Assembly (NCBI GenBank): GCA_964510865.1 | Contig: CAZEDI010000001.1 | Location: 2,297 to 66,296, forward strand | Direction of reading: 5' to 3' | Source: an uncultured Halobacteriales archaeon | Lineage (GTDB): Archaea; Halobacteriota; Halobacteria; Halobacteriales; Hikarchaeaceae | DNA: 64,000 nucleotides | Shown: positions 1 through 64,000 of the stretch, in pieces | How positions within the stretch are numbered: position 1 is the stretch's first letter | How the letters are laid out: the number at the start of each line of letters is the position of its first letter | Notes under the pieces: model-generated | Told to the model about the DNA's origin: nothing | Seen by the model: the letters and a program-made list of their open reading frames with translations, nothing else | The model's database searches: none | Position numbers and translations under genes: made by a program

Positions 1-1
1 C

Positions 2-529
2 CGATCTGCGTCGGACGAAGAACCTCATGCGGTAGCTTTCGGAATCGGAGCGGCGATCGAGTTGTTCGAATCCGTATTGGCTACCCCAAACCGTGTCGGC
101 CTGGCGACAATCGGGCATGACGTGAGTTGGCTCAATCCTGGGGGAACACGGGAGCAGAGTCAACGTGCACGGCAGTTGCTCGCGACAGTCCCGGGACGTC
201 GTCCGTCGGACTGGGAGTCGGATTCGACTGCGTGTTTCACTGAGCTCAGGCGACGGCTGCCACCAAACGCACAGGTGGTCCTTGTCTCCCCGCTCCCTGA
301 CGGCAAAACGACCGAAGCAGCCTTCACGCTTGAAGCAGCCGGCCATGCAGTTGTTGTCGTTTCTCCCGATGTCAGCAATAGGGAGACGGTCGGTGCCCGG
401 TTGGCAACCGTGGAACGTTCACTACGCATCTCAAAACTTCGCGAGGCGGGAATCCCTGTAGTAGACTGGCACCCGGACTCGCCGCTAGGAACGGAGCTTC
501 TGGACGCAGAGGAGCGGTGGTCGGGGTGA
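2..529 (+). CDS. DUF58-family (vWA-like) MoxR partner protein, 5'-truncated by window edge
   Basis: Frame is open from nt 2. C-terminal VVLVSPL..D, VVVVSPD and G(I)PVVDW motifs are typical of haloarchaeal DUF58 proteins. MoxR lies nearby. Confidence 0.75.
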   Translation, partial: RSASDEEPHAVAFGIGAAIELFESVLATPNRVGLATIGHDVSWLNPGGTREQSQRARQLLATVPGRRPSDWESDSTACFTELRRRLPPNAQVVLVSPLPDGKTTEAAFTLEAAGHAVVVVSPDVSNRETVGARLATVERSLRISKLREAGIPVVDWHPDSPLGTELLDAEERWSG

Positions 530-1218
530 CCACGACACGTCCGACCCGGCTGAGTGCTGCACTGGCTGTCGGTATTGGCTGGCTCGCGGTGCTTCTCCTC
601 TCTCAGCATCCCATGCAACGAGTGGGGTTAGGCGTGCAACTCGTCGGACTCAGCATCCTTCTCGTCGGTGTCGGTGGGTGGGTATCGACAACCGGTCCTG
701 ATCATCCGATAATCGGCGCTATCATGGGTGCCATGAGTGCCGTTATCGTACTCGTCGGTGGCGGAATTGCGATCGCTGGCCACCCAACAATTAGTGCTGT
801 CGGTGAGTTTATCCCCGGATACGTCGGTGTCTTAGTACTCACCCTCGGCGTAGCACGTGTCCACCAGGGAACAGAGCGAGCTCTGGTGACCGCTGGAACA
901 TCGCTTATTCTTATTGGCATCGGGATGGGCGCAATATTCTATAGCTCGTCGGTCACGGCCCAGCTCGCGGCGGGTGTCGCTGCCATTGTCGCATGGGATC
1001 TCGGTGAACAAGCAGTTAACCTCGGCGAACACGTTGGCCGACAGCCGCAAACACACCAGGTGGAACTCGCACACTGCCTGGGGACACTTGCTGTCGGGAT
1101 ACTGGCAATATCCCTCGCTCTTGGCGTCCGAAGTTTCAATATAACCGATATCCCACTCGCGGCACTGCTCGTTCTCTTGGCAGCCGGGCTTACACTCGCT
1201 GTGTCGCTGTATAATTGA
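517..1218 (+). CDS. Multi-pass membrane protein of MoxR/DUF58 clusters
   Basis: 233 aa with about 7-8 hydrophobic segments and a WDLGEQAVNLGEHVG motif; overlaps the DUF58 stop. Confidence 0.7.
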   Translation: MVGVTTTRPTRLSAALAVGIGWLAVLLLSQHPMQRVGLGVQLVGLSILLVGVGGWVSTTGPDHPIIGAIMGAMSAVIVLVGGGIAIAGHPTISAVGEFIPGYVGVLVLTLGVARVHQGTERALVTAGTSLILIGIGMGAIFYSSSVTAQLAAGVAAIVAWDLGEQAVNLGEHVGRQPQTHQVELAHCLGTLAVGILAISLALGVRSFNITDIPLAALLVLLAAGLTLAVSLYN

Positions 1219-2161
1219 TAGTCGGCACTTCGATATCTTCGGTGAGATCGTGGATCACGTCTTTCTTCTCCACACCGTTCACTCGTGCGTCTGCGGTGAG
1301 CACGAGGCGGTGAGCCAAGACCGGTTGTGCGAGCCGCTTGACGTCCTCCGGAGCAACATAGTCCCTTCCCTGACTCGCAGCCTTGGCCCGGGCCGCCTCG
1401 AACAAGCGTTGTGTCCCCCGTGGGGAAACGCCACCTTCAACTCGTTCATCAGTGCGCGTCCTGCGTGTCAGGTCGATCAGATATTTCTTGATTTTGCGAT
1501 CCACGTAGACTGACTCAGGTGCGTTTCGAATCGTCTCAACGGTTTCGACCGAACAGATACGATCGACAGATGGCGTCCGTTCTGTTCGATCTGCCCGGGC
1601 ATCAAGTAACTCGAGTTCACCAGACTCGTCCGGAAACCCGAGCGACGTTTTTACCGCAAAGCGGTCTTTCTGTGCCTCAGGCAAGGGAAAGGTTCCCTCC
1701 TGTTCGATCGGGTTCTGCGTGGCCATCACGAAAAATGGATCGGGCAGTTCGTGTGTTTCCCCATCGACGGTCACTTGTCGTTCTTCCATCGCCTCGAGTA
1801 GTGCTGCCTGCGTCTTTGGTGAGGCCCGGTTGATCTCATCGGCTAGGACGACATTTGCAAAGATGGGTCCTGATTGGAACTCAAACTCGCCGGACCCTTC
1901 GTTAAAGACGTGAGTCCCCGTCACGTCGGAGGGAAGGAGATCTGGTGTAAACTGGATCCGTGAGTAGGAAAGTCCAAGCACAGTCGCGTAGCTCCTTGCT
2001 GTAAGCGTTTTCCCCGTTCCCGGGACGTCCTCCAATAGAACATGTCCCCGAGCCATAAATCCCACGAGGATCGTCCGCAACACCTCGGAATCGGTGATAA
2101 CCGCGCTTCCGACCTCAGCGAGGATTTCCTCACACCGTTCATATACCGCGTCGACGTCCAT
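1190..2161 (-). CDS. moxR: MoxR-family AAA+ ATPase
   Basis: Walker A EDVPGTGKT, RIQFTPDLLPSD, Walker B LADEINRA, ATQNPIEQEGTFPLPEAQ.DRF. Confidence 0.95.
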   Translation of the reverse strand: MDVDAVYERCEEILAEVGSAVITDSEVLRTILVGFMARGHVLLEDVPGTGKTLTARSYATVLGLSYSRIQFTPDLLPSDVTGTHVFNEGSGEFEFQSGPIFANVVLADEINRASPKTQAALLEAMEERQVTVDGETHELPDPFFVMATQNPIEQEGTFPLPEAQKDRFAVKTSLGFPDESGELELLDARADRTERTPSVDRICSVETVETIRNAPESVYVDRKIKKYLIDLTRRTRTDERVEGGVSPRGTQRLFEAARAKAASQGRDYVAPEDVKRLAQPVLAHRLVLTADARVNGVEKKDVIHDLTEDIEVPTINYTATQRV

Positions 2162-2320
2162 GGTGCCCTTCTCTGGTCGCTGCGCTTTGTTATCGGCCAG
2201 CTAACACGCCGACGGCATCCATGCCTGAACGCGCCCTCGATGAAAGGCATCTCCTTTAGCCATGGATCACCTGGAACCTTAGCACTCTGGTAATTATCTG
2301 TTTCCTCTTCGTACATACAC

Positions 2321-2668
2321 ATGGCTATGAGTAACGACCCGAACGATCGACAGACTCCCGAAAACGACGAATCAGCTGAAACCTCGTCACATCTTGATGA
2401 CGACACGAGGAGGGGGAGACATGAGTCAGAAGAACCGGCTGGGCTCGCCGGGTGGTTTAGCGAGACAGCTGTTCGGTTGATCCTTGCCTTCGTGGGGGTC
2501 ATCCTTGTGCTCCTCGCTATCGGACAACTTACGGGATACGAGGTGTATGCATGGATGGCTGAGTTCGTTTCGTCACCCCCGGGCCAGTGGGTTGCCGTCG
2601 CACTCATCGGTCTCGTACTCGTCATCGTGGCGAGTAAGCGATGGGGGCTGGCAGGCCACTCGCAATAA
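2321..2668 (+). CDS. Small membrane protein (acidic N-tail, two TM helices)
   Basis: 115 aa ATG ORF filling an intergenic gap, with two hydrophobic stretches. Confidence 0.7.
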   Translation: MAMSNDPNDRQTPENDESAETSSHLDDDTRRGRHESEEPAGLAGWFSETAVRLILAFVGVILVLLAIGQLTGYEVYAWMAEFVSSPPGQWVAVALIGLVLVIVASKRWGLAGHSQ

Positions 2669-2745
2669 CGTTCTTGCAGGTGACGGATATGGCCTTCTCC
2701 CCCGTTAACGACCGATTAAGCACGCCTGCGAAGGCCGACTTCGAC

Positions 2746-3207
2746 TTAGTCTGGTGGGAGTCGAACATGATCGAACCAAAATGTCGCAATAGACTTCGCG
2801 AGTTCAGTGACCGCGTCGGGATCGACGGGTTTTGTCAAGTAGGCATTGGCATGAAGGTCATAGCTTCTCTCCATGTCGCCCGTAGCACGGGAACTCGTCA
2901 ATACGAGCACCGGAGTAGACCGGAGGTCGTCATTACTCTTCATTACGGCGAGGACGTCGAAGCCGTCGCCCCTCTGTAAGTTCAAGTCTAGGAGAACGAG
3001 ATCTGGATCCGGAACCGAGTGGAATTCGTCCAAGTGCAGCAGGTACGACACCGCCTCTTCGGCGTTCCTGACGTCATGCAACGTCACGTCGTGGGACACC
3101 TCATCGAAAGCCTCCTTCATCAGCCTGACGTCGCCCGGGTTATCTTCGACCAGGAGTATATGAAACTGCTCCCGTGACCCGTCCTCTGTTTGCGGATTGT
3201 CAGCCAT
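2746..3207 (-). CDS. Stand-alone response regulator (receiver domain, Rcp1-like)
   Basis: ILLVEDNPGD, phosphoacceptor VLLDLNL, VLVLTSS, ANAYLTKP. Confidence 0.93.
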   Translation of the reverse strand: MADNPQTEDGSREQFHILLVEDNPGDVRLMKEAFDEVSHDVTLHDVRNAEEAVSYLLHLDEFHSVPDPDLVLLDLNLQRGDGFDVLAVMKSNDDLRSTPVLVLTSSRATGDMERSYDLHANAYLTKPVDPDAVTELAKSIATFWFDHVRLPPD

Positions 3208-3543
3208 CTACAACAACCCACAAATCAGGTGGTCCAGTGACGGCGTCAGTCAGGCCGGCACCTATGTAATTTTCAGCCACCTCCGGGACATGTATTCTGC
3301 AGGATACGGAAGAAGATTGTACACCTGCCATCGTGGGAGTGGCGATGGTTTTCACTATCTTCTGTAATTGGGATGGTTTGAGGACACACTCCCAACCGGT
3401 GATCCTCACTGGGGCTGCGAACAGGGAGGACGGAGTCATGAGCGTCTCGTTGTGAGATGTGTAAAACGACCGACGATGAGCCAATAATTATTCGGCGGGT
3501 AATCACAGACCAGGGATCAACCAGATTGAATACATATGGGCAG

Positions 3544-4350
3544 TTATCCCATTCTCGACACCGCCCATCGGCTGAATCGAACACAGACCAAACCGACGAA
3601 CATTCCAGCAATCACATCCACCCCCCAGTGAATACCGAGGTAAATCGTCGAAATCAGGACACCAAGAGTCAGTACAATCGTGATCGGTACCCAACGCGGA
3701 TAGTACTCACGCGTTGCCCATGCGAATGCTGCGACGGTCACCGAGAGCGAGGAGTGAAGCGAGGGAAATACGTTCGTGTTCGTATTTATCTGACTCGTTA
3801 GCACGTGAAATTCGGGATGGGCTATATAGAGTAACGGTTCGACCTGTCCCGGCAGGACGTTTCTTGGTCCATATGCGATGATGAACGTATACAGGACAAC
3901 CCCGATCACATAATTCGTCACGTAGGCGACCGTGAGCTGCTTGAATGGGCCATTATCGTCGAGTGCGAAGTACGCTACGAGCGGAAAGACGAGAAGAAAA
4001 ACATAGCCATATACGTAGAGAAATGAAAACACACCGGTGAGGGGAGGGCTAGCGACAGTCTGAATAAGCGCGACGAACTCTCGTTCCACATCGTAGATCG
4101 GTCCAGTAATGTTCCACCCGATCGTCCAGGAAAGCTCAGTACTCATCGTCCGAAGTGTTCGCGTCACTATGACGATGGCGCCGAGAAGGACCAGGTATGG
4201 GACCGTTTCGCGCACTCGCTGACCAAAGTTGGTATAGGTCAACCGAAGTCTATCTTTTCCGACGACGACAGCCGCCGCTGCTGCCGTCGCAATTCCGACA
4301 ACAGCGGCAATGTCAACCAGCAGCGAGACGATAACTGGTCCAGACGTCAT
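3544..4350 (-). CDS. PAP2-superfamily membrane phosphatase / IPC-synthase-like protein
   Basis: FPSLHSSLS and STIYLGIHWGVD motifs, multiple TM helices, ATGA overlap with the upstream gene. Confidence 0.85.
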   Translation of the reverse strand: MTSGPVIVSLLVDIAAVVGIATAAAAAVVVGKDRLRLTYTNFGQRVRETVPYLVLLGAIVIVTRTLRTMSTELSWTIGWNITGPIYDVEREFVALIQTVASPPLTGVFSFLYVYGYVFLLVFPLVAYFALDDNGPFKQLTVAYVTNYVIGVVLYTFIIAYGPRNVLPGQVEPLLYIAHPEFHVLTSQINTNTNVFPSLHSSLSVTVAAFAWATREYYPRWVPITIVLTLGVLISTIYLGIHWGVDVIAGMFVGLVCVRFSRWAVSRMG

Positions 4351-6278
4351 CGAACGAGAAGCTCACCGTCCTCGCCATACCGATAGCCAGCCCGCCGGAA
4401 GTGACCCCGAGCACGTGCCGGGTTTAGATCCCCGTCCTCGCCTGGAAACGGGAGTTCCGGGTCACGATCATCCCATCTTAGCCTGGTCGCCATCTCGTCG
4501 TGTCGAGCAAGGGGGCTCGACGCGGGTTGGGCATGCCCTTCAAAGGCGACCTCGACCAGGTATTCTTTGTCCAAAAGCCGAGCAACAGCACGACGAAACC
4601 GCGGGTTGCTCAGAGGTGATCGCCGTACGTTAAACCCCACGTGATAGAATCCAGTGGGGCGCTCCTTGATACACGTGATGGTGCTCAGTAGCGTCGATGG
4701 GACTTCTGATGGACGAACGGCCGAGGCTGTTCCGTCGACCGACCCATCGAGCGTGAGTGACACAGCCATTCGTGTACTGGGGACGACCTCGAATCTCAGC
4801 TGATCAACAGACGTAGAATTGTATGGTTCGAGGTGCGAATCACGAATTTCGCCATTGAGGAAGTGCTCCTCGTAGGAGACGAGCGTGAGGTTGACACCGG
4901 CGGTCCGATCACTGAACTGGAACGGCCCGCTTCCGACAGGTTGCGTATTCGGTGAGACGAGTGCTTCAGTCGCTGAAACATTCTCCGACAACCAGCGGGG
5001 GTCCGCAGGGCCTGTCCGTGATGCCCAGATATGCGCTGGGAGCACTGGCACGGTGAATGCATGTTGGGACACCCGGTCGGTGTTTCCCCCGAAGGAAAAC
5101 TCGACCATTTGATCGTCGACTGCTCGAACGTGGTTGACGAGCGAACTCCGACCACGGAATCGTGTTGCCGGCGTCGGCGTCTCGAGATCGCCGAGTGAGG
5201 TATCGGCGAGGAATCGATACGTGAACACAACGTCGTCTGCTGTGATCGGGGTGCCATCGTGCCAGGTAACACCGTCGCGAAGGCGAACACGTGCGGAGAG
5301 GGGCCCGTGTTCGGCGGACTCCCACCACCAGTCGGAAGCTAACCATGGGCGGACGGACCCTTCGATGACACGTCCTAATGGGTCATAGAGAAGCCCTGTG
5401 ACGTCATCGTCGTGGCGGTACTCGGCAGCGAGCGGATTCAGATTTCGCGTCATCCTGCTGTCAGTTGTTGCCATTCGAACTTCCCCCCTCTCCGCTCGTT
5501 CAGCCACGCTCGAAGCATTGCCTCGTTGTGATGTTGACGTCTCAGTACGCTCATCGGCTGGAATATGAATCTCCTCCCCCGTTTCCGATCCTATTGCGGT
5601 ATCATCCGTGCCGTCACGATCTGTGGGTTTGAGCGATAGATATCCTCGAGCAGTATCGACGCCATTTTTGTCCCATTCGCTAAACCGATCTATTCGACAT
5701 ACCCGATGGTCAGTCGGGAATGCGACAACGGAGAACGGTTGGTTGTTGACAATGGACGTTTGAATATTCCAGAGTGTAGTCGTACGGCGTACCTGATCCT
5801 GTCGTCGTTGCACGGCCAGGAGATCATCCATGTCGAGGTCCGCGTACCCAAACGGATTCTGCCAACCAGCTTCAGGACCGAATCCTGAATGGAGCATCGT
5901 CCGAAGGAAGTCCGGGTCGACGCGTCCGGGCCAGCGACCGACGTACACATCGAAATCGTGGTTCAAGAGAACGTCCCGACGCAACTCTTCTTTGCTAACA
6001 GGAAGAATCCCAACGTCGATACCGACGTCCGCGAGACAATCAGCGAGAAACCGTGCGATGTGAATGGCTTGACGGTCTGTGTCCGCTGGGAGTGTTTTGA
6101 TGGTGAGTGAGACGTGTTCGGGCGAGTCATCATCAAAAGCTGCACCCACCCATCCGACACACCCTGCAGTTGCAACAGAGGCAACGCCAGCCGTGCCTTC
6201 CAGCAACTGCCTTCGGGACGGTCCGGTTCTCACGTCGGACTGCGTGCGTCCTCCGTGGGGGCGGGCCTCGCGCGACAT
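4347..6278 (-). CDS. ABC transporter substrate-binding protein, family 5 (peptide/nickel), Tat lipoprotein
   Basis: SRRQLL twin-arginine signal, TAGC lipobox, WHDGTPITADDVVFTY, PVGSGPF, RFRRAVARLLD. Confidence 0.9.
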   Translation of the reverse strand: MSREARPHGGRTQSDVRTGPSRRQLLEGTAGVASVATAGCVGWVGAAFDDDSPEHVSLTIKTLPADTDRQAIHIARFLADCLADVGIDVGILPVSKEELRRDVLLNHDFDVYVGRWPGRVDPDFLRTMLHSGFGPEAGWQNPFGYADLDMDDLLAVQRRQDQVRRTTTLWNIQTSIVNNQPFSVVAFPTDHRVCRIDRFSEWDKNGVDTARGYLSLKPTDRDGTDDTAIGSETGEEIHIPADERTETSTSQRGNASSVAERAERGEVRMATTDSRMTRNLNPLAAEYRHDDDVTGLLYDPLGRVIEGSVRPWLASDWWWESAEHGPLSARVRLRDGVTWHDGTPITADDVVFTYRFLADTSLGDLETPTPATRFRGRSSLVNHVRAVDDQMVEFSFGGNTDRVSQHAFTVPVLPAHIWASRTGPADPRWLSENVSATEALVSPNTQPVGSGPFQFSDRTAGVNLTLVSYEEHFLNGEIRDSHLEPYNSTSVDQLRFEVVPSTRMAVSLTLDGSVDGTASAVRPSEVPSTLLSTITCIKERPTGFYHVGFNVRRSPLSNPRFRRAVARLLDKEYLVEVAFEGHAQPASSPLARHDEMATRLRWDDRDPELPFPGEDGDLNPARARGHFRRAGYRYGEDGELLVR

Positions 6279-6647
6279 ACTCCGAATCCTCAGGCTCCGT
6301 GGTAACGCCAGAGGTCGACGCGTCGACAGACCCCCGACACTGGAGTGGTTATTCGCGTAGTGAAGGGCCCTCCCGGGATTGTCCCGCAGCTAGTGACTCC
6401 GAGAGTCATCCCCGGGACCTACATGCCCGGAGGGCCTTTATTACGACGGCCATAAGGAACGCAGACATGACGATAGCAACATCATACATCCTTAAAACGG
6501 ATAATTGGTGAAGTGTCGTTGTGTACTGACTATCCTGGAACAGGTATCGGTTGATGTCTTCTGCCAATTTTATCCGCTATCGAGGCCGTGTTGTTCTCTT
6601 ACCGGGGGGATAGGAAAGTGGCTGCCCGGATCAAATTCGAGGAACGA

Positions 6648-8021
6648 ATGAACCGTCAACGGGCACTTCGGCTACTCTTTTCGCTCGTACTGGCGGGAGC
6701 ACTCGTCCTACTAGGGCATAGTGCGCTTGCTGCACCGGGAGAGACTCGGTTTGGCCATGAGCAGGGAATAGTTGCCCCGCCGACGGAGAACATAACCGTC
6801 ATAACGACCGACTCCAACTCCTGGCTCGGTCGTGCTGACGGAGGGACCCGCGCAAACGCCGAGATCGTTGCACTTGCCCCTGATGGCACTGTTCTATATT
6901 ACAATGATTCCCACACACGATATTGGGACGTGGATCCTGTCGATGGGTCGCCAATGACAGTCGAGTATGTTTACGCAGACCACGTGTATGCGTCTGACTG
7001 TGGCGATGATGTTTGTACAGAGAACGGGATCGAGCGTCTTAATCTGTCGACAGGGGAGGTGACCTCCGTCTTTTCCCGTGTTACGCCCGGGAAGCATTCG
7101 ACACGATGGCATGACGTCGATAGACTATCGGAGACCCGACTGCTCGTCGCGGATATCGCACAGGACCGGGTATTCGAGGTCGATCAGGAGACGGGTATCG
7201 TGACGTGGGCCTGGAGTGCCCAGAGTGCATTCTCCGTACGGAATTCCGGTGGACCGTACCCATCGGATTGGACACACATGAATGACGTCGAGCACCTCGA
7301 GGACGGAATCGTGATGGCGAGCGTCAGAAACCACGATCAGGTTGTGTTCATCGATCCTGAACACGGGCTTTTGGAGAATTGGACTCTCGGCGCAGACGAG
7401 CAGTATGAGACACTGTACGAGCAGCACAACCCAGACTATATCCCCCGTGAACAAGGCGGCCCTGCGGTTCTCGTGAGCGATTCAGAAAACAACCGGGTCG
7501 TCGAATACCAGCGTGAGGGTGGTGAGTGGACTCGATCGTGGGCATGGGGGAGTGGCAGGCTATCCTGGCCGCGGGACGCGGACAGGCTTCCCAACGGACA
7601 TACATTGATCACAGATTCGAACGGGGACCGCGTTCTCGAGGTCGCAACGAACGGAACTGTCGTCTGGAGTGTCGATATCGCTTTTCCATACGAAGCAGAA
7701 CGCCTCGAGACGGGGGACGAGAGCACAAACGGTCCGTCAGCGTCGAAAGCTGATTTGCGTTCTCGTGGCAGAACAACTGTCGGCATCACAGTGAAGGAGG
7801 ACCCGTCCCGTGTCTCGCTCTTCGGGAAGCTGGAGTCACAGTTGACCGGACGGATCCAGAATGCATTCAGGTATATCCTGCCCGCTTGGGTCGGGCTCCC
7901 CGAACTCCTGGCGGGATTCGCTGCTGTCGTGACCGGGATCATATGGATTGTTACCGAATGGAAGTGGTCCACCTGGTCCGCAACGTTCCAGTGGCCGATT
8001 ACACTCACCCGAAACAAGTAA
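6648..8021 (+). CDS. Arylsulfotransferase (ASST)-family beta-propeller protein, membrane-anchored
   Basis: DWTHMNDV, EQHNPD and WPRDADRLPNGHTLITD motifs; N-terminal signal and C-terminal TM. ATG at 6648 preferred over TTG at 6588. Confidence 0.85.
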   Translation: MNRQRALRLLFSLVLAGALVLLGHSALAAPGETRFGHEQGIVAPPTENITVITTDSNSWLGRADGGTRANAEIVALAPDGTVLYYNDSHTRYWDVDPVDGSPMTVEYVYADHVYASDCGDDVCTENGIERLNLSTGEVTSVFSRVTPGKHSTRWHDVDRLSETRLLVADIAQDRVFEVDQETGIVTWAWSAQSAFSVRNSGGPYPSDWTHMNDVEHLEDGIVMASVRNHDQVVFIDPEHGLLENWTLGADEQYETLYEQHNPDYIPREQGGPAVLVSDSENNRVVEYQREGGEWTRSWAWGSGRLSWPRDADRLPNGHTLITDSNGDRVLEVATNGTVVWSVDIAFPYEAERLETGDESTNGPSASKADLRSRGRTTVGITVKEDPSRVSLFGKLESQLTGRIQNAFRYILPAWVGLPELLAGFAAVVTGIIWIVTEWKWSTWSATFQWPITLTRNK

Positions 8022-8190
8022 CACCCTTACGAGATGGCGATTGATTCCCTCGGATGGATGCGTCGCGGAGTAAGCACCCGTCACTCGAGAGGGATGTCTG
8101 TTCGCGCCCTATATTACCTGATGTCGGAACGACGTGGACGCCACGGGACAGTATCGTCTTGGACGCAGACGACCGGCCACCGAGGTATCC

Positions 8191-9831
8191 ATGGCTGTTG
8201 ACGTGCGGGACGAGCTTCGACGGAGCATCACGCCACCATATGTCCTTCCGCGGAGCCACCTAGTCTGGCTCGGCTCTGGCTTGGTCGTTGGGGCCCTTGT
8301 CGGGGTCTCGTACCTTCTCACACATCCGTATCCCGCCTATGGAGCGGGCCTGTACCTCGAGATAGCTGAACAGATTCGTGTCCATGGATATAGACTGCCC
8401 CCACGGATCCCCCACTACACAGATGGAGGAATCCCGTTTGCCTATCCGCCACTCTTATTTTATGTCACGGCACTCATCCTGGACTCGACAGGAATCGGTG
8501 CCATCACATATGCACGTGTTGTCCCCGTGATTTTCACTGTCGTCTACCTCGTGCCATACTATTATGCGGCCAGGGAACTGCTCGGTTCTCGTCCGAAGGC
8601 CGGTGTCGCGACTATTATACTCGCGACGGCTCCACCAGCACTACAGTGGCACCTCTCGGCAGGTGGGATTATCCGGGCTGGTGCATTCCTGCTCGCTATC
8701 ACTGGCATCTATACTGGGACGAAGCTCTTCAGCAATGGTGAACGGATGTGGATCGTTCCCTCGGCAATTTTATTTGGTCTCACTATTCTTTCTCATCCTG
8801 TCTATGCCCTCTTCTTCGCGACAACATACCTCGTCCTGTACCTCGTGTTGGACCATTCGATCAAGGGATTTCTCTCGGGTGCAGTAGTCGCACTCGGAGG
8901 AGTACTTATCGCGTTGCCCTGGATCTTGCATGTCGGGCAGCTCCACGGGTTCGACGTGTTCACCGCTGCTGCAGGAACACACAGCGGAATTGGTGGCGGG
9001 TTCCAGGTCGAACAGGTGCGCTCGGCTCTCGATGCAGATCCGAAAATCATCTTGTATGCGATCGGCATTCTCGGTGGGGTCTACCTCTTCTACAAACGTC
9101 GACCACTCCTTCCAGTTTGGGTCGTAGTTCTCGTGTACGTCGTTGGGAAAGGCCGATTCTATGTCCTTCCGGGGGCGATGATGGCAGCAATCTTGCTCCT
9201 TGATGTAATCGCACCCAGGCTCAGGCATCAGTCTCTCCGAGGCCGGCATGTCGGACCCGTTCTTGCGGCAGGGGCGATCATGTTTGTTGCGCTCGCGGCA
9301 GGCACGGGTTTGTTATTCGCAACGGGAACACTCCAGACACACGGTTCGACTGCGACGCAACCATCGTTTATGGACGACGCGGATCGTGATGCCATGGTCT
9401 GGGTCCGACAGAACGTCGATTCCGGTGCGGATTTTGTCGTTCTCGGTGATGCGGCGGAGTGGTTTCCTCTCCTCGCCGAGCGAACGATCCTCCTTGGACC
9501 GTGGGGTGTGGAATGGGTCTCATCCGAGGCGTATTGGCAACAGCTAACCCGGTATCGGGCACTCTCGCACTGTGAAACAGCCACATGTATCACCCGAGGG
9601 CTGGCCGAAGCTGGCGTTTCACCGGATTACGTGTATGTCCCCACGGGGCGATACACGGTACGGGGGTTTGTCCGGCACCAAGCTTCAGGGATGAAAGCAT
9701 CTCTCCACCTGTCAGATCGGTACCGACTAGTCTTCCAAAACGAGGGTGTGCTCGTGTTCGAGGTTCTCGAGGAATCCTCACCCCCTGCGTCGGCACTCCT
9801 GCCTAGGTATCCTCTCGCGGCCGACTGCTGA
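8191..9831 (+). CDS. GT-C fold (ArnT/GT39-like) membrane glycosyltransferase
   Basis: Polytopic protein with IPFAYPPL and EWFP...RTILL.PWG.EW motifs. ATG at 8191 follows GAGGT. Confidence 0.7.
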   Translation: MAVDVRDELRRSITPPYVLPRSHLVWLGSGLVVGALVGVSYLLTHPYPAYGAGLYLEIAEQIRVHGYRLPPRIPHYTDGGIPFAYPPLLFYVTALILDSTGIGAITYARVVPVIFTVVYLVPYYYAARELLGSRPKAGVATIILATAPPALQWHLSAGGIIRAGAFLLAITGIYTGTKLFSNGERMWIVPSAILFGLTILSHPVYALFFATTYLVLYLVLDHSIKGFLSGAVVALGGVLIALPWILHVGQLHGFDVFTAAAGTHSGIGGGFQVEQVRSALDADPKIILYAIGILGGVYLFYKRRPLLPVWVVVLVYVVGKGRFYVLPGAMMAAILLLDVIAPRLRHQSLRGRHVGPVLAAGAIMFVALAAGTGLLFATGTLQTHGSTATQPSFMDDADRDAMVWVRQNVDSGADFVVLGDAAEWFPLLAERTILLGPWGVEWVSSEAYWQQLTRYRALSHCETATCITRGLAEAGVSPDYVYVPTGRYTVRGFVRHQASGMKASLHLSDRYRLVFQNEGVLVFEVLEESSPPASALLPRYPLAADC

Positions 9832-10360
9832 ATAGCGCCGACTGGGCTCCAGTGAGCCGTGAGATGAGTGGCCGTGGATTTCGTGAATGGGTTCGACAAA
9901 GGAACGTAACGGCAAGCGCGGCGACACCGGCACCAAATGCGACATAGTTTGGAGTAGGATCATGAGAAAGGACAAGCCCGAGAGTGACGTTCCACTCACC
10001 GATCGGCGTGAACGGCTTGATCCCCATCGGTGTCACGACGTCTCCCAGTAAATGCAAGAGGACACCGACTCCCCCGAGGAGCCCATACAGCCCACATCGC
10101 TGAAGATTGCCCCTCTGGCAGATGAGAACCCCAACTCCACCGCCACCAAGTACCCCGAACCCTGCTGCCCATACCGTGTGCGTGAGTCCTCGATGGGCGA
10201 AGACATCGACATACAGATCAATGTCGGGTGCAAGTGATCCCCCGAAGAGAAGCAATCCGCAGACGATTGCGTCACGGTACCGGTCGGCCCACCACAGCCA
10301 CCCAAGGATTGGGGCGAACACGACTGCTGTGATCCCTATATGGCCGAGCGAGTTCATCAC
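9803..10360 (-). CDS. YdjM-like membrane metal-dependent hydrolase
   Basis: GH, PDID, HRGLTHT and HLLGD.VTPMG motifs. Confidence 0.88.
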   Translation of the reverse strand: MMNSLGHIGITAVVFAPILGWLWWADRYRDAIVCGLLLFGGSLAPDIDLYVDVFAHRGLTHTVWAAGFGVLGGGGVGVLICQRGNLQRCGLYGLLGGVGVLLHLLGDVVTPMGIKPFTPIGEWNVTLGLVLSHDPTPNYVAFGAGVAALAVTFLCRTHSRNPRPLISRLTGAQSALFSSRPREDT

Positions 10361-10439
10361 CCCGAGACGGGTCTGCCCCCACCTAAAGTGTCAGCTAACC
10401 GTTTAGAAACCGCCTTAGGTTACTCCGGGGTTGGTGAGT

Positions 10440-11633
10440 TCACGTTAGCCTGTTGAGACTGTTTATTGCGTCAGAAACAGCAGCAATGGGAATATCCCGG
10501 TGCACTGGGAGTGTAAGAAGATGATCGGCGAGCCAGCGGGACGTCGCAAACTCATCGTCAGTCCTCACCTCGGTCGGCAGCGGTGGCCAGGTATGAACCC
10601 CTCCGACACCTGCAGCGTCAAGAGCCGTCACGGCAGATGCCGGATCTGAGGCCAGCATCGGACAGTACTGTGGACACACCGCATTGGGTAAGTCGCCGAA
10701 GACTGGTTCCATATCAGTAATGCCGTCGAGCCAAGCACGGTAAACCCGTCGCCGTGCATCGACAATTTTCTCGGCCGGTATGCGTTTGACCACGTGTGCG
10801 GAGAGCGCAGACATCGGCTGTTTTGCCTGTTCATACGTGTTTCGAGCTGTTTTCCATCCACCGGACTGCCCATTCGTCTGTCCCGTTGGAACGCTCTGGC
10901 GGACCCGTAGCGCATGCTCAGGGAGAGGGGCTGTGAGGTCGTTTCTACGGAGGAGTGAGGAAAGCACGTCAATGCTATCCCGTAGCGTGGGTGTGGATCG
11001 AATCCTCGCATACGTGGACGGCTCAATGGCGGACGCGACCTCGGAATCGAGGTAGAGAAATGCGCCATCGGGAACGGGAAATCCCTTCCTGAGACTCGTG
11101 AATCCAACGGATCCTCGGGTCCCCAGAAGTTGGCTTCCGTCCCGGCTCAACGGGGCATGTGCATTATCGTCGATAACGACAGCCCCCCAGTCTGATGCGA
11201 TCTCATGAATAGCGTCGAATGTGGACTGCGGGAACCCGAAGTAGTTGACGACCAGTATAGCAGCTGTCTTCTCGTCGATAGCCTCCTCGATATCCTCTAT
11301 CGTGGGAGTGAGGTCACGTTGAATGCAGTGGAGACGAGGTTCGGCTCCAAGCTCCCGTATTGGCTGGAGGACGCCGCGTGGAATATACGCAGGGAGGATG
11401 ACGTTTGATTCTGGGCCACAACCAACCGCTTCTAGACCATCCCTGAGGGCAGCTTTCCCTGACCCGTAGGGAAGCCACCATTCGGCACCTGCTGTAAGTC
11501 GACGCCACACTGAGTCCGCTGGGCGTCCCCAGAGGTACGCCGGCTTGACTGTCGGTGACCCCGGGACCGTCGATGAACTTCGATGGGTAGACCCATCGTC
11601 TGTCCCGTCTAAGTCGCGGCGCGTTGTCGACAT
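10440..11633 (-). CDS. DegT/DnrJ/EryC1/StrS-like PLP-dependent sugar aminotransferase
   Basis: VILPAYI, ILVVNYFGF, IDDNAH, FTSLRK (PLP lysine), LLTLPVH. Start at 11633 overlaps the GNAT stop (TGATG). Confidence 0.8.
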   Translation of the reverse strand: MSTTRRDLDGTDDGSTHRSSSTVPGSPTVKPAYLWGRPADSVWRRLTAGAEWWLPYGSGKAALRDGLEAVGCGPESNVILPAYIPRGVLQPIRELGAEPRLHCIQRDLTPTIEDIEEAIDEKTAAILVVNYFGFPQSTFDAIHEIASDWGAVVIDDNAHAPLSRDGSQLLGTRGSVGFTSLRKGFPVPDGAFLYLDSEVASAIEPSTYARIRSTPTLRDSIDVLSSLLRRNDLTAPLPEHALRVRQSVPTGQTNGQSGGWKTARNTYEQAKQPMSALSAHVVKRIPAEKIVDARRRVYRAWLDGITDMEPVFGDLPNAVCPQYCPMLASDPASAVTALDAAGVGGVHTWPPLPTEVRTDDEFATSRWLADHLLTLPVHRDIPIAAVSDAINSLNRLT

Positions 11634-12652
11634 CACATGACCTTGAGGCCGCCAGGAAGTCGATTGTAAATGGCCGATGCGGCGCGAATCCGGCTCGACC
11701 GCCACTGGGCGACATAGTATGCAACCGGTTCAGGATTGAACTTCGCCTTGTACCGGCAGAGATGGGGCAGGTTTGCGCCGACGAGATCATACCACTCCCG
11801 CCCTCGCTCCTTTGCGTCGGTCATGACATGCCAGTCGAGTAAATCGTTCACCGGTAGATCGACATCTGGTGTCGCTCCACCTTGCCACCGACGGATTACG
11901 TCGTCTGACTCGATTGTTACGATCCCGCCTGCCACATTCCCATCGACCGTGAGGGTGTATGCCCGCATCCTATCATCGGGTAGCTCCTCGTAGAGGCGAG
12001 CGACGAATGTCGAGTCGAGCGGGTATGCCCTCTCCTGCTCATTGTGGCGGTCTTCGATCTGTTCGACGATCGTTCGGACGCCATTGATGCCTCCGACGTC
12101 GACCTCATATCGAGTTTTATCCACGTTCCGTACATTGCGCCTGGCGTCGCTGCTAAAACCCTCGAGTATCGCCTCTCGAGGTGAGGTAAGATCGACGTGG
12201 TACGTGTAGGTCGGCGAGACGTCATATCCTCGCCAGGCGAATGGGCGAACGTCTCGGTACCCGGCGACGGTCCGGATGTCAACGTAGTCCGGAGCGAGCT
12301 CCGCTTCGACCCAGTCCAGGCAGCCATCCACGAATCCTCGATGTCGCCGTTCCCGCTTTCGTTGTGAAAGTTTCTCGAGATTCAAGAGTGCGGGTCCCAG
12401 GGTGAAAACCTCGAGTTCTGGTGGTGAACGGACAGACCGGAATGGACCACGTGTCGAGGAGAACAACGGGAGGATACCCACTGGCTCCTGCCCTTTGTAG
12501 CCAACTAAGGTATACAACGAGGTGTCGGACTGTCGGGCGAATAGGTCGAGTGCCTCGTGTCTGTGGAAGGTCGTCCCATGGACTGACTCCTCGACGTACT
12601 CGTTCCATGTATCTGACTCACCCTGATCGAAGCACGTGATCTCGACTGTCAT
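11633..12652 (-). CDS. GNAT/FemAB-like acyltransferase
   Basis: GTTFHR, FSSDARRNVR, WQGGA, YDLVGAN...YKAKFNP motifs. Confidence 0.85.
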   Translation of the reverse strand: MTVEITCFDQGESDTWNEYVEESVHGTTFHRHEALDLFARQSDTSLYTLVGYKGQEPVGILPLFSSTRGPFRSVRSPPELEVFTLGPALLNLEKLSQRKRERRHRGFVDGCLDWVEAELAPDYVDIRTVAGYRDVRPFAWRGYDVSPTYTYHVDLTSPREAILEGFSSDARRNVRNVDKTRYEVDVGGINGVRTIVEQIEDRHNEQERAYPLDSTFVARLYEELPDDRMRAYTLTVDGNVAGGIVTIESDDVIRRWQGGATPDVDLPVNDLLDWHVMTDAKERGREWYDLVGANLPHLCRYKAKFNPEPVAYYVAQWRSSRIRAASAIYNRLPGGLKVM

Positions 12653-12701
12653 GGTAGGTTCTCACTCGGGGTCATCCCAACCTCGAATTGGACCATCGAG
12701 C

Positions 12702-14291
12702 TCATTCGACGTACCCCAGGGTTTCTAATCGGGCCGCGATATCGTCGGTCGTCTGGCTCGATCGCTCCGCAGGCTCATATGGTGGATATGCCGTGGTCCC
12801 CTGGTCTTCAACGAACGGGAGTGGACTCCCATCCATGCGGTCAGGGGCTGCGATGCCAAACGTCGACAAGACTGTTGGTGCGATATCGAAAACCGTCGCA
12901 CCCTCGAGCCGGACAGCGTCGTCGAACGGATCACCGGTCGCAATCACTACTCCCTGTGGCTTGTGATTCCACGGTTGTCCCGGCTCTCCGAAGCGTGCCC
13001 CGTGTAGGCGCGTAGTGACAAAGTGGTCGTAGTCAGCTGGGATCGTCACGATGTCGACGGCCTCTTCGACAGCCGGCCCGTCAAAGAATGCCTCTCGACG
13101 GTCGACCGTCTCGAATACCTCTTCTCCGTCCGGCGTCGTGACGTCCGATAGTAGTTCGATGACCTCATCGCGCACCGTCTCATACGCATCACTGGGAACG
13201 ATGCCGTCGGGCTCACGTCCTACCAGATTGATCCGGACACCCAGTTCAATACGAGCCCGCGCATATGCGGTTGAAGCAGGAAAATCGACATGTCTGCTCC
13301 CTGCGGTCACCAGTGCCTCGGGCACGAGTCGCTCGACTGGTTCCCGGAGTCCGAGTCTGTCCAGTGCACGACCGATCCGCTCGGGTGTCACCCCTGCTGC
13401 AGTCGCCACGGTGACAATACTCGAGAGGGTGTGCCAGGCTGTATCCTCTGTCGGACGGGACGGATCACGTGCATGCCGTAATCGATTCTCCCTGATCGGC
13501 ACCCAGGAGGGCATGCCACCGCCTCGAGTCACCTCGACATACCCGTGCTCCGCAAGGAACTCGTTCACCCGGAATCCGTACCCCGTGTATTCGCCGATTC
13601 CGTGGTCGCTCACGATCAGGACGGCGTCCGGATCACCATCATCGAGAATGGCGGCAATCTGTTCGTCTACAGCTCGATACACAGATCGAACGCAGTCCCA
13701 GTCCCCAGGCTGTTCGTGGAACACGGTATCCGTTTGCTGAAACTGGACGAATCCAAAGTCTGGATCGACCCTGTCGACAAGATAGCGAAATGCATCGCCG
13801 CGCATCTGGACGAGACGTTCGTAGTCTGAGCTCGTATTCGGGTAGATTCTGTACTCTCCCACGTGTTCCTCCACCTCGGCGAGGAGCTCCGGGGGATGGA
13901 ACTCAGGTTGCTCGGGTGCGGCGTATCCAGGGATGAGTGCGCCGTCAAATGCACGCGGTGGATGACTGATCGGTGCGTTGACGATCACACTCGACCTTCC
14001 CTCGCGGTCGAGCAGTTCCCAGAGCGTGTATTCCCGTCTGTTCGTTGCGTCGACGATGTCCCAGTCATAGCCATCGAATGCGAGGAATCCGAAGATCCCG
14101 TGCATTCCAGGGTTAACCCCCGTATAGATCGACGTCCATGCGCTGGGTGTCCAGGGCGGAATGGACGACTCGAGCTGACCAGAGACCCCAACATCGATGA
14201 GGGAACGGAGGGTCGGTAGCTCCCCGGCCTCGAACAACGGATCGAGGACTCGATCACACGCCGCGTCGATACCAATGAGGAGCGTACGCAT
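12702..14291 (-). CDS. Alkaline phosphatase superfamily (nucleotide pyrophosphatase/phosphodiesterase-like) protein
   Basis: IGIDAA, PPWTPSAWTSIYTGVNPG.HG, VSDHG, WNHKPQG, DIAPT motifs. Confidence 0.9.
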   Translation of the reverse strand: MRTLLIGIDAACDRVLDPLFEAGELPTLRSLIDVGVSGQLESSIPPWTPSAWTSIYTGVNPGMHGIFGFLAFDGYDWDIVDATNRREYTLWELLDREGRSSVIVNAPISHPPRAFDGALIPGYAAPEQPEFHPPELLAEVEEHVGEYRIYPNTSSDYERLVQMRGDAFRYLVDRVDPDFGFVQFQQTDTVFHEQPGDWDCVRSVYRAVDEQIAAILDDGDPDAVLIVSDHGIGEYTGYGFRVNEFLAEHGYVEVTRGGGMPSWVPIRENRLRHARDPSRPTEDTAWHTLSSIVTVATAAGVTPERIGRALDRLGLREPVERLVPEALVTAGSRHVDFPASTAYARARIELGVRINLVGREPDGIVPSDAYETVRDEVIELLSDVTTPDGEEVFETVDRREAFFDGPAVEEAVDIVTIPADYDHFVTTRLHGARFGEPGQPWNHKPQGVVIATGDPFDDAVRLEGATVFDIAPTVLSTFGIAAPDRMDGSPLPFVEDQGTTAYPPYEPAERSSQTTDDIAARLETLGYVE

Positions 14292-14602
14292 GGTGACTCA
14301 CTCGAAACGTGGATAGTCCCTAAGTGCCGGAGCCTCTCCTCGATCCCGCGGACGAGACAACATGGTCGGCTTTCGCTTCGCCGATGAGGCCCGTTATTAT
14401 GAACGGGGTAAGGCCCTGCCACTAGGACGGTGTCACCTGGATGCTCGTTGCTCCTTCAGTGTGAGCGGTGGATCTCTCTGTGAGTGTGATATGCTCGCCG
14501 TCGTGGCTCATGCAGCCTGATGCCGGGAACACCCCTTGAATGGTTTCTCCCATGCGTTCCAGGTGGCCAAGATTGACGGTGACTGCGGTCGCGGGCATGG
14601 GT

Positions 14603-15661
14603 ATGACGTACGCCGCAGGTATCATCGGAACAGGCGGCGTGGCTGGGATGGGCATCTACGACGGGTCCGAGGACGACATCGGCGACGACCCCGAGCATGC
14701 GAGCCACGCCGGTGGATACGCCACGGTAGACGCGGTGGAACTTGAGGCGGTAGCGGACATCGAGCAGGACGCGCTCGATCGGTTTGGTACCGCGTGGGAC
14801 ATTCCGCCGGATAACCGATACATTGGACACGAGGCGATGCTGGACGTGGAGGACCTGGATATCATTTCCATCTGTACCCCCTCGCTCATGCATCGAGAGC
14901 ACGTCGAGGACGCGGCACGCATCGGAGATCCCGCGGTGATCTGGTGTGAGAAACCTATCGCGTGCTCTCTCTCTGATGCCGAAGCGATGGTCGAAACGTG
15001 TGCAGACGAAGACGTCGAACTCGTAATCAATCACTCTCAACGATTCCTCCGTCAACATTGGGCCCTCCGCGAGGCGATCCAAGACGGGTTTCTGGGAGAG
15101 GTTCGTTCAGTCTCGGCAGGAAGCCCGATGGAGCTTCTCCGTGTAGGCACTCACGCCATCGATCTCGTGCGGTACCTCTTAGCTGTCCGAGCCGATTTCG
15201 TTTCCGGGACCGTCACTGGCGAGAACGAGGCGAGCCAACACCTCACTGATCAACCCGTAGACGATGCGGGGACGGGTGGACACGTCGTCCTGGATGACGG
15301 GACCTTCCTCACGTATGATGGGACGACCCACCGTAACATCGGGACGTTCCATTACCGTTTCAACGGCACTGAGGGCCGTCTCGTTTCGGCCGAGGACGGG
15401 TGGCGATATTGGGACACAGCCGGCCGGGAATCCAGCCCACCGACCGGCGACTATGAAGATGATCACGAGCAGTCGTTCGCCAATGCTGTCTCACATGCTA
15501 TCGATCTAATCGAGAACGATGCCGAGAATATCTCCCCTGGCGCAGATGCGATTCACACACTCGAGATTCTCGTCGGCTTCTATGTCTCCCACTATACTAA
15601 CGGGCGAGTGTCGATCCCGGTGGATCGCCCGCTGAAAGACGTCACAATCACGTCGTGGTGA
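14603..15661 (+). CDS. Gfo/Idh/MocA family oxidoreductase
   Basis: GIIGTGGVA Rossmann motif, ISICTP...H, CEKP, GTHAID. Start moved to ATG 14603. Confidence 0.9.
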   Translation: MTYAAGIIGTGGVAGMGIYDGSEDDIGDDPEHASHAGGYATVDAVELEAVADIEQDALDRFGTAWDIPPDNRYIGHEAMLDVEDLDIISICTPSLMHREHVEDAARIGDPAVIWCEKPIACSLSDAEAMVETCADEDVELVINHSQRFLRQHWALREAIQDGFLGEVRSVSAGSPMELLRVGTHAIDLVRYLLAVRADFVSGTVTGENEASQHLTDQPVDDAGTGGHVVLDDGTFLTYDGTTHRNIGTFHYRFNGTEGRLVSAEDGWRYWDTAGRESSPPTGDYEDDHEQSFANAVSHAIDLIENDAENISPGADAIHTLEILVGFYVSHYTNGRVSIPVDRPLKDVTITSW

Positions 15662-15737
15662 GGGAGGCACGGATCGCTGGGATGATCGGATCCGAGGTAT
15701 GTCCAGCCACGTCGGTGTCAGTCTAGCCACCGCCCGC

Positions 15738-16955
15738 TCAGAATATCAGATCTTCACCGGGAAGGGCGTGCTCCGCGGCGACCTCCGGATCAATCTCGAT
15801 CCCGAGGCCGGGCCCCTCCGGCAGATCTACGGCACCATCGTCGATTATGTCGCCTGCCTCGCCGGTGCGCGAGACGAGGTCCTCCCACCAGGGGACGTCC
15901 CGTGCGTGGTACTCGAGCGCGATGAAATTCGGGACCGCGGCACCCGCGTGTGCCCCTGCAATCGTGCCGATGGGACTCTGAATGTTGTGTGCGGCGATAG
16001 GAATCCCCTCAAGGTCACAGAGATGGGCGATCTGCGTGAAATTGCGCAATCCCCCGCAGTTGTGTGGATCCGGCGCGGCGAAGTCCGTTCCCTCCGCGTC
16101 AAGGAGCTGTTTGAACTCCCCGGGCTCGGTTAAGTTCTCGCCAGTGAGCATCGGAACGGTCGTCGCCTCGCGGACCCGACGATGAGCATCGTACTTCCGA
16201 GGCGGTACCGGATCTTCGAGCCACGCGAGATCGTATTCCTCGAGCTTCGTCGCCAGCCTGGTCGCCGTCTCCACCGTGAAATTCCAATGTAGATCGAAGC
16301 CCAAATCGATGTCGTAGCCGATTTCCTCGCGAACCGCGTCGACGAGTGATACTTTGTGCTCGATTGCCTCGTTATCCAGACGCCGTGCTGCCGTGTCTAC
16401 GTCTCGATGGGTCCGGACGTCGAGATCGAACTTCAGGGCCTCGAACCCCTCGTTGACCACGTCTCGCGCAGCACGTGCGTAGGATTCGGGCGTGTACACC
16501 TCTCGCGGATCAACATCCGCCGATTGGGCCTCGCCGAGCGACTCGCCTGCATGCGTATCACAGTAGATTTGCACGCCGTCTCGATACTTTCCACCGAATA
16601 GTTCATAGACCGGAACATCGAGGACCTTCCCCTTGATGTCCCACAGTGCCATTTCGACTCCTGGATCAACGTGCATTCGACTATCGAGCAGCCGACCGAT
16701 GTCCAGCGGGTTCTCACCCTCGAGCCGTCCCGGACCATCGGGGCCCGATCCATGTGTCTCCCCGATTCCGTAGATATCGGTATCCGTCTCGACCTTGATA
16801 AGCCCCCAGGTGAAGTTGCCCTGGATCGTCATCGACCGGACGTCGGTGATCGCGATATCGCGCTCGGGTGGACGGTGATCCTCCCGCTGTGACATATCCA
16901 TCCAGGGGACACCGCCACCGGGAGGAATGACGTAGTCGGGTTGATCGTCTGTCAT
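15738..16955 (-). CDS. Mandelate racemase/enolase-superfamily sugar-acid dehydratase
   Basis: ALWDIKGK, ALKFDLD, DLHW, WLEDP, GEN, AAHN, EYH, PGLGIEID. Confidence 0.9.
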   Translation of the reverse strand: MTDDQPDYVIPPGGGVPWMDMSQREDHRPPERDIAITDVRSMTIQGNFTWGLIKVETDTDIYGIGETHGSGPDGPGRLEGENPLDIGRLLDSRMHVDPGVEMALWDIKGKVLDVPVYELFGGKYRDGVQIYCDTHAGESLGEAQSADVDPREVYTPESYARAARDVVNEGFEALKFDLDVRTHRDVDTAARRLDNEAIEHKVSLVDAVREEIGYDIDLGFDLHWNFTVETATRLATKLEEYDLAWLEDPVPPRKYDAHRRVREATTVPMLTGENLTEPGEFKQLLDAEGTDFAAPDPHNCGGLRNFTQIAHLCDLEGIPIAAHNIQSPIGTIAGAHAGAAVPNFIALEYHARDVPWWEDLVSRTGEAGDIIDDGAVDLPEGPGLGIEIDPEVAAEHALPGEDLIF

Positions 16956-17054
16956 AACCACGATGACGTCCAGATCGAAGTTTAACGTTGGCACTCCGGC
17001 AGCCCCGGGTCCCCGATCGACGGCATCGGGTATCGATAGCTCTACTGTGACTGA

Positions 17055-18644
17055 TTAGTGTCCGGCGTCGTGGGGGTTCAGCTCCGTCCCGTAGCGTTCC
17101 GCGTGGTCGGTATAGTCAATGAACCGCGGTGCGTCGGGGTCGAAGGGCCGTTTCAGCGCGTCGAACGCCTTCTTCTTGTCCCAGCTTTGCAACCCCCCGA
17201 TCGCACTCCGATCTTCGAGGTCGTGGTAGTCGAGATCGTCCTTCGTTTGCTCCCAGGCCTCTAACCCTTTCTCGGTTCGGATGATCACGGAGGAGTATTC
17301 GTCGCTCGAGCCGACGGAGCCGACTGTGAGATCTGCACAGTACCCGGTGAAGTCCGCACACTCATCACAGCCTTTGAGCGCAGCGACGTGGAAGTTCTCG
17401 ATGTCCTCATCGAGAATCAGCTCGAGGTCATGATTGAAGACCTTCATCTTGCCGTCGATAACGTCGAGTTTTCCGATGTCCTCTGGTGAGATGTCGCGCT
17501 TCTCCTCGAGCTGCTCGCCCATCAGCTTCTCGTAGTTGAAGTTCTTGGTACACATCAGCGCGATCGTATACTCGATCGACCGCACCCCGTCCTCGTGACT
17601 CGCGTAGTCCCACTCGAAATCCTGTAACGCGCGGATGCCTTCGATCTCGCAGGGCGTACCCACGAGGGCCAGGGACGCCTCCTCGAGTGGCACGTCGAGT
17701 TTGTGCTCCCACTGGCCGAGGTCGAGGTTGCCGAGCGCCATCGTCTGATTATAGAACGATCCAGCGTTCTCGATGAGTTCCGCTGGCGTGGTGGCGAGGA
17801 ACGACTCTGCCTTCCAGGATTCCTCGTCGTTCTCCGTGGCGATAACGGCGCCATCGATCTCGCCCGCCTCGAGTAGATGGATCAATACAGACGTGACGAG
17901 CCCACCGTCTTGTGCGTTCTCCCGCCAGTCATCAGTGACTCTGGCAGAGAACTCAGTGATCGGGTCGCCAGCACCGGAGACATTGTCGTCGCCGCCGGTG
18001 ATTTTCCACTGGCGCTCATAGCGGAGCCCGCCCCGAGGGCAGAAGTCCCAACAGAGCGAGCATCCCGTACACATCTTGACGAGTTTCGGGAGGTCGTCGT
18101 CGCCGATACCGATCGAATCCGAGGGGCAGGCGGCGACACAGGTGCCACATTGAATACACCGATCGTCCTCGATGACGGCCTCGTCGAGCTCCATAAACCA
18201 CGTCTTGTCGTCGGGCGTCTCGATGTCGTTCATCGCCTGTCGAATCTCGTATGACGGCGTGTCCAGCTCGAGCTCGTCCCCACCCGGCTTCTGTACCCGT
18301 TTATCCGCTGGCGTCTCGTAGACGTCTTGGCTCTTGCCCTCGGCCGGTTTCGTGAACTCTAGGTCGGTCAGCTCACCGTCGGGAGTGACATTCGTGGGCG
18401 CCGTCCCGCCGTCAGTGGCAGCCCTGGCGGATTTCGAGTCGCGATCCGGCGTCCCCCCGCTGCCATCACCGGTGTCGTACGCGTACTGCTGGTCGACAGG
18501 TCCCACCTGGTCGCCAGGAATGGTCCCTGATTCGGTCGCGGGGCGGTCGATTCCGACGCCGTTTGCCTTCGGAACGCTCTCTCCACCGTCCTCCGGAACA
18601 TCGGGAATGCCTGGCTGTCTGGCGTCCTCGGATTCGTCAGTCAC
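17055..18644 (-). CDS. F420H2-dehydrogenase FpoF/FrhB-like protein with 2x[4Fe-4S] ferredoxin domain
   Basis: CIQCGTCVAACP and CTGCSLCWDFCP, QDGGLVTS, VGTPCE, IALMCTKNF, CDECADF. GTG start at 18644 overlaps the reductase stop. Confidence 0.88.
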   Translation of the reverse strand: MTDESEDARQPGIPDVPEDGGESVPKANGVGIDRPATESGTIPGDQVGPVDQQYAYDTGDGSGGTPDRDSKSARAATDGGTAPTNVTPDGELTDLEFTKPAEGKSQDVYETPADKRVQKPGGDELELDTPSYEIRQAMNDIETPDDKTWFMELDEAVIEDDRCIQCGTCVAACPSDSIGIGDDDLPKLVKMCTGCSLCWDFCPRGGLRYERQWKITGGDDNVSGAGDPITEFSARVTDDWRENAQDGGLVTSVLIHLLEAGEIDGAVIATENDEESWKAESFLATTPAELIENAGSFYNQTMALGNLDLGQWEHKLDVPLEEASLALVGTPCEIEGIRALQDFEWDYASHEDGVRSIEYTIALMCTKNFNYEKLMGEQLEEKRDISPEDIGKLDVIDGKMKVFNHDLELILDEDIENFHVAALKGCDECADFTGYCADLTVGSVGSSDEYSSVIIRTEKGLEAWEQTKDDLDYHDLEDRSAIGGLQSWDKKKAFDALKRPFDPDAPRFIDYTDHAERYGTELNPHDAGH

Positions 18645-20343
18645 CGTGAGCCACCCCCGTCGAGACTGGCGCGTCCGCCTGTTGCATGACTGCCCGGAGA
18701 CGGTCGTTCCCGACCCGACGGCACCACTGGTAGAAGCGTTCTTCCTCTTCGCGCTCGTCCGTATAGACGGCGAACAGCTCTTCGAGGGCAGGTATGACCG
18801 CGTTTGCAGGGACCGCTGTTTCGACCCAGTCGAGGAACTCGTTATCGGCACCCAGCGCGCCCCCGAGACCGAAGTCCATCCCCTCGACGATGTTGTCACC
18901 TTCTTCGTTCGTGGTATTCTCCGGATCCTCGATTTTGACGGTCTCTCCCCGGAACCCGATATCGGCGATCTGGGGTTGTGCACACGATGCCGAACACCCC
19001 GACATGTGCATCCGGACAACTTCGAGATCGTCGGGCGTGTCGATCTCGCGATCGAGGGTTTTCGCCCAGCGACGGACACGCTTTTTGGTCTCAATGATGC
19101 CGTAGTTGCAGAATTCCGAGCCGGTGCAGCCTACGGCACCCCGTGAGAACGGCCCCGGGTCGACCCGATACTTCCGGGCAAAGGGCTCGTCGAGCAGATC
19201 TTCCATCTCGGAGGCGGGAACGTGTGAGATCACGAAATTCTGGTCCGTTGCCAACCGGAGCGTCGCGTCGTCGGTGCCGTATGTTTTTGCAGCGCGCGCG
19301 GCGTTTGCGAACTCGGTGCCGCTCATGCGCCCCGCAATCACGTTGAACCCGGCGTATTGGAGGTTCCCCTGTTTCTGGTTGTGGACACCGACATGATCGC
19401 CTCGGTAGCCTTCGGTCAGGTCCTCGCCCCGCTCACGCAGGTCGACCTCGCAACGATCGCGAATCGCTTCTTCGAACGTTTCCGGGCCCATCTGCTGGAC
19501 GAGGTACCGCATCCGGCAGACGCCCCGATTGTTTCGGTCGCCAAGTTCCTTGAACACCTGTGCGACGGCCCGACAGAATTCGACGGCATCTTCGGGCCGG
19601 ACGAACACGTCGAGCTCTGAGGCCATTCGAGGGCCATCGGAGAGGCCTCCCCCGACTTTGGCGTGAAAGCCGTAGTAGCCTTCCCCGCCAATCGTCTTCT
19701 TCGCCGGTGTCAGTCCCACGTCATTGATCTGGGACTGAGCGCAATCGTGGCGACAGCCCGTGATCGTCATTTTGAACTTCCGTGGGAGGTTCGCGTATTC
19801 GCGATTCTCCGTGAAGAAGTCCGAGACAGCGTCGACGACTGGCTGCGCATTGAAGCATTCGTGATTCGAGAGCCCGGCTGCTGGACACCCAAGCACGTTC
19901 CTGGCGGAGTCGCCACATCCTTGGATCGTCGTCAGGCCGACCTCGTCGTATTTCGCCCAGATATCTGGCACATCTTCGACTTCGATCCAGTGCATCTGGA
20001 TGTCCTGGCGTGTCGTAATGTCGAGGAAGGCATCCCCCCAGATCTCGTTTTGTTCCTCGCCACCATATGCCTCGGGAGCCGTGGCGTACTCGTCGGCCAC
20101 TTCGCCGATGACCTCCGCCTGCTCGGGCGTGAGTCGGCCCCCAGGCACCTTCGTCCGGAGCATAAAGTACCCTCGCTGGACACCGTGGGAGTAGAGTCCT
20201 GCCCACTTGAGACGTTCCCACTCACCATCCCCCGCACGCTCTTCGATTTCGTCGAAGGAGAGCCCCCCTTCCGCGTACTCCTTGACGTCCTCGATGACGT
20301 CGAGTGGGTGCTTCTCTTGTTTCCAGCGCTCGACTGTATTCAT
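18637..20343 (-). CDS. Siroheme/[4Fe-4S] assimilatory sulfite/nitrite reductase (Sir/NirA family)
   Basis: TTRQDIQ, NLPRKFK..TGC, siroheme/FeS ligands CTGSEFC and SGCSASC. Confidence 0.93.
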   Translation of the reverse strand: MNTVERWKQEKHPLDVIEDVKEYAEGGLSFDEIEERAGDGEWERLKWAGLYSHGVQRGYFMLRTKVPGGRLTPEQAEVIGEVADEYATAPEAYGGEEQNEIWGDAFLDITTRQDIQMHWIEVEDVPDIWAKYDEVGLTTIQGCGDSARNVLGCPAAGLSNHECFNAQPVVDAVSDFFTENREYANLPRKFKMTITGCRHDCAQSQINDVGLTPAKKTIGGEGYYGFHAKVGGGLSDGPRMASELDVFVRPEDAVEFCRAVAQVFKELGDRNNRGVCRMRYLVQQMGPETFEEAIRDRCEVDLRERGEDLTEGYRGDHVGVHNQKQGNLQYAGFNVIAGRMSGTEFANAARAAKTYGTDDATLRLATDQNFVISHVPASEMEDLLDEPFARKYRVDPGPFSRGAVGCTGSEFCNYGIIETKKRVRRWAKTLDREIDTPDDLEVVRMHMSGCSASCAQPQIADIGFRGETVKIEDPENTTNEEGDNIVEGMDFGLGGALGADNEFLDWVETAVPANAVIPALEELFAVYTDEREEEERFYQWCRRVGNDRLRAVMQQADAPVSTGVAHGD

Positions 20344-20698
20344 AGATAGTGGATTACTAGTCCCCTATGGTGCCCGGACCATTTACCTCCTCCTTGCGGT
20401 GAAAACTGACACACGTGGCCGGAGGGGGAGAGTTTTGCCGTCACCTGTGAGGCTCTACTGCAAGAACGTACGGGGGGTCATAAACATCCGGTCATTCGTA
20501 GCCAATCGCTACGGACGTTCTGCCATATACCGGCAACATTTTCCCCCGCGGACAAGCAACGGACAAGTTCGCCCGATAGGTGAGGGTAAAAGTGATCGGG
20601 GGTGTATCTCGGGTCAATGTCACATCAACTTGCGATGATCCAGGTGGCGCTGCGACGTGACCTGTTGCCGAACGGCACGACAACTCTACTATCGACAC

Positions 20699-20851
20699 AT
20701 GCCAGCTGAGATCGAGATGACCGAGCACGACGACGCGGAGACGGAGAAACGCGATGCCGAACACCTACAGGACATCGAAGACGGTGCGGGATGCACCGAG
20801 ATCTGGGAGCATCTCTCGAAACGCCGTACCGTCGAGGCAGACGACGACTGA
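20699..20851 (+). CDS. Small acidic protein with GAGCTEIWEHLS motif
   Basis: 50 aa, very acidic, stops 6 nt before cobA. Confidence 0.7.
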   Translation: MPAEIEMTEHDDAETEKRDAEHLQDIEDGAGCTEIWEHLSKRRTVEADDD

Positions 20852-20857
20852 CAGGGA

Positions 20858-21706
20858 ATGACTGCTACTCATGGAAAGGTGTTCCTCGTCGGGGCGGGCC
20901 CCGGCGATCCAGATCTCCTTACTGTCAAGGCTCGGCGAGTATTGGACCGGGCGGACGTTCTTCTCCACGACTCACTGACTAGGGATGCCGTGATCGAGTC
21001 TGTCCCTGCGACAACGGAGGTGATCGACGTCGGAAAGAAGCCGGGTCCGGACGGGAAGCGGACCACGCAAGCAGAGATCAACCATCTCATGGTCGATCGT
21101 GCGTGTGCTGGCGATACCGTCGTCCGGCTGAAAGGTGGAGACCCGACTGTCTTTGGCCGTGGAGGCGAAGAAGCCGAGCATCTTGCGGACCGCGAAATCC
21201 CCTTCGAGATTGTTCCCGGTGTCTCAAGCGTGCTCTCGACGGGCCTGACTGGCATCCCTCTCACCCATCGCGAGCACGCCTCGTCCCTGACTGTCATTAC
21301 GGGACACGAGGATCCAGCGAAGGACGAGAGTTCCCTCGACTGGGATGCGCTAGCCCGCACGATCGCGTCTGGGGGCACGCTCGTCGTCTTGATGGGAGTA
21401 CGCCGCCTCCCGGGTTATACCAGAGCCTTGTGTGAGCGCGGTATTTCCGAGGAGACACCCGTGGCAATGATCCAGCGTGCGAGTTGGACAGACGAACGAA
21501 CCGTCACCGGGACGCTCGAGACGATCGTCGAAACGCGGGACCAGGCAGGCATCGAACCCCCTGCGATCACGGTGATCGGGGACGTCGTCACGGTCCGCGA
21601 GTCAGTCGCCGAGTGGCTCCAGCGCTCTGACGCCCGTGGCGTCACGTTCGAGTCCGATGCCGTGCCCTTCTCCGGGCTGGCAAACGGGACCGGAGATGGT
21701 GACTAA
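20858..21706 (+). CDS. cobA: Uroporphyrinogen-III C-methyltransferase (SirA/CysG-A)
   Basis: LVGAGPGDPDLLT, RLKGGDP.VFGRGGEE, PGVSS, IPLTHR. Confidence 0.96.
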   Translation: MTATHGKVFLVGAGPGDPDLLTVKARRVLDRADVLLHDSLTRDAVIESVPATTEVIDVGKKPGPDGKRTTQAEINHLMVDRACAGDTVVRLKGGDPTVFGRGGEEAEHLADREIPFEIVPGVSSVLSTGLTGIPLTHREHASSLTVITGHEDPAKDESSLDWDALARTIASGGTLVVLMGVRRLPGYTRALCERGISEETPVAMIQRASWTDERTVTGTLETIVETRDQAGIEPPAITVIGDVVTVRESVAEWLQRSDARGVTFESDAVPFSGLANGTGDGD

Positions 21707-21766
21707 GCTCCCTCGATATTCGCATCGATCGCTAACCCTTTCGAGGATCATGCCGACACTCCAGCA

Positions 21767-22828
21767 ATGACACCCGACTGGACCCTGAAACAGCTGATGA
21801 CCGAGGTCATCGGCTCGGGCCCGAAGTCCGCCGCGGACATGAATCGCGAGCAAGCAGCCGTTGCCCTCGAGCGAATTTTTGCTGGTGAGCCGGATCCGAC
21901 AACGCTGGGCGCCTTCTTCCTCGCGAACCGCTGGAAGCGAAACACGCCCGAAGAGCTCGCAGCGTTCCTCGATGTGGTTCGTGAGCGTTCGGTCCGTTCC
22001 GCCAAGCCACGTGCCGATCCCGTTGACTGTGGTGCGAACTATGATGGCAAGAACGACACCGCTCTCCTAGGGGCCGCTGCAGGAATCGTTGCAGCAGCAG
22101 CGGGTACCCCGATCGTCGTTCACTCAGGCGATCGGGTTCCCACCCACGAGGCGACGGCCTACAAACACGTTCTCGACGAGTTGGGCGTCGAGACGAACCT
22201 GGAACCAGGTGAAAGCGCCGATATGGTTGACGAGACCGGGTTTGGGTTCTACTCCCAACCGCAGTTCAATCCCGAGATCCACGATCTTCTCGACCGCCGC
22301 CGGGCGATGGGTGTCCGAACGTTTCTCAACACCATCGAAACACTCGCGAACCCCGCACAGGCGCGGATCCACCTCGGGAGCTTTTACCACCTCGCATTCG
22401 CAAAGAAGCTCGCCGAAACGATGGCAGAAAGTCGACACGCAGGCTTCGAACGCGCCCTTTTCTTCCAGGGACTGGAAGGGTACGACGACATCCGCCCGGG
22501 CCACACGACCGTTGCAGAATGGAACGCCGGGTCGGATGACGACCTCGTGGACTACGAAATCCGAACGTCTGCATTTGGCGTGGATGTAACGGAAGAAGAC
22601 CTCGCTGTCGAGGACGTCGCAGTGGACTCAGCGCGACTCACTGAGACGGTCGTGGCGGGCAAACGAGACGACGGTATCGCCGATGCCGTTGCATTGAACG
22701 CGGCACTCCGAATCTACGCGGGAGACGATGTCGACTCGATCGAAGCAGGCCTAGACATGGCACGGAACGCGATCCACGATGGTACTGCAGCCTCCATCCT
22801 CGGAGACCTCCGGTCGTTCTCCGGGTGA
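21767..22828 (+). CDS. Anthranilate phosphoribosyltransferase-like protein (GT family 3, TrpD2/YbiB/CnaT type)
   Basis: TrpD fold with DCGANYDGK replacing the canonical GTGGD PRPP loop; VVHSGD..P; GFGF..Q..F.P. Confidence 0.8.
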   Translation: MTPDWTLKQLMTEVIGSGPKSAADMNREQAAVALERIFAGEPDPTTLGAFFLANRWKRNTPEELAAFLDVVRERSVRSAKPRADPVDCGANYDGKNDTALLGAAAGIVAAAAGTPIVVHSGDRVPTHEATAYKHVLDELGVETNLEPGESADMVDETGFGFYSQPQFNPEIHDLLDRRRAMGVRTFLNTIETLANPAQARIHLGSFYHLAFAKKLAETMAESRHAGFERALFFQGLEGYDDIRPGHTTVAEWNAGSDDDLVDYEIRTSAFGVDVTEEDLAVEDVAVDSARLTETVVAGKRDDGIADAVALNAALRIYAGDDVDSIEAGLDMARNAIHDGTAASILGDLRSFSG

Positions 22829-22889
22829 CCAGGTCCGATAGGACCACCGGGTTCGATACCTTAACCGTCCGCGTCACCCAGTCTCTCCC

Positions 22890-23666
22890 ATGGACGAGAC
22901 CGACGAAGGGACGGCAACACCCAGACTCCACCTTGTGACGCGGGGGGATGATGCGGGAGTCGTACCAAGCGCGAACGCGGCAATCCGTGACACCTTCCTG
23001 GACGGGATACTCAGGAACGCGAGTGTGATGGCCCCGACTCCAGCACTCGGGGATGCGGCAGACCGCCTAAGCGACCTCGACGGACTCTGTATTGGGATGC
23101 ATCTCACGCTCACCGCCGAGTGGGATACCCCGCGCTGGGGTCCAGTTCTTCCCTCGACGGAGGTCCCATCACTTCTTGACGGAGAGGGGTGTTTCCCCCC
23201 GACAGTCGAGAGGCTCGAAGAGACACTCGTCGTGGAGGACGCACTACGCGAGGCCGACGCACAACTCCAACAGCTCCGCGACAGTGGCTTTGACGTTTCC
23301 TACCTCGACACACACATGCTCGTCAGCCGGATCGACGGTCTGGACACGACGCTCGCCGAGTTCTGTGAGCGCGAGGGCTTGCTCTATGCCGACCGGGCGG
23401 TACCTGCATTCACCGTCGAAGAAACCGCCGGTTCACAGGCTACCCGAGTTGCGGAGCAATTGAGAGGGCTCGAACCCGGTGCGAACGCACTTGTAGGCCA
23501 TCCGTGCTACGACACACGGGACGCCCGAACGATCACGGGAATGGGTTTTGAGCCTGGCGAGGTCGCAACTGATCGTGATAGACAGCGGCGCTTGTTCGTC
23601 GATCCGGATATTACTGACGCAATCCGACGTGTCGGGGCCGTACCCATTCGATACACGGAGATATAA
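22890..23666 (+). CDS. ChbG/YdjC-family carbohydrate deacetylase
   Basis: TRGDDAG, NASVMA, GMHLTLTAEW, YLDTHM, GHP motifs. Confidence 0.88.
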   Translation: MDETDEGTATPRLHLVTRGDDAGVVPSANAAIRDTFLDGILRNASVMAPTPALGDAADRLSDLDGLCIGMHLTLTAEWDTPRWGPVLPSTEVPSLLDGEGCFPPTVERLEETLVVEDALREADAQLQQLRDSGFDVSYLDTHMLVSRIDGLDTTLAEFCEREGLLYADRAVPAFTVEETAGSQATRVAEQLRGLEPGANALVGHPCYDTRDARTITGMGFEPGEVATDRDRQRRLFVDPDITDAIRRVGAVPIRYTEI

Positions 23667-23675
23667 GAGACGAGA

Positions 23676-24017
23676 TCACCAATCAACGCTCACCGTTCCG
23701 TCCCCGTGAGGATCCGGCGCGATTTCCTCTCCGGTTCGCCGATCAATGACATGAATGACCCCATCTCCTTTCTTCGCTGGACATCGTTTTGCGGCATCAA
23801 TATTTTCCGCGAGTTCGTCCTCGCCGATGAAGAACGATTCGGGCCTGGCGATGCCGGTCCCGATATCGAGTGACCAGTTATCCGAGGCGGCTGCACACTT
23901 GCCCGTCCCGATGCACCGGTTCGCCTCGAAGATGATCTTATATGGCCGTTCTTCGATTGGTGGCCCTTCCGAGCCGATTTCGGCAGGGTCGAGGACGTCA
24001 TCCTCGGGATCACTCAT
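23676..24017 (-). CDS. Ferredoxin (monocluster type)
   Basis: CIGTGKC ... AAKRCP; start moved to ATG 24017. Confidence 0.8.
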   Translation of the reverse strand: MSDPEDDVLDPAEIGSEGPPIEERPYKIIFEANRCIGTGKCAAASDNWSLDIGTGIARPESFFIGEDELAENIDAAKRCPAKKGDGVIHVIDRRTGEEIAPDPHGDGTVSVDW

Positions 24018-24085
24018 CGGATGAACGAGAGGGGTGGACGGCCTTAGGCCTCCCGACAGTGATTCGTTCCGCGCGAAATCGCCTT

Positions 24086-25174
24086 TCACGCCCCGTCACT
24101 TGGTACGTCCGACTCATCGTCGAGAGCATTCTTCTCGACCTCCCTGTCCATGAATCGCTTGGCCCGTAAGTAGCGTACCCGGTATCTGTTTGCCGGGTCA
24201 TCGAAATCTGCTTCTCGAATGTCGTCGATCCGTCCGTCAGCGACGGCCTCGACAATCGCGTCAAGTTGTTCTTTCTCGCTCGGTGTCAACTCGAACTCGT
24301 ACGTCGTCGGCTCCTCACCCTCGAGCCTCGTCCAGGTGCGAGCCCCGGAGATGACGAGAGAGCACGGTTCCCGACAGGGGAACTGCCCATCACCGCCGTC
24401 GACATCGAGGTCGGTTTCGTCGTCGTATTCCCACTCTCGGCGTCGCAGGCACTGTGAATCTACACAGCACGCCTCCGCCACCCAGTTTACGTGCTCGTGA
24501 CCTTCTCCTCTGTCCCACGTTTGTACGACACCGTAGATTCCTGTTTGACGATCCACCGTCTCGCGCCAGTGGGCCACGTCGAGGTCTCCATTGTGTTCGA
24601 GGTGCCAGTTCTCGATCGTCGCTGGGTAAAAAAAGTCCACAGCGTCTACCAGCTCCACACCGGTGAGGTCGGGGAACGTCCACCCGGTTATGAGTGAGGG
24701 GGCTGTCTTCAATGGGCGATATCGGTCATCCGTGTCGAACTTCGTGATCTCCCGGGCGTCTAAGGGGTCGTCGTACCGATCGAGACTCCGGAGGTCAGTA
24801 CCAAGATCGTCCTCGTGACGGAGATCGTACCGACGATCACCGTCTTTCATCGTTACAGTGATCGCTAGTTGTCCCCACGTGCGGGTGATGCCCTCTCGGA
24901 GTGCGTCATACCGCTGCGGAACGCCGGACGTCTCCGCGTGTTCAACCCACCGAAGGAACGCTCGCCCAGCCTCGCCGGCCTCGAGGACATGCTCGAAGTA
25001 GTACCAATTCGAAACGTACTCGTCGTATTCCTGAGCGAGATCCTGCACGCCCGACTCGTTCAGCCCCTCTCTGGAAATCTCGGGAGTTTCGAAGAGGAAG
25101 CCGTCCTCTCGGTCTTCGATACGAAGCCCGTCGAAGTCAACGCCGTCAGTGAGTGGAACGTCGTCGGGAGTCAT
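24086..25174 (-). CDS. DR2241-family protein (CbiX-associated, Cys-rich C-terminus)
   Basis: WGQL.IT, YRPLKTAP.L..GW, FYPAT, CCVDSQCL...CREPC; ATGA overlap with cbiX. Confidence 0.8.
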   Translation of the reverse strand: MTPDDVPLTDGVDFDGLRIEDREDGFLFETPEISREGLNESGVQDLAQEYDEYVSNWYYFEHVLEAGEAGRAFLRWVEHAETSGVPQRYDALREGITRTWGQLAITVTMKDGDRRYDLRHEDDLGTDLRSLDRYDDPLDAREITKFDTDDRYRPLKTAPSLITGWTFPDLTGVELVDAVDFFYPATIENWHLEHNGDLDVAHWRETVDRQTGIYGVVQTWDRGEGHEHVNWVAEACCVDSQCLRRREWEYDDETDLDVDGGDGQFPCREPCSLVISGARTWTRLEGEEPTTYEFELTPSEKEQLDAIVEAVADGRIDDIREADFDDPANRYRVRYLRAKRFMDREVEKNALDDESDVPSDGA

Positions 25175-26058
25175 CGGTCCCCTACCTGCTTGGGTTCATT
25201 CTTTCCCTCTTGGGGTAACGTAGCGTCAACCGCGTCGGGATCGATCGGGGCACCGGCATCGGCAGCACGCTCAGCAATGACCCGCGCGAGCAGCGGTTCC
25301 GTCCCCACTGCACCAGCATACCATACCTTGTGACTATCAACCGTTGCAGGGACATCCCACCCGTCTCGGTAATCCGCCGTCAGACCGACATCTTCGGGGA
25401 TATCTTCCTGCGTGTGGTACCCGTCGGCGAGAAACAGTGGCACGAGGACGATGTCCTCGCTCTCGAAGTGATCGGTGAGGTCGTCGACCTCGGGATCCTC
25501 GTCCATGAACAACGCTCGAACGTCTGCGAACCGATTTCGCTCCCGTATCCGATCGGCATGGTACGTGACGGCCTTCGCCGAGTTCTCGTTGCGTTTGGTG
25601 CCGTGGCCAACGACTGCGAGACCGACCCCGCGTCCCACGGTCTCGTCCCCGGTCACAGACTCGGCTCGTCGAACGATGACATCACTCATTGCGTCGTGGG
25701 TTCCGATGGGGCCACAATAGTGCACTGTCTGTCCCGTATCACCGGCACGGAGCGTGGCGTGAGACGCGTCCGTGCCATCGGAATCCCACGTCGTCGGTGT
25801 CCACCCGCGGAGGCGGAGTTCGCGGGGGATTACCTGTTCGGTGAAGTAACCCTCGCTCATGAACACCGGGACGACAAAGACCTCGTCGCTCGTGACGGTC
25901 CGGAGGACCTCTCGTGGCGAAGGCTCCTCCTTCCAGAACGCCTCACGGACGTCGTCGAACGCGCCGGTCGCGCGGATGCGATCAGCGTGGTCGAATACTG
26001 GCTTATCGGAGTTAGGGTTCAGGTGGGACCCGTGTCCGACGACGACCAGGGAAGCCAT
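25171..26058 (-). CDS. cbiX: CbiX/SirB-type sirohydrochlorin chelatase (two CbiX domains)
   Basis: Twice VVGHGS/T, FWKEEP, VPVFMSEGYFT, VPLFLADGYHT. True start is MASLVVVGHG at 26058. Confidence 0.88.
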   Translation of the reverse strand: MASLVVVGHGSHLNPNSDKPVFDHADRIRATGAFDDVREAFWKEEPSPREVLRTVTSDEVFVVPVFMSEGYFTEQVIPRELRLRGWTPTTWDSDGTDASHATLRAGDTGQTVHYCGPIGTHDAMSDVIVRRAESVTGDETVGRGVGLAVVGHGTKRNENSAKAVTYHADRIRERNRFADVRALFMDEDPEVDDLTDHFESEDIVLVPLFLADGYHTQEDIPEDVGLTADYRDGWDVPATVDSHKVWYAGAVGTEPLLARVIAERAADAGAPIDPDAVDATLPQEGKNEPKQVGDR

Positions 26059-26504
26059 TTGCCTCCGTTTGGACAAGCGGCGGGTTAGGCCTTTCCGATG
26101 CTGTCGCACATAGTCGGTGCGCGTTGGGTCTATATGTGGATAGCCCGTCGAACCGGTATGACTCACTACACAGAACCCAGGCCCAACGGATTCGACGTCC
26201 TGGAGGTTCGACACGCCTGTCCACGAATCTGTGTCCACCGTACCCCGCGCGCCACGGCTCCGGGACTCGTTGTTTCTCTCCGTGGTCCCCGACCGGGTTG
26301 GGAAGTTCACACAGGGAACCGAGCAGACGACGCTGGTGTCTCCCGACCGACAGGTGACACCGCAACAGATCGCGGTCTCGATACGGATGTCATCGAACAG
26401 GTCACCCATATCTCACAGCGACGCTACGGTATCGCGGAACCGTCCATCAATCGGGAACGATTCGTGTGGAAGGGCACACACAACGCAACTCGGACCCGAG
26501 GCGA

Positions 26505-27143
26505 ATGATTCCACTGTTTCATGACTTCGATGGCGAGCGGGTTCTCGTATTCGGTGGCGGCTCTGTCGGTGCCCGGAAGGCCCGTCGCTTCGACCGGGAG
26601 GCCGAAGTCCGCGTTGTCGCCCCGGATTTCGTTGAGGAGGATTTCGGTGATGCGGCTCTCATCCGGGCCGAACCTGAACCCGTTGACGTCCCTCGATGGC
26701 TAGATGAGCACGCTCCAGCACTCGTCGTCGCAGCGACCGATGACCCCGCAGTCAATGCGGCCATCGAACGGGCTGCCCGTGACCGGGGTATCCTCGTGAA
26801 TCGTGCTGACCGTGCGGGAAGTCGGGAGGCGGGAAGCGTCGTCGTCCCAGCGATCGCCCGTGACGATCCGGTCGTCGTGGCGATTGCCACTGGGGGAAAT
26901 GCGCCAGTCCTGAGCAGTTACCTCCGAGAACAGGTGGACACCCTCATCGATGGGTCCGGCCGGATGGCCGAGCTCGTAGCCGATATCCGAACCGACCTCG
27001 ACAACCGCGCAGTTCCTATCCGACACCGACGCCAGGCCCTCCGTGAGATCGTCGAGTCATCCGAGGTCCGTATGGCCCTCAGCGATGGTGACGAAAACGG
27101 TGCTCGGGAAGCCGCCGAGGCAATCATTACTCGCTTCGAATAG
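26505..27143 (+). CDS. sirC: Precorrin-2 dehydrogenase (SirC/Met8p/CysG-N)
   Basis: MIPLFHDF...VLVFGGGSVGARKA, VVAATDD, LVNRAD, AIATGG.AP. Confidence 0.92.
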   Translation: MIPLFHDFDGERVLVFGGGSVGARKARRFDREAEVRVVAPDFVEEDFGDAALIRAEPEPVDVPRWLDEHAPALVVAATDDPAVNAAIERAARDRGILVNRADRAGSREAGSVVVPAIARDDPVVVAIATGGNAPVLSSYLREQVDTLIDGSGRMAELVADIRTDLDNRAVPIRHRRQALREIVESSEVRMALSDGDENGAREAAEAIITRFE

Positions 27144-27195
27144 CGGGGGTCCCTCGACGGGTGTCTTTTTGGTTCCCCGCATACCTCTCTCGATC

Positions 27196-27576
27196 ATGGC
27201 AGATCTGCGAGTAACCGTCGACGATCGTGCGTTCACCGCATCGTGGACAGGTGACAATCCAGAGACGAGAAAGGCGATCGAGGAGGCACTCCCCATCAAA
27301 GGTGATGCAACCCGTTGGGGAGATGAGCTCTATTTCGGGACACCTGTCGACGTTCCGCCAGAGGACGGGCAGGTTACGGTTCCCGAGGGAGCCATCGCGT
27401 ACTGGCCCCAGGGGAATGCCCTCTGCCTCTTCTGGGGACCGACGCCGGCAAGCCACGGCGACGAACCACGAGCCGCGTCATCGGTGAACCTCGTCGCGAT
27501 CCTCGACGACATAGCAGGGCTCTCTGATCTCACCGGTGGTGCCCGGATTCAGATCGAAACCACTACTGACACCTGA
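27196..27576 (+). CDS. Cyclophilin-like fold protein (DUF369/TM1367 type)
   Basis: ALPI.G.A.RWGDELYF, G.IAYWPQGNALCLFWGPTP. Confidence 0.85.
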   Translation: MADLRVTVDDRAFTASWTGDNPETRKAIEEALPIKGDATRWGDELYFGTPVDVPPEDGQVTVPEGAIAYWPQGNALCLFWGPTPASHGDEPRAASSVNLVAILDDIAGLSDLTGGARIQIETTTDT

Positions 27577-27751
27577 CGCAGTTCCACGCTGCTCACTCAG
27601 TTGATTCCTGCCCGTAGTACGACTATGTGAACGCATACATACCCTGTTGTTCGTCCCCGATAAACTGCGCCTCCGTCCCTGTGAAGCCCCCGATTTCTTC
27701 GGGTGTATCGGTGCGTTCAAATAGCTTCCACCAGTCCGTCCAAACCGTCAC

Positions 27752-28789
27752 ATGGAGCTGTCCAGGGACCTCAGACTGACTCTCCTGGGCTTCGGCACGG
27801 CGCTTGGTATTCTTGCCCTCCTGTTCTGGGTGATCGGCTTCGAGGATACATTGGCTGCACTGGCGCCAGCCGATCTCTCGCTGGTCGGTCTCGTCATTCT
27901 CATGGCGATCACCTGGCTGTTCACGTGGAGTCTCACGCTGTACATCGTCCTTCACACCCTCGACATCTCCGTCTCCGTGGTGACCGGGGCACTCATGTTC
28001 GCCTCGGCCCAATTCGCGAATAACGTTACTCCGTTCGGCCAAGCTGGTGGGGAGCCCCTTGCGGCACTTCTGATCTCCCGGACCGTCGATTCGGAATACG
28101 AGACGGGACTTGCCGCCATCGCGAGCGTCGATGCGATCAATCTTTTCCCGTCGATCGCACTGGCCGTCACCGGCTTGACGTACTATGCGGTCGCGTTCAC
28201 GCTCGGCCCACGACTCAGACAGGCGGGCCTCGTCGTACTCGCAATCCTCGTGATCGTGCCGACGCTTGCCTATCTCGGCTGGCGGTACCGTGACCTGGTG
28301 GCAACGCAGATCACACGCGGCATCGGCGTCCTCACCTCGGTGGTTGGTCGACTACTCCCCGGCAGAACTCCCCCCTCGAGTGAGTCAATTCGAGCCCGCG
28401 TCGAGAACTTTTATCGCGACCTCGAACGAGTCGCGTCTAATCGACGTGGCCTCCTTGCGGCACTCGCCTTTTCCGCGATTGGCTGGCTCTGTCTCGTCGG
28501 ATCGCTCTGGCTTTCGCTGCTTGCTCTTGACCACCGTGCCCCCGTCCCTGCGATCTTCGTGATCATCCCGCTCGCATCTATGGCGAGCGTCGCACCTCTG
28601 CCAGGCGGACTCGGGACGACAGATGCAATACTGGTTGTGTTGCTCGTGTCGATTACTGCGGTAACCCCTGCTACTGCCGCGGCAACGGTGGTCCTCCACC
28701 GATTCGCAACCTACTGGCTGCCAATCGGGATCGGCGGTGGCTCGGCACTTGCTCTGGGCTCGGAGATGCGACGGTCGTTCACCGACTAG
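27752..28789 (+). CDS. UPF0104 / MprF flippase-like membrane protein
   Basis: FANNVTPFGQAGGEP, PLPGGLG, HRFATYW; polytopic. Confidence 0.88.
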   Translation: MELSRDLRLTLLGFGTALGILALLFWVIGFEDTLAALAPADLSLVGLVILMAITWLFTWSLTLYIVLHTLDISVSVVTGALMFASAQFANNVTPFGQAGGEPLAALLISRTVDSEYETGLAAIASVDAINLFPSIALAVTGLTYYAVAFTLGPRLRQAGLVVLAILVIVPTLAYLGWRYRDLVATQITRGIGVLTSVVGRLLPGRTPPSSESIRARVENFYRDLERVASNRRGLLAALAFSAIGWLCLVGSLWLSLLALDHRAPVPAIFVIIPLASMASVAPLPGGLGTTDAILVVLLVSITAVTPATAAATVVLHRFATYWLPIGIGGGSALALGSEMRRSFTD

Positions 28790-28799
28790 GGCGTGGTCG

Positions 28800-29294
28800 C
28801 TATTTCTCGACCGCCAACAGACACACGCGCTCCACCACCAGGTCACAAAGCGTCGCGTTCGTGGCCCCCCGTTCCTCGTCCGTGATCCCGAAGAACTCCT
28901 GGATGATTGTCTCATCTCGACCCTCGTAATGAACATCGTCATGCCCGAAACGCGCGTCGACCGCCGCAGCTGCAGCGGATTCGTCGCCGCCGTCGAGCAC
29001 GACGACAACCGCGTTCTGGCCCTCATCGACTCCCATTTCGAGCGCCCGCTCGATCTGCCGCCTCCCCGCAGCGTAACAGAGGATCTCTACGGCTCGGTCC
29101 TCGGCGATTGCGTCACCACGCTCGAATGCACGGGTCGCACAGTCGACTGCGGCGGCTAGATGCGCCTGCCCTGCGATGTACCGCGCATCGAATGCCTGGA
29201 TCGTTGTTCCGTAGTCCTCACCGATCGACGCGAGATCCCCGAGAAATGCTTCGACATCCTGGATTGTTCGGACTCCCTCGACGATGCGCATCAA
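28800..29294 (-). CDS. cgi121: KEOPS complex subunit Cgi121
   Basis: [28 protein letters not shown]; ATGA overlap with hel308. Confidence 0.92.
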
Positions 29295-31558
29295 AAATCA
29301 CCGAGGTTGGCCTGTTCTTCCGTTCCGTCGTCCTCAGTTCGGTCCCTGGATGACTCCTCCTCGGACGAACCCTCTGTGGACGCTCGGCGCTCCGCCATCT
29401 CGACGCCTTCCATCGATGGGGTCGATCGACCAGCGTTTTCGAGAATCGTCTCTGCAGTCGCACGTCTTCCATCGAGTGCCCGAAGTATTACAGATTTCTC
29501 AGCCTCACGGAGGTCAGCGGGTGTTTCGACCCCCGCCTCGAAGAGCCGCCGGGCACGCTTGCGCCCGACCTGTTCGATCCTGACGAGCTCGAGGAGTTCC
29601 TCACGTACACCGTGCAGTACTCGCAGACGCGCCTCCGTGATGGGAGCTGTCGGAATGTCGAGTTCGTCAGCGAGCCGTTCGGCAGCGTTGAGCAGCCACT
29701 CCGCCGTCTCGACCTTCCCTCTCACGTCTCCCGGCCCGACACCATAGCGTTCAGTGATGCGATCCTCGTCAGTCTCAGCCGCCCAATCTTCGAGCAGCTT
29801 CGCCGTTTTGAGGGCCGATAGCCAGTCCTCCCACGCGTTTTCGAACTCCGAGGGCATTCTGCCCAGGAATTCCTCCTCGCGCTCGTATGCGATCTCGGTA
29901 TAGGTCTCTTGATCGCCGGAGCGCAAGTAGAGTTCGTACATGTCAGGCGTCCTCGAGACCAGATGATACATCCCGAGGGCAGTTGGTTCTCTCCCCTCGC
30001 GATCAGCGTGTGCGAGGCCATCGAGTATCTCCGCCGCACTCATCGGGTCGAGATAGAGCCGTGATACGGTGTGGCCGATAGCGGTGGCAGTGAGTCCATC
30101 GCCGTCACGTTCGAGGAAGTCGTTCGCTTCGAGATAGTCGAGCACGCCGTCCGAGACATCGGCGAGTCGTTGGGGATCACTGGTCTGTGCCGCATACAGC
30201 GTCTCGTCGAGGAACTCGAGGAGTGCCGACCGAGAGGTGGCAAACCCCGTGGCCACGGCCGCGAGTACGTGTGTCCTGAGCGCGGGTTCTGCCGCAAGTT
30301 TCGAGCGTACCGGCTCCGGCTCGGCGTAGAGATACCGATCGAATAATTCGTCGTACTCGTCGTGGCTCGAAGCCAAGAGTAGTGCTTCCCCATACGGATC
30401 GAGTCCCGGTCGGCCAGCCCGCCCCATCATCTGATGAACTTCTAGTGTGTCGAGTGGCGCCATGCCTCCTCGCGAGGCATCGTATCGACGCCAATCCCGG
30501 ACCACGACTCGTCGTGCCGGGGTGTTCACCCCTGCTGCCAGCGTCGGCGTCGCACAGATCACTCTGATCGCGCGCTCCCTGAACGCGTCCTCGACGAGTG
30601 AGCGGTGACGATTCGCCAATCCGGCATGGTGAAATGCTGCCCCACGTTCGACTGCGTCCGCCAGGTCCCGACTCGTCTCCGTATCGCTTACCTCCCGGAT
30701 CTCGTCTGCGATGGTCCCGAGTGCGTTTCGCTCGCCTGTGTCCAGGAATGGCTCGACGGCACTGGCGAGCCTGCCCGCGGCAGCCTCGGCGTTCCGCCGC
30801 GAGTTGACGAACACCAGCGTCGACCCGTCTTCAGAGAGCGTATCGCGCACGATCGCTTCCGTCTGTTTCCTGCCCTCCGTGGGGAGCTCGTGTTGCGAGC
30901 CGTCGGCGAACGTGATCGCCCCCCCATAGTGAACACCCCGCCGGAGCTCTATTGGTCGCCAGGTCGAATCGACGAGCGAGGCGTCGAGCCAGTCCGCGAT
31001 CTCGTCCGCGTTTCCAATCGTCGCCGAGAGCGCGACGACCTGTGGGTCCAGCCGCTCCCTGAGCTTTGCAAGTGTCACCTCCAACGTTGGCCCCCGCGTG
31101 GCATCGTCGACTAAGTGGACCTCGTCAGCGACAACACACGAAATCCGGTCGATCCAGGAGGCGTCGTTTCGGACGAGAGAATCGACCTTCTCGCTCGTCG
31201 CGACGACGATGTCCGTTGCCGCGAGCCAGTCGTCAGTACTCTCATAGTCACCCGTCGAGACTCCGACGTCGATCCCGAGTTCCTCGTACGCAGCGAACTC
31301 GCCTCGCTTTTCGCTTGCGAGCGCCCGGAGCGGGACGACGTAGAGAGCCATCCCACCGCGCTCGATCGCAGATAGCATGGCGAGCGTAGCGATCAGTGTC
31401 TTCCCACTCGCGGTTGGCACGCTGGCGACGAGGTTCTCGCCCGCTGTAACACCTGCATTGACTGCATCCGCTTGCGGTGGATACAACTCCTGGACTCCTT
31501 GCTCCTCGAGGAGCGTTGCCGTCCCGTCAGGGAGTCCCGGGACCGACGCAGGTTCCAT
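29291..31558 (-). CDS. hel308: Hel308 (Ski2-like SF2) DNA helicase
   Basis: [39 protein letters not shown], HhH tail. Confidence 0.95.
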
Positions 31559-31662
31559 CGTAACCAGGTAGCCGCCTCCCTGCGTTTAAAGTGTCGTTCT
31601 GTCGTGTTGAGATGTGTACCTGCACTCGCCACGTCTATGTCAGTCGACACGGTATCAGACGT

Positions 31663-31908
31663 ATGCGTATCGAGTACGACCGTGACGTATGCACGGGGAT
31701 GTTCCAGTGCGTCCACGAGTGGGACGCCTTTGAGGAGGATCGGGATGCCGGGAAAGCAATCCTCGACGGCGCGGACGAGGCCGGAGAGGACCTCTATATT
31801 CGCGAGGTTCCGGACGATGCCGAGTTCGACGCGAAAATGGCCGCCCGCGTTTGCCCGGTCGAAGCGATCACGGTCTACGATGACGACGGCGAACAACTCA
31901 TCCCTTGA
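31663..31908 (+). CDS. Ferredoxin (monocluster type)
   Basis: DRDVCTGMFQC ... AARVCPVEAI; start moved to ATG 31663. Confidence 0.88.
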   Translation: MRIEYDRDVCTGMFQCVHEWDAFEEDRDAGKAILDGADEAGEDLYIREVPDDAEFDAKMAARVCPVEAITVYDDDGEQLIP

Positions 31909-31936
31909 GTTTCACCCCGAGTAGAACGATACTCGT

Positions 31937-33322
31937 TCAGATCTCCCCGGGGTCCTTTTCGACGGAATACCATTCGCCCCGCCAGGAGAGGACATACTCG
32001 AAGAGTGCTTTGAGCGCCACGAGCCCATACAGCGGAAAGACGAATGGAACGATCACCCAGTGCCAGCTAACGTCGTCGATCCCTCCACTCTCATAATCGT
32101 GGAACTGGACGACGGCGGTCACGGTAAGGATGGTGAATACGGGCAAGAGGAGGACCGCGGACGACGCAATGGCGTAGTGTAGCGAGTACTCCGAGAACAC
32201 CGTGAGCGTGATCACCTCTTCAGCATTGACAAGGAGGAGGACAGCGAACTTCGACACGATCGAGAGCATCATCGCGGGACCCAACACGGCACCGAAGCAG
32301 ATGAGCGCGACGAGAATGGATCGATAATCCCTCGGATTGACACTCGCCATAATCCGGTGGCTCACTTGTGCATATCCAGTCATCCACCGTTTTCGCTGTC
32401 CCCACCAGTCACGGACAGTATGCGCGGCGTCTATCCTGGATGGATAGTCGAGGTACTCGGCCACGTCGAGGCGCTGCCGGTAGCACTCGCAGGCGAACTT
32501 GAAATCCTCGGTCAGCATGGTGGTGTCGTACCCACCGACAGCCTCGAAGGCTTCTCGCCGCATCACCATGGCTCGGCTCGCGGCCATCCGGAACCCTGTG
32601 AGAACGTAGAGAATCCGCCACCCAGCGAAGCTCAAGAGAACAGACTCGTAGTAGGCAAGTGATTCGATGAGACCCGTCGGTTGTGGCACAGTTCGGCCCT
32701 GTACAATGTCGTGATCCGCAAGGAGGGACGTGGCGTGCGGGAGGAAGTCAGGATCGACGATCTCATCGGCATCGAACACCGCGAGAAACGCACTCTCGGT
32801 GACCTCCGCGGCGTAATTGATCGCCCCGGCCTTGGAGCCGGGATACCGGGTATTCACGAGCTGACTAACGGCGTCGTGTCTCGATGCGAACTCGGTTGCT
32901 CGTTCGCGACTCGCACTGTCGTCTTCCTCAGTAACGATCACCACGTGGAGATCCTCGTATGCCGAAGCGAGGAGGCTTTCGACGCTCCTGTGGAGTACCT
33001 CGGCGTCACGGTAAACAGGGACAATAGCCGTTATCGAGCCGCCCGAGACACACGGGGTGACGTCCGGCTGTGAAAACCTGAGGTGATAGATGAAAATCGC
33101 GCTAGAGACGAGGAAGAAGAGAGCGAACATGACGTTCGAGAGAGTCGCTTCGAGGAGGGCGATAGCGACCAATCCAAAGGCCAGCTCGATCCGGAGCGTA
33201 AGCGCGACGAGACCCTGGAAAAACCCTGACAACAGGATGCTTCCCGAGAGCCCCACGAACCCAATCCTATCGAGCCATCGTCGTGCGTCCATGCTCTTCT
33301 CTCTCATAACGCCGTGCGTCAC
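31937..33322 (-). CDS. GT2-family processive-type glycosyltransferase (cellulose-synthase-like)
   Basis: IVPVYRD, KAGAIN, FDAD, TED, QRKRW motifs; TM helices at both ends. Exact start uncertain. Confidence 0.9.
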   Translation of the reverse strand: MTHGVMREKSMDARRWLDRIGFVGLSGSILLSGFFQGLVALTLRIELAFGLVAIALLEATLSNVMFALFFLVSSAIFIYHLRFSQPDVTPCVSGGSITAIVPVYRDAEVLHRSVESLLASAYEDLHVVIVTEEDDSASRERATEFASRHDAVSQLVNTRYPGSKAGAINYAAEVTESAFLAVFDADEIVDPDFLPHATSLLADHDIVQGRTVPQPTGLIESLAYYESVLLSFAGWRILYVLTGFRMAASRAMVMRREAFEAVGGYDTTMLTEDFKFACECYRQRLDVAEYLDYPSRIDAAHTVRDWWGQRKRWMTGYAQVSHRIMASVNPRDYRSILVALICFGAVLGPAMMLSIVSKFAVLLLVNAEEVITLTVFSEYSLHYAIASSAVLLLPVFTILTVTAVVQFHDYESGGIDDVSWHWVIVPFVFPLYGLVALKALFEYVLSWRGEWYSVEKDPGEI

Positions 33323-33603
33323 CTAAAAAAAGGCGACGGTTGGAATGATACTGATTTGTGTTTAATCTCCCCTTTCGTTCGATCTCGTCCGAGATAGTTC
33401 CACCAGGTGAGCAGAAATCCGCTCGTACTCGGGGCCGGATTCTCGACACTCGGCCACCCGTTACTCGGGACAATGATTAAGTAGGAATCGGGAGTATGCG
33501 CCCCCGAGATGACGCCCGAACATGACCGATCACGTGATCGAGATTCCCACGTACACGAGTGGGAACGGTGGATCCGTCGACGCGACCAGGGCGGCGAAGA
33601 CCG

Positions 33604-34518
33604 CTAGGCGATCGAGTCGTATTGTTCAGCGAGTTTCTCGGCAGCCGCATCGAGTCCGTCCTGCTCGGATTCTGTGAGGTCCCACTCGACGATTTCCTCG
33701 ACACCGCCGTTCCCGAGCTTCACTGGAACGCCGAGGGCGACCTCCTCGAGACCGAACTCTCCTTCGAGAGGCACGGACGCTGGAAGTACCTCTCCCGTGT
33801 CGCGGAGGACGGCCTCGACCATGTGTGCAACCCCGGTAGCCGGCCCCCACTCTGTCGCGCCTTTGCGCTCGATGACGTCCATTGCGGATTCCTGGAGTTC
33901 GCCCAGGATCTCCTCCCGCTCGTTCTCCGAGAACTCCGGGTCACGGCCATCGATGCGCACTTTCGAGAACACAGGTACCTGTGCGTCGCCGTGCTCACCG
34001 AGGATCGTCGCCTCCACATTCTTGACGCCCGTCTCGAATCGCTCTGAGAGGACGTATCGAAATCGTGCGGAATCCAATCGACCACCGAAGCCGATCACCT
34101 TCTCGCGCTCACGGGTTCCAGTCTCGTAGAGGTGACGGTTGAGAAGATCGACGGGATTAGAGGTCGTGATCGTCACGAAGTCGTCGTTGTGCTCGGCGAG
34201 AGACGAGCCGATGTCCTCCATTATCGGGGCGTTATCTCCGGCTAAGTCGATCCGCGTTTGGCCGGGAGAGCGCGGGATCCCCGCGGTAATGACGACGACA
34301 TCCGAGCCAGCGGTATCGGCGTACTCGCCTTTCCTCACTGCCGTGTTTGCATCATAGGCGACGCCATGATTCGTGTCTGCGGCCTGTCCGACGGTGACAT
34401 CTTCCTGCTCGGGAATATCGACGTACACGAGTTCGTCTGCCACGTCGCGCAATGCCAGGTTGTAGCCGGCGGCGGCGCCGACCGTGCCTGCCGCGCCGAC
34501 GATGCTGACTTTTACCAT
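33604..34518 (-). CDS. mdh: Malate dehydrogenase (LDH-like, haloarchaeal)
   Basis: [44 protein letters not shown]; 304 aa from ATG 34518. Confidence 0.96.
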
Positions 34519-34645
34519 TCCAGCTAGGACTGCCATGGCGCGCTCGTTAAATGCGTCGAAGTACGCCACCTCTGCCGCCCTCGGGTGATATGCCTCGCGA
34601 GTCCGACACATCACGTTTTTCGTGGTTCGTCCCATTGGCTCTACT

Positions 34646-35278
34646 ATGAGCGACACCGAGGATGGCGGCTTCGACAAGGAAGCCGAACGGGAAAAGCTCC
34701 GCGAGAAGCTGGAGGCCGAGGAAGAGTCACGTCGTGCTACCCAGCACATGAGTGAACTCCTCCTCAAAGGGGCGACAATGACGAATCGTCACTGCGATCG
34801 GTGCGGGGACCCGATCTTCCGCCAGGATGGGCAGGAATTCTGTCCGACGTGTGGGGAGACTGTCGGGGAACCAGAGGAGGGCACCGACCCGATTGACGTA
34901 GCGTCCGAGCCAGCGGATCCCAACGACGCGTCCACCGACCCTGCGTCGCCAGAACCACCCGATGCCCAGACGAGCACCGAACCAGCAGAGCCGGATCCCC
35001 AGACATCTGGCCCCGACGAAACCCAAACGGGGGAGGTATCTCCTTCCACGCAACCAGCCGGGTCCCGATCGATCGATCGGCCCGAGCAACCCTCACCCAC
35101 CTCTGCGGACGGAAGGTCGGATGATCTCACTGGGGCTCGGGAATCCCTCGTTCGGACGCTCGCGGACCTTTCGCGGCGTGCGGAGGCGTCGGAAGACATC
35201 CATAGAACTCGAGATTTCCTGGTGGCCGCACGCGAGGCAGCCGAGGCTATCGAGGCCCTCGACCGCGCCGAGCGGTAG
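34646..35278 (+). CDS. SSSCA1/autoantigen-p27-like Zn-ribbon protein
   Basis: [24 protein letters not shown]...FCPTC followed by a low-complexity linker. Confidence 0.85.
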
Positions 35279-35487
35279 GTTTCTGACAGAGCTGGTCTCT
35301 GTGACGTGGTAGGTTTCCGGGTCGTTTCTCCGGACTCGAGGACCCAGGCACGGGAATTCACGGTAGGACACCATTACCCGACACACCGTCCGCCGGGAAC
35401 TACCATCGTGAATGTAGAGACGGGGGGACCCCCGTCAACTCACATCAGCACCGGAATACCTATATTCAGCGATCAGGAGAACCCGGT

Positions 35488-36018
35488 ATGCCTCCGCACG
35501 AGTCTCTCGACGACGCGGCGGTCACTGAACTCATTGCGCAGTTAGGGACGGAAGAGTGGGAAGCTGCGTTCGAGCGAATCGAGACGCTCCTCGAAAACGC
35601 GGGGCCCGAACGGACAGAACATCTCCTTATAGCCATTGTAGAGGGATTCGATCACGAGGATCCGGACGTCCGAAAATGGTGTGTCGCGTTGATGGACCAT
35701 CACGCGACGCCAGCCTGTATTGATCCACTGATCGAGATGCTCGACGACCCACGAACCGCGGTCAGGCGACACGCCGTCCACAGTATCGGCTGCCAATCGT
35801 GCAAGGACGATCCGCTAGACATCGATATCGTCGGATTGCTTATCGAACGGGTCACTCAGGATACGAGTGTCCGAGTTCGCCGGGCCGCCGTCCACATGCT
35901 CGGGAACCAACCGCCCGATGAGCGAGCCGAACAATTCCTCACCAAGCTTCTCCACTCGGCAGGTGACGAGAAACTCCTGCGGAACGCCCAGTGGGCGCTT
36001 GACCAACAGACGCAATAG
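35488..36018 (+). CDS. HEAT-repeat protein
   Basis: Repeated D.DVR, VRRHAVH and VRRAAVH helical units. Confidence 0.8.
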   Translation: MPPHESLDDAAVTELIAQLGTEEWEAAFERIETLLENAGPERTEHLLIAIVEGFDHEDPDVRKWCVALMDHHATPACIDPLIEMLDDPRTAVRRHAVHSIGCQSCKDDPLDIDIVGLLIERVTQDTSVRVRRAAVHMLGNQPPDERAEQFLTKLLHSAGDEKLLRNAQWALDQQTQ

Positions 36019-36145
36019 TAACGGACATGGTCTAGTTCTTGCGTATTAGGTAGCTGCAACCATCGGTTTGCGACCCGACCTCAGTGCTACTTTCACGTAC
36101 GATCGTCCCCTGGGACTTAACCCGCGGGAAAGCGAGCGTGCTCGC

Positions 36146-36538
36146 ATGGACGTCCTGGTTCCGATCGACGGCTCCGAGCCGAGTGAACGGGCACTCCGGT
36201 TCGCAGCGGAGTTCTGTACACGGTTTGGCGGATCGATTCACGTCATACATATCACCGACGAGGAAACCGACGCGACGGAACAAATTCTCGAACGTGCCCG
36301 CGAGATCCTCGCGGACGAAGGAATCGAGGGGGAGCCCGAGGTAGCGATCGACGTCGACTTGGACTTCCGGACAGCTGACCAGGTCGGTGAGGACATCCTC
36401 GCGATGGTGGAGGCAGATGGATACGATCACGTGGTAATGGGCCATCACGGCACCGGCGTCGTGAATCGCGCCATCTTGGGAAGCGCGGCCGAGACGGTTG
36501 TTCGGGCAAACCGCGTCCCCGTCACGATCGTTCCTTGA
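36146..36538 (+). CDS. Universal stress protein
   Basis: VLVPIDGSEPSERAL, D.VVMGHHG, LGSAAE.VVR...PVTIVP. Confidence 0.92.
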   Translation: MDVLVPIDGSEPSERALRFAAEFCTRFGGSIHVIHITDEETDATEQILERAREILADEGIEGEPEVAIDVDLDFRTADQVGEDILAMVEADGYDHVVMGHHGTGVVNRAILGSAAETVVRANRVPVTIVP

Positions 36539-36546
36539 CTCCCTCG

Positions 36547-38325
36547 CTACCGAAGTGCGTTTAACCTGAACTCGAACGCGACGACTGGTACCTCGAGCCC
36601 ATGCTCGACGAGAACCTCGGGATGAATCTCGCCGATAACGCCCACGTGGGCACCGTCGATCACGATATCGGCGACACGTCCATCCAAGAACGTCGGGTGT
36701 TCGGACGCTGGAGTCTCGAGGTCTGCATCGAACCGCCGACAAAGGGCTTGCAAGCGTGCCTTCATATCCTCGTAGGATGCGTCGTGCCGTGCCAGCGCCG
36801 CTGCCACGGTCCGCCACTCGGCGACGTTCGTATTCTCCGTGTGATCCTCACGGGCCACGAGCCCAATCTCCGCAAGATCTTGCGGATAGGCACGATGGGT
36901 ATTGTTCGACAAGACGGTGAGAATCGATGGAAGTGCCCACGTCCTGACGATCTCATACTCCTCGGAGTAGGGTTCGGTGATCCTGACAGGCTTGCCCGTC
37001 CCGACAGTATCACCAGTACCCCAGGGTGGTCGGGTCGGCGTCCCATCATCCGGCGCGAGGCGCATCGTATCGAAGGTCCCGGCTTCGCTGACCAGGTGAA
37101 AGTTCAGCACGTCTTCGAAGCCAAGCCCCACGAGCAGCTCTCGGACCGCTCGCTCGTGGCGCGCGCGTTCGTGTCGACTACCGACGGTCGAGACGTCGGG
37201 ATAGCGCGGGTCCAGTTCGTTGAATCCGAATGCGCGCCCCACATCATCCACGAGGTCGACCGGGTGGAGGACATCTACGCGATATGGGGGAATGCGCACG
37301 TCATATGCGATCTCGTCATCGCCGACCTCCTTCGAGGTTGCATCAAGCCCCGAACGCTCGAAGAGGTCGATTGCGTCCTCTGGGTCGAGGTCAATTCCGA
37401 GGATAGTTTCGATGCTGCGATGGTCGACCGTTTTTTCATCCACGGACAGCTCAGGACGCTGCAGCTCATGGCCCTCGTCCGGGGAAATCGCGTCATCAGC
37501 GTACTGAACCTCGACAGCTTCGACCTGGCCACCACGGGCATCGAGAGCGTAACAGACGATCGTGAGCATCTTGTCGATCGTCCATTGATCGGTACCGGTC
37601 ATCTCGATGAAGAGGTCCCGCGAATCCGTCGAAACTTCGGTCCGGCGACCGTTGATCACTGGCGGGAAGGAGAAGAGCCCGAGGTCGTCATAAATCGCGG
37701 GAAGACGCTCATAGCCGGCCACAATCGGGGCGTACTCATCGCCTATCGGATGGCGTTCGAGAACCTCCCCCGGTGTCATCTCCTCGTCCGAATCGAGTGG
37801 GACGAACGTATCCTCGGAAGGCTCTAGCCCGGTATAGCGGATCGACTTCTCCCGTGCACCCTCCCCTGCACCTGGTGCTCCCTTGAGCATCGTCTGGTCG
37901 TGGACGCCGTTGGCGCCCTTCACCCGTGCTCTCCCCATCGTCGCATGCAGCTTCTCCTGGAGCTGGATCAACGACTCTAAACTCCGCTCGTCGAGGTCGA
38001 GCCCCCTGACAACCGCGCCCGTGACGTATGGACGCTGTGTGGGGACGGATTCGTCGACATATATCGTCCAGTCCGGGTCCGTGACCATGGGACGGTAGAC
38101 GCCTCGGTCGTCACCGTACTGGTAGCGAAGCGAGCGAGCCACTCCCTCGACGGAGAGGCGATCGAGCCTGTCCGGTTCGAACTCGAACTGGAGTTCGCCG
38201 TCCTCCGTGTCACCTTCGAACTCGAGTCCAAGGGCAAAGAGGTCGGACTTCAGCTGATCCTCACTCTTGTCCTCATGACCGATAAGCCGACGGAGTTCGT
38301 CCGGGTCGACGTCGACCGTCGGCAT
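36547..38325 (-). CDS. pheT: Phenylalanyl-tRNA synthetase beta subunit
   Basis: PDRLDRLSVEG.AR, LIQLQEKLH, FPPVIN, D.LHPVDL.DDV, GEIHPEVL. Confidence 0.97.
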   Translation of the reverse strand: MPTVDVDPDELRRLIGHEDKSEDQLKSDLFALGLEFEGDTEDGELQFEFEPDRLDRLSVEGVARSLRYQYGDDRGVYRPMVTDPDWTIYVDESVPTQRPYVTGAVVRGLDLDERSLESLIQLQEKLHATMGRARVKGANGVHDQTMLKGAPGAGEGAREKSIRYTGLEPSEDTFVPLDSDEEMTPGEVLERHPIGDEYAPIVAGYERLPAIYDDLGLFSFPPVINGRRTEVSTDSRDLFIEMTGTDQWTIDKMLTIVCYALDARGGQVEAVEVQYADDAISPDEGHELQRPELSVDEKTVDHRSIETILGIDLDPEDAIDLFERSGLDATSKEVGDDEIAYDVRIPPYRVDVLHPVDLVDDVGRAFGFNELDPRYPDVSTVGSRHERARHERAVRELLVGLGFEDVLNFHLVSEAGTFDTMRLAPDDGTPTRPPWGTGDTVGTGKPVRITEPYSEEYEIVRTWALPSILTVLSNNTHRAYPQDLAEIGLVAREDHTENTNVAEWRTVAAALARHDASYEDMKARLQALCRRFDADLETPASEHPTFLDGRVADIVIDGAHVGVIGEIHPEVLVEHGLEVPVVAFEFRLNALR

Positions 38326-39827
38326 TAGTACGTCACCTCCTCTGTCCGCAAATACTCGAGATCGACGAGCGTGCCATGGACGTCTCGGATGTCTTCTGCT
38401 CCAGTGACGAGCATCATGAGCCGTTCGAGGGCGAGCCCCCAGGCCATCACATCGGCATCGACGTCGAGCGGCTCTAGCATCTCCGGGCGAAAGATCCCCG
38501 AGTTCCCGACTTCGATCAGCTCGTCCGTCTCGGGGTGGGTCCCGAAGAGTTCAAAGCTCGGCTCCGTATAGGGATTATACGTCGGCTTGAACCGCAAGTC
38601 TGTAATGCCGAAGTGTTCGTAAAATTCGGTGAACGTTCCCATCAGATCACGGACTGAGAGGTCGTCAGCCATCACCCACCCTTCGATCTGGAAGAACTCG
38701 AGTAAGTGTGTCGCGTCGATCTCGTCGTTACGATAGGCTTTCTCGACGGAGAAGAATCGCCGAGGTGGCTCCAGCTCGCCGAGCGCCTCACCAGCGAGGT
38801 GGCGGGCAGATAGCGACGTCGTGTGACCCCTGAGATCGATCTGGCGGGCCATCTCTTCGCCCCACGGGGAGTGGTATCCATCGCCGTCAGGACCGACTCC
38901 CTCCCTATGCGCGGATTCGACCCGTTCGACCAGCCCTTCCGGGAGCTCCTGCATCCGGGGAACCTTGAGTGCGAACTGATCCCAGTGTGTCCGTGCAGGA
39001 TGGTCCTGGGGCATGAACAGGCAGTCGTTGATCCAGAATTCCGCGTCCGCGTGTGGACCCTCCATTTCCTCAAAACCCATGCCGACGAGAACGTCTTTCA
39101 CGCGTTCTGCCATCCGCCGGAGTGGATGGGTGCTCCCGCCGTGCATGATTTCGGCGTCCGCGGCGACATTATAGGCAGCGTAGTCTGTCGTGTCCCACGA
39201 GCCACTCGTTAGGGCCTCGGGAGTCACTCGGTCAACTTGCTCGCGAACTTCGATCCCTTCCATGAGTGCCGTCACACCGTCGTCGGTGAGGGTTGCGGAT
39301 CGAGTCGTTTGCTCGGTACGTTCGATAAGCTCGCGTCGCTCAACGTGCTCCAGGACGTCCTCGTCGGCGGGCTCACCGGAACGAACCGCCTCAAGGGCGC
39401 GTGCGTCTGGATCCTCGTCGGGATGTCTCTCTGGATTCGCGGTAATCTCGCCCCGCTCGATCTCCCCATACTCCTTTCGGGCGTAGTTCGCCAGTGCGAT
39501 GTCGACCTGATCACCGTCGAGTCCTGCCTCGTCGATAGCATCACCAAGGGGGACCGGCTCCGACTCCCCACCGAGTTCGAGCGTGGCCCGGTAGAGTCTA
39601 ACCTCGGGAAGCCCGGTTTCGGCGTATTCGGTACCCTCCCCCGTGAGTGAGATATCCAACGCGACCCCTTCTTGGAGTGCGATGAGGCCCGCTTCCTCCA
39701 GCGCGAAGAGTGCACCGGTGACTGTCTCGGGCGGGAGCTCCGTTTCGTCGGCGAGCTGTTCGACTGACATCGATTCGGTCGCGCTGGCCGTCTCGAGTAT
39801 GGCGGCCTGCGCCTGTGGGAGTTGCAT
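38325..39827 (-). CDS. pheS: Phenylalanyl-tRNA synthetase alpha subunit (archaeal)
   Basis: QDHPAR, LRGHTT, YRNDEIDATHL.EF.Q, YNPYTEPS, GNSG.FRPEM, WGLALERL. Confidence 0.97.
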   Translation of the reverse strand: MQLPQAQAAILETASATESMSVEQLADETELPPETVTGALFALEEAGLIALQEGVALDISLTGEGTEYAETGLPEVRLYRATLELGGESEPVPLGDAIDEAGLDGDQVDIALANYARKEYGEIERGEITANPERHPDEDPDARALEAVRSGEPADEDVLEHVERRELIERTEQTTRSATLTDDGVTALMEGIEVREQVDRVTPEALTSGSWDTTDYAAYNVAADAEIMHGGSTHPLRRMAERVKDVLVGMGFEEMEGPHADAEFWINDCLFMPQDHPARTHWDQFALKVPRMQELPEGLVERVESAHREGVGPDGDGYHSPWGEEMARQIDLRGHTTSLSARHLAGEALGELEPPRRFFSVEKAYRNDEIDATHLLEFFQIEGWVMADDLSVRDLMGTFTEFYEHFGITDLRFKPTYNPYTEPSFELFGTHPETDELIEVGNSGIFRPEMLEPLDVDADVMAWGLALERLMMLVTGAEDIRDVHGTLVDLEYLRTEEVTY

Positions 39828-39934
39828 AGGTTGTTGTCCGTGTTCGTGTCGTGACTGCAGTTAGCCCTTGCGAGTCCATAGCGCCAACGAAGGCGGTTTC
39901 ACCCTCCGACCGCCGGAGACGTCCACCGCCCGAT

Positions 39935-40021
39935 TCAGCTGAAAACGAAAAATCCGAATCCCAGAAAACACTCACGATCAGGCCCATCGACACAGCTCGC
40001 ATGGCGGGATTCGGGTGCCAT
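39935..40021 (-). CDS. Putative Phe-rich leader peptide (uORF) of pheST: MAPESRHASCVDGPDRECFLGFGFFVFS
   Basis: Hand-translated. ATG at 40021, TGA at 39937-39935, 5 Phe among the last 10 codons, ends 107 nt before the pheS ATG. Confidence 0.7.
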   Translation of the reverse strand: MAPESRHASCVDGPDRECFLGFGFFVFS

Positions 40022-40043
40022 ATCTCTCCAACCTGGTGACGAG

Positions 40044-40051
40044 AATAAAAA
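40044..40051 (-). promoter_or_regulatory. TATA-like box (TTTTTATT) of the Phe-leader/pheST transcript
   Basis: Lies at -30..-23 from the uORF ATG, the spacing expected for a leaderless haloarchaeal mRNA. Confidence 0.55.
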
Positions 40052-40077
40052 TGTACCGACAATTAGGTCACGCTGAC

Positions 40078-41376
40078 TCAAGCACCAGCTGTCGTGACCT
40101 GGACCGTAGTGCCGGTCACTTCGACGTCAATGAGGTTGTAGAACCCCTCGTTACCTGCCAGTATAACCGTCACATCGTCGGATATTCGTTCGATGGACAC
40201 TTCGAACTGGTCATCCACGGCATTGCGTTCCTCCGCATACGTTTCCATAGCGTTCATAAACTCATCCGCCTCACTGGGACTGTCCCATCGGTGGGCCCAC
40301 ACGACGCCCCGTGATTTGTTCTGGTAGAAGGACCTGAGGACCGCAATCTGATCAGTCCCCCACCCATCAGCTGCGGCTGCAGCCTCGTCGTCAGAGAGAT
40401 ACTCCTCCAAGACGAATCGGGTTCCGAGCTCGCCTCGCGGCCGCCGTGGATCCGGAAGCAAGGACGCAGCATGCCCGTCGATTTGCGGTTGGACGCGATA
40501 CCAATAGGATCCCGCCGTTATGTTCATCTCGAGCTCGAGCGGTTCGTCCGAGTTCTGGTGCAGGATCTGTTCCGTCGTCTGCACGGGGATGTCGCCCGAG
40601 AAGAAGTCAACGAGACCCGCGGGGGAATCCAAGGTTTCCTGGAAGTATTGCATACCTGGGCGTGATCGTTCTACGTTGTGCCATTTCTCCCAGACTGATG
40701 CATCGTCACTCCACTCGGGAGCGATATCGAGGTTCTCCCCTTCGTGATACTCCTGGGCATATGCCTGCTGGATGTAATTGACACTCCCACGAATCAGCGT
40801 ATTCGGCATGAACGCATCTTCATCTTCAGTTTCCGCGAGGGGGCCATCGATCCATCCGGTGTCGACGTTGAACGTCGTCCAGTTCTGCTGGTACATGTAC
40901 GCTCGGAAGAACTCCCCTGCGATCATGGACTGGAGTTCTGCATCGGATGCCGAATTGACGTATGAGATGTTGACGACGATTTCCTCTTCGAGCGAGTCAT
41001 ACATGTAGGGCGGCTCAACCATCGTAGATTGTGGAGAGGGAAGCGGACCGGTAAGCGCTCTGAGGAACAATCCCGACGCATTCGTGTTCCTGTTGAGGCC
41101 CGTCCCGCGATACACGACATCGATATCTGGGTACTCCGCATCGTCAATACCGGTCATCTCCTCGACGCGCTCATAGATCGTTACTGGCGAGACTGAGAGC
41201 TTAGAGGAGATCTCTTCAGATGCATCGACACTCGGACCACTGTCTCCCAGGAATGGCACTCCACTGCATCCTGCGAGAATCATAGAGAGGACCACCATTG
41301 ATACTAGTGAAATGGATCGAATTGTCTTCGGTCCCCCCGCCTGGTCATCACGTGCCGTGTCGTCAGTCACCCGCAT
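40078..41376 (-). CDS. Hvo_1808-like surface lipoprotein with degenerate zincin motif
   Basis: Lipobox ILAGC, RGELGT, AAAAADGWGTD, WAHRWDSPSEADEF. Start at ATG 41376 is uncertain. Confidence 0.7.
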   Translation of the reverse strand: MRVTDDTARDDQAGGPKTIRSISLVSMVVLSMILAGCSGVPFLGDSGPSVDASEEISSKLSVSPVTIYERVEEMTGIDDAEYPDIDVVYRGTGLNRNTNASGLFLRALTGPLPSPQSTMVEPPYMYDSLEEEIVVNISYVNSASDAELQSMIAGEFFRAYMYQQNWTTFNVDTGWIDGPLAETEDEDAFMPNTLIRGSVNYIQQAYAQEYHEGENLDIAPEWSDDASVWEKWHNVERSRPGMQYFQETLDSPAGLVDFFSGDIPVQTTEQILHQNSDEPLELEMNITAGSYWYRVQPQIDGHAASLLPDPRRPRGELGTRFVLEEYLSDDEAAAAADGWGTDQIAVLRSFYQNKSRGVVWAHRWDSPSEADEFMNAMETYAEERNAVDDQFEVSIERISDDVTVILAGNEGFYNLIDVEVTGTTVQVTTAGA

Positions 41377-41557
41377 GTCATCGTGAAAGGAGCACCCTCT
41401 TGTAAACATTTCTTTACCGCTTTCTCCGTGAAATTGCCAGTACATCGGGTTCGCTCCGCTTCACAAGTGATACCTTGCCGAAGCGGTCCCGGGTCCCAGT
41501 CTCGACAGGATTTCATGCCGACCTTCTCCCACAGCGTGGACGAAGGGGATATATCCG

Positions 41558-43138
41558 TCAACCCCGTCGTGTCGCCGCTACGTCCAGTTCAATATCGAGG
41601 TTCTCGAGCATCGCAGCCACGTCTTCTCGTTTTCCCTGGTGTTCTGCCAGGAACTCCTCCATCAGTTCTGCAGCTTGCTCCTTACACCCCCCACAGAGGC
41701 GATCACCACCGACACACTCGTCATAGACGCGTGTGGCAAACTCATCGTCGTCGCCTGCGAGCAAGTACGCGTACAACTCATAGACTGGACACTCGTCGGC
41801 CCGCCCACCGAGTTCGCGCTGGAGTTCCGCTGTCTCGCGACCGCCTGTCGTCGCGGCCAGTACCTTGTCATATCCTTCTTCGGGGTCGTCTAGCAAGCTG
41901 ATGTGGCTTGCGGGCACGGACGAGCTCATCTTTCCTCCCGTCAGTCCCGTCATGAATCGGTGATAAATGGACGAGGGCGCGTAGAATCCGTAGCCACCGT
42001 GTGCGACCTCTATTTCGCGGGCTAGCTCTTCGGCGTCGTCCCTGTCGAGGTCAAATGCGTCGACATGGGCTTCATATACCCGTTTTTCACCGTCGACTGA
42101 TTCGATCAACGCGGCAAATGCGTCCTCCGTTGCGTTGCGATCGAGGAAGCGAACGCGGGGACGGAGAGGTTCGTTGCCAGCGGCATCGAGCTTCGTCTCT
42201 ACTGACGACCGCACGGTCGACTCCTCGATGTTCGTTCGGAGCCAGTCTGCCGCTTCCTTACATCGAATCGGGTCCTCTGATTCACCCCGAAGCGTTTCGT
42301 ACGCCTCCGCGAGGAGGGTGCGCTCCGCGGGCTCGACTTCGAAACTCGCGTACGCCTCAGTGACACCGAAGTACCTCGTTCGAGCGGCGAGGTCGCGTGC
42401 CAGACGCATGTGCGGGTCCTGATCTGGTCCGACGGGAATCACCGTCGGCTTCGGCTCTTCGAGCTGGGGATACAGGATATCGGCCATCTGCGTGACGACG
42501 GACTGCATGTGCGCGACGTCCGTCTCGCCGTCAAAACCGTAGATTGCACCCAGCTCCGAGAAGTTTGCCTCGATGCCGAGCTCGAATGCCAGATCCTGCA
42601 CCTCTCTGTTTGTCGACTGACGGTACAGTTCGCCGGCCTCGGGATCGAACCCGAGTGCGAGGAGCGAGAGGAGGTAGTCCGTGGCATGCTGGTCGATCTC
42701 CTCCCAGGTGAGTCCCCGTGCAGCGTGCGCCTCGAGATCGGCGATCAGGCCGTAGGCCTCCGCACCCCGCTCCTGATGCCAGATGAGCTCGTCGAAGACG
42801 AGTTTGTGCCCGATATGGGGGTCGCCTGTGGGCATGAACCCCGATAACGTGGCGACGGGCTCGTCGTTCCGCATCGCATCAAGGACCCGTCTGTAGTCGC
42901 GATGTCCGAAAATGACGCCGCGGCGCATCAGGTAGTGTGGGTCCGGAACCTCGGGGAGGATCTCGTCGAACTCCCCAATGCCGAATTCGGTGAAGAGGTC
43001 CGCGTAGTCCCCAATCGTGGCCGAACCCCATGGATCCAAGACGACGTCGTCGGCACCTGTTGCCGTGCCGCCATCGGATCTAGGTTGCTCGTCGGCGGAT
43101 GCATCCAGTTCGTCCGTTGTATCGTGGTCGTGTGTCAT
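41558..43138 (-). CDS. trpS: Tryptophanyl-tRNA synthetase
   Basis: SGFMPTGDPHIGH (HIGH), VPVG.DQDPH-type motif PVGPDQDPH, GGKMSSS (KMSKS). Start at ATG 43138. Confidence 0.96.
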   Translation of the reverse strand: MTHDHDTTDELDASADEQPRSDGGTATGADDVVLDPWGSATIGDYADLFTEFGIGEFDEILPEVPDPHYLMRRGVIFGHRDYRRVLDAMRNDEPVATLSGFMPTGDPHIGHKLVFDELIWHQERGAEAYGLIADLEAHAARGLTWEEIDQHATDYLLSLLALGFDPEAGELYRQSTNREVQDLAFELGIEANFSELGAIYGFDGETDVAHMQSVVTQMADILYPQLEEPKPTVIPVGPDQDPHMRLARDLAARTRYFGVTEAYASFEVEPAERTLLAEAYETLRGESEDPIRCKEAADWLRTNIEESTVRSSVETKLDAAGNEPLRPRVRFLDRNATEDAFAALIESVDGEKRVYEAHVDAFDLDRDDAEELAREIEVAHGGYGFYAPSSIYHRFMTGLTGGKMSSSVPASHISLLDDPEEGYDKVLAATTGGRETAELQRELGGRADECPVYELYAYLLAGDDDEFATRVYDECVGGDRLCGGCKEQAAELMEEFLAEHQGKREDVAAMLENLDIELDVAATRRG

Positions 43139-43176
43139 TGGTCGTCGTGTCGGGTGCTCGGCAGGCGATTCGATCG

Positions 43177-43210
43177 AAAAAGCGGAGGGAGCATCGCGTT
43201 CCGGCCCCCT
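43177..43210 (-). terminator. Candidate attenuator: 7-bp hairpin plus U5 tract between the Trp uORF and trpS
   Basis: On the - strand, AGGGGGC (43210-43204) pairs with GCTCCCT (43192-43186), followed by CCGC and TTTTT (43181-43177). Confidence 0.45.
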
Positions 43211-43287
43211 TAGATCTGTCCGGCCAGAATCGCGAGACTGTCCACTTCCCGGTTCGCGTGCCAGGGCCAGGTGGAAGTGGACGGCAT
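43210..43287 (-). CDS. Putative Trp leader peptide (uORF) of trpS: MPSTSTWPWHANREVDSLAILAGQI
   Basis: Hand-translated. ATG at 43287, TGG at codons 7 and 9, TAA at 43212-43210, ends 71 nt before the trpS ATG. Confidence 0.65.
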   Translation of the reverse strand: MPSTSTWPWHANREVDSLAILAGQI

Positions 43288-43312
43288 ACCCACCCATATC
43301 GCCAGATGACGC

Positions 43313-43321
43313 TTATATTTT
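43313..43321 (-). promoter_or_regulatory. TATA-like box (AAAATATAA) of the Trp-leader/trpS transcript
   Basis: Lies at -34..-26 from the uORF ATG. Confidence 0.55.
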
Positions 43322-43459
43322 GCCCATTCGGCGGATCGGGGTGAGTGACCCTATATCAACTCCCCGAATATGTCGGTCGTTGAGGGTATCGTGGACGCAA
43401 CCCACAGACGAGATACGCGAAGATGCTGACCGATTGTGACAGGGCCGTCAGCGTGTCGG

Positions 43460-44482
43460 TCAGGGGGTAAGCCGGCCGACAGTGATCCACTCCACGTCAC
43501 CTCCATCACGGACGAGAGCAAACATGGCCTGCTTTCTAACGCCTCCAGCGAGCCTGATGTACAGTGCGAGTTCTCTGGGTTCGAACGCGTACTCGCCGGG
43601 CAATACCCAGACAAGCATTTCGGAGTGTCCGAGCTGGGAGACGGTCGTTATCTCCGCATACGTACGGAAATCCGCACCGAACTTGAACCCTGTTTTCGGG
43701 ACGACTCCCCCTGTCCGGAGTGCTTCGTAGACCGTCAATCGTCGATTGAAGCGCTCACCCTCGACAATTCGCCCGCGCTGGAGCACCTCGTCTCGCCCTT
43801 CGTCAATGGTTAGGACGTCGCGTGCAAGGTAGGCGGCCTCGAGGAGCGAAAGTTGGAGTGCGTCGGCCTCCTCACGACCCTGGAGCGGTTGCCCGTAGAA
43901 CCCTCGATCGTACAGTCCAGGTGGTGGGTCGGGGACGAGCACGCGGTCAGAGAGAAGAATACCCGCTGTCTGCGGGGGACTGAATGTGGTTGTCCCCTCT
44001 GGAGCTCCCCGTCCCGACTCGAAGTAGCTTACCTCACCTTCTTCGTCGACGACGGCGAGTGCGATATCACCGAGATTCCGGGCTGGAAGTGTCGTGCGCT
44101 CGCCGACCACGCGGAGCTGGTGTGCGACCGTTCCATCGGGGGGCGAGGCGCCACGCTCAAAGACGGTATAGTCAGCATTCGGATGCGGATCGGTCACCCA
44201 CCCCGCCCGTGCGGGGGCGAGATAGATCCCTCGAGAGCGGAGGTCCGCGTACGTCAGGAACCGGGCTCCTACACCCTGTTCCTGAATCGATTCGAAGAAC
44301 GCCACGAATCCGTCCCCGTCGACAGCCGTCAGATCTCCCCGAAAGAGCAGGTGGGCGGCCTCGACAGGGGCCAGTGCGATCTCGTTTCCCTCGAGTGGTC
44401 GCCCGTAGCCCCGTGCGTCGTGGAGCCGTTGTCTGGCATCACCTCCGACCACGACCACGTCTCCCCGTCGCTCGCCGTCCAT
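43460..44482 (-). CDS. endA: tRNA-splicing endonuclease (alpha2 type)
   Basis: Duplicated EndA fold, L.LSLLEAAYL, VPKTGFKFGADFRTY, H.E, AGGVRK. Start at ATG 44482. Confidence 0.95.
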   Translation of the reverse strand: MDGERRGDVVVVGGDARQRLHDARGYGRPLEGNEIALAPVEAAHLLFRGDLTAVDGDGFVAFFESIQEQGVGARFLTYADLRSRGIYLAPARAGWVTDPHPNADYTVFERGASPPDGTVAHQLRVVGERTTLPARNLGDIALAVVDEEGEVSYFESGRGAPEGTTTFSPPQTAGILLSDRVLVPDPPPGLYDRGFYGQPLQGREEADALQLSLLEAAYLARDVLTIDEGRDEVLQRGRIVEGERFNRRLTVYEALRTGGVVPKTGFKFGADFRTYAEITTVSQLGHSEMLVWVLPGEYAFEPRELALYIRLAGGVRKQAMFALVRDGGDVEWITVGRLTP

Positions 44483-44537
44483 GACCGGACTGACGCAGGG
44501 AGGGGGGAAATCACCTGCGCTCCAGGTACGAGAACCG

Positions 44538-45263
44538 TCACCCCGACGAACACGCGGCGTCCAGACATCGTGACTCTCCTCGGACGACGAAACGTGGGAG
44601 ACCGCAGTCGCACTGGTCATCGAGAACGCCAGCGGGGAGCGAGTATCCCGTCTCACAATCGGGATAGTGCTCACACCCAGCTATGAGTCCTCCTCGACGA
44701 AGGATGCGGAGGTCCCCGCCACAGTCGGGACAGGCCCACTCCCGATCGAATCGCGCTTTGACACGTTCGTCCAAGGATTCGCAGCGTCGATCGACACAGA
44801 CCTCGAACACCTCGCCACGAGTGACGCGCATGTGGGGGAGGTCACACGTCGTACAGCGTTCGTCGAGGATACTGGCGTCCCGTGGGACGACATGTCTAAC
44901 CTCGCAGTCCACACATCCGATCGCCCCTCGCTCATCGACGAGCACCCCGTCACACTCGGGGCAGGCACCTGCCGGAGATCCGGCGCGTGTCGTTCGATAG
45001 CTCCCGTTCCCGTGCTCGGCATGGCAGGTGATAATCAGCCGTCTGCCGTTGTCGACAGCGTCAAGGCGGCTATCACCGTCGTGCCAAGCCACCGACTCCG
45101 CGCGAGTCAGCCATGCGACTGGTCGGTAGCCGTCACTGTCGTGAACGAGGACTGTGCCATCGGGCTTTGCCACGACAATAACTGCCCCTCGCTCCTCTCG
45201 CGTTTCTTCTCCTTCGTATCGTACGGTGCAATCGCCAGCCAGTACGCGCGTTGCGTCTGACAT
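44538..45263 (-). CDS. NucS N-terminal-like domain fused to topoisomerase-type C4 zinc fingers
   Basis: GDCTVRYEG...KPDGTVLVHD.DGYRPVAW followed by four Cys clusters (e.g. CPDCGG...GCEHYPDC). Confidence 0.8.
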   Translation of the reverse strand: MSDATRVLAGDCTVRYEGEETREERGAVIVVAKPDGTVLVHDSDGYRPVAWLTRAESVAWHDGDSRLDAVDNGRRLIITCHAEHGNGSYRTTRAGSPAGACPECDGVLVDERGAIGCVDCEVRHVVPRDASILDERCTTCDLPHMRVTRGEVFEVCVDRRCESLDERVKARFDREWACPDCGGDLRILRRGGLIAGCEHYPDCETGYSLPAGVLDDQCDCGLPRFVVRGESRCLDAACSSG

Positions 45264-45309
45264 GGCCTCCCCTGGTTCGTTTCCCTCTATAAACCCTCTC
45301 TCCGTCGAC

Positions 45310-47649
45310 TTACGTCACCTGGACGGTTCGCGTTACACAGAACGTCTCCAACGGGAGGTCGGGGATGGTTACCTCAACCGCATAGTTGAGTTCGTCGTCG
45401 TCGGGCGGGCCGAACAGGGCGATCGGCACGGTGAGGCTCCCATCGAGGTATGCCTCTTTCGCGGTCATCTCCGTCCCATTTACCGTGACTCTCGCTTCGA
45501 CACGCGCCCGCCCACCGTTTGTCCGTACTGTCACCTCGCGGATGTCATTCTCCCCTCGGGCGATCGTCTCTGGGAAATCTCCCCATTTTACCTCGAGTAG
45601 AGGGAGCTCGCGCGCGTTCTCGAGAACGCGTTCGGCAACACCATCTGCAAGCCCAGCATCGACAAGCCCTGTGACACCAGCGTCCCGTACCGCATCGGGC
45701 GTTGTGATTCCCTGGTCTGCCAGTTGGTGGGCTCGTCCCGCGCCGACCCCATCGATCGCAGTAAGACCGACCTCATCTGCGGACACGCCGTGTTCGAGTC
45801 GGGCTTCGACTCGCGCGACGGCGTTTGCTGCCCGAGCGGATCCGAAACGAGCTGCGAATGCCCCGAGTGCGGCAAGCAACCTGAGGGCGTTTCGGCGAAT
45901 CACCCACGCATCGCTTTCGAGCTCGTCGGGGACGGACGCTCGAAGACTGCCACGGAGGATTGCGAGAACTTTCCGTGTCCCTTGATCGAGGTCGCGCTCG
46001 CCGATCACAGATCGGACTGCGTCCCGTTCGTGACTCCGGGCACTTACGCTGTCGAATTCGCTTGCCCGTGAAACGACCTCCAGAATCGCGTCGGTCTCCA
46101 GGGCGTCCGCATCGTCGACGAGCGCGTGGAATCGCTCGGCCGTATCGAGCCTGAGGTAGAATTTCGAGGCGAGTTGACCGAGCGAGGTCGCTTCCAATCC
46201 GAGGTCGTCGTTGGTTTCGACGAAGCCACGCGAGACGAGTGTCTCGAGTGTTGCGCGCACCCGATTTCGCAGATCACCGAAACCGTACTCGTCGGGTTTG
46301 CTCTGTGCACGGACGAAATAGAAGGTTGTCTCGAGCCAGTCCATCACGTCCTCGATGCCGCGGATCGTCCCCAGCGCGATCTCGGCGACGAGGTGTGAGT
46401 CCAATTCCTCGGCGAGTCGGGATTCGAGTGGCTTCCCCTCGCGGAGAAGGTCTCGGTACTTGTCGGCCTCCGCACCGTCACAGACGACCCAGCCATAGCC
46501 CACGTCGTCGTACTCCGGCCGCCCCGCCCGCCCGAGCATCTGGAGGACGTCGATCGGGCTCATGTCTACCTCTCCTTCGAGGGGATCGTGGAGCTTTGTA
46601 TCCCTGATCACCACACACCGCGCGGGCAGGTTCACCCCCCACGCGAGTGTCGAGGTCGAGAACATAACCGCGATCTTTCCCCCGCGGAACCACTCCTCGA
46701 TCAGGTCTTTGTCGTTTTTCGAGAGGCCGGCATGGTGGAATGCGACGCCATCAATAACCGACTGACGGAGGGTTGAATTCTGGAGCGCTTGGGTCGCCTC
46801 GTGAAAGTCGAAATCGCCACGTGATCCCACCGCGATGTCCCGTTCGCCGATCTCGTCTCTCGCTTTTTTGGCTGCCTGCACGGTATCCTGCCGCGAGGAG
46901 ACAAATACCAGGGCCTGTCCATCATCCCGTACGTGGGGATCGACGAGATCGAGTGCCCGGTAGAGCCGTCTGTACTTATCCGCGAACGCGTTCTCGCCGT
47001 GAGCGTATGTTTCCACGCCCGCGTGGAGGTCGACGGGTCGATACTCGTCGCCGAAGTCGAAGGTTGCCTCCGGAGGAGCGTCCAACCATTCAGCGACGTC
47101 GTCGACATTTTGCATCGTGGCAGACAAGGCAACAATACGAGGAGCGCAGAGCCGTCGCAATCGCGCAATCGTCACCTCGAGGACGGAGCCCCGTTTTTCC
47201 GAATCGAGCAAGTGGACCTCGTCGATGACACAGCAGTCGACATCGGTGATGAACTCGTATCTGCTCGAATCGTGCTTTCGGGTGGCGGAGTCGAGCTTTT
47301 CCGGCGTCATCACGAGCACGTCTGCACGTTCCGCTCGTCTCGGAGTGAGGTCACGCTCGCCCGTGACCACGTACACGGAGTGACCAATATCTTCGAAGCG
47401 ATCCCACTCCCGCTCTTTCTCGTTCGTCAGTGCTCGCATCGGGGCGACGAAGAGGGCAGTTCCTCCCTCGCGAAGCGTCTCACAAATGGCAAGTTCGGCA
47501 AGCGCGGTCTTCCCTGACGCGGTCGGGGCACTCGCCACGACATTCATATCGGCGTCGAGGATTGCAGGTAGCGCGACACGCTGCATCCTGTTAAATGAAT
47601 CAAACGGAAACGCCTCGGCGAATTCGGGGATGACCTCGGCAACCTCCAT
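45310..47649 (-). CDS. Second Ski2-like SF2 helicase with Sec63-like/HhH C-terminus
   Basis: PTASGKT, DEVH, ALSAT, FHHAGL, TLAWGVNLP, QMLGRAGRP. Confidence 0.92.
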   Translation of the reverse strand: MEVAEVIPEFAEAFPFDSFNRMQRVALPAILDADMNVVASAPTASGKTALAELAICETLREGGTALFVAPMRALTNEKEREWDRFEDIGHSVYVVTGERDLTPRRAERADVLVMTPEKLDSATRKHDSSRYEFITDVDCCVIDEVHLLDSEKRGSVLEVTIARLRRLCAPRIVALSATMQNVDDVAEWLDAPPEATFDFGDEYRPVDLHAGVETYAHGENAFADKYRRLYRALDLVDPHVRDDGQALVFVSSRQDTVQAAKKARDEIGERDIAVGSRGDFDFHEATQALQNSTLRQSVIDGVAFHHAGLSKNDKDLIEEWFRGGKIAVMFSTSTLAWGVNLPARCVVIRDTKLHDPLEGEVDMSPIDVLQMLGRAGRPEYDDVGYGWVVCDGAEADKYRDLLREGKPLESRLAEELDSHLVAEIALGTIRGIEDVMDWLETTFYFVRAQSKPDEYGFGDLRNRVRATLETLVSRGFVETNDDLGLEATSLGQLASKFYLRLDTAERFHALVDDADALETDAILEVVSRASEFDSVSARSHERDAVRSVIGERDLDQGTRKVLAILRGSLRASVPDELESDAWVIRRNALRLLAALGAFAARFGSARAANAVARVEARLEHGVSADEVGLTAIDGVGAGRAHQLADQGITTPDAVRDAGVTGLVDAGLADGVAERVLENARELPLLEVKWGDFPETIARGENDIREVTVRTNGGRARVEARVTVNGTEMTAKEAYLDGSLTVPIALFGPPDDDELNYAVEVTIPDLPLETFCVTRTVQVT

Positions 47650-47788
47650 CTACACGGAGGGAACGCGACCGGGGCCAAAGGCGTTTCTCTCTCGCCTCCG
47701 ACGGATACGGGCCACGTTTCGAGTGACGAGGAGTCACCTCGATCTGTCTCGTCCCGGACCTCGAAGCGACAGTGGAGTTCGCTCTCTG

Positions 47789-49378
47789 TTATTTCGGCCC
47801 GTTCAACGCGATGTGGGTAACGCTCGTGATTCGCTCGTCGGCGAGGAGGTCGTCCCGGACAGCCTCCGGCACGGGATCGTCGAGGTTGTAGACGGTGAGC
47901 GCTTCGCCACCGATGGTCTCGCGTCCGTTGAACATCCCCGCGATGTTCACGTCGTTTTCACCCAACACGGTGCCCACAAACCCGATGACACCCGGCTCGT
48001 CACGATTTCTCGCGATCAACATGTGACCGTGCGGAACTGCATCCACGCGATACCCGTCGATGCTGACGATCCGCGGATCGTGGTCGGCAAAGAGCGTCCC
48101 ACTGACTGCCAGAGATTCCGTGCCGTCGCTTACTTCGATCGTGACGAGGCTCTGGAAGTCCTCCGACTGTCTCGACTTCGACTCGGTCACGTCAACGCCA
48201 CGTTCCTCGGCGATCCGGGGCGCGTTAACGACGTTCACTTGGACGGACAACGGCGTGAAAATCCCGGTCAACGCACTCGCCGTGACGAGGTCGACTTGCT
48301 CCTCCGCGATATCGCCCGCATACGTCACTTCGACCTCGTCTACATGGCCATCGAAGAGCTGAACCGCAATCTCGCCGGCGGTTTCTGCGATTTCGAGGTA
48401 TGGCTCGATATGTGGGAAGGCGCTCGCATCGACGGAAGGAGCGTTCAACGCGTTGATCACCGGCTCGTCGTGGAACGCTGCCAGCACTTGTTCGGCAGTC
48501 GAGACGGCAACGTTTTCCTGGGCCGCTTCAGTACTTGCTCCCAGGTGCGGCGTGACGATCACGTTCTCCACATCGAGTAATGGATTATCAGGGGAAACGG
48601 GTTCCTCAGAGAAGACGTCGACTGCGGCTCCTTTTAACACCCCATCTTCGACTGCCTCGGCGAGTGCGGTCTCGTCGACAATACCTCCGCGAGCACAATT
48701 AATCACGTAGCCTCCTTCGAGCTGGGCAAGCTCTTCTTCACCGATCATCGCCTCTGTCTCGGGCGTCAGTGGCGTATGGATGGTAATGAAATCCGCTCGA
48801 TCGAGGCACGCGTCCAAGGAATCGACCAGTTCTGCGCCCAACTGCTCGGCTCGTTCCGCTGAAATATATGGGTCGTACGTGACGAGGTCCATCCCGAGAT
48901 TGCCGAGTCGTTTACCGACTTCCTGGCCGACACGACCAAATCCGACGATCCCGAGTGTTTTCCCGTTCACTTCCGTCCCGAGGAACTCACCCTTCGCCCA
49001 CTCCCCGTTGCGGAGACGTTGATGGGCTTGCGGGATCGATCGCGCGGCGGCAAAAGCCATTGCGACTGAATGTTCGGCTGCGGCACGAACGTTCCCTTGC
49101 GGGGCGTTTGCAACAATCACGCCGTGATCCGTCGCCGCCTCCTTATCGATGTTGTCGGTGCCGATCCCTGCTCGCCCCACGATCACGAGGTGGGGTGCCG
49201 CCTCGAATACCTCGCGGGTGACAGCCGTACCTGAGCGGACGATGAGCGCGTTCGCATCCGAAACTGCCTCGAGGAGGGCATCGCCCTCGACCTCGTAGGC
49301 TGTCTCTACCTCGTGGCCTGCCCCCCGGAGAACGTCCAGACCCGCGTCAGCAATCGGATCCGTGACGAGTACCTTCAT
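47789..49378 (-). CDS. serA: D-3-phosphoglycerate dehydrogenase (ASB+ACT type)
   Basis: GRAGIGTDN, GIVGFGRVG, NCARGG, TPHLGAST.EAQ, C-terminal ACT D.PGVIG. Confidence 0.96.
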   Translation of the reverse strand: MKVLVTDPIADAGLDVLRGAGHEVETAYEVEGDALLEAVSDANALIVRSGTAVTREVFEAAPHLVIVGRAGIGTDNIDKEAATDHGVIVANAPQGNVRAAAEHSVAMAFAAARSIPQAHQRLRNGEWAKGEFLGTEVNGKTLGIVGFGRVGQEVGKRLGNLGMDLVTYDPYISAERAEQLGAELVDSLDACLDRADFITIHTPLTPETEAMIGEEELAQLEGGYVINCARGGIVDETALAEAVEDGVLKGAAVDVFSEEPVSPDNPLLDVENVIVTPHLGASTEAAQENVAVSTAEQVLAAFHDEPVINALNAPSVDASAFPHIEPYLEIAETAGEIAVQLFDGHVDEVEVTYAGDIAEEQVDLVTASALTGIFTPLSVQVNVVNAPRIAEERGVDVTESKSRQSEDFQSLVTIEVSDGTESLAVSGTLFADHDPRIVSIDGYRVDAVPHGHMLIARNRDEPGVIGFVGTVLGENDVNIAGMFNGRETIGGEALTVYNLDDPVPEAVRDDLLADERITSVTHIALNGPK

Positions 49379-49511
49379 GGGGAGGAGAAGCAATGGCCCC
49401 GAGGTAACGCTTTCGTCATCGACGTGGGTTCGGATCGAGGTGACGTCTCATTATCCCGAGGGGAGCGCTCGAAACCGAACCCTTCACTTTCCGACCGACA
49501 AACCTCGAACT

Positions 49512-50153
49512 ATGCCGCTTGTGGCGTTCGACTTTGACGGAACGCTTTCTGACGACGAAATGATCGTACTCCTCGCCGAACGTGCCGGCTGTGCGGAGGA
49601 GGTCGCGGACGTGACTCGACGGGCGATGGAGGGGGAACTGAGCTACGCCGAGAGCCTCCGCCAGCGCGCCTCTCTGCTCGATGGGCTGTCGGAGGAGCAG
49701 GTCGCTGATGCATACGACGAGGTCGCTCTCAGGGAGAACGCGGCCGCTCTGCTAGCGGCACTTGATGAGGCAGACGTCCCCACGGCGATCCTCACTGGCG
49801 GGTTCGAGGCAGGTGTCGCACGTGCGCTGGAGCGTGAGGACGTGACCGTCGATTTGATCGTGGCGAATCGGCTTCCACTCGTCGACGGCTGTCTCACAGG
49901 CACGGTCGAAGGGCCGCTCATCGACGGCACAAAAGACGACGCTCTCCACGAGGCGACCGTCGCATTCGACGTTTCTATCGATGACACAGTGGCTATTGGT
50001 GACGGTGCCAACGACGTACCAATGCTCGACGAGGCGGGGACCGCAATCGGGTTTCGTCCGAAATCGGGCGTTGCGGATCACTGCGATGCGGTCGTCGAAA
50101 CGATGGTCGAACTCCGGAATGTGCTCGTCGAAGTTGATATCCTCGATGTATAA
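49512..50153 (+). CDS. serB: Phosphoserine phosphatase (HAD)
   Basis: AFDFDGTL, AMEGELSY.ESL, LTGGF, GDGAND; divergent from serA. Confidence 0.93.
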   Translation: MPLVAFDFDGTLSDDEMIVLLAERAGCAEEVADVTRRAMEGELSYAESLRQRASLLDGLSEEQVADAYDEVALRENAAALLAALDEADVPTAILTGGFEAGVARALEREDVTVDLIVANRLPLVDGCLTGTVEGPLIDGTKDDALHEATVAFDVSIDDTVAIGDGANDVPMLDEAGTAIGFRPKSGVADHCDAVVETMVELRNVLVEVDILDV

Positions 50154-50343
50154 GGCCGGACGGCATCCTGATCCCGGTGTTTAAGGTCTTCTTACCGACC
50201 GTTTCACGATGTCTGATGACGATTAACGACTAGTATAGCATCCCGCACGGGATCCGCTTCGAGGTATAACGTGTCGTTGGATCGGTTAAACGGTAGGGTA
50301 AGGTTAATAGTATGATCCGATCCTATCCACTCTCGCAACGATC

Positions 50344-50913
50344 ATGGCGAACGTGGCGACCGACGATCTCGACGCGGTCGAGATTCACGACGTCTTGAGC
50401 AATGAACGCCGACGGATGGTGCTCTCCCTGTTACGGGAGAACGGCGACCAGCTGTCGGCTCGCGAACTCTCTGAACGCATAGCCGAGCTCGAGACCGGGG
50501 AGTCACCGCCGCCACGCAACATTCGCCAGAGTGCATACGTGTCGCTCCACCAGACGCACTTGCCAAAACTCGACACCCTCGGGATCGTCGAGTATGACGA
50601 ATCCGCGAAAACCGTGACCCTCGAAGCTGCGGCAGAAAAGCAGGTCAGTGTGTATATGGAGGCCGTCCCAAAGTACGGGATCTCCTGGTCCGAGTACTAC
50701 GTGCTCGTTTCGTGGATCGGCCTACTCCTCGTCCTAGCAGCCCAGGTGAATGCCCCGCTGATCGGTGCCATCGACGGACTCCTTTGGGGGGTCGGTGTCC
50801 TGGTCCTCATTGCGCTCTCTGCCGTCTACCAGACCGTCCAGCAGGGCTCGTCTGTCCTCCATCGGCTTGCCAGCAGTGACGAGTCCGAGGAGGATACTGA
50901 GGAAACCGAGTGA
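50344..50913 (+). CDS. Haloarchaeal winged-helix protein with C-terminal TM helices
   Basis: VLSNERRR, YVSLHQTHLPKL...GIVEYD, then two TM segments. Confidence 0.85.
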   Translation: MANVATDDLDAVEIHDVLSNERRRMVLSLLRENGDQLSARELSERIAELETGESPPPRNIRQSAYVSLHQTHLPKLDTLGIVEYDESAKTVTLEAAAEKQVSVYMEAVPKYGISWSEYYVLVSWIGLLLVLAAQVNAPLIGAIDGLLWGVGVLVLIALSAVYQTVQQGSSVLHRLASSDESEEDTEETE

Positions 50914-50962
50914 GTCTGTCCGACTCCTTTAGCCTGGTACAGTCGCCTCGTACTGTATGTGC

Positions 50963-52180
50963 TCAATCCGAGAAGAGTCCCGTGTGGACGGGGGCGAAGT
51001 GATCTTCGTCCTCGGGATCGTGCGTGTCAGTGACGGCCCGACCCTCGACTCCATCAGCAAAGAAGTCAGCAAGTGGCGGCCCGACGTGCTCCGACTCGAC
51101 GAGGAACGCATCGTGGCCATAGTCCGAGTCAATGACGTGGTGAACGACGTCCGCGTTCGTCTCTCGGAACGCCCCTGCGAGTGCTTCGGATTGTGCAACG
51201 GTGAAGTGCCAGTCGCCGGTGAAGGACATGAGCATGACGTCTCCTTCAAACGCGGCGAGGGCATCGGCCTCTGAATCGTATCCCGCCGCCAGATCGTAGT
51301 TGTCCATCGCGGCAAGAAGATAGAGGTACGCGTTGGCGTCGAAGCGCTGGGTAAACTGCTCACCGTTGTAATCGAGGTAGGACTCGACCTCTCGATACGG
51401 GAAATACCCGCCGCCGAGGTCACGGAGCCCCTCCGGAGCGGTCTCGCGGTGGGCGTCTCGTCCGGCTGCCCGACGGCCAAACTTCGCCCCCATCGAGGCT
51501 TTCGAGAGGTACATCACGTGGCCGATCTGTCGGGCGACAGCCAACCCTGCATCGGGGTGGGCGTCCCCATAATATTCTCCGCCGTTCCAGTTCGGGTCCG
51601 AGGCAATAGCCCGTGCTGCAATCGCATCGAGTGCCAGACATTGTGCGTCCAGCCTAGCGGCGGCGGCGATAGGCGCGAGCCGATGGACGTCATCCGGATA
51701 GCGCTTTGCCCACTCGAGGACGTTCATGCCACCCACAGAACCGCCAGTAACGGCGTGGAGGCGTCCGATCCCGAGTTCGTCGAGAACGAGGCGTTGTGCG
51801 CGCGTCCAGTCTTCGACCGTCACGGGAGGGAAGTCCGTCCCGTATGGTTCACCAGTGTCTGGGTTTTCCGTCGGTGGGCCGGTCGAGCCATAACACGAAC
51901 CCGGGACGTTCACACAGACGACGTAGTATTCGTTGGTGTCGATGGCCTTGCCTGGTCCAACGATCGTCTTCCACCACGCCCGGGCCTGGCCCTCTGTGTC
52001 AGCACGATCACCGTCACCGGCGACGTGCGCGCTCCCGGTCAGGGCGTGACAAACCAGGACAGCGTTGTCCCCGTCGAATTCACCGTAGGCCTCATACGCG
52101 AGTTCGAGCTCCGGAATGGAGTCCCCGCATTCGAAAGTGAACTCGCCTACGCTCACGACACCGCGTTCAACGTCCATCAC
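50963..52180 (-). CDS. metX: Homoserine O-acetyltransferase
   Basis: VCHALTG, GGSVGG nucleophile elbow, RFDAN.YL, GHDAFL. Confidence 0.95.
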
Positions 52181-53502
52181 GACCCCTCCGCGTGCGTGAG
52201 TGCGATATCGATGTCCTCGATCACGTCTCCCGGGTCCTCGATCCCGACAGAAAGTCGGATCAGATCCGGGGTGACCCCCGACTCCAGTTGTTCCTCCTCC
52301 GTGAGCTGAGCGTGCGTCGTCGAAGCCGGGTGGATCACGAGTGTCTTCGCGTCGCCGATGTTCGCCAGGAAGGAGGCGAGTTCGACGGATTCACAGAACA
52401 CTTTCGCTGCCTCGTAGCCACCTGCAGGACCGAACGCGATCACCCCGCCAAATCCTCCGTCCAGATACGTGCTCGCCTCGTCGTGGGTAGGATGTGATTC
52501 GAGCCCCGGATAGGTGACCCAATCCACCAACGGATGGTCGTCGAGGAACTCCGCTACGGCCATCGCGTTCTCGCAGTGGCGTTCCATACGTAACGGGAGT
52601 GTCTCGATACCCTGGAGCGTCTGCCAGGCGTCGAATGGTGACTGACACGATCCGACTGACCGAACCCCTCGATGACGCGCAGCCATCGCGACCGCGCGGT
52701 CGCCGAACACCTCGGCGAAGTTTTTCTCGAATGCCGGGTTTACCTCTCCCATCTCGGGATACTTCTCGCCGTAATCCTTCCAGGGGAACGATCCGCCGTC
52801 CACCACCACACCCCCGATCGTCGTCCCGGCACCGTGGATCCATTTGGTCGTCGATTCCCAGACGAGGTCGGCCCCGTGTTCGAGTGGTCGACAGAGAGCT
52901 GGGGTCCCGAACGTATTGTCGACGAAGAGTGGCGTGTCGTTCTCGTGGGCGAGTTCCGCCACTCGCTCGAGATCAGGCGTCACCAGCGATGGATTGCCGA
53001 TAGTTTCGAGGTGGACAAAGGCGGTCTCGGTATCGATCGCGTGGTCGTAGGCGTCGTAGTCGAGCGTCTCGACGAAGCGTGCCTCGATCCCTCGCCGACG
53101 GGCGATGTGGCTGAAGTAGGATCGCGTCCCGCCGTAGATGTCTGCTGACGAGACGATGTTGTCGCCGGCCGACGCCAAAACGGTGGTCGCAGCATCGAGG
53201 GCACCGAGCCCACTGGCCGATGCGACGGCATCCGTTCCTCCTTCGAGGTCGGCCAGTCGCGCTTCGAGTCGTCTGACGGTTGGATTCGACACGCGCGAGT
53301 AGATATCACCCTCGGCGTCGAGTGCATAGAGATCCGCCGCTACGTCGGCATCCTCGAACACGAAGGACGTCGTCTGGTGGATGGGTGGCGCCCGAGCACC
53401 GGTCGCCTCGTCAGGCGTCCCCCCGGCGTGGACGGAGCGAGTATGGGGTCCGCGGCCTCCAGGATCGAGGCCGCTCTTGGACCCATCGTCGTCAGCGGTC
53501 AT
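52177..53502 (-). CDS. metY: O-acetylhomoserine sulfhydrylase
   Basis: [48 protein letters not shown]. Confidence 0.95.
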
Positions 53503-53634
53503 GTTTGTGACGTATAATACTCCAGATCCATATAACCCACAGTTACGGCAAGTATCTCCTGGCGATGTGCATCCAGAGTACGGTACGAAATACGGAGTGG
53601 GGCAGGTGGACGGCCGGATGAGACTCGACAGCCG

Positions 53635-54411
53635 TTATTCCCGGAGACCATACGTATTCTGCATCCACTCCTCGAGGAGGGCGACGAGGACCCGCGAGAA
53701 GTCCGTCCCGGAGCCCCAGATGGCCGTTTCCTGGGTCGCCTCGGGCAGGTAATCGGTATCGAGAACGGAAAGGAGGACGGCGTCCCTGTCGACGAGGAGG
53801 GCTCGTCCGGTACTGATCTCGGGCGTGAGGGCCTCCGGGACGCGAAAGGGTGTGAGTCCGTCGAGGCTTCGAAACCGGTCGTCGACCTCCTCATCGGCCG
53901 TCACCCCGATGACGTCGATCCCTTCTCCGGCGCGAGCTTCGAGTGCATCGGCGATCCGCGGATCCAGCCGTTCGGGGTCATCTGTCGCATAGATGATCCG
54001 GTGGGTCGCCTCACCGATGAGGTCGAGCACGCGATCCCTGATCGCGTCTCCGCCCTCGACAGTCCAGACTGATTCAGTCCCCGGCTCCGTGCCCTCGTGG
54101 GATCCCTGAACATCGGCGATGGACTCGATTGCGCGATCCATCTCGGTGCGCATCTCGCGGGAGAGTCGTCTACGGGCCTCCTCCAGTCCGACCGGCCGGT
54201 ACTTCGTCGGCGAGGACTGCTGGACCTCGACGAGACCACGCTCCTCCAGGCCTTCCGCCGCGCCGTACACTTGCGATCGGGGGACGTCCGCAATCTCGCT
54301 CACGTCGCTCGCGGTTCCCGTTCCGAGGCGGTGTAGAGCGACGAACACCCGGGCCTCGTACGTCCGCAGGCCGAGTCGTGACAGCGACTCGACCGCCTCG
54401 TCCTCGGTCAA
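53635..54411 (-). CDS. TrmB-family transcriptional regulator
   Basis: LGL..YEARV..AL, VPRSQVY...L..RGLV; TTG start overlapping the MMPL stop. Confidence 0.9.
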   Translation of the reverse strand: MTEDEAVESLSRLGLRTYEARVFVALHRLGTGTASDVSEIADVPRSQVYGAAEGLEERGLVEVQQSSPTKYRPVGLEEARRRLSREMRTEMDRAIESIADVQGSHEGTEPGTESVWTVEGGDAIRDRVLDLIGEATHRIIYATDDPERLDPRIADALEARAGEGIDVIGVTADEEVDDRFRSLDGLTPFRVPEALTPEISTGRALLVDRDAVLLSVLDTDYLPEATQETAIWGSGTDFSRVLVALLEEWMQNTYGLRE

Positions 54412-57400
54412 GTGCCTTCCTCTCCGTCCTCTGTCCCGGCCCCGTGATCTGAACTCCCTGTCCCATCGCCGCTGATCGAGCCATCCACGTCCGCCGCTGG
54501 GATTTCCCTACCGGAACCGTCGGGATCGACGTATCGGGTCCACAGGGCCAACAGGCTCGGAAGGACGAGTACGCTTGCCAGGAACGCGTAGATGATGGTG
54601 ATCCCCGTAATGAGGCCGAACTGTTGGAGCGGTGGCAAGATAGCGAAGACGAGGACGCCAAATCCGCCGACCGTTGTCGCCGCACTCCCGAGTAGTGCGC
54701 CCCCTGTGCCGGTCACCGTGGTATGCATCGCATCCCAACTCGACTCGTGGCGACTAAGCTCTTGGTTATACCGCTCGGAGATGTGAATCCCGTAGGCGAC
54801 ACCGAGTCCGACGGTGAGGCTCGTGATCGTCCCTGTGAGAACGTTGAACGGGATACCGAGTGCGTACATCGTCCCGAGGATCCACGCGACCGTCAGCGCA
54901 ACGGGGACGAGGGTGACGATCCCGAGTGTTCCACTCCCGTGTGTGATTCGATACGCCACCGTAAGAAACAGAAAGATGGCGATGAGCGTGATGAGGAGGC
55001 TTTCGATCACCGTTTCGAGGAGCTGATTCTGGACGACTTCGTTGAGGATCGCCCGCCCCGTTGCAGTCGCATCGAGGCCATCCCCGTCGAGCGAGTCGGC
55101 CACGTCGTCCATTTGTGTCGTGATAGCCTCGCCTGCAGCGCCACCTTTCACTGAGATCACGAGTCGAAGTGCGAGGTACTCGCCGCCCTGGGATCGGTGA
55201 ATGACGCTCTGGGCTTGCTCGGGTGCGACTGCGAACAGGGCGTCGTAGACACGGGCTATGTCTTGGTCGGGGATCCGATCGCCATCCCTATCAGAATTTT
55301 CCAACGTTACGTTGAAACTCTCGTTTTCCCTCGCGACCCGTCGCATCGTTCGGATCGGCCCAGTGATCGCGGGTTCGCCGTTTGACAGTCGGTGGGTGAC
55401 GTTCTTCTCCCCCGCGAGCGTTCCTGCAGTCGCTATCCGCTGGAGTGTCTCGGCATCCGTGACATTCCCCTCCACAAGTATCTGGGCTTTGGCGTCTTCG
55501 CGGACGAAATTGTCGTTGACGTAATCGAGGTCGTTTTTCGCGGTGTACTCGCCGGGTTTGAACGGTTCCGGAAGCTCAGTCATCCACTCTGGGGGTTGCT
55601 CTGCCAGGAAGTCCTCCTGTGCGAAACTGGTGTCAACCTGCATCCCCCCATACGCGCCCCCAGCCGTTACGACTAGTGTGACGAAGAGTACGACATACGG
55701 AGCCGTCCGGGCGAGATCGGCGCCAACACCGAGTACGCTACTGAATCGTCCCCCGCCGGTCCCGAATGCCTCCGCGCGTCTGTCGAGACCCACTCGCTCG
55801 AGCACGTCGTCGAGTTCGACTTTTACGGCGGGGACTAGTACCCCGAAGACCAGCAGCGCTGATACAATTCCGACCGCACTGACCACACCGAACTCCCTGA
55901 TCGGCGGAACCGGACTCGTGAGGTTAGAGAGAAACCCGATGACTGTCGTTGCCGTCACCCAGAGCAAGGCAATCCCGACGCCTGCCAGCGCAACTCTCAT
56001 TGCGCTCCCCGAACGTCCACCTTCGGTAGTACGTTCCTCCCGGTGTCGCATGAAGATGTGGATGGCGTAGTCGATGGAGAGCCCGATCAGGAGGACGGGC
56101 ACGGCGACGAAGAGCTGGTTGAAGGCGATGTCTGCCCATCCCATGAACCCGAACGTCCAGACGAGGACGAGGCCGATACCAACGACCCCCACTACGATAT
56201 CGAAGGGATCCCGATACGCGATCGCGAGTGCGACGAGGACGAAAAGGAGCGCGAGTGGTCCGACAATCGCGAGGCTATCGGACATCGAGGTGTCTATCTC
56301 GTGCGTAATCACGCCACCGCCGAACACGAGATAGGAAAGACCGGTTGCCCGTTCCTGGCCAATCTCGCGCATTGTGAGCTGCGAATCGACGATTCGCTGA
56401 CTCGATGCCCCCTGCACTGCAGTCCCTTGATCGGTCCGTTGGGTGGCGACGAGCATCGTCGCCGATGCCGTCGGTGATCTAGGCTGATAGCCAGTGGGCA
56501 TAAACGCGAACACCCGCTGGTCGCCGCCACCGTCCTCGGAAAGTACCCGTTCGATTATCCTCTCAACCGCCGAGTCGTTCATCGATTCGAGTTGGTCCAG
56601 CTTTTCTGCGTGACTCGGCGTACTCGCGTTTTGCAGATCGGATTGGAGCTGTTGGACCGTCGCTGCGAGTTCTTGGAGATCCGTAGCGCGTTCCTCCAGT
56701 TGATCCGCCCGCTCTTGGAGCGATGTGTACTCCTCTCGGAGGACTCCTCGCGTACCGAGCTGATACGCGTGCTCGAGTTCCTCGGAACTCTCTGCGGCTC
56801 GGATTGCTTCCGCTGCCTCGCGAAACGTCTCCTGTTGTACGTCACTGAGATCGATCGTCGTATTCCCCCGGACCGCTTCGAACGTAGAGGTGATATTCTC
56901 GTTTGGGTTCTGTCGGAGATAATCGAGTGCCCGCCGGAGAGCCGCCGCTGTGTCGTTTATGTTTGCTCTACGGTCGCGGAAGTCTCTCTGATCCGCTTCC
57001 AGTGCAGTTCGTCGCTGTTGGAGTGTCTCAGCGCGTGTTTGGAGCTCGCCCGCGGTCTCCTCGATGAGTGCTGTCGTCGCGATCACGTCCGCAATTCCCA
57101 CGACCGGATCCCCACTGGTCAGCGTGTCATTGATCGACCCATTCGCTCGGAGTGCCTGCTCGAACTCCATAATCCGAAGGAGCGACTCCCGGGAAAGCAC
57201 GTTTGTTCCGTCACCTCGAACGATGATCTGGGCCGTCGTCGTGTTCCTGTCCCCACTCGAGAAATTCGTCCGGATATAGTCCAATTTCGCCGAAACGTCC
57301 GAGTCCGTCTGGAACTGATCGAGCGAGGAGGCCTGCTCGACCTGTGGAGCACCTGCTCCAACCGCCAGCGTGAGGAGTACCATGGCGACGATCGCGAACT

Positions 57401-57446
57401 TGCTGTGGGTGACGACACCCGCCGCGATCCGACCAGCGAATTTCAC
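54408..57446 (-). CDS. MMPL/RND-superfamily transporter with coiled-coil insertion
   Basis: Two 6-TM repeats, GLSIDY.IH and GLGVAYGIH motifs, heptad-rich extracytoplasmic insert. Confidence 0.92.
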   Translation of the reverse strand: MKFAGRIAAGVVTHSKFAIVAMVLLTLAVGAGAPQVEQASSLDQFQTDSDVSAKLDYIRTNFSSGDRNTTTAQIIVRGDGTNVLSRESLLRIMEFEQALRANGSINDTLTSGDPVVGIADVIATTALIEETAGELQTRAETLQQRRTALEADQRDFRDRRANINDTAAALRRALDYLRQNPNENITSTFEAVRGNTTIDLSDVQQETFREAAEAIRAAESSEELEHAYQLGTRGVLREEYTSLQERADQLEERATDLQELAATVQQLQSDLQNASTPSHAEKLDQLESMNDSAVERIIERVLSEDGGGDQRVFAFMPTGYQPRSPTASATMLVATQRTDQGTAVQGASSQRIVDSQLTMREIGQERATGLSYLVFGGGVITHEIDTSMSDSLAIVGPLALLFVLVALAIAYRDPFDIVVGVVGIGLVLVWTFGFMGWADIAFNQLFVAVPVLLIGLSIDYAIHIFMRHREERTTEGGRSGSAMRVALAGVGIALLWVTATTVIGFLSNLTSPVPPIREFGVVSAVGIVSALLVFGVLVPAVKVELDDVLERVGLDRRAEAFGTGGGRFSSVLGVGADLARTAPYVVLFVTLVVTAGGAYGGMQVDTSFAQEDFLAEQPPEWMTELPEPFKPGEYTAKNDLDYVNDNFVREDAKAQILVEGNVTDAETLQRIATAGTLAGEKNVTHRLSNGEPAITGPIRTMRRVARENESFNVTLENSDRDGDRIPDQDIARVYDALFAVAPEQAQSVIHRSQGGEYLALRLVISVKGGAAGEAITTQMDDVADSLDGDGLDATATGRAILNEVVQNQLLETVIESLLITLIAIFLFLTVAYRITHGSGTLGIVTLVPVALTVAWILGTMYALGIPFNVLTGTITSLTVGLGVAYGIHISERYNQELSRHESSWDAMHTTVTGTGGALLGSAATTVGGFGVLVFAILPPLQQFGLITGITIIYAFLASVLVLPSLLALWTRYVDPDGSGREIPAADVDGSISGDGTGSSDHGAGTEDGEEGT

Positions 57447-57615
57447 GTCAGCGTCGTCCTCCTGGGCGCGGGAGATGTTTGTAGGAACATACTAACAGAT
57501 TATATTCAACCATCGACGGGGTCAGGACTTAACAACTGCGGACCGCATTTCATGGCCGATACTCTAGTGCTGACCACCCCCCGTGTTTACCCGGATCGGG
57601 ATCGTACCGTGACGT

Positions 57616-59025
57616 ATGCGGCAGACCCGACGACAGCTCCTCCGCCTCGGTACCGCGATCTCGATGGCAGGACTTGCTGGGTGTCCCGGGATTCCAGACG
57701 AGGCAGGGTCAACCCCGACCGACCAGACAGATCCGACACCAACAGCCCCCGATCATACGACGCCCTCGCCCACGGCCGGTTCACCGGCTACTGCGTCATC
57801 GAGCCCTACCGGGACAGGTACGGATTCTACGCCGGAAATCCCCGATATAGTGGGGCTGGAGACAGTTGCGTCGGGTTTCACCTCCCCTGTTGCATTCGTT
57901 GATTTATCCGAGGATCTGCACTACGTCGTCGACCAGCCAGGACTCCTCTATGCCGTAGATGGAGATGGAAGACAGGCGGATCCCGCACTTGATATACGCG
58001 ATTCTACCGTCGACGTGTCGGGCTACGACGAGCGCGGCCTCCTGGGAATTGCCCTCCATCCGGACTTCGGGTCAAACCGGAAGCTCTACCTCCGGTACAG
58101 TGCGCCTCGACGTGAAGGGACACCCGACAATTACTCGCATACGTTCGTGCTCTCGGAATTTCAAGCGAGCGAGAATGGGCGCAGCGTCGATCCCACCAGC
58201 GAACGTCCGGTACTCGAAATACCCGAGCCCCAGGCCAATCACAATGCTGGCGAGATCGCGTTCGGTCCCGACGGCTATCTCTACGTGGCTGTCGGTGATG
58301 GTGGTGGGGCTGATGACCAGGGTGCCGGTCACGTCGACGACTGGTACGATCAGGTCCCCGGTGGGAATGGGCAAGACATCGAGCAGAACCTCCTCGGAAG
58401 TATTCTTCGGATTGACCCGGATGCGCGCGAGGGCGGGAAACCATATGGCATCCCGGATGACAATCCCCTGGTCGGGGAGAGCGGTACCGACGAACACTAT
58501 GCCTGGGGCTTTCGAAACCCGTGGCGGTTCTCCTTCACCGGCGACGAGTTGTTTGTCGCTGACGTCGGCCAGAACCAGTATGAAGAGGTCGACCTCGTCG
58601 AGAAGGGGGGAAATTACGGCTGGAACGTCTATGAGGGTACACACTGTTTTGGTACGACCAATTGCCCTGACGAAACCCCGGATGGCACTCCACTCCGTGA
58701 TCCGATCATCGAATACGACCACGGTGGCGAGGAGCCGAATGGACAGGCTGTCATCGGTGGTTACCTCTATCAGGGCGAGACCATCCCTGGCTTCCAGGGG
58801 TCGTATGTCTTCGGTGACTGGCAGGCCGGCGGGGTGCTCTTCGTTGCGACTCGATCGGAGGAAGGAACCTGGCCTGTTGACGTCGTCGACGTCGAACCTG
58901 CCGACGCCATACAGCACTTGCTCGCTTTCGGCCGCGACCGCGAGGGGGAAGTATACGTGGCAACCACTGAACAGCAAACCGTCTCGGGGTCGACAGGGGC
59001 GCTACACCGGCTCGTCCCGGTATGA
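57616..59025 (+). CDS. PQQ-dependent glucose/sorbosone dehydrogenase-family Tat lipoprotein
   Basis: TRRQLL, LAGC, ERGLLG.ALHPDF, HNAG.IAFGPDG.LY, GFRNPWR, NYGW. Confidence 0.92.
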   Translation: MRQTRRQLLRLGTAISMAGLAGCPGIPDEAGSTPTDQTDPTPTAPDHTTPSPTAGSPATASSSPTGTGTDSTPEIPDIVGLETVASGFTSPVAFVDLSEDLHYVVDQPGLLYAVDGDGRQADPALDIRDSTVDVSGYDERGLLGIALHPDFGSNRKLYLRYSAPRREGTPDNYSHTFVLSEFQASENGRSVDPTSERPVLEIPEPQANHNAGEIAFGPDGYLYVAVGDGGGADDQGAGHVDDWYDQVPGGNGQDIEQNLLGSILRIDPDAREGGKPYGIPDDNPLVGESGTDEHYAWGFRNPWRFSFTGDELFVADVGQNQYEEVDLVEKGGNYGWNVYEGTHCFGTTNCPDETPDGTPLRDPIIEYDHGGEEPNGQAVIGGYLYQGETIPGFQGSYVFGDWQAGGVLFVATRSEEGTWPVDVVDVEPADAIQHLLAFGRDREGEVYVATTEQQTVSGSTGALHRLVPV

Positions 59026-59050
59026 GTCACCTGCTGAATTCGGTGTCAAC

Positions 59051-59773
59051 TCACCTGGTCCCATTTCTCGCGTCAGCAACCCAGGCGGGTCGCTCGACTG
59101 ACGTCACCTGGATCTGTCGCACGTCGAATTCGTATCGTACGTCATGTGTGCCGCTGTCGGTCACACGCGTGTAGTTCGCACTGAACCAGCGGACGACCCC
59201 CGATGGATCGATCTGTACCTCGGCAGATAAGTTACGGATGTCCTCGCGTGGACTTTCATTCGCCCTGAACACCGTGCACTGGCGTTCACCACAGTCGGTC
59301 ACGCCGGACACGCGGTACGGCCCGGCTGTCAGGAGGGCATTCAAGCGGCCGCGCTGTGTGAGCTGGTCGCTCGAAATGTCCTCTGCTGGGACCTGACTAT
59401 ACGTCGGATCCTGGTCATCACCCTGTCTGATGTACGCTGTTGTCGCATTTGCCCATGCAGCGAAGGTTGTTCCATTCAGCGGCTCGATAGTGTACCCGCT
59501 TCGATTGGCGCTGACAACATAGCGAGCTATGCTGTCATCGGAACGCACCTCACTTTCGAACCCATCGACGAGGAGTCCCGATTCGTGTGCATCGAGTAAT
59601 GCCGTCACGTTCGATAAAACACCGTTCGATGTCCAGGGGGCGAATGTAGGTGGAATAGACGGATCGGAGCCGGGGTTAGAGGAGGTCGGTGTTCCTCCGG
59701 GGCCGCCTCCAAAGCAGCCGGCGAGGACGACGAGACTGAGGAGGACAAGTGCGTGGCGGGAGCGTCGATTCAC
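59051..59773 (-). CDS. Hypothetical lipoprotein
   Basis: NRRSR...VVLAGC lipobox, LLDAH..L, P.WV C-terminus. GTG start at 59773 assumed. Confidence 0.7.
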   Translation of the reverse strand: MNRRSRHALVLLSLVVLAGCFGGGPGGTPTSSNPGSDPSIPPTFAPWTSNGVLSNVTALLDAHESGLLVDGFESEVRSDDSIARYVVSANRSGYTIEPLNGTTFAAWANATTAYIRQGDDQDPTYSQVPAEDISSDQLTQRGRLNALLTAGPYRVSGVTDCGERQCTVFRANESPREDIRNLSAEVQIDPSGVVRWFSANYTRVTDSGTHDVRYEFDVRQIQVTSVERPAWVADARNGTR

Positions 59774-60054
59774 GTTTCTACAGCCGGGCAAGCCTGGACA
59801 TAGCTCTTGTGACACAGAACAAGACCCGCGTGTTGTGTACCGAGTGAAGTATCATGATCGAAGACAGCAGATAGCCCACAACATCCTGGTTTCAGCTAGG
59901 TGTGTCTTCGTATCTTATCGAAAGGCTATGAAAATCCGATTATGTACATAAAATCCGCTGAAAACATTGCAATATTCTCCCATTCTTAAATCCAGCACTA
60001 TATATGTATTATCATACCCCGTATAATACTGCAAAACTCGTATAACCCCATCCG

Positions 60055-60654
60055 ATGCCCCCCAGACGAGGTAGGTCCCCGAAGAATTGGAAATTTTTCT
60101 TCGGCGTAGCCATCGGTGTCGCGCCCGTGGTCATACTAGGCGGTGTCGATGCGAGTGCGCTGGAGGTCGGAATACTCTTCGGAGACGAGCAGGATCCACC
60201 TGCCACGCTCGGAAACCCATTTTACATCGAATCTGACGATGTGGAGTATCTGAACCGAATCTTCAGCGAACGGACTCACGAGATTGGATACTGTATCTCT
60301 CTAGACGGCAATACGCTCTCGTTTTGGTTGGCGGATACGATGACAGCAGCCGAAGGATCGCTGAAAATGGAGGCGTCGAACTGTCCACCAGACATGCAAA
60401 CAGCAACCGCGCACACACATCCAAACGGAAGAATCGGTCTCTCGGAGCAGGATCAGTCGACCCTGGTCATGAGCGGCGGATGGATGATGTGCATTCACGC
60501 AGGGAGGCTTAACCGTGAGCCGGGGACCGAATTGAAGAACATTGCCTGCTATATGAAAACGGAGAACGGCGGCATAGCGCAGATACCCATCCGCGTTGCA
60601 GGCTCTGGAGAGGAGACACCACAAACTCTCGGAGGGTCTCAATGGGGCGCATAG
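60055..60654 (+). CDS. Membrane-anchored JAMM/MPN+ domain protein
   Basis: N-terminal hydrophobic helix, E (HEIGY) and HTHPNGRIGLSEQD, which fits H-x-H-x7-S-x2-D. Confidence 0.7.
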   Translation: MPPRRGRSPKNWKFFFGVAIGVAPVVILGGVDASALEVGILFGDEQDPPATLGNPFYIESDDVEYLNRIFSERTHEIGYCISLDGNTLSFWLADTMTAAEGSLKMEASNCPPDMQTATAHTHPNGRIGLSEQDQSTLVMSGGWMMCIHAGRLNREPGTELKNIACYMKTENGGIAQIPIRVAGSGEETPQTLGGSQWGA

Positions 60655-62043
60655 GAATCTATCGGCTCGGATGGTTGCTGTCTGCCCGTATCGAACGCTG
60701 GATGCCGAACCCGTTCAAGTTCGCTCTTCTCTTGACGTACATCGTGTTCGTCGCTGGACTTCTACTCGAGGACCAGACGACGGTACAGATGCTGTCGTTT
60801 TGGAACAAGGGGTTCTGGGGACTCCTCGAGTTCGGTATGCAGTGGTCCTGATCATCGGGACCGGGTACGCGCTAGCATTCCATCCTCGGGTTCAGGATGG
60901 TATCGGTTGGCTGGCGCAGTACCCCGCAAGTGGGGCCCAGGCGGCCGTAGTGATCGGGCTCGTGTCGATGGTGACGGCCTTGTTCCACTGGGGACTCAGC
61001 CTCATCTTGGGGGCAGTGTTCGCGCGCGAGCTTGGTCTTCGGCTCCACGATCGAGGGATCCCCGCCCATTATCCTCTCCTCTGTGTCGCCGGGTACCTGG
61101 GATTGGGCCTTCCTGGCACTGGGGATTGTCGGGCTCTGCACCCTTGCTCATGAACACCCCGAACAACCTCTTTATCGGACGCGGGCTCGTCGACGGCGTC
61201 CTTTCCCCGACCGTGACAATATTTCATTCATACACCCTCGCCCTCCTCGTCATAACGTCAGTCGCCGCGCTGGGTCTCCTCTACGTTCTCTCCCCACCAT
61301 CTTCCCAGGCGAGGGAGATCACCGAATACATCGATACGGATGCCCGGCCACTCGATCAGGTCAGTGGACGTGACAGGGGCGATTCGGCGTCGAATTCGGA
61401 GGATCGTGTTCCGGTCCCTGCCGACCGGATCGATCAGAGTAGAACTATCGGTGGCCTCGTCGCTCTCGGCGGCATTACAATGACGGGGCTGTCTTTCGCC
61501 CTCGAGGGACTGGGGGCATTGCGGATTAACACCATCAATTTCGGGCTTCTCTTCGTCGGACTCGCTCTCTACAGCCGCCCTGATGCGTACCAAGCAGAGT
61601 TCTATGATGCCGTCAGGTCAGCCGCGGGCGTCATTCTCCTCTTCCCGTTCTATGCAGGGATCATCGGGATGATGAACCTGTCCGGCCTCTCCTTGACGTT
61701 GGCGGAGTTCTTCCTGAGCGGAGCAACGGTACAAACGTTTCCGGCGGTCACCTGGCTCACGGCCTCGATTGGGAACGTGTTTGTCCCATCGGGTGGCGCC
61801 CAATGGACTCTCATGGGGGTCGAGATTGTGGATAGAGCGAACACGTTAGGGATACCACCGGGTCGAGCAGTTGTCGCATTCGGTGCCGGCGATGCATATA
61901 CGAACTTATTCCAGCCGTTTTGGGCGATCCCGCTCCTCGGGATCACGGGCATTCGGGCACGCCATCTCTTCGAGTACGCCATCACCGTGATGCTGCTCCT
62001 CGGGCCGGTTCTTGCCGTCGCACTCGTCGTGATCCCCTATTGA
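60642..62043 (+). pseudogene. atoE: AtoE/TIGR00366 short-chain fatty acid transporter, split by two 1-nt deletions (pseudogene or sequencing error)
   Basis: ERWMPNPF, FGMQ|(M)VLI, GL(x)WHWGLSGSAPL, QFPFYAGI-like LFPFYAGI, FVPSGG.QW, QPFWAIP spread over three frames; breaks at about 60843 and 61112. Confidence 0.85.
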
Positions 62044-62052
62044 TGTGACTCG

Positions 62053-63222
62053 TTATTGCAGTATCTCCCGTGCTGCCTCCACGCCGGCGTCCGTGTCGGC
62101 CTCTACGCCGACATCGTTCAGTGCCTCGCCGACGCTCCGCACGCCGCGGACGATTTGCTCCGCCGTGAGACTCCCCATGTTCGATACGCGGAAGATCGTT
62201 CCCCCGAGGTGAGCTTGCCCCCCGGAGATGGAGACGTTTCGCTCCGCCACTGCGTCGAAGAACTCCTCCGGGGCCTCCTGTACCGGGGCGGGAAGATCGA
62301 TTGCCGTCACGGTGTTGGAGAACGTGGTCGGCCCGTCGGCGTCCGGGAACATCTCCAAGCCCATCGCGGTGAATCCCTCCCGAAACGCTCTGGCCTGTGC
62401 ACGGTGCCGGTTGATTCGATCGGGCATCCCTTCCTCGCGAATACCGTCGAGTGCTGTCGCCATCCCTCGGAATAGTGGGACCGCACTCGTAAACGGCGTC
62501 TGGTGTTGCTCCGCCTTCCGGAGGTGCCAGTCGAGATCCGCATAGAACGGCGCCCGCTCACCGTCTATGTGGTCCTCGATCCCATCAGCGAGATACATCG
62601 CGGAGATGCCCGGCGGGGTCTCGAGTGCCTTCTGAGCGTCCGTCACGGCGATATCCACGTGCCACTCGTCGATGCGGAACTCGTCACCGCCGATGCAGGT
62701 TACCCCGTCTACGACGTACTGCGCGTCGTGAGCGGTGGCGATTTCGCCAATCTCGCCAGCGGGGTTCAATAGCCCCGTCGATGTCTCGTTGGAGACGAGT
62801 GTGACGACGTCCGTATCGTCGGTTATCGTCTCCCGGACCTCGTCCAGGTCGAAGGAGTTGCCCCACTCCACCTCGATGCGAGTACACGAGGCATGACGAT
62901 CGGCGATGCGGGCGAATCGGCGCCCGAACTTGCCGTTAACGAGCGAGACGACCTCCGAGTCGTCGTCGACGAGGTTGGCGATTGCGGCCTCCATCCCCAT
63001 CGTAGCCGTGCCGTTGAGGAGCAGACTGGTTCCCCCTGCACTCGTCGAGTCCCCGTCAGGCGTGGACCGCTCGAAAACGTAATCGAGACCGTCCTGGGCA
63101 CGCTCGTACACTGCTTCGAAATCGGCCGAGCGATGGGAAACCATCGGCTCCGCCATCGCCTCGCGCACCTCGCGCCGGACCGGGACCGGCCCCGGGTTCA
63201 ACAGGAGAAAATCCTCCGTCAT
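62053..63222 (-). CDS. Class V PLP aminotransferase (serine-pyruvate/AGAT-like)
   Basis: LNPGPVP, GTATMGMEAA, NETSTG, VDGV, DAQKAL..PPG, TPFT, FRVSNMG. Confidence 0.92.
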   Translation of the reverse strand: MTEDFLLLNPGPVPVRREVREAMAEPMVSHRSADFEAVYERAQDGLDYVFERSTPDGDSTSAGGTSLLLNGTATMGMEAAIANLVDDDSEVVSLVNGKFGRRFARIADRHASCTRIEVEWGNSFDLDEVRETITDDTDVVTLVSNETSTGLLNPAGEIGEIATAHDAQYVVDGVTCIGGDEFRIDEWHVDIAVTDAQKALETPPGISAMYLADGIEDHIDGERAPFYADLDWHLRKAEQHQTPFTSAVPLFRGMATALDGIREEGMPDRINRHRAQARAFREGFTAMGLEMFPDADGPTTFSNTVTAIDLPAPVQEAPEEFFDAVAERNVSISGGQAHLGGTIFRVSNMGSLTAEQIVRGVRSVGEALNDVGVEADTDAGVEAAREILQ

Positions 63223-63314
63223 GGGCGGTGAGTGTCTCGGACGAGTGATAAGCGCCGCGAAAGGACCGCGATCGTGTCATGTCTGTTACAGTAGAACCGT
63301 TGGTAGCTCTTACC

Positions 63315-63998
63315 CTATCTTTCCGGGTCGAATTCTGCCCCACATTCGGGACAGTGAGCGCCCTCGTGTCGGAGTTCGTTGCTCGCTTGCCGGACCTCTC
63401 GCATGACGTCAGAGATGCGGTCCTCTGATTCGAGCTCTTCCTCGACGGCGAGCTCCACTCCCTCGACCTCGAGGAGGAACTTCGCGATTTCCGTCACCTC
63501 GTACATCAGATCGTCGAGATCGTCCGCGGTAAAGAAGCCAGACATCGCTCCATACAGAAAGGTTGCGCCGGCCATCTGGACCTTCTCCTCGAACGCCGAG
63601 CGCGCTTGGTTGACTGCCTGTGGCGAGTATGTGTCGGTCATGAAGGGCACGAGATGTGGGAGGTTCTCGCCGATCTTCGTCATCTCTACGCCCGTTCCAG
63701 TGCGAAAGTCCGCACAGAGGCGGGCGATTGCCCACTCCCGGGCGGTGATATAGGTCCGATCGCGGAGGAACTCGTTAACCCGCTCATAGGAGGCACGGTC
63801 CATCTTCTGAAAGCGATCGTAGTTCCGGACGTCTGCCGGGACGTCGGGCGCTCCCGCTCCAGGATCGGGGTCGACCTCTCCCGGTTCCGGGACCGTGTAT
63901 GCCCCTTCCTCGGCCGTCTCATTCTCGGTGGAGGTGGCGTCGTTGCCTGGACGATCGGCTAATGAATCCCCTTCATCGCCACGGGTGCCTGTATTCGT
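63315..63998 (-). CDS. DUF5806-family protein, 5'-truncated by window edge
   Basis: RVNEFLRDRTYITAREWAIARLCADFRT..GVEMTKIGENLP; frame stays open to the window end. Confidence 0.8.
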   Translation of the reverse strand, partial: TNTGTRGDEGDSLADRPGNDATSTENETAEEGAYTVPEPGEVDPDPGAGAPDVPADVRNYDRFQKMDRASYERVNEFLRDRTYITAREWAIARLCADFRTGTGVEMTKIGENLPHLVPFMTDTYSPQAVNQARSAFEEKVQMAGATFLYGAMSGFFTADDLDDLMYEVTEIAKFLLEVEGVELAVEEELESEDRISDVMREVRQASNELRHEGAHCPECGAEFDPER

Positions 63999-64000
63999 GG

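Follow-up and report, generated by a model that had tools for sequence, protein, structure and literature searches.

The window, i.e., the whole 64,000-nt stretch of DNA from an uncultured Halobacteriales archaeon analysed here, carries two overlapping minus-strand genes that probably encode a two-subunit F420H2-dependent sulfite reductase of the assimilatory type, published as 'aFsr'. Both the use of F420 and sulfite as the substrate are predicted from sequence comparisons. We favour this explanation because the reductase has a K-x-K motif, its paralogue lies in a nitrate-assimilation (nas) cluster, its partner is related to F420 enzymes and the genome encodes F420-biosynthesis (cof) genes and Fno. 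In these respects, and in the assignment of the reductase to the NirA/Sir type, the hedged reading of a preliminary description of the window held wherever it could be checked. Against the explanation stand the overall likeness of the reductase to nitrite reductases, FrhB-family members that do not use F420, the lack of an evident route to sulfite and the low level of F420 in haloarchaea.

A two-subunit halobacterial enzyme was predicted as 'aFsr' by Susanti and Mukhopadhyay in 2012 (PMC3448663) and was still termed putative in 2022 (PMC9295563); the accessible text of the papers found on aFsr reports no bench test, either biochemical or genetic. The window pair shares with the published one an aSir/NirA-type reductase gene adjoining an Fsr-N homologue in the same class of organisms, and by its sequence it is an aFsr orthologue that nothing essential sets apart. 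As the idea was published in 2012, the window contributes nothing new conceptually. What it offers is comparative support, namely strict coupling of the genes, the sulfite-type motif and the missing usual enzyme in about half of the carriers. The start/stop overlap, the long N-terminus of the FrhB-like subunit, the K-x-K motif, the distribution and a rhodanese-fused pair are details that do not appear in the accessible text of the aFsr papers.

The two genes are coupled in the window and in relatives

An ORF check of the window placed the gene for the NirA/Sir-family siroheme-[4Fe-4S] reductase upstream (aFsr-alpha, 568 aa; positions 18637–20343, minus strand; identified by Pfam, solved relatives and orthologues) and downstream of it the gene for an FrhB-family flavo-iron-sulfur protein whose N-terminal part holds a 2x[4Fe-4S] domain (aFsr-beta, 529 aa, GTG start; 17055–18644, minus strand; identified by Pfam and NCBIfam, solved relatives and fold). 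The genes share 8 nt, GTGACTGA (18637–18644, minus strand), with the GTG at 18644–18642 and the TGA at 18639–18637. The preliminary description had the reductase stop overlapping the GTG start of the partner, and both ORFs lie exactly where it had placed them. Together with the geometry in relatives, the overlap points to translational coupling, which would favour equimolar amounts of alpha and beta.

Orthologous pairs 70–87% identical to the window pair were found in many named haloarchaea. At 72 of 76 named-haloarchaea loci the reductase gene immediately precedes the beta gene and shares its strand, and the beta start codon overlaps the reductase 3' end in 64 of the 67 full pairs (ATG in 55, GTG in 9), the overlap being 8 nt at 42 loci and 11 nt at 22. 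In all of the approximately 30 pairs whose coordinates were compared by eye, the genes were adjacent on one strand with the reductase first. Because it is kept among named haloarchaeal relatives, the overlap is more than chance.

Of the 301 Halobacteria genomes sampled, 82 contained an alpha orthologue (72–83% identity), and the same 82 contained a beta orthologue; the pair is therefore present in about a quarter of the sampled haloarchaeal genomes. This co-occurrence (82/82), with the adjacency of the genes, is the halobacterial linkage expected of aFsr. In about 40 of these 82 genomes the usual stand-alone K-x-K reductase had no orthologue, about half keeping one, and 13 encoded no further NIR_SIR protein, so alpha would be the sole sulfite-type enzyme in such genomes. 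The neighbours of the stand-alone reductase (ETF, ETF-QO, a peptidase and EamA transporters) were uninformative for function.

Non-halophilic relatives keep the reductase/FrhB-like gene order, and one of them has a PAPS reductase gene directly upstream. Four long proteins containing both halves were considered as natural alpha–beta fusions and rejected: each is a singleton, comes from a non-halophile and has an Arg-rich, junk-like linker, so that the four are probably merged gene calls, usable as gene-order evidence only.

Alpha is a NirA-type reductase with a sulfite-type motif

Pfam, the NCBIfam scores and the PDB relatives agree in placing alpha in the NirA/Sir type and not the Dsr type, as had been proposed beforehand. 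Alpha matched NIR_SIR in two stretches (184 bits) and NIR_SIR_ferr (100 bits), and reached merely 37 and 32 bits with the dsrA and dsrB models. Its best NCBIfam model was that of ferredoxin-nitrite reductase (NF007125; 387 bits, below the curated cut-off of 594), and its match to ferredoxin-dependent sulfite reductase (TIGR02042) was 117 bits, below the curated cut-off of 731.5. In a sequence comparison with the PDB, the best solved relatives were plant ferredoxin-nitrite reductases and M. tuberculosis NirA; alpha scored 277 bits against plant nitrite reductases, 85 bits against plant sulfite reductase and 52 bits against E. coli CysI (1AOP).

A second lysine two residues past the active-site lysine (K-x-K) marks the sulfite type, whereas nitrite reductases have K-x-N; the corresponding residues are K215/K217 in E. 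coli SiRHP and K224/N226 in spinach NiR. The alpha motif R188-K189-F190-K191 (19771–19782, minus strand), located by PDB alignment, aligns with RKWN of the spinach (2AKJ) and tobacco (3B0G) nitrite reductases and with RKWK of 3VLX, and K-x-K is kept in 11 of 11 alpha orthologues examined. On the basis of the PDB alignments and these residue assignments, the motif supports sulfite specificity of alpha, short of proof. Alignment also identified CTGSEFC (aa 406–412) and GCSASC (aa 449–454; together 18982–19128, minus strand) as the predicted CX5C...CX3C ligands of the [4Fe-4S] cluster that is coupled to siroheme. These cysteines, kept in every reductase group aligned, form the canonical aSir motif (PMC10229431). 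In structural type, alpha is thus assimilatory (aSir/NirA), and its motifs predict a siroheme coupled to a [4Fe-4S] cluster, as in aFsr.

The bit scores would also suit an F420H2-dependent nitrite reductase acting in nitrogen assimilation or nitrite detoxification, like ANME FsrII, which has reportedly been shown to be such an enzyme. This reading draws on the best NCBIfam model and the best solved relatives of alpha, and on the fact that siroheme sulfite reductases often reduce nitrite too (PMC10229431). We nevertheless regard it as improbable: alpha has K-x-K where the PDB-aligned nitrite reductases have K-x-N, its 387 bits fall short of the 594-bit cut-off, and the genome has a separate NirA homologue with the nitrite-type sequence RKFN. 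The latter lies in the nas cluster, adjoining genes for a NasA-like molybdoenzyme, an MFS transporter, MoaA and MoeA.

Beta resembles F420-dependent electron-input modules

Beta contains two CxxCxxCxxxCP motifs (aa 163–174 and aa 192–203), both upstream of FrhB_FdhB_N (aa 232–304, 78 bits) and FrhB_FdhB_C (aa 324–473, 117 bits), the two Pfam matches being above their cut-offs; the partner had been described in advance as carrying 2x[4Fe-4S] and FrhB-family FAD/F420 motifs. The ferredoxin-type 2x[4Fe-4S] domain, with CIQCGTCVAACP and CTGCSLCWDFCP, spans 18009–18179 (minus strand) and matches Pfam Fer4 dicluster families. The FrhB region (17226–17951, minus strand; Pfam and alignment) holds the predicted FAD/F420 site, a QDGG motif and the predicted [4Fe-4S] cysteines C332, C365, C426 and C429, which, like the eight ferredoxin cysteines, are invariant in an alignment of 50 sequences. 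With its FrhB part and two N-terminal ferredoxin-type [4Fe-4S] motifs, beta is the Fsr-N homologue of aFsr.

The N-terminus begins with a variable, acidic, Gly/Pro/Ser/Thr-rich linker (aa 1–78; 18411–18644, minus strand) recognized by its composition (17 D+E versus 6 K+R) and low pLDDT (29–39), with a conserved PGIP at aa 11–14. Its length differs between relatives, the first ferredoxin cysteine lying at aa 96–270. In most species this extension holds a motif of 3–4 cysteines, often CGCGxxCGC. The following segment (aa 79–155; 18180–18410, minus strand) lies outside every Pfam model and has many columns at least 90% conserved in an alignment of 65 orthologues. The AlphaFold model of beta has a mean pLDDT of 62; the FrhB region mostly reaches 75–95, and confidence is low outside this core, aa 79–155 and the ferredoxin domain being unreliable.

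Among solved relatives, beta scored 148 bits against 8RIU_B and 135 and 128 bits against Fsr (7NP8/7NPA), aligning to Fsr residues 8–294, and it matched FrhB as well, both in sequence and in fold (TM 0.75–0.79, target-normalised). Its 9 best sequence matches and 11 best structural matches are all F420 enzymes, at 25–29% identity. Ferredoxin-dependent HCAR (5DQR) is also a fold match, far more distant at 16% identity.

FrhB homologues in the chlorophyll pathway work without F420. Beta might likewise not use F420 and might instead wire some other carrier, such as ferredoxin or NAD(P)H, to the reductase. FrhB_FdhB_C was matched in Synechococcus and Bacteroides, controls that lack F420, and HCAR has the same fold. 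A Haloferax volcanii control had no FrhB-family genes. A 2021 review describes haloarchaeal F420 as low in level and enigmatic in role, with a single reported F420-dependent reaction (PMC8305020). However, the nearest matches of beta are F420 enzymes, HCAR being much more remote, and the published phylogeny (PMC3448663) groups aFsr-beta with FpoF/FqoF and FGltS(I)-alpha. The genome also retains the F420 pathway genes that were sought (cofD, cofG and cofE) and Fno (236 bits), so an absence of F420 biosynthesis, which the preliminary description had said would count against its proposal, was not observed. On balance, we judge a beta subunit without F420 to be rather unlikely. Co-occurrence with cof genes had been suggested as a check; these genes are present, and yet cofE occurs in every one of the 301 Halobacteria genomes sampled, so the co-occurrence is uninformative either way.

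Under the favoured explanation, an F420H2-dependent sulfite reductase, Fno would reduce F420 with NADPH, and beta would pass hydride from F420H2 onto FAD. Single electrons would then move from FAD through the FrhB-domain [4Fe-4S] cluster to the two N-terminal ferredoxin-type clusters, which would reduce the [4Fe-4S]-siroheme centre of alpha, the two proteins presumably forming a complex. Alpha would convert sulfite to sulfide, feeding cysteine and homocysteine synthesis.

Genomic context and the source of sulfite

A gene for a divergent uroporphyrinogen-III C-methyltransferase, the first siroheme step, lies at 20858–21706 (plus strand; Pfam TP_methylase, 173 bits). Domain matches placed two further genes in a siroheme-route context, one for a CbiX-type chelatase (25171–26409, minus strand) and one for a precorrin-2 dehydrogenase-like NAD_binding_7 protein (26466–27143, plus strand). 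The preliminary description had taken the siroheme genes and metX/metY as a sulfur-assimilation context. The siroheme genes are indeed nearby, but other families do not keep this arrangement, and 30 kb separates the metX/metY-like genes from the pair; the neighbourhood argument is therefore weak. ORF clustering of 19 loci found no neighbour kept across families besides the pair itself, the neighbouring TrpD2/CnaT-like gene included, which also speaks against the nitrite reading; and the apparent extra conserved neighbour families in that clustering were rejected as alternate-frame shadow ORFs. No RNA data matched the stretch; the matching runs were soil-metagenome DNA from two studies.

Neither a Sat-type ATP sulfurylase nor a clear CysH was found in the window's genome (84% complete) or in five complete pair-bearing genomes. 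Present instead were only PAPS_reduct-family proteins of approximately 330 aa, and the PAPS_reduct and APS-kinase matches were weak or ambiguous in role. A Haloferax volcanii control also yielded no Sat-type sulfurylase, so a missing family may not equal missing sulfate activation.

The same chemistry, F420H2:sulfite, could serve to remove or salvage sulfite from organosulfonates, thiosulfate or sulfated polymers. The missing sulfurylase and CysH would suit such a role, as would the paralogous pair with rhodanese domains, a kind of domain that acts on thiosulfate or persulfide sulfur. Methanogen Fsr is chiefly a detoxifier (PMC10229431), and in about half of the carriers, which keep the stand-alone K-x-K reductase as well, the pair may serve a second function. 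The carriers without a stand-alone enzyme argue against such a role, as does the PAPS reductase gene upstream in the non-halophilic relative, and the Haloferax volcanii result weakens the argument from absent genes. We judge removal or salvage in place of sulfate assimilation to be rather unlikely.

Relation to known systems

Group I Fsr of Methanocaldococcus jannaschii and Methanothermococcus thermolithotrophicus (7NP8, 7NPA) has an F420H2-oxidase half homologous to beta and follows the logic, predicted for the window pair, of F420H2 to FAD, an Fe-S relay and siroheme. It is a single polypeptide whose reductase half is a minimal Dsr-like domain, whereas the window pair consists of two polypeptides with a full four-domain NirA/aSir-type reductase. 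The pair had been called a split analogue of Fsr from a different reductase family, and the two ORFs and the NirA type bear this out: it is an analogue and not a Group I member. aFsr would be a second, independently assembled route of F420H2-driven siroheme sulfite reduction.

Ferredoxin-dependent NirA/SirA enzymes (2AKJ, 3B0G, 1ZJ8) share the family, length and siroheme-cluster cysteines of alpha, but use free ferredoxin as their electron donor and lack a dedicated gene for an FrhB-like partner; the plant nitrite reductases among them differ by their K-x-N. Alpha resembles M. tuberculosis NirA (1ZJ8), which is a sulfite reductase, in being nitrite-reductase-like overall with sulfite as its predicted substrate.

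The best sequence and fold matches of beta, 8RIU_B/8RJA_E and FpoF/FqoF, are free-standing ferredoxin-domain-plus-FrhB modules that join an Fe-S enzyme to F420. In Ca. Ethanoperedens, 8RIU_B and 8RJA_E are the F420-reducing subunits of CO dehydrogenase and formylmethanofuran dehydrogenase (PMC11493965). Unlike beta, these modules serve other partner enzymes and lack the long acidic N-terminal extension, and in the ethanotroph modules electrons flow towards F420 reduction. E. coli CysJ/CysI is similar in having two subunits, with flavoprotein electron input to a siroheme hemoprotein; CysJ, however, belongs to the diflavin NADPH reductases and has no relation to FrhB, and CysI is only distantly related to alpha.

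A rhodanese-linked paralogous pair

A second, paralogous reductase/FrhB-like pair was observed, in which the reductase is fused to two rhodanese domains. It is conceivable, though we would not expect it, that NirA-type reductases coupled to FrhB proteins make up a wider family of sulfur-oxyanion reductases linked to F420, with at least two haloarchaeal systems: aFsr, with an acidic Cys-motif tether that may be a metal site or docking element, and the rhodanese-fused pair, perhaps reducing thiosulfate- or persulfide-derived sulfur. If so, haloarchaeal F420 would gain a defined physiological role in sulfur metabolism; aFsr itself is among the few concrete candidates for a use of this cofactor in haloarchaea, all of which retain its biosynthesis genes. 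The conserved aa 79–155 segment of beta is missing from the rhodanese-linked paralogues, whose alignments begin at aa 111–140.

Organization and conservation of the gene pair

Both genes lie on the minus strand of the window, which has a G+C content of about 60% and encodes acidic proteins. The reductase gene (aFsr-alpha, 18637-20343) opens with an ATG and encodes 568 aa, and the FrhB-like partner gene (aFsr-beta), in the frame following it, starts with a GTG (18644-18642) and ends at 17055. At the junction, GTGACTGA, the first base of this GTG and the last base of the reductase TGA (18639-18637) bound an overlap of 8 nt, so stop and start on the minus strand overlap exactly as the preliminary description had it. 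Pfam searches assigned NIR_SIR (184 bits, in two stretches) and NIR_SIR_ferr (100 bits) to aFsr-alpha, and a 4Fe-4S dicluster (aa 156-205), FrhB_FdhB_N (aa 232-304) and FrhB_FdhB_C (aa 324-473) to aFsr-beta. These domains, together with two CxxCxxCxxxCP motifs, confirm the two [4Fe-4S] clusters and FrhB-family motifs that had been claimed for the partner. The top NCBIfam model for aFsr-alpha was ferredoxin-nitrite reductase (387 bits; cut-off 594); those for aFsr-beta were FrhB, FpoF and F420H2 dehydrogenase subunit F, each below its own cut-off. Close relatives of the pair were haloarchaeal without exception.

Conservation was surveyed in 301 evenly sampled Halobacteria genomes. In 82 of them aFsr-alpha has an orthologue (72-83% identity), and aFsr-beta (at least 73% identity) has one in the same 82, split in the case of genome G161. 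Wherever coordinates were compared, the two genes shared contig and strand, with the reductase first. The reductase lay directly upstream of aFsr-beta in 72 of the 76 loci from named genomes, in genera including Halosimplex, Haloarcula, Halorientalis, Natronomonas, Natrialba, Haladaptatus, Halorussus, Halostella, Halovenus, Halarchaeum, Halocatena and Halovivax; the remaining four were cut contigs or a second copy. Of 67 complete pairs, 64 have a start codon for aFsr-beta that coincides with the window GTG or precedes it by one codon; 42 loci thereby show an 8-nt overlap and 22 an 11-nt one, and the codon itself is ATG in 55 loci and GTG in 9. This shared position settles the start site, and the 150-residue N-terminal extension of aFsr-beta is therefore coded rather than an artefact of an open frame. 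Two aFsr-beta orthologues (70-74% identical) have no upstream reductase (G020:C1:96897-98021 and L107, Halobacteriales archaeon YIM A00010 Contig00004) and are orphan or second copies.

The extension begins with an acidic, variable linker that has a high content of Gly, Pro, Ser and Thr (aa 1-78, 18411-18644, minus strand; pLDDT about 30), which contains a conserved PGIP at aa 11-14 (18603-18614; motif form [LM]PG[VI]P). It is followed by a segment of about 75 residues (aa 79-155, 18180-18410, minus strand) conserved among 65 orthologues, and C-terminal to this come the two cysteine motifs and then the FrhB core. Neither the segment nor the [LM]PG[VI]P motif had a Pfam match, and both are missing from the rhodanese-linked paralogues; they are candidates for contact with the reductase subunit. 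In the orthologue alignment C332, C365, C426 and C429 are invariant, and we take them to be ligands of the FrhB-domain [4Fe-4S] cluster. The extension varies in length, the first ferredoxin cysteine falling at aa 96-270 (median 164). Across loci L067-L142, its acidic linker carries CGCGxxCGC in 31 of the 65 orthologues; most others have three to four cysteines at different spacings (CCEDGRCTC, CGDDCGC), and the window protein and seven further orthologues have none. The motif may form an additional metal site that is optional.

Predicted electron donor

By sequence, the best solved relative of aFsr-beta was 8RIU_B (148 bits), the F420-reducing CO dehydrogenase subunit from Ca. Ethanoperedens, followed by 9TN7 (135 bits) and Fsr (7NP8, 135 bits; 7NPA, 128 bits), with an F420-reducing Fwd subunit (8RJA_E) and FrhB also among the best. 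A Foldseek search with the AlphaFold model returned the same relatives at 25-29% identity, with ferredoxin-dependent HCAR (5DQR) far behind at 16%. On this homology, use of F420 by aFsr-beta is predicted as the likeliest reading. The window genome encodes cofD (358 bits), cofG (425 bits), Fno/npdG (236 bits) and a cofE that is divided between two contig ends, and a weaker second match adjoining cofG may be cofH; the possibility that it lacks F420 biosynthesis, which would have spoken against the proposal, is therefore set aside. The expected co-occurrence with F420 genes was thus seen but carries no weight, since cofE is present in all 301 sampled genomes. The FrhB family was also found in the Synechococcus and Bacteroides controls, which to our knowledge lack F420.

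Sulfite versus nitrite as substrate

Overall similarity places aFsr-alpha nearest to nitrite reductases: its closest solved relatives were plant ferredoxin-nitrite reductases (2AKJ, 277 bits), and it scored 216 bits against Mycobacterium tuberculosis NirA and only 85 bits against maize sulfite reductase. M. tuberculosis NirA is itself a sulfite reductase according to a title cited in PMC11237513. The active-site motif of aFsr-alpha is RKFK (aa 188-191), which aligns with the RKWN of the nitrite reductases from spinach and tobacco, and RK[FY]K was found in all 11 orthologues examined. PDB entries 3VLX-3VM1 carry RKWK where wild-type tobacco 3B0G differs; this is presumably the N226K variant, engineered to resemble a sulfite reductase. 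In E. coli SiRHP, K215 and K217 are substrate ligands. The motif thus points to sulfite, opposite to the overall similarity.

The single other NIR_SIR protein of the window genome is a NirA with RKFN, a nitrite-type motif, in a nitrate-assimilation cluster on contig C75 (L061:1934-10828) with a NasA-like molybdopterin oxidoreductase, an MFS transporter, MoaA and MoeA. The nitrite role therefore appears to be taken already, leaving aFsr-alpha as the only sulfite-type candidate found in this genome. One cofE fragment lies at the end of the same contig, about 1.6 kb upstream of this NirA on the opposite strand. In most genomes of the class there is a stand-alone reductase of 590 aa whose motif is RKWK. 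Among the 82 genomes with the pair, about 40 had no top-band match to it, an approximate count because band assignment was calibrated solely on the NirA of the window genome, and 13 of the 82 had no other NIR_SIR protein at all. This distribution is what one would expect if the pair had replaced the ferredoxin-dependent sulfite reductase.

Relation to aFsr and Fsr

An F420-dependent sulfite reductase of this kind was proposed in 2012 as aFsr, with examples that include Halogeometricum, Halorhabdus, Halalkalicoccus and Haloterrigena (PMC3448663), and aFsr-beta was still listed within a 'putative' enzyme by Heryakusuma et al. in 2022 (PMC9295563). Our literature search found no experimental test of aFsr, which is at present a bioinformatic prediction. 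The window pair shows every sequence-level feature of aFsr and almost certainly belongs to this group; that it works as the predicted F420H2:sulfite reductase is somewhat probable. In contrast to methanogen Fsr, it consists of two polypeptides and its reductase is of the NirA rather than the Dsr-like type. It is thus an analogue and not a member of Fsr, and the proposal of a different reductase family holds. The pair is real, strongly conserved and was sensibly interpreted in the preliminary description, but had already been described.

Gene neighbourhood and source of sulfite

Siroheme-route genes lie near the pair, as had been noted: SUMT (20858-21706), a double CbiX chelatase (25171-26409) and an NAD_binding_7 protein (26466-27143). 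The metX-like and metY-like genes cited as further context are, however, 30 kb away, and no neighbour conserved across families was found. The chelatase gene is coupled to one for its Fe-S partner, a DR2241/Fer4_23 protein with DUF7348; together they span 24086-26409 and belong to a pathway for siroheme or cobalamin. Within a glycan-tailoring cluster some 10 kb away from the gene pair, a 477-aa protein (6588-8021) gives weak matches to the arylsulfotransferase (ASST) domain and is of interest here solely for its bearing on sulfur chemistry.

Neither the window genome (84% complete) nor five complete genomes with aFsr-alpha as sole NIR_SIR protein yielded a Sat-type ATP sulfurylase. The family was not found in the Haloferax volcanii control either, so haloarchaea may activate sulfate by another route. 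PAPS_reduct-family proteins of about 330 aa were present in the genomes searched.

A rhodanese-fused paralogous pair and non-halophilic relatives

About 27 of the 301 genomes, the window genome not among them, contain a second, paralogous pair (L052-L058, e.g. L054:8769-12391 and L056:7950-11616; G033:C2:93164-95958). Its reductase of about 800 aa joins two N-terminal rhodanese domains to NIR_SIR, carries the sulfite-type K-x-K motif and is 44-54% identical to aFsr-alpha; tightly downstream follows an FrhB-like protein of 410-420 aa, 41-50% identical to aFsr-beta and without the long extension. This pair may be an F420-linked enzyme for thiosulfate- or persulfide-derived sulfur. NirA-rhodanese fusions in Halobacteria were noted in 2024, in a passage that does not mention an FrhB-like partner (PMC11237513).

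In an unrooted tree, to be read with a long-branch warning and poorly trimmed paralogue rows, aFsr-alpha orthologues cluster with non-halophilic FrhB-linked forms (support 96/90), apart from both the stand-alone/NirA clade and the rhodanese-fused clade. Non-halophilic relatives keep the gene order of the pair, one with a PAPS reductase upstream. Four singleton proteins from non-halophiles (P0123-P0126, 948-1127 aa) hold NIR_SIR, Fer4 and FrhB in one frame, P0126 also having an N-terminal PAPS reductase domain; the Arg-rich and junk-like character of their linkers makes merged gene calls more probable than natural fusions. They show that the pair exists beyond haloarchaea.

Follow-up and report, generated by a model that had tools for sequence, protein, structure and literature searches.

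The window, a 64,000-nucleotide stretch of DNA from an uncultured Halobacteriales archaeon, carries trpS and the pheS-pheT pair on its minus strand, each preceded by a leader with a short upstream open reading frame (uORF) that contains codons for the cognate amino acid. The genes and the elements of the two leaders are as follows:

41558..43138, minus strand: trpS, tryptophan--tRNA ligase, 526 aa (NCBIfam NF008928, 982 bits)
43312..43320, minus strand: TATA-like box AAATATAAG of the Trp-leader promoter P1, read off the sequence and aligned with GGAAACGGTTAAAC in relatives
43210..43287, minus strand: Trp leader uORF MPSTSTWPWHANREVDSLAILAGQI, 25 codons plus TAA, with homologous uORFs in relatives
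43273..43282, minus strand: Trp arm A GTCCACTTCC, uORF codons 2-5, pairing with arm B
43240..43249, minus strand: Trp arm B GGAAGTGGAC, partner of A or, alternatively, of D
43190..43239, minus strand: Trp hairpin T2 of the consensus structure, across the uORF stop codon
43176..43186, minus strand: Trp segment D UCCGCUUUU, alternative partner of B, with the T5C tract at 43181-43176
36547..39827, minus strand: pheS (38325-39827) and pheT (36547-38325) (NCBIfam NF003210 and TIGR00471)
40044..40052, minus strand: TATA-like box ATTTTTATT of the Phe-leader promoter P1, consensus in relatives cgNAACGCTTTTG
39935..40021, minus strand: Phe leader uORF MAPESRHASCVDGPDRECFLGFGFFVFS, 28 codons plus TGA, five F among the last 10 codons
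40006..40014, minus strand: 5' arm of Phe helix H1 CCGAATCCC, uORF codons 3-6, covarying with the 3' arm
39954..39962, minus strand: 3' arm of Phe helix H1 GGGATTCGG, the G-F-G codons, covarying with the 5' arm
39941..39958, minus strand: Phe-codon run, the sole U-rich tract of the leader, with T5C inside (39952-39947)
39892..39931, minus strand: Phe helices H2/H3 with their internal loop, GA-rich and conserved (CGG-UGGA ... GAAA-CCG)
39858..39873, minus strand: conserved block tcGcAAgGGCTAACTG (consensus tcGGAACcGcTAACTGaC), candidate promoter P2 of pheS

The original prediction had placed a TATA-like box, a uORF, a perfect stem and a spacer before each of the two synthetase units, and all of these elements were confirmed. 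In the Trp leader, arms A and B form a perfect 10-bp stem (43282-43273 with 43249-43240), the Trp codons lie at 43269-43267 and 43263-43261, and 71 nt separate the uORF stop codon from the trpS ATG (43138). The in-frame extension of trpS up to an ATG at 43297 is not conserved. The centre of the P1 box lies ~27-29 nt upstream of the ATG at 43287, suggesting that the uORF is leaderless. In the Phe leader, the H1 arms form a perfect 9-bp stem (40014-40006 with 39962-39954), the Phe codons are found at 39967-65, 39958-56, 39952-47 and 39943-41, H2/H3 begin 4 nt past the uORF stop codon, and the spacer to the pheS ATG (39827) is 107 nt. Box, uORF, stem and spacer are thus common to both units, as had been proposed, but the architecture differs in its detail: the uORF has its Phe codons 3'-terminally, on the leader's only U-rich tract, whereas the first hairpin of the Trp leader has the Trp codons in its loop.

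Of 41 genome loci from other Halobacteria, 38, belonging to many families, carry a recognisable Phe leader, as do four close uncultured relatives and one further metagenome contig (L185-L188, L115). The consensus uORF reads MASEP, ~15 variable codons, GFGFFF and stop. In 36 of 39 recognisable leaders the T-rich run is in frame with the uORF and encodes a Phe run of the GFGFFF type (binomial test against 1/3), and the run consists of 87 TTC and 23 TTT codons against 16 other pyrimidine-only codons, i.e. it shows TTY periodicity. TTT is 3.4-fold enriched in the run over neighbouring genes (p = 5e-6), and T5-6 followed by C occurs within it in 18 of 32 leaders (p = 1.6e-8 against the codon-usage expectation); these and the other statistical tests count related species as independent. 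Several leaders have (TTC)3 alone and no T5 run. Between the uORF stop codon and the pheS ATG, no run of T4 or longer was found in any of 32 leaders. The in-frame stop (TGA, TAG or TAA) is located 3-11 nt upstream of H2 (CGGYGGA) at nearly all loci, whereas the stops of the other two frames are scattered. In most of 30 loci the uORF ATG follows the centre of the TATA box by 28 nt, a spacing that suits a start of transcription at this ATG and suggests that the transcript is leaderless.

The helices of the Phe leader are supported by covariation. Alignment cells were paired in 88% of cases compared with 29-50% when the partner was slid; compensatory changes were seen in 15 of 19 pairs, including all five H3 pairs, and none of 500 shuffles equalled this result. 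In H1, one pair is AU in 20 and GC in seven leaders, and another is CG in 17, UA in nine and UG in three; in L186 a compensatory helix change converts TTC to TTT with retention of Phe. We detected no alternative pairing that is conserved in this leader. A BRE/TATA-like block is kept 33-79 nt upstream of the pheS ATG even at L020, L060 and L063, which have no uORF, so that pheS probably owns a proximal promoter. The BRE/TATA-like block at 39858..39873 is a probable proximal promoter P2 or a UTR element. Because a P2-like block is present where the uORF is absent, the contribution of the leader to pheS expression may be small. At L030, L034 and L038 the RNA elements are kept and the uORF is broken or Phe-poor.

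Homologues of the Trp uORF, with a (TGG CNC)n repeat, were found at 11 genome loci and on four metagenome contigs. The 15 full leaders all lie directly upstream of trpS, and one more (L139) is interrupted by a contig end. The number of Trp codons ranges from one to four and changes by in-frame 6-nt repeats; the uORF frame is kept among homologues, whereas its phase relative to trpS varies. No copy was found away from trpS, except for one truncated remnant. The element is clade-restricted, confined to a subset of Halobacteria and absent from most species. At 28 of 57 loci trpS has no leader and lies within 100 nt of the preceding endA, and in the endA-trpS operons checked no W-rich uORF was found upstream of endA. 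The prediction that orthologous regions carry conserved uORFs, cognate codons and covarying stems was borne out by the comparison, which gives the original interpretation partial support.

In the Trp alignment, A:B cells were paired in 94% of cases versus 32-47% with the partner slid, and column 10/56 is GC in eight, AU in five and GU in two leaders. The alternative B:D pairing reaches 97% versus 54-70% slid, yet it shows no real covariation. Segment D contains T4-T6 followed by C in most leaders and merely T2-T3 in some, and the T2 loop or its vicinity holds the uORF stop codons of all homologues. The Trp leader is predicted to be a two-state switch, in which the 5' arm A and the T-tract D further downstream would compete for B. 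In simulations of the free RNA, the probabilities of A:B and B:D were 0.59 and 0.33, respectively. A ribosome footprint over the Trp codons raised B:D to 0.73 and left a fraction of 0.17 of the U-tract unpaired, down from 0.41 (p = 0.004), and a footprint at the stop codon gave an A:B probability of 0.69.

That the uORFs and stems of the window arose by chance has a rationale in that GC-rich DNA often contains open frames of ~27 codons and that single-sequence folding energies are ordinary (z = -0.98 and 0.01). Since the energies are unremarkable, support for the leaders rests on comparison between species rather than on thermodynamics. Both strands of 64 loci and of the window, ~1 Mb in all, were scanned for short ORFs that begin with ATG after a TATA-like box and have one rare amino acid at three or more of six residues; 33 of the 43 matches are these leaders before pheS or trpS. 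The leaders are far above chance, and this explanation, refuted by conservation, covariation and the unbiased scan, is of negligible probability. Database searches returned no known family: Rfam 15 (E <= 10, 39000-44000) gave no T-box and no other relevant family, eight uORF peptides had no match in NCBIfam, and in Pfam they gave two sub-threshold unrelated matches (PNRC, DUF6882) and no leader-peptide family. A scan for bacterial terminators found none. We also considered the GA-rich loop (CGG-YGGA/GAAA-CCG) as an L7Ae-binding kink-turn and rejected it, as many species lack the 3-nt bulge; tandem GA pairs are possible, and at L005 and other loci H3 abuts both strands of the loop, giving a symmetric 4x4 loop.

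We favour, with some reservation, the interpretation that both leaders act in cis to sense tRNA charging by means of a leader peptide, in an attenuation-like manner; that the uORFs are translated, that ribosomes stall on them, that transcription terminates and in which direction the response goes are all inferred. Transcription from P1 would begin at the uORF AUG and give a leaderless RNA. With Phe-tRNA or Trp-tRNA in short supply, the ribosome would slow on the cognate codons, its position would set the shape of the leader RNA around its only U-rich tract, and this shape would determine the share of P1 transcripts that reach the synthetase gene. In the Trp leader, the Trp codons lie in the A:B loop, and a stalled ribosome would keep A off B, so that B would pair with D and bury the U-tract; with the ribosome at the stop codon, or with none, A:B would form and the T-tract, which is T5C in the window, would stay unpaired. 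The UUY codons of the Phe leader, directly 3' of H1, are themselves the U-tract (often T5C), which a stalled ribosome would cover directly. The preferred read-out is that an exposed U-tract would lead to termination, intrinsic or via aCPSF1/FttA, and a hidden one to read-through, so that starvation would raise synthetase expression. pheS would also be driven basally by P2. T5C is an efficient terminator motif in H. volcanii, with ~95% termination in vivo (PMC7237163), and FttA/aCPSF1 requires U-rich RNA, while its exclusion by the ribosome has been put forward as a hypothesis (PMC11616081; PMC8716108). By bacterial rules, B:D together with T2 beside the U-tract would instead form a terminator, giving the opposite sign of regulation for Trp. 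Timing counts against the model for Phe, because RNA polymerase is past the U-tract before the ribosome is at the Phe codons, and the strongly conserved GA-rich loop plays no part in the model.

The same sensor could act at a different step, with the stalled ribosome affecting the start of translation on the synthetase mRNA or the stability of that mRNA rather than termination. This would fit the predicted leaderless architecture, as in the mycobacterial poly-Cys sORFs (10.1101/834739), as well as the leaders with (TTC)3 or with T2-T3 in segment D. However, masking the F-run or the stop codon left the predicted accessibility of the pheS AUG region flat (0.57, 0.565 and 0.586; p = 0.45), and we saw neither an SD-like element nor any conserved base pairing to the start region; we regard this explanation as rather unlikely. 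We give somewhat less credence to a leader RNA whose structure would be recognised by a protein or another factor, such as the synthetase itself or a GA-motif binder, with the uORF as a by-product of the helices. The helix arms do encode MASEP/GFG (Phe) and xAS/EADSLA (Trp), the nearly invariant CGG-YGGA...GAAA-CCG loop is not accounted for by translation, and the three loci with damaged uORFs retain the RNA elements. Yet the F-run and the W repeats are conserved peptide segments, the only ones that the helices leave unexplained. TTY periodicity, synonymous TTC/TTT changes (one of them compensating a helix change), W repeats that differ by in-frame units, a uORF ATG at the predicted transcription start and a stop codon of changing identity held just upstream of H2 all argue against this reading, and the lack of an Rfam match and of the kink-turn bulge in many species also speaks against a binding element.

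A slightly smaller probability still is assigned to the possibility that each uORF unit is a separate small gene or sRNA ending at a terminator of its own, and that the synthetases are transcribed solely from proximal promoters, free of regulation in cis. The P2-like block in species that lack the uORF is compatible with this, and T5C motifs could efficiently end short transcripts. Against it, synteny around the leaders differs among families, whereas linkage, orientation and cognate match to pheS and trpS are constant, and the Trp leader occurs elsewhere solely as the one truncated remnant. The sequence of the middle of the peptide is not conserved, making a functional small protein unlikely.

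If the leaders are charging sensors, as we prefer, they have several counterparts in bacteria. In E. coli and other gamma-proteobacteria, pheST is controlled by an attenuator with the Phe-rich leader peptide PheM (PMC1262725). The haloarchaeal Phe leader likewise has a short Phe-rich ORF and RNA hairpins directly upstream of pheS-pheT, and in both the ribosome presumably reports the supply of Phe-tRNA. In contrast to the PheM system, the haloarchaeal transcript is probably leaderless and is driven by a TATA/BRE promoter, the uORF is 25-32 codons long, and the Phe codons at its 3' end are the only U-tract instead of preceding a separate terminator; a GA-loop hairpin past the stop codon, a probable second promoter, a different termination machinery and the lack of sequence homology set it further apart. 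Candidate trp-type attenuators have been described upstream of trpS in Streptomyces (PMC1262725). The Trp leader resembles trpL-type attenuators in its tandem Trp codons, predicted mutually exclusive pairings with a U-tract and location before trpS. It differs in having the Trp codons in the loop of the first hairpin, a predicted stalled state in which the U-tract itself is the partner of B, competition among three segments (A, B and D) plus a constant hairpin versus the 1-2-3-4 scheme, a probably leaderless uORF and a distribution limited to one subset of Halobacteria. With the mycobacterial "Cys ribulon" the leaders share a sORF that is probably leaderless here, a run of cognate codons and a proposed action in cis via stalling (10.1101/834739). 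There, stalling of the ribosome unfolds a duplex in which a downstream RBS is hidden (bioRxiv 10.1101/834739), whereas no such effect is predicted at the pheS AUG under footprint masks, and the targets are bacterial Cys metabolic operons, while the haloarchaeal leaders precede synthetases. As in T-box riboswitches, a 5' leader that senses tRNA charging would control a synthetase gene, but it has neither a specifier loop nor a T-box sequence, and sensing would occur via the translating ribosome and not by direct tRNA binding. Bacteria also possess Rho-dependent leader-peptide attenuators, for example of the tnaC type. In both cases a stalled ribosome or an alternative pairing would mask a termination-factor site on the nascent RNA, although the factor here would be aCPSF1/FttA acting on U-rich RNA (PMC8716108, PMC11616081).

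Archaeal cis-regulatory RNA mechanisms are very sparsely documented, and in the searchable literature we found neither a published precedent for an archaeal leader-peptide attenuator nor regulated expression of an archaeal aminoacyl-tRNA synthetase. It is conceivable, and we put it forward tentatively, that the leaders represent the first ribosome-mediated attenuation in Archaea, extending across the class Halobacteria for pheST and limited to a clade for trpS, operating with leaderless uORFs through access to a U-tract needed by the archaeal termination machinery (T5C, aCPSF1/FttA), with the Phe sensor codons doubling as the termination signal. The element is short, lies beside essential genes and occurs in cultivable genera including Halorientalis, Natrinema, Halobellus and Halobaculum, and it is therefore directly testable. 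If the interpretation is correct, it would account for the occasional upstream over-extension of pheS and trpS by gene callers and provide amino-acid-responsive parts for haloarchaeal genetics. It would also offer a natural system, amenable to genetics, in which to follow transcription-translation coupling and the activity of aCPSF1/FttA, and would mean that attenuation-type sensing also occurs where mRNAs are leaderless and the transcription apparatus is eukaryote-like.

The genes surrounding the two leaders in the window (G+C content, 59.7%) are:

43460 to about 44482, minus strand, endA
41558-43138, minus strand, trpS
40078-41445, minus strand, gene for an Hvo_1808-like surface protein
38325-39827, minus strand, pheS
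36547-38325, minus strand, pheT

The order endA-trpS-(x)-pheS-pheT was found again in many Halobacteria. The closest relatives of the window PheS are uncultured (74-77% identity), the closest named ones being Halapricum and Halorhabdus, and an exact look-up of the TrpS and PheS of the window matched no record. No further aminoacyl-tRNA synthetase genes were found in the window besides trpS and pheST. The open frame of endA spans 404 codons (43460-44674, minus strand); homology to tRNA-splicing endonuclease starts only at residue 65, and the true start is probably internal, near 44482. Two Hel308/Ski2-like helicase genes lie inside 16 kb, one at 29291-31558 (minus strand; 1131 bits, over the NF002654 cut-off) and a divergent paralogue at 45310-47649 (minus strand; 393 bits, under that cut-off). 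A TrpD-like paralogue (anthranilate phosphoribosyltransferase family; 21767-22828, plus strand) scores under the trpD cut-off and adjoins a gene for a uroporphyrinogen-III C-methyltransferase; W-rich uORFs were not flagged before the paralogue.

The original prediction had placed an attenuation-like leader before trpS and before pheST, and all the elements it listed could be read from the sequence where it had located them. Before trpS, a TATA-like box lies about 27-29 nt 5' of ATG 43287, where a uORF of 25 codons (MPSTSTWPWHANREVDSLAILAGQI) begins; the leader also contains a perfect 10-bp stem in which GTCCACTTCC pairs with GGAAGTGGAC, a hairpin over the uORF stop codon and a T5C tract, and its spacer measures 71 nt. 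In the pheST leader, a TATA-like box about 28 nt 5' of ATG 40021 is followed by a uORF of 28 codons with the C-terminus FLGFGFFVFS; CCGAATCCC and GGGATTCGG form a perfect stem of 9 bp, and the spacer is 107 nt long. Folded as single sequences, both leaders have ordinary energies; the case for them, made at the level of sequence, is the between-species comparison and not single-sequence folding. The Trp uORF ends in CAG ATC TAA, which includes AGATC (43216-43212, minus strand), a weak termination motif of coding regions in H. volcanii (PMC7237163); the other Trp leaders have no conserved AGATC.

The comparison set came from one TrpS scan of species-representative genomes, which gave 64 Halobacteria loci (63-80% identity), 41 of them including the pheS start. 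Of the 41 loci, 31 passed a strict filter for the Phe leader (an ATG uORF, 18-34 codons long, in which two or more of the last 10 are F), as did the window. Seven more loci carry a recognisable but varied leader, with a GTG start (L018), longer spacing (L054), a lost stop (L022 and L023), one F only (L030), a frameshift or T9 run (L034) or a palindromic insertion (L038), and the leader is absent from three (L020, L060 and L063). It is also found in the four closest relatives (L185-L188) and on the metagenome contig L115. A regular-expression search for extra copies of the Phe and Trp leaders across the comparison loci returned only chance matches in coding regions, e.g. in L014. The shared anatomy consists of a promoter cgNAACGCTTTTG centred 28 nt 5' of the ATG; a uORF opening with ATG GCA YCC GAA YCC; about 15 codons without conservation, whose lengths differ by multiples of three; GGG TTC GGC TTC TTC TTC; a TGA, TAG or TAA stop 3-11 nt 5' of CGGYGGA; a variable hairpin, GAAACCG and a variable insert of 0-130 nt; and tcGGAACcGcTAACTGaC, 33-79 nt 5' of the pheS ATG.

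RNAalifold predicted a helix H1, in which codons 3-5 pair with the G-F-G codons, and a helix H2 (CGG:CCG); of the elements enclosed by H2, helix H3 varies and the GA-rich 4x4 loop is conserved. Among 29 sequences, this pairing held in 88% of cells, as against 29-50% with the partner slid. Compensatory changes were seen in 15 of 19 pairs and none of 500 shuffles matched the observed values, the p-values for the leaders being optimistic because the tests count species as independent. Pairing of the 3' arm of H1 with the GGAACCG block was rejected (5 bp only, with no covariation in clades with GGGUCCG arms), as was a K-turn reading of the GA loop, from which the 3-nt bulge is missing. In L038, a Haloquadratum MAG, a palindromic MITE-like insertion (CTCATACTGTCTATTGTC...GACAATAGACAGTATCAGTGAG, about 9000-9190) splits the Phe uORF; the H1 arms, F-run and H2 are retained. 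In L054, a Halosimplex MAG, a direct repeat of ~70 nt (GGGGCTCCCCGCTCGCATCGTCGAGGCGCTCACTTCGTTCGCGCCTCGC twice, about 9180-9490) between the leader hairpin and the proximal block lengthens the leader to about 440 nt.

The helices account for the conserved MASEP and GFG residues, and the Phe run lies outside all of them. Positions 1 and 2 of its codons are nearly always T and position 3 alternates between C and T (TTC 87, TTT 23, other pyrimidine-only 16), with TTT enriched 3.4-fold relative to neighbouring genes. The T-rich run encodes Phe in the uORF frame in 36 of 39 recognisable leaders. In L186, the pair CAAAUCCC/GGGUUUG is a compensatory helix change in which Phe is preserved through TTC to TTT. 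Phe leaders have no run of T4 or longer from the uORF stop to the pheS ATG, the Phe run being the sole U-rich tract; 18 of 32 leaders have T5-6 then C in this run, as against 13.5% expected from codon usage.

A homologous uORF precedes trpS in 11 genome loci, with the pattern M-x-AS-(x)-W-R-W-R-W-...-E-A/V-D-S-L-A-..., a length of 24-29 codons and a position of about -150 to -70. Each uORF contains 1 to 4 W, depending on its number of in-frame (TGG CNC) units, and the uORF conserves its own frame and not its phase to trpS. Scanning metagenomes with a 17-mer of the leader gave 120 matches, mostly chance hits in soil or marine contigs, among which were four real leaders and one remnant; trpS is demonstrably downstream in three of the four, and the contig end cuts the other. 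The remnant (L180, minus strand, about 1386-1450 in reverse-complement coordinates) keeps the promoter, ATG, arm A, two W codons and arm B and lacks T2, D and trpS; past arm B, its sequence resembles a coding region read in antisense. Arms A and B pair at 94%, one variable position being GC in eight, AU in five and GU in two sequences, and the hairpin T2 reaches across the uORF stop codon. Segment D (UCCGCUUUU) is similar to arm A and able to pair with B (97% versus 54-70% slid), without real covariation. The expectation that orthologous regions would keep cognate-codon uORFs with covarying stems was thus borne out before pheS, by the strict and varied leaders and their helices, and before trpS, by the W-codon uORFs and the compensated A:B position. 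In 28 of 57 loci, trpS lies <100 nt after endA without a leader, and a W-rich uORF before endA in endA-trpS operons was found in none of the 57; the Trp leader is therefore clade-restricted.

In an unbiased scan, the comparison loci were all searched for short ORFs that follow a TATA-like box and hold clustered residues of any one rare amino acid; of 43 matches, 33 were the Phe and Trp leaders. In an A+T-rich intergenic patch of the window (about 59800-60150), several Y-, F- and I-rich short ORFs pass the rare-amino-acid filter; they are conserved in none of the comparison loci. Rfam at a permissive E-value and a bacterial promoter and terminator scan returned nothing relevant, and no leader-peptide family of NCBIfam or Pfam matched.

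In the 5' direction from its conserved start, the trpS frame has no stop for 159 nt and extends to ATG 43297 (minus strand), which lies 5' of the predicted TSS. An N-terminal extension of TrpS to this ATG was ruled out by the varying uORF/trpS phase and an in-frame stop in 7 of 15 leaders. A gene caller could call a TrpS of 579 aa (41558-43297) that engulfs the leader, and P0011 (541 aa) looks like a similar over-extension of PheS.

The block GGAACcGcTAACTG, most commonly 34 nt from the pheS ATG, is similar to the BRE/TATA elements GGAACGCTTTTG and GGAAACGGTTAAAC of P1, the promoter at the uORF, and is retained in all three species without the uORF. The block may have an RNA role; judged from its sequence, it is probably a proximal promoter for basal pheST expression, to which the leader would add an inducible component.

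When a ribosome footprint was simulated over the W codons, B:D rose from 0.33 to 0.73 and the U-tract became paired, whereas A:B was dominant with the footprint on the uORF stop or with none. As modelled, the Trp leader has the geometry of a switch whose state depends on where the ribosome is. T-stretches that end in C (T5C) give about 95% termination in vivo in H. volcanii, and many 3' ends there have a hairpin at most 10 nt upstream (PMC7237163). U-rich RNA is recognised by aCPSF1/FttA. We favour a model in which the U-tract is hidden, because of the footprint switch, the placement of the U-tracts, termination at T5C and the recognition of U-rich RNA by aCPSF1/FttA. Under Trp starvation, B:D pairing would hide the U-tract and permit read-through; under Phe starvation, the stalled ribosome itself would hide it, with the same outcome.

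This model has weak points. By analogy with bacterial rules, B:D and T2 beside the U-tract would form a terminator, and the sign would be reversed. For Phe, the polymerase clears the U-tract before the ribosome is at the F codons; only factor-dependent termination, or a pause before termination, would avoid this. The model assigns the invariant GA loop no function. A mycobacterial-type model of RBS unmasking or sequestration for pheS was unsupported, no effect being predicted.

The known systems nearest to these leaders are the attenuator of bacterial pheST (PheM), trp-type attenuators, among them candidates upstream of Streptomyces trpS (PMC1262725), and the mycobacterial leaderless poly-Cys sORFs (10.1101/834739). 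The haloarchaeal leaders have their logic in common with these, whereas sequence, anatomy and machinery differ. Leader-peptide attenuation in archaea did not turn up in our literature search; the one remark in this direction in the H. volcanii small-proteome paper is that certain sORFs in 5'-UTRs recall leader peptides, and the H. volcanii Term-seq paper mentions neither leaders nor attenuation. The reading of the two leaders as tRNA-charging sensors is well supported by the sequence comparisons and, if validated, such a leader-peptide sensor would be the first of its kind in Archaea.

Follow-up and report, generated by a model that had tools for sequence, protein, structure and literature searches.

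Can an archaeal synthetase gene be regulated by a ribosome translating a short leader ORF? The question is raised by the region 5' of pheS-pheT on the minus strand of the window (the whole 64,000-nucleotide stretch of haloarchaeal DNA analysed here), where a short upstream ORF (uORF) ends in a cluster of Phe codons. To our knowledge, leader-peptide attenuation has not been shown in archaea, and our full-text literature searches found no report of it. Most haloarchaeal mRNAs have no leader. A long, structured 5' UTR is regarded as untypical in haloarchaea (PMC4983044). A sequence-only reading of the window had described the region as a pheS leader with a translated-looking uORF and several competing RNA hairpins. 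The parts of the locus are the following:

40044-40051, minus strand: TATA-like box TTTTTATT, the predicted leader promoter, centred about 26 nt 5' of the ATG at 40021
39935-40021, minus strand: leader uORF MAPESRHASCVDGPDRECFLGFGFFVFS, 28 codons plus TGA, MAPES…GFGFFVFS-stop
40006-40014, minus strand: 5' arm of helix P1, CCGAATCCC / CCGAAUCCC, codons 3-6, transcript nt 8-16
39954-39962, minus strand: 3' arm of P1, GGGATTCGG / GGGAUUCGG, third base of Leu20, Gly21, Phe22 and bases 1-2 of Gly23
39941-39952, minus strand: Phe run TTTTTCGTTTTC (UUU UUC GUU UUC), T5C then T4C, beginning 1 nt past P1
39952-39947, minus strand: TTTTTC, the T5C string inside the Phe run
39943-39934, minus strand: palindrome TTCAGCTGAA
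39938-39932, minus strand: CTGAATC
39935-39937, minus strand: uORF stop UGA, 1 codon past the last Phe and 3 nt 5' of P2
39925-39931, minus strand: 5' arm of helix P2, GGGCGGU, conserved and covarying
39930-39925 and 39914-39909, minus strand: two copies of GGCGGT
39921-39924, minus strand: 5' strand of the internal loop, GGAC of YGGAN, with G, G and A invariant or nearly so
39904-39918, minus strand: hairpin P3, CUCCG-GCGGU-CGGAG, stem base covarying, sequence and length species-variable
39918-39914 and 39908-39904, minus strand: CTCCG and CGGAG
39891-39901, minus strand: 3' strand of the internal loop, UGAAA (GAAA invariant), then the P2 3' arm CCGCCU
39897-39892, minus strand: ACCGCC
39855-39867, minus strand: distal conserved motif GGGCUAACUGCAG (family consensus GGAACCGCTAACTGAC), 37 nt 5' of the pheS ATG
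38325-39827, minus strand: pheS, 500 aa, identified by Pfam
36547-38325, minus strand: pheT, overlapping pheS and 3' of it, identified by Pfam

A conserved leader 5' of pheS-pheT

The uORF lies 107 nt from pheS-pheT, and the strings CTGAATC, TTCAGCTGAA, GGCGGT, ACCGCC, CTCCG and CGGAG were all confirmed at these positions. By itself, the window sequence is weak evidence for the pairings. The 202-nt leader folded as a single sequence did no better than its shuffles (z = -0.25), and a perfect stem of at least 9 bp arises in 2.8% of dinucleotide shuffles of the window leader. An Rfam scan of the region returned no match at E-values up to 10, T-box family included, and a scan for bacterial promoter and terminator patterns, which are inapplicable to archaea, returned nothing.

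We compared 81 haloarchaeal pheS loci (the window and 80 related loci). The leader unit is present in about 74 of them, and the uORF was located by script in 67, which span Haloarculaceae, Natrialbaceae, Haloferacaceae, Halobacteriaceae and others. A covariance model of P2-P3 placed the element at its expected position in 7 more, non-seed loci and matched Haloferax volcanii at 53.8 bits; over the 64 kb window it gave a single significant match, at 39883-39936 (34.1 bits). The uORF is 24-29 codons long in 60 of the 67 leaders and follows the consensus M-[APT]-x-E-[SP]...G-F-G-F-F-F-A-x-stop, with a conserved N-terminus (M-A-x-E-S/P) and C-terminus (GFGFFF) and a variable middle. In 62 of 67 leaders, three or four of its last 12 codons encode Phe, whereas Phe makes up 3.6% of PheS, and the stop follows the last Phe by 1-3 codons in all 67. 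The genes pheS-pheT downstream and conservation across the family bear out the reading as a true pheS leader whose uORF is rich in Phe and looks translated. This leader is almost certainly a conserved functional element, which we interpret as the pheST leader of haloarchaea, acting in cis from the 5' end of the pheS-pheT transcript.

Haloarchaeal promoters carry the motifs TTWT and CGAAA (PMC4983044). A T-rich box begins at -30/-29 from the uORF ATG in 59 of 62 related loci, and (G/C)AACG(C) precedes it. Because the TATA-like box in the window is centred about 26 nt 5' of ATG 40021, the uORF mRNA is predicted to be leaderless, starting at the A of that ATG. Haloferax dRNA-seq placed a 26-aa uORF within the long 5' UTR of pheS, with no second start site listed (PMC4983044 Table 2), and the Haloferax volcanii sequence (HVO_2948, record L081: ATG 2790, Phe run 2853-2861, stop 2868-2870, pheS ATG 3001) agrees with that entry, its uORF being exactly 26 codons long and the distance 211 nt.

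Nearer to pheS, the distal motif never starts less than 29 nt from the pheS ATG, leaving 24-25 nt after its CTAAC, a spacing close to that past the T-rich box of the leader promoter. It is retained even in 7 loci without a leader within 260 nt, and is possibly a pheS-proximal promoter. A reading of the motif as an RNA hairpin was rejected, as a conserved closing stem is absent.

In 60 of 61 leaders, over 10 different lengths, the P1 3' arm is offset by 2 mod 3, which argues for a coding constraint on the uORF. Judging from these sequence patterns, the uORF is very probably translated.

Pairings within the leader

The 9-nt perfect complementarity that had been noticed between uORF codons 3-6 and 39962-39954 proved to be a conserved, covarying helix, P1, in which these codons pair with the G-F-G codons of the same uORF. 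At least 8 of its 9 bp form in 61 of the 67 leaders. In a 49-sequence alignment, 92.5% of P1 cells were paired, with compensatory changes at 7 of 9 pairs, and P2 was 76% paired, with compensatory changes at 8 of 9. These values were unmatched in 500 shuffles, and slid controls were 24-54% paired. RNAalifold independently recovered P1 from the unedited uORFs and independently returned P2 and P3, with all 10 predicted pairs compensatory, the P3 share being 5 of 5. Covariation analysis, a check that had been suggested for the stems, yielded compensatory changes in P1, P2 and P3 across homologs.

In P1, Ser UCC accompanies Gly GGA and Pro CCC accompanies Gly GGG; further compensatory examples are GAC/GUC (L030), ACAGUCCCG/CGGGCCUGU (L042) and CCGGAUCUC/GAGCUCCGG (L051). 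Paired changes replace the residues at both sites: E becomes D where F becomes V or S, and P or A becomes L where G becomes D. This bears on the idea that the uORF product is a small trans-acting protein and the RNA pairings incidental, for which the conserved peptide termini speak. Those conserved residues, however, are the ones constrained by P1, where pairwise changes keep the pairing at the expense of both residues, and the middle of the peptide is unconserved; we consider such a protein most improbable.

P1, P2 and P3 are mutually compatible, and the several competing hairpins of the sequence-only reading found no counterpart: conserved, mutually exclusive pairing was not found in the related loci. 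Two of the helices proposed in that scheme are real, and its individual elements fared differently. The GATTCGG:CTGAATC pairing across the stop and the palindrome TTCAGCTGAA exist in the window, but neither is conserved among related loci, so that both are window-specific or due to chance. Two GGCGGT copies were said to compete for ACCGCC; the first is P2 and covaries, but the second sits in the variable P3 loop and is unconserved. The CTCCG/CGGAG mini-hairpin covaries as P3.

Other alternative pairings were considered. Pairing of the last sense codons and stop with the P2 5' arm was rejected, being no stronger than in shuffles family-wide (z = -0.26). In Natrialbaceae this alternative hairpin is neat (GCCCGG/CCGGGC). 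Between UUUC(G), which closes the Phe run, and the invariant (C)GAAA, enrichment is confined to the first flanking pair (29 of 35 against 25.4 +/- 1.4, p about 0.02) and the pairing goes no further, leaving this interaction a weak possibility. Six short Halodesulfurarchaeum leaders have a run end, UUCGGGG, that pairs with a downstream CCYCGAA.

A stall on the Phe run might instead free the pheS start, as in translational attenuation of the ermC or mycobacterial Cys-uORF type. Mycobacterial leaderless uORFs with cognate codons act in this way (bioRxiv 10.1101/834739), and RNAalifold on Natrialbaceae pairs the a'/Phe run with AAGCGAAUG. Across 66 loci, however, pairing of the a'/Phe run with the pheS AUG region was rejected, since random CDS windows complement that run better than the pheS start does (mean z = +1.4). 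The region around this start is rich in A and C and lacks structure, and its predicted accessibility stays flat (0.59 with the leader free, 0.61 with a stalled ribosome, 0.61 with a ribosome at the stop), making this explanation very unlikely.

The part of the leader 3' of the uORF is held close to it: in 50 of 50 leaders the first P2 pair lies -2 to +5 nt from the uORF stop. Between P2 and P3, the YGGAN/NGAAA internal loop is invariant amid helices that covary, and its sequence would allow tandem sheared G-A pairs. Loops of this kind are common protein- or ligand-binding sites. P2/P3 with the purine-rich loop, possibly together with the distal motif, could thus be an operator that binds PheRS, tRNA-Phe or an L7Ae-type factor and exerts feedback, the uORF being accessory or a second input; this would be compatible with our main explanation. 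Both the loop and the distal motif contain GAA, the anticodon triplet of tRNA-Phe, and archaeal PheS has N-terminal winged-helix folds (a weak MarR match). P1-P3 also persist where the Phe run or start codon has decayed: Halorhabdus amylolytica keeps them with one Phe only, and Halomicrobium katesii keeps them with ACG in place of ATG and no stop. Because some lineages retain P1-P3 despite lost Phe codons or a lost uORF frame, the RNA fold may function without Phe decoding.

Against an operator stand the six Halodesulfurarchaeum leaders, which lack P2/P3 yet keep the uORF, P1 and the Phe run, and the failure to match Rfam. A kink-turn reading fits the non-canonical stem features (tandem G-A, A-G/A-U continuation into P2) but seems at odds with the covarying P3 register, which leaves a symmetric 5x5 loop without a 3-nt bulge. 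A T-box reading was rejected. Rfam was unmatched, specifier-loop architecture is absent, and the loop's YGGA is unfit for T-box pairing because a tRNA-Phe end of ACCA (A73 discriminator), taken from general knowledge and not from a haloarchaeal tRNA, would require UGGU. On balance an operator is an unlikely principal explanation, at roughly one chance in five.

The Phe run as U-tract and a proposed mechanism

The claim that no U-tract follows the uORF stop and that the Phe run is the sole one holds throughout the family: from the uORF stop to the pheS ATG, T runs never exceed T3 in the 67 leaders. In the window, the Phe run has the 5 or more T on the coding strand that a U-tract terminator calls for. 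TTT accounts for 41% of the codons in the run and for 31% of the Phe codons in the leaders as a whole, whereas its share in pheS is 7%. T5 or a longer tract is present in 48 of 67 leaders and lacking in 19; CDS codon usage predicts 6.9, and permuting TTT and TTC inside the run gives 38.0 +/- 3.1 (p about 6e-4). Given the TTT enrichment and the excess of T5 over both expectations, the Phe run is selected to be a U-tract. A C directly follows the T5+ run in 32 of 45 cases. In predicted ensembles of the ribosome-free leader, no segment is more accessible than the Phe run, whose unpaired probability is 0.61 compared with 0.40 for the whole.

Archaeal transcription ends at U-tracts, aided by a CPSF73-like factor, and not at hairpin terminators. 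In a Haloferax reporter, T5C, a strong terminator motif in that organism, gave 95% termination, and hairpins 5' of 3' ends can also terminate (PMC7237163). The factor aCPSF1/FttA binds U-tract RNA via its KH domains and cleaves it (PMC8716108). The presumed sensor codons of the leader coincide with the strongest known haloarchaeal terminator motif.

From the conservation, covariation, codon bias and spacing observed in these loci we infer a model that extends to transcription start, translation, Phe sensing, direction of regulation and factor. A ribosome would load on the bare 5' end and translate the uORF of about 27 codons, whose last third, G-F-G-F-F-F-x-x-stop, carries a T5-6 tract, usually T5C. 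P1 and T5C together would make a terminator- or pause-like checkpoint that forms only when the first ~60 nt are ribosome-free. With ample Phe-tRNA-Phe, the ribosome would reach the stop, unwind P2 and depart, and the U-rich linker, now naked between P1 and P2, would be cut or would serve for termination by a U-tract-reading factor (aCPSF1/FttA or a nuclease). With Phe-tRNA-Phe scarce, the ribosome would stall on the U-tract and shield it, and the polymerase would continue into pheST. We give this explanation as a whole an even chance. The uORF and fold probably report the supply of charged tRNA-Phe through ribosome progress; the further step, that the output is a U-tract masked from a factor, we advance tentatively, as somewhat less than an even bet.

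Timing constrains this step. In bacterial expressome structures, the active site of the polymerase is ahead of the ribosome by some 26 nt of RNA or more, and for that reason no ribosome can be reading the Phe codons at the moment when the polymerase terminates there. Masking, the idea of the sequence-only reading that a stalled ribosome covers the U-tract, would be relevant only to factor-dependent termination or cleavage, since the U-tract must first exit the polymerase, and masking of the exited U-tract from, for example, aCPSF1/FttA is plausible. The model presumes that aCPSF1 acts at internal haloarchaeal U-tracts with suitable timing, and in it the YGGAN/NGAAA loop and P3 would only flank the linker or slow the polymerase.

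The same timing lends itself to a checkpoint for coupling only, in which the P1-T5C terminator would be disrupted by any translating ribosome covering the 5' arm or loop, tying pheST transcription to ribosome availability or growth rate and not to Phe; the Phe codons would then be no more than what a U-tract spells in that frame. Geometrically, the leader has a stem with a U-run behind it: the run begins 1 nt past P1 in 53 of 61 leaders, and the T5+ run ends 6-12 nt beyond the stem. Set against this, the Phe run keeps the frame without exception, and 59% of its codons remain TTC though TTT would improve the tract; the stop is held close behind the last Phe, with P2 abutting; and the controlled gene is the Phe-tRNA ligase. 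Moreover, a uORF that precedes the neighbouring trpS, the Trp-tRNA ligase gene in the same window, carries Trp codons (…TWPW…), and these codons are not U-rich. We regard coupling of this general kind as improbable, about on a par with an operator.

The trpS leader also has a 5' hairpin, and in Halorientalis its uORF reads WRWRW. A Trp-codon uORF before trpS supports the sensing of cognate amino acids by leader uORFs. Haloarchaea could conceivably own a family of amino-acid-sensing synthetase leaders, with leaderless uORFs and hairpin-closed 5' ends, sensing Phe on pheST and Trp on trpS. In such a family, an exposed U-tract of the nascent RNA would be the aCPSF1/FttA termination or cleavage signal, hidden by a stalled ribosome (pheS) or by an RNA arm (trpS). 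We offer this broader proposal with reserve, as having perhaps one chance in three. If true, ribosome-mediated attenuation would be shown for the first time in Archaea, and in a factor-dependent form.

Haloferax volcanii (HVO_2948) lends itself to genetic work and already has dRNA-seq, Term-seq and Ribo-seq datasets. Its Phe run is just T4C-T3C, and under the masking model short RNAs would end in or just past GUUUUCUUUC. The accessible part of the Haloferax Term-seq tables for standard growth lists no 3' end in the leader, and the supplements of the Haloferax processing-site and dRNA-seq papers do not mention the pheS gene. The leader offers a test case for archaeal transcription-translation coupling, factor-dependent termination and tRNA-charging feedback on synthetase levels.

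Comparison with known systems

In leader-peptide attenuation, the textbook bacterial mechanism of E. coli pheST (pheM) and trp/his/pheA, ribosome position is the sensor. The haloarchaeal leader resembles these in having a short ORF with clustered cognate (Phe) codons before pheS-pheT, a stem followed by a U-run, and ribosome position as presumed sensor. It differs in its archaeal host and predicted leaderless leader mRNA, and in that its sole U-tract is the regulatory codon run inside the ORF, 1 nt past a helix closing over the ORF's own 5' end. The conserved 1:2/2:3/3:4 alternative pairing of the E. coli attenuators is absent, and among the related leaders there are no exclusive terminator and antiterminator hairpins that depend on the ribosome. 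A terminator of hairpin plus U-tract 3' of the uORF is lacking in all 67 leaders, and there is no sequence or Rfam relationship to the E. coli attenuators.

T-box riboswitches and the thrS operator are likewise synthetase leaders, reading tRNA charging or binding the enzyme. The position before a synthetase gene is shared, whereas the GAA triplets and UGGA-like loop are only superficially alike.

The T5C terminators of Haloferax volcanii (Berkemer et al. 2020, PMC7237163) recur here as T5C in most leaders, preceded by a hairpin within 10 nt as many mapped 3' ends are, but the T5C of the Phe run lies inside an ORF that opens an essential operon. According to those authors, T stretches within coding regions seldom occur when a genome is G/C-rich, and they harm the gene in which they lie (PMC7237163).

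A parallel in layout is offered by the mycobacterial polycysteine sORFs (Canestrari et al., bioRxiv 10.1101/834739), where a leaderless first sORF with a run of codons for a single amino acid controls downstream genes of that amino acid's metabolism. There, a stall opens a structure that hides the RBS, whereas the haloarchaeal leader has no such pairing and predicted start accessibility is unchanged.

A parallel to the sub-model that we favour is tnaC-Rho control of tna in E. coli. There, a ribosome that the nascent peptide and free Trp have stalled on the leader ORF hides the Rho loading site (rut), and read-through follows. In the haloarchaeal leader, too, a stalled ribosome would hide the site of a termination factor and allow read-through; the proposed factor, in contrast, would be aCPSF1/FttA on a U-tract in place of Rho on rut, and the proposed stall would come from a shortage of charged tRNA.

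The pheST leader and its predicted promoter

Upstream of pheS, on the minus strand, we located a candidate leader made up of a promoter box, a small ORF (uORF) ending in Phe codons and an RNA fold; pheT lies directly 3' of pheS and overlaps it.

Features of the pheS locus in the window
41445-40078, minus strand: ORF of 455 aa between trpS and the pheS leader, function not assigned, without a Pfam match
40051-40044, minus strand: TATA-like box TTTTTATT, ~26 nt upstream of ATG 40021
ATG 40021 to TGA 39937-39935, minus strand: leader uORF of 28 codons, MAPESRHASCVDGPDRECFLGFGFFVFS and stop; the stop is 107 nt before the pheS ATG
39867-39855, minus strand: distal motif GGAACCGCTAACTGAC (window form GGGCTAACTGCAG), the most widely kept element across L001-L080, the 80 comparison loci
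39827-38325, minus strand: pheS, Pfam tRNA-synt_2d

From the window sequence alone, the case for a leader is weak. On re-reading, every string quoted in the sequence-only reading was found in its place, and a perfect stem of at least 9 bp arises by chance in 2.8% of shuffles. Single-sequence folding of the 202-nt leader gave an energy no better than shuffles (z = -0.25), and an Rfam scan of the leader region returned no match.

The comparison set of 80 loci with PheS relatives came from one-genome-per-species archaeal contigs; all are Halobacteria, with a top identity of 72%. A script that took a Phe-rich tail as its sole criterion picked out a small ORF upstream of pheS in 67 of 81 loci (the window plus 80), with the consensus M-[APT]-x-E-[SP] … G-F-G-F-F-F-A-x-stop and a length of 24-29 codons in 60 of the 67. 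Script and covariance model together bring the loci with a leader to about 74 of 81. In 59 of 62 cases (G/C)AACG(C) and then a T-rich box stand upstream of the uORF ATG, the box beginning at -30 or -29, and this putative promoter is as well conserved as the uORF itself. The distance is that of haloarchaeal BRE/TATA motifs (PMC4983044) for a transcript beginning on its start codon, and the uORF is predicted to be leaderless. The Haloferax volcanii uORF, MVSEPKRGARASEPTTDGFGVFFLTA and stop (26 residues), starts 211 nt before pheS (HVO_2948) and agrees with entry 13 in Table 2 of a dRNA-seq study, where a uORF of 26 aa is listed, without interpretation, for that gene's long 5' UTR (PMC4983044).

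The distal motif is retained in seven loci without a leader within 260 nt (L004, L013, L019, L034, L040, L043 and L073), and no conserved stem was found at it in the comparison loci. From the start of its CTAAC to the pheS ATG is 29-50 nt, never less; at the minimum, 24-25 nt remain after CTAAC, about as many as follow the T-rich box in the leader promoter, whose AAC-G-CTTTT (BRE/TATA) is similar to the distal AAC-CG-CTAAC. On the simplest reading, the motif may be a second, pheS-proximal promoter or an operator, although the Haloferax dRNA-seq data, which give no second start site at the gene, speak against a promoter (PMC4983044).

Separately, the PheS N-terminus (residues 4-49; window 39680-39827) has a weak MarR-type winged-helix match (E = 3e-5, just below the Pfam cut-off), and related PheS proteins carry MarR_2 and HTH matches; these would matter only if the leader or promoter of pheS were a binding site for PheRS. 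At 8804 on the plus strand, a small ORF, MPSSSRQHTSSCTSCWTIRSRDFSRVQ, with two Cys within four residues follows a strong TATA-like TTTTATTT at leaderless spacing, an arrangement that may be due to chance.

Conserved helices and probable reading of the uORF

Helix P1 pairs transcript nt 8-16 (CCGAAYCCN, codons 3-6) with nine bases ending in the second Gly codon (NGGRUUCGG), and 61 of 67 leaders form 8 or all 9 of its pairs. Its arms covary across codons: Ser UCC accompanies Gly GGA, Pro CCC accompanies Gly GGG, and the outermost pair is C-G, G-C or A-U. In some species P1 is kept although both amino acids change, as in GAC/GUC, where Asp replaces Glu and Val replaces Phe; further double changes are ACAGUCCCG/CGGGCCUGU and CCGGAUCUC/GAGCUCCGG, and U-A pairs occur where Gly becomes Asp.

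In a 49-sequence alignment, which left out only the variable ORF middle and the interior of hairpin P3, 92.5% of P1 cells were paired and 7 of 9 pairs had compensatory changes, bearing out the 9-bp pairing first seen in the window. P2, the helix just after the uORF stop, was 76% paired, with compensatory changes at 8 of 9 pairs. Neither value was reached in 500 shuffles, and sliding the partners gave 24-54% pairing. On unedited uORFs, RNAalifold returned P1 as the sole consensus helix; 3' of the stop it recovered P2 (GGCGGT:ACCGCC) and the base of P3 (CTCCG/CGGAG), both named in the sequence-only reading, with compensatory changes in 10 of 10 predicted pairs. Other proposals of the sequence-only reading proved peculiar to the window: GAUUCGG:CUGAAUC across the stop, the palindrome UUCAGCUGAA at the stop, and a second GGCGGU as competitor for ACCGCC, which lies in the P3 loop. 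The P2-P3 covariance model matched the window once, at 39883-39936 (34 bits; every other match E > 2), and found non-seed leaders at the expected place in Haloferax volcanii (53.8 bits) and in seven loci missed by the peptide script. The nearest PheS relative (L001, a Halapricum MAG) carries at ~2305-2395, between uORF stop and P2, a MITE-like insertion of ~85 nt bounded at its ends by the inverted repeats TAGTGATTACTGTAG … CTACAGTAATCACTA.

Between the ATG and the 3' arm of P1 the offset takes ten values (50, 53, 56, 59, 62, 83 … 125), yet 60 of 61 leaders share one phase, 2 mod 3, so that loop indels come in threes. In every one of the 67 leaders the last Phe is 1-3 codons ahead of the stop, and throughout the 50 aligned leaders P2 opens with its first pair at -2 to +5 nt relative to the stop. 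A functional peptide did not hold up as an explanation, the peptide being conserved solely at positions under constraint from P1 and the Phe run; this pattern argues for a regulatory uORF over a working small protein.

The RNA may also act on its own. P2 and P3 are separated by a symmetric, invariant internal loop, 5'-YGGAN / NGAAA-3', which points to a binding partner, and P2-P3 may be a protein- or tRNA-binding element, possibly alongside the uORF. In two species the stretch 100-200 nt before pheS retains P1-P3 although the uORF has changed: Halorhabdus amylolytica has one Phe left in the run, and Halomicrobium katesii has ACG in place of ATG and has lost the stop. This suggests that the fold has a role without need of Phe decoding. 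Six Halodesulfurarchaeum leaders consist of just uORF, P1 and Phe run, 34-43 nt before pheS, the run end pairing with a downstream CCYCGAA. Two MAG or draft leaders appear frame-shifted.

The Phe run as U-tract

As the sequence-only reading had it, the terminal Phe codons are the leader's only U-tract: from the uORF stop to pheS, T runs do not exceed 3. In the pheS genes of these loci TTT accounts for 7% of Phe codons; in the leaders it accounts for 31%, and within the run for 41%. Of 67 leaders, 48 have T5 or longer, where coding-sequence codon usage predicts 6.9 and permuting TTT and TTC within runs 38.0 +/- 3.1 (p about 6e-4); 19 of the 67 lack it, and the Haloferax tract is only T4C-T3C. 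The U-run starts 1 nt past P1 in 53 of 61 leaders and ends 6-12 nt from the stem, with C next in 32 of 45. In predicted ribosome-free ensembles the Phe run is the most accessible segment (unpaired 0.61; P1 arms 0.16-0.24; overall 0.40).

In a Haloferax reporter, the motif T5C (TTTTTC) gave 95% termination, the transcripts ending at the C; hairpins up to 10 nt upstream of 3' ends also terminate, one tested hairpin at 59%, and according to the authors a T stretch in a coding region would seldom occur where the genome is G/C-rich and would harm its gene (PMC7237163). The Haloferax Term-seq tables examined list no 3' end within the pheS leader, and one 823 nt past the HVO_2948 stop codon, inside pheT.

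Classical alternative hairpins were rejected, as none is conserved across leaders. Unmasking of the pheS start fared no better: the start region is A/C-rich, its complementarity to the Phe-run region is below that of random CDS windows (mean z = +1.4), and its computed accessibility is unchanged (0.59 with no ribosome, 0.61 with one stalled on the run, 0.61 at the stop). With these and the functional peptide failing, control at the U-tract remains.

In coupled complexes, a polymerase with the tract in its hybrid has no ribosome closer behind it than about 26 nt. Phe decoding therefore cannot govern intrinsic termination at T5C, and Phe sensing must follow after the polymerase passes the tract. 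P1 and T5C could form a checkpoint or pause, relieved by a ribosome on the first ~60 nt; the leader spacing is compatible with a second step after it. A ribosome awaiting Phe-tRNA would sit on the tract while P2-P3 stay folded; one reaching the stop would unwind P2 and then depart, leaving a single-stranded U-rich linker bare between two helices. The archaeal termination factor aCPSF1 attaches to U-tract RNA by its KH domains and cleaves (PMC8716108). Scarce charged tRNA-Phe would let a stalled ribosome shield the aCPSF1 site, giving read-through into pheST. That Phe is sensed through ribosome progress in some form we consider likely; shielding from aCPSF1, a corrected form of the earlier idea that the ribosome covers the U-tract, is our tentative model, with the odds somewhat against it.

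A possible trpS parallel and known leader systems

trpS is probably preceded by a Trp leader (43321-43129, minus strand).

Candidate features of the trpS leader
43321-43312, minus strand: TATA-like box
ATG 43287 to TAA 43210, minus strand: Trp uORF of 25 codons, MPSTSTWPWHANREVDSLAILAGQI and stop, with two Trp codons
43280-43272 with 43250-43242, minus strand: 5' hairpin enclosing both Trp codons
Minus strand: second hairpin, with the Trp uORF stop codon near its tip
43183-43175, minus strand: CCGCTTTTTCG, which contains T5C; the T5C, in CUCCCUCCGCUUUUUCG, is about 27 nt after the Trp uORF stop and before the TrpRS start at 43138

TrpRS homologues align from the MTH… start at ATG 43138, and the 579-aa TrpRS ORF (ATG 43297) is probably called 53 codons too long at its N-terminus (43297-43139); the surplus overlaps the Trp uORF region in a different frame. 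A further complementarity links the 3' arm of the first hairpin with the U-tract region. Two Halorientalis loci (L005, L023) have MAAS[DV]GWRW[RH]WRT… and a stop at the equivalent place, with T4C, and a 23-aa uORF before a TrpRS gene is reported from Haloferax dRNA-seq (PMC4983044). With three or four sequences compared, the parallel is a lead rather than a result. A uORF with Trp codons at the Trp ligase and one with Phe codons at the Phe ligase nonetheless speak for decoding of these codons as such.

Full-text literature searches turned up no account of amino-acid-specific leaders or attenuators in archaea, the sole mention of the pheS uORF being the uninterpreted table entry in PMC4983044. 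The proposed logic, a leader-peptide sensor, is already known; the architecture is not, in that an ORF predicted to be leaderless is closed by its own 5' hairpin, the presumed sensor codons are the terminator motif, and alternative hairpins are absent. To our knowledge, leader-peptide control has not been shown before in the archaeal domain; the pheST leader would bring it there, by the mechanism proposed. Shielding of the U-tract from aCPSF1 would be the archaeal counterpart of tnaC/Rho.

Follow-up and report, generated by a model that had tools for sequence, protein, structure and literature searches.

A conserved, Phe-codon-rich leader ORF with associated RNA hairpins upstream of pheST in Halobacteria, a probable translated cis-regulator

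Results

The leader ORF at the pheST locus

In the window, a stretch of 64,000 nucleotides from an uncultured Halobacteriales archaeon, the genes for phenylalanyl-tRNA synthetase (PheRS) lie on the minus strand. The pheS gene (38325..39827, minus strand) matches Pfam PF01409 and encodes a protein that is 66–77% identical to the haloarchaeal PheS proteins listed; its M-x-L-P start is kept in 78 of 80 relatives. The start of the gene that follows (36547..38325, minus strand, 592 aa) overlaps the pheS stop, placing it in the same operon. From its position, this gene is probably pheT, encoding the beta subunit, as B3_4/B5/tRNA_synthFbeta genes likewise lie downstream of pheS in loci L201–L207.

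Ahead of pheS on the minus strand is a short upstream ORF (uORF; 40021..39935) of 28 codons plus TGA, with its ATG at 40021–40019, its stop at 39937–39935 and the translation MAPESRHASCVDGPDRECFLGFGFFVFS. The uORF start is 194 nt from the start of pheS, with pheS–pheT downstream, and the 455-aa gene on the other side ends at 40078, about 56 nt before the uORF ATG. Five codons (19, 22, 24, 25 and 27) specify Phe, all of them within the final 10, in agreement with the original prediction, which had described a Phe-rich leader ORF upstream of pheS–pheT. The uORF is smaller than gene-caller cut-offs allow. Among the 703 ATG-initiated ORFs of 12–60 codons on both strands of the window, it alone ends with five Phe among the final 10 residues; a second ORF has four there. 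By itself the uORF is rare, yet not compelling; its significance lies in its conservation.

Conservation and promoter architecture

A homologous element lies upstream of pheS in 74 of 81 haloarchaeal loci, among them loci of all the larger families sampled, and on 48 metagenome contigs. All 45 contigs that have enough downstream DNA run on into pheS, and none of these 45 leaders precedes another gene. The uORF homologs are 22–49 codons long and follow the pattern M-A-P/S-E-S/P ... G-F-G-F-F-F-A-x-stop. The neighbor upstream of the element varies between loci (trpS, divergent genes and others). In six short-form leaders, the uORF, the first RNA hairpin (P1) and the Phe tract with its frame are kept, whereas the second hairpin (P2) and a distal motif are absent; P2 is therefore not essential. 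The seven pheS loci that lack the leader all keep the distal motif. In the outgroups, including Methanocella, Halorutilales and a clade with a 483-aa PheS, there is either no such leader or no space for one. The leader is thus conserved together with its RNA hairpins in most of the sampled Halobacteria and is not a chance ORF.

The uORF is preceded by a BRE/TATA promoter, GGTACATTTTTATT (40043..40056, minus strand), with a predicted transcription start site (TSS) at or adjoining the A of the uORF ATG. The segment TTTTTATT within it (40050–40043, −30 to −23 relative to the ATG) had been pointed out earlier, and the comparison bears it out: a BRE/TATA promoter is conserved over 70 loci, with the consensus C-G-n-A-A-C-G-Y-T-T-T-T-K at −37 to −25. 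Its T-run begins at −31 to −28 in 67 of the 70, and the region is further marked by A/T enrichment at −11/−10, a pyrimidine at −1 and A at +1. Because the TATA spacing would put the TSS on the ATG, the promoter geometry, with its T-run over −30 to −26, strongly predicts that the uORF is leaderless. Read as a ribosome-binding site, the GGAGAG at −11 to −6 of the window uORF, also noted earlier, does not fit this arrangement and is not conserved, and Shine–Dalgarno (SD)-like sequences precede the uORF in only 5 of 70 loci. In Haloferax volcanii, dRNA-seq maps a long 5′UTR (150–250 nt class) with a 26-aa ORF to pheS (HVO_2948) and no second TSS at pheS (PMC4983044, Table 2). Judged by its position and its size (the Haloferacaceae copies in L009 and L064 are 25–28 aa), this ORF is very probably the same element.

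The promoter also bears on an alternative, namely that the ORF arose by chance and that its U-run is only the terminator of the upstream lipoprotein gene. The second ORF in the window with four Phe near its end is in keeping with a chance origin, and the U-run might also halt transcription entering from upstream. However, a conserved promoter belongs to the element itself, so the U-run is not merely the terminator of the gene before it; the element and promoter are conserved behind many different upstream genes, and the reading frame and the base pairing of the hairpins are conserved as well (see below). The comparison across haloarchaeal loci and metagenome leaders refutes the chance-ORF reading, to which we give practically no weight.

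The Phe-codon tract

The Phe codons form a tract that is at the same time a U-run (39941..39958, minus strand; TTC GGA TTT TTC GTT TTC), which starts inside or just after the 3′ arm of P1 and contains T5C at 39952–39947. A typical leader has three to five Phe codons in its last 8–10 codons. Phe contributes 13% of the residues in the uORFs and is concentrated three to seven residues ahead of the stop, which falls exactly two codons past the tract; the C terminus, G-F-G-F-F-F-A-R/A, is conserved. In 62 of 64 loci, the Phe codons stay in frame although the loop varies in length (binomial p ≈ 2e-27 against an expectation of 1/3, a value that overstates independence in that the loci are related). 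These differences in length always come in multiples of 3, with the uORF never interrupted. In L023 the tract is out of frame, and in L003 a single Phe is left. Absence of frame conservation among homologs, which the original prediction had named as the finding that would count against it, is thus not what we see. Positions 1 and 2 of the tract codons are T, and variation is restricted to T/C at the third position, which is synonymous. TTT accounts for 28% of the Phe codons in the uORFs versus 6.9% in pheS (odds ratio 5.2, p = 3.5e-19). From these aligned leaders, both the frame and the codon identity of the tract are shown to be under purifying selection. We considered a programmed frameshift leading from the U-run to the frame of pheS and rejected it, as the ATG-to-ATG distances take all three residues modulo 3.

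Viewed as RNA, the tract is a candidate termination signal in most loci, haloarchaeal oligo-T terminators being T-stretches that end in C, with or without a hairpin ahead of them. A T-run of at least five occurs in 46 of 68 loci and always abuts P1. In 18 of the 68 there is no T-run longer than three, so a terminator signal is not universal; these loci still keep three or four Phe codons. In H. volcanii, inserting T5C into a reporter led to termination of 95% of its transcripts (PMC7237163), and in other archaea aCPSF1 is reported to be linked to U-tracts (PMC8716108). The H. volcanii termination-site tables list no 3′ end within the pheS leader.

RNA hairpins and the distal motif

P1 in the window is a perfect 9-nt inverted repeat in which codons 3–5 pair with GGN-UUC-GG codons. 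Its 5′ arm, CCGAAUCCC (40006..40014, minus strand), occupies nt +8 to +16, and its 3′ arm, GGGAUUCGG (39954..39962, minus strand), includes the Phe codon UUC of G-F-G. Across 60 sequences, both partners vary in 11 of 13 pairs, with none of 500 shuffles reaching the observed covariation score, and P1 is part of the minimum free energy fold in 61 of 64 loci. The segment that it encloses is only moderately stable (mean z −1.5), and the whole leader of the window folds no better than its shuffles (z = 0.11). The U-run directly 3′ of P1 has the geometry of an intrinsic terminator, located inside the uORF, and this adjacency persists even in L001, L050, L069 and L071, whose P1 sequences are unrelated.

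P2 (39892..39931, minus strand) begins 3–4 nt past the uORF stop and consists of an outer helix (GGGCGGU/ACCGCC) and an inner helix (CUCCG/CGGAG) separated by a symmetric purine internal loop, with GGA (39924–39922) opposite GAA (39900–39898). It is found in about 54 loci, where the helix usually begins 0–5 nt past the stop and the GGA lies 4–12 nt past it in all except L001 (91 nt). Its covariation score over 53 sequences is 0.543 versus 0.186 for shuffles, of which 0 of 500 score equally high. RNAalifold recovers both P1 and P2 on a plain MAFFT alignment. P2 carries no U-run. Its GGA/GAA and CGGU/ACCG elements are invariant, in part by construction, as detection required GA and GAA anchors. 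We rejected the reading of P2 as a K-turn that binds L7Ae, in which a 3-nt bulge leads into tandem sheared G·A pairs between a C helix and an NC helix: such a bulge fits only 10 of 70 loci, whereas about 54 accommodate a symmetric GGA(C)/(C)GAA loop, and the helices on either side of it both covary.

The distal motif, AAGGGCUAACUGCAG (39855..39869, minus strand; consensus GGAACCGYTAACTGAC), lies about 30 nt ahead of the pheS ATG and may be a proximal promoter or initiation element. It has no consistent RNA partner across loci, the best partners being spread over six different regions. ACCG-containing repeats recur in the P2 3′ strand, in the distal motif and, in about 40% of loci, in an apical CACACCGG.

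We found no terminator/antiterminator pair downstream of the uORF and no support for an alternative pairing. A candidate helix between the tail of the U-run (UUUCGCC) and the P2 3′ strand (GGCGAAA) was set aside, being without covariation by eye and reflecting just trivial UUCG/CGAA complementarity. Neither the Phe tract nor the 5′ arm is complementary to the pheS start (z ≈ 0), and the predicted accessibility of that start does not change significantly with ribosome position (stop versus stall masks). A scan of the region for bacterial promoters and terminators, which is not applicable to Archaea, gave no match, nor did an Rfam scan at E values up to 10, T-box included.

The hairpins might in principle act alone, with P1, P2 and the distal motif serving as a platform for a protein, such as an autoregulating PheRS, or for tRNA(Phe), and with the ORF incidental or its translation irrelevant. 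The strong covariation of P1 and P2, the invariant GGA/GAA and CGGU/ACCG elements (with the proviso about detection given above) and the ACCG-containing repeats would all suit such a riboregulator, and the P1 5′ arm accounts for the conservation of the N-terminal peptide. What such a platform leaves unexplained is the behavior of the ORF: its loop changes length in multiples of 3 with the ORF uninterrupted, its start codon is predicted to lie where the transcript begins, like that of a leaderless mRNA, its stop position is fixed, and substitutions in its Phe tract are synonymous only. In addition, the region matches no Rfam family, and the six lineages without P2 and the distal motif retain the uORF, P1 and the tract. 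We judge an RNA-only element to be quite improbable.

Conversely, the uORF product itself might be what matters, as a small protein with a hydrophobic tail that acts in trans or as a nascent arrest peptide responding to free Phe, much as TnaC responds to Trp, instead of to tRNA charging through codon dwell time. The conserved C terminus with its stop two codons after the tract is compatible with this, as is a semiconserved R-Q-P or E-P motif about 8–10 residues upstream in many families, and Babski et al. handled the H. volcanii ORF as a candidate small protein (PMC4983044). Against it, conservation is poor in the middle of the peptide, the length ranges from 22 to 49 residues, the RNA helix accounts for the conserved N terminus and G-F-G, and the ORF is always linked in cis to pheS. 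The peptides of five Phe leaders and a Trp leader matched no Pfam or NCBIfam family at E values up to 10, in library copies that may not include PheM or PheL models. A role for the peptide as such is, in our estimate, very unlikely.

A Trp-codon leader at trpS

In the same window, trpS is preceded by a leaderless uORF with W-x-W and a 5′ hairpin of its own, an arrangement also present in two relatives. Because UGG is not U-rich, the Trp codons indicate a cognate enrichment that is not a by-product of a U-tract, and this similar architecture strengthens the cognate-codon reading of the Phe leader. A scan of the window for further enriched intergenic leaderless ORFs found none; its gene mask hid the trpS uORF too, which was found separately. 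A Thr-rich ORF (6409..6290) was rejected as a cognate leader, the gene downstream encoding an ABC solute-binding protein and not ThrRS.

Discussion

The element is probably a translated, Phe-codon-dependent cis-regulator of pheST that responds to Phe-tRNA and is an analog, not a homolog, of PheM, as suggested by the conserved frame, codons and hairpins. In the mechanism that we propose, a ribosome would load on the 5′-terminal AUG as the RNA emerges and would cover the P1 5′ arm. With P1 kept unfolded, RNA polymerase would read through the U-run, whereas ribosome-free transcripts would terminate there. When Phe-tRNA(Phe) is scarce, the ribosome would stall on the tract, leaving P1 open, the U-run hidden and P2 intact. 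When it is plentiful, the ribosome would reach the stop, unwind P2 and depart, allowing P1 to refold and exposing the hairpin and U-tract. Exposure would lower pheST output, either by U-tract-directed cleavage or termination of the aCPSF1/FttA type or by endonucleolytic decay of the nascent or young transcript; a stalled ribosome would lead to more PheRS synthesis. That an exposed hairpin and U-tract is the particular read-out is the least certain step, which we offer tentatively and hold to be somewhat doubtful.

The spacing of ribosome and polymerase constrains this read-out. A decoding ribosome and the polymerase need about 25–34 nt of separation, as estimated from bacterial expressome structures. 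At such a distance, a Phe stall cannot control intrinsic termination at the U-run on the same transcript, so the proposed read-out would need a later, factor-dependent step.

The fact that, by this geometry, Phe decoding cannot affect termination at the U-run also favors a coupling sensor without amino-acid specificity, similar to that of pyrBI. Here, any ribosome initiated on the 5′ AUG would block the terminator hairpin, and pheST would report ribosome or initiation capacity, that is, growth rate. The Phe codons would simply be the U-run read in an inherited frame, kept since the stop must precede P2 closely, as the fixed stop-to-P2 distance would suggest. The terminator-like hairpin and U-run do sit within the ORF, an initiating ribosome would cover the P1 5′ arm at +8 to +16, and TTT and T5 are enriched, in line with the 95% termination at T5C in H. 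volcanii (PMC7237163). However, a U-run needed only as such does not account for variation that is strictly synonymous, with C at positions 1 and 2 avoided where it would equally keep a pyrimidine, or for the 18 of 68 loci that have three or four Phe codons and no T-run longer than three. The first Phe codon is part of a hairpin arm, and conservation of G-F-G-F is at the codon level; short-form leaders use the same frame without P2; the trpS leader has its Trp codons without any U-run logic; and the element is found at pheS alone. An unspecific sensor therefore strikes us as unlikely, and we favor Phe-codon dependence.

Leader-peptide attenuation is a textbook bacterial mechanism, and in E. 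coli a Phe-rich leader peptide, PheM, is encoded upstream of pheST. The haloarchaeal element resembles the pheM/pheST attenuator in that the same operon has a short ORF in its 5′ leader, with a Phe-codon cluster right before the stop, and probably in its logic, in which ribosome dwell on Phe codons would report Phe-tRNA supply. The analogy to PheM drawn in the original prediction holds in the cognate codons and their frame, and fails with respect to kinship and to the classical terminator/antiterminator layout. The leader has no sequence kinship with pheM, is predicted to be leaderless and driven by a BRE/TATA promoter without an SD sequence, and has its hairpin and U-run inside the ORF, built of the regulatory codons. 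Archaeal termination moreover involves a Pol II-like polymerase, oligo-U and aCPSF1/FttA in place of the bacterial intrinsic terminator. Compared with attenuators of the pheM, pheL and trpL type, the 5′-leader ORF and the cognate-codon cluster are present, whereas the terminator and antiterminator downstream of the ORF are not. The Phe leader-peptide attenuator pheL–pheA is reviewed in PMC3082878.

Other systems share further features. The polycysteine short ORFs of mycobacteria are, as is predicted for the Phe leader, leaderless first cistrons in which a run of cognate codons serves as the sensor for downstream genes of the same pathway, in GC-rich hosts with many leaderless mRNAs (bioRxiv 10.1101/834739). 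In those leaders, a stalled ribosome blocks a duplex that conceals the following gene's ribosome-binding site (bioRxiv 10.1101/834739), whereas the haloarchaeal Phe tract has no complementarity to the pheS start and no accessibility switch, and pheS has no SD sequence. As in E. coli pyrBI, the terminator hairpin and U-run lie within the leader ORF, such that a close ribosome would suppress termination. At pyrBI, UTP is sensed by way of polymerase pausing and a run of cognate codons is lacking, whereas the haloarchaeal codons are selected as Phe codons. The proposed read-out is most like tnaC and Rho-dependent attenuation, in which a ribosome stalled near the end of the leader ORF hides the site of a termination factor. 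At tnaC, it is the binding of a free amino acid together with the nascent peptide that causes the stall. For the haloarchaeal leader, we propose a stall by tRNA shortage, and the factor would be aCPSF1/FttA acting on the U-tract (PMC8716108, PMC11616081). A Phe-specific T-box riboswitch would also regulate aminoacyl-tRNA synthetase (aaRS) genes via tRNA charging, and a GGUGG strand in the haloarchaeal leader is superficially T-box-like. We rejected this identity: no covariance model matches at E values up to 10, specifier loop, Stem I and K-turn geometry are absent, and a frame-conserved ORF is present instead. By position and size, the 5′UTR ORF of H. volcanii pheS is very probably the same element in a model species. 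Babski et al. (2016) only included it, as a possible small protein, in a list of 16 uORFs (PMC4983044, Table 2); Phe content, conservation, RNA structure and a regulatory role are not discussed there.

To our knowledge, very little is known of how aaRS genes are regulated in Archaea beyond promoter-level regulators, and in the literature that we searched, we found no description of amino-acid-sensing leader-peptide attenuation in Archaea. It is a serious possibility, if one we put at somewhat below an even chance, that in most of the sampled Halobacteria (not in Halorutilales or the 483-aa PheS clade) ribosome-mediated cognate-codon leaders control aaRS genes, with Phe codons at pheST in most lineages and Trp codons at trpS in at least one. 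These would be the first archaeal amino-acid-sensing leader-peptide attenuators, in which the stall would mask an in-ORF U-tract from machinery of the aCPSF1/FttA type. If so, theirs would be a new design, a leaderless ORF whose sensor codons double as the U-tract of an embedded hairpin plus oligo-U signal, with the stall sensed through the hiding of that signal from the archaeal termination or cleavage machinery and without a terminator/antiterminator switch of the bacterial kind. The element also points to an annotation gap, its ORF falling under gene-caller cut-offs and matching no Rfam or Pfam family. H. volcanii, where the pheS 5′UTR and its small ORF have already been mapped and left uninterpreted, offers a direct system for study. 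The element makes it possible to ask whether, in Archaea, transcription or mRNA fate is tied to the translation of a sensory ORF, and it bears on the means by which attenuation could work on a Pol II-like polymerase that terminates with oligo-U and aCPSF1.

The Phe leader and its distribution

Upstream of pheS-pheT on the minus strand of the window we observed the Phe-rich ORF that had originally been predicted there, with its ATG at 40021 and its TGA ending at 39935, encoding MAPESRHASCVDGPDRECFLGFGFFVFS. It lies in the 250-nt spacer between a 455-aa gene (minus strand, 41445..40078, stop at 40078) and pheS (minus strand, 39827..38325), which is directly followed by pheT (minus strand, 38325..36547). 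Five Phe among the last ten residues make it the sole such case in the 703 small ATG-started ORFs of the window (59.7% GC), a rarity that is suggestive but insufficient by itself. The N-terminal M-x-L-P of pheS is common to 78 of 80 relatives, so the distance of 194 nt from the uORF ATG to the pheS ATG is real. The nearest PheS matches are 77% identical in MAGs and ~71% identical in Halapricum and Halorhabdus, and the source organism is a haloarchaeon. The minus-strand gene order is endA, trpS, 455-aa gene, Phe leader, pheS and pheT. Because trpS directly adjoins the leader in many relatives (e.g., loci L002, L006 and L031), the 455-aa gene looks like an insertion into a conserved endA-trpS-pheS-pheT cluster; it has no Pfam match, and its N-terminal region reads ...MILAGCSG..., lipobox-like as judged by eye.

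In 74 of 81 pheS loci (80 fetched at one genome per species, plus the window), the region before the gene has a common organization. The conserved order is promoter, ATGGCNYCCGAAYCC..., a variable stretch and GGN TTC GGC TTC TTY TTC GCN NNN stop, which gives a peptide of the pattern M-A-(P/S)-E-(S/P)...G-F-G-F-F-F-A-(R/A) with a length of 22–49 residues, most commonly 26–28. Searching metagenome contigs with the exact pattern gave 120 matches, of which 48 show the full layout of promoter, ATG and uORF and the remainder are unrelated chance matches in other organisms. All 45 metagenome leaders with enough downstream DNA run into residue 1 of pheS, 167–401 nt from the uORF ATG, which makes the leader specific to pheS. 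Seven haloarchaeal loci (L004, L013, L016, L032, L039, L043 and L076) lack it, and it was not found in Methanocella (where the trpS-pheS spacer is just 33 nt), in Halorutilales, in a clade whose PheS has 483 aa and whose pheS is leaderless, or in two further outgroups whose upstream genes overlap or abut pheS. From this distribution the Phe leader looks like an innovation within Halobacteria.

In a deep-branching MAG labeled 'Halobacteria archaeon' (GCA_042218125.1, L203:1441-1485, plus strand), the long leader is absent, and the AT-rich spacer of this 57%-GC locus instead holds a different 14-codon ORF, MGFFIVVWFNFTSS, which has four Phe and stops 7 nt short of the pheS ATG; this single example is reminiscent of Escherichia coli PheM. 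A contig labeled 'Candidatus Pacearchaeota archaeon' (L079, PWGL01000012.1) carries a typical Natrialbaceae-type leader together with a pheS at 67% identity to that of the window, and is probably a mis-binned haloarchaeal contig.

Promoter and predicted leaderless start

Alignment of 70 promoters gives the consensus C-G-n-A-A-C-G-Y-T-T-T-T-K at −37..−25, with A/T enriched at −11/−10 and a pyrimidine at −1 just before the A at +1. In haloarchaea, such spacing is that of a promoter whose transcript begins at the start codon itself, and by this layout the Phe uORF is predicted to be leaderless. An SD-like sequence precedes the uORF at just 5 of the 70 loci, so the GGAGAG proposed as its SD in the window is a local accident, one that probably lies upstream of the transcript. 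For pheS of Haloferax volcanii (HVO_2948), a 5'UTR of 150–250 nt with a 26-aa ORF has been mapped, and dRNA-seq found no additional TSS at pheS itself (Babski et al. 2016, PMC4983044, Table 2).

A distal motif, GGAACCGYTAACTGAC (minus strand, 39855..39869), lies ~30 nt before pheS and is kept in all seven leader-less loci, at about −47..−31 of pheS. We sought a consistent RNA partner for it and found none. It resembles the BRE/TATA of the leader itself (GGAACGCTTTTG) and may be a weak proximal promoter, yet dRNA-seq of H. volcanii reported no TSS at pheS. Homology between L004 (leader-less) and L003 (Halorhabdus amylolytica) starts only at this motif and continues onward.

The Phe tract is conserved as codons

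The original prediction was to be checked by frame conservation upstream of pheS in homologues. With frame-independent detection (a TATA-anchored ATG, a helix and a T-rich tail), the majority of Phe codons falls uniquely in the ATG frame at 62 of 64 loci, with one tie and one shifted, although the loop between the helix arms varies from 31 to 104 nt; at least 10 distinct uORF lengths occur, every one in frame. The binomial p of 2e-27 versus 1/3 is nominal, as the loci are related and independence is overstated. T occupies codon positions 1 and 2 in 88–100% of loci for the first two codons of the tract that follow G-F-G and in 72–79% for the third codon, while position 3 alternates between T and C. 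In 51 of 61 loci the stop comes nine codons after the first G, and Phe, 13% of uORF residues overall, is concentrated 3, 4, 5 and 7 residues ahead of the stop. This pattern is the mark of selection acting on the codons for Phe and not on U-richness alone.

The shifted locus is from a MAG (L023:2311-2512), where ATG and tract no longer share a frame, whether by an indel or by genuine change. In Halocatena (L063, upstream of 2501) the ORF continues beyond the usual stop into the following hairpin, and H. amylolytica (L003:2222-2512) retains the internal hairpin with a single Phe left. Several families share a semi-conserved V-x-R-Q-P / E-Q-P / R-E-P (nt GCCAGCC[AG]) ~8–10 codons before G-F-G, which may reflect a constraint on the peptide or on the RNA; examples are loci L030, L035, L072 and L079 and metagenome contigs L083, L114 and L174.

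RNA structure of the leader

Within the uORF, nt +8..+16 (CCGAAYCCC) pair with GGGRUUCGG, the G-F-G codons, to form hairpin P1, which in the window is a perfect 9-bp repeat. Across 60 sequences, double changes occur in 11 of 13 pairs, and one central pair is C-G in 28, U-A in 23 and U-G in 8, never unpaired; no shuffle or slid register matched the observed covariation score. RNAalifold recovers P1 from an unguided MAFFT alignment, and the MFE fold contains it in 61 of 64 loci. Four loci (L001, L050, L069 and L071) have unrelated arm sequences and still keep a hairpin abutting the U-run. The U-run, which is the Phe codons themselves, starts 0–2 nt past the 3' arm. TTT makes up 28% of Phe codons in the uORF versus 6.9% in pheS (p=3.5e-19), and 46 of 68 loci have at least five consecutive T's in the tract. 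A T5C insert in an H. volcanii reporter terminated 95% of transcripts, and its authors describe such runs as rare in coding regions (PMC7237163).

A second hairpin, P2, begins 0–5 nt past the stop codon and comprises an outer helix (CGGU/ACCG), a symmetric purine loop (GGA(C)/(C)GAA) and a variable inner helix. Its covariation is strong, with anchors chosen partly by pairing score, which favors the structure; RNAalifold recovers P2 independently. Six short-form leaders (Halodesulfurarchaeum-type) are without P2 and end ~35 nt before pheS. A K-turn was rejected on geometry. In ~40% of loci the apical region of P2 contains CACACCGG (e.g., L025:2253-2393, L045, L067 and L069; alignment A4 columns ~125–140), a sequence complementary to the P2 5' strand CCGGUG. 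For this strand there are thus as many as three candidate partners with ACCG (the apical sequence, GAAACCG of the P2 3' strand and GGAACCG of the distal motif), which could be an internal switch or repeated protein-binding sites.

A likely Trp counterpart at trpS

Upstream of trpS (class-I W/Y aaRS, PF00579; minus strand, ~43138..41558) we find a second uORF, predicted to be leaderless, with two Trp codons, MPSTSTWPWHANREVDSLAILAGQI (minus strand, 43287..43210), and a TATA AAAATATAAG at −34..−25. Its 10-bp hairpin pairs +6..+15 (GUCCACUUCC, S-T-S) with +39..+48 (GGAAGUGGAC, E-V-D), leaving the Trp codons in the loop, and the uORF stop is followed by a conserved pyrimidine-rich UGCUCCCUCCGCUUUYUCG with a U-run, which in the window is T5C. 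In L108 (MTSTSPTGWRWRWQDSEVDSFARPAGV) and L145 (MASTSTDCWRWRRSEVDSLAAVVRRA) a homologue with W-R-W-R(-W) lies upstream of trpS, and none was found in the other 35 trpS 5' regions examined (3 of 38 including the window). In the longest-ORF call of trpS (579 aa from 43297), the extension 43297..43139 on the minus strand runs over the Trp uORF, in a different frame. Alignment to the conserved TrpRS core begins at MTHDHD..., and the call is probably 53 codons too long. The Trp uORF is likely the counterpart of the Phe leader. Two synthetase genes thus each have a uORF, predicted to be leaderless, that is enriched in codons for their own amino acid, a coincidence that is hard to explain except by codon sensing; for Trp, a U-tract cannot account for the enrichment.

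Relation to known systems and proposed mechanism

The original PheM-like reading is supported in part: in its proposed function the leader resembles pheM/pheL leader peptides and mycobacterial leaderless poly-Cys ORFs, but its sequence places it outside the PheM family. It also falls outside the classical attenuator class, because no terminator/antiterminator pair was found for it. The region has no match in Rfam, and what is very probably the H. volcanii copy was listed in 2016 but left uninterpreted (PMC4983044). In the literature searched, where subscription papers are poorly covered, no leader-peptide attenuator is described for Archaea; this does not prove absence.

An initiating or elongating ribosome anywhere from +1 to ~+60 would prevent P1, so that P1 and its U-run would act only on untranslated leaders; such translation-coupled read-through would be like that of pyrBI. 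The Phe codons lie 0–18 nt from the end of the U-run, and a following ribosome has to stay some 25–34 nt behind the polymerase active site, an estimate from bacterial expressome structures. A Phe stall therefore cannot decide intrinsic termination there on the same transcript, and must act later. None of the RNA-switch read-outs tested gained support: base pairing between the pheS start and either the Phe tract or the 5' arm, a change in accessibility when ribosome positions are masked, an RNA partner for the distal motif, and a frameshift from the uORF into pheS. Termination-site tables of H. volcanii list no 3' end in the pheS leader.

A ribosome stalled on the Phe tract would keep P1 open, hide the U-run and leave P2 folded, and one reaching the stop would unwind the P2 outer helix and purine loop and then release, exposing P1 and the U-run. 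We infer that the read-out is through this exposed hairpin and U-tract, which would be a negative signal on pheST output, by U-tract-directed aCPSF1/FttA cleavage and termination or by endonucleolytic decay. Stalling for lack of Phe-tRNA would mask that signal, which would give the regulation a homeostatic sign and explain the use of one set of nucleotides for both sensor codons and U-tract.
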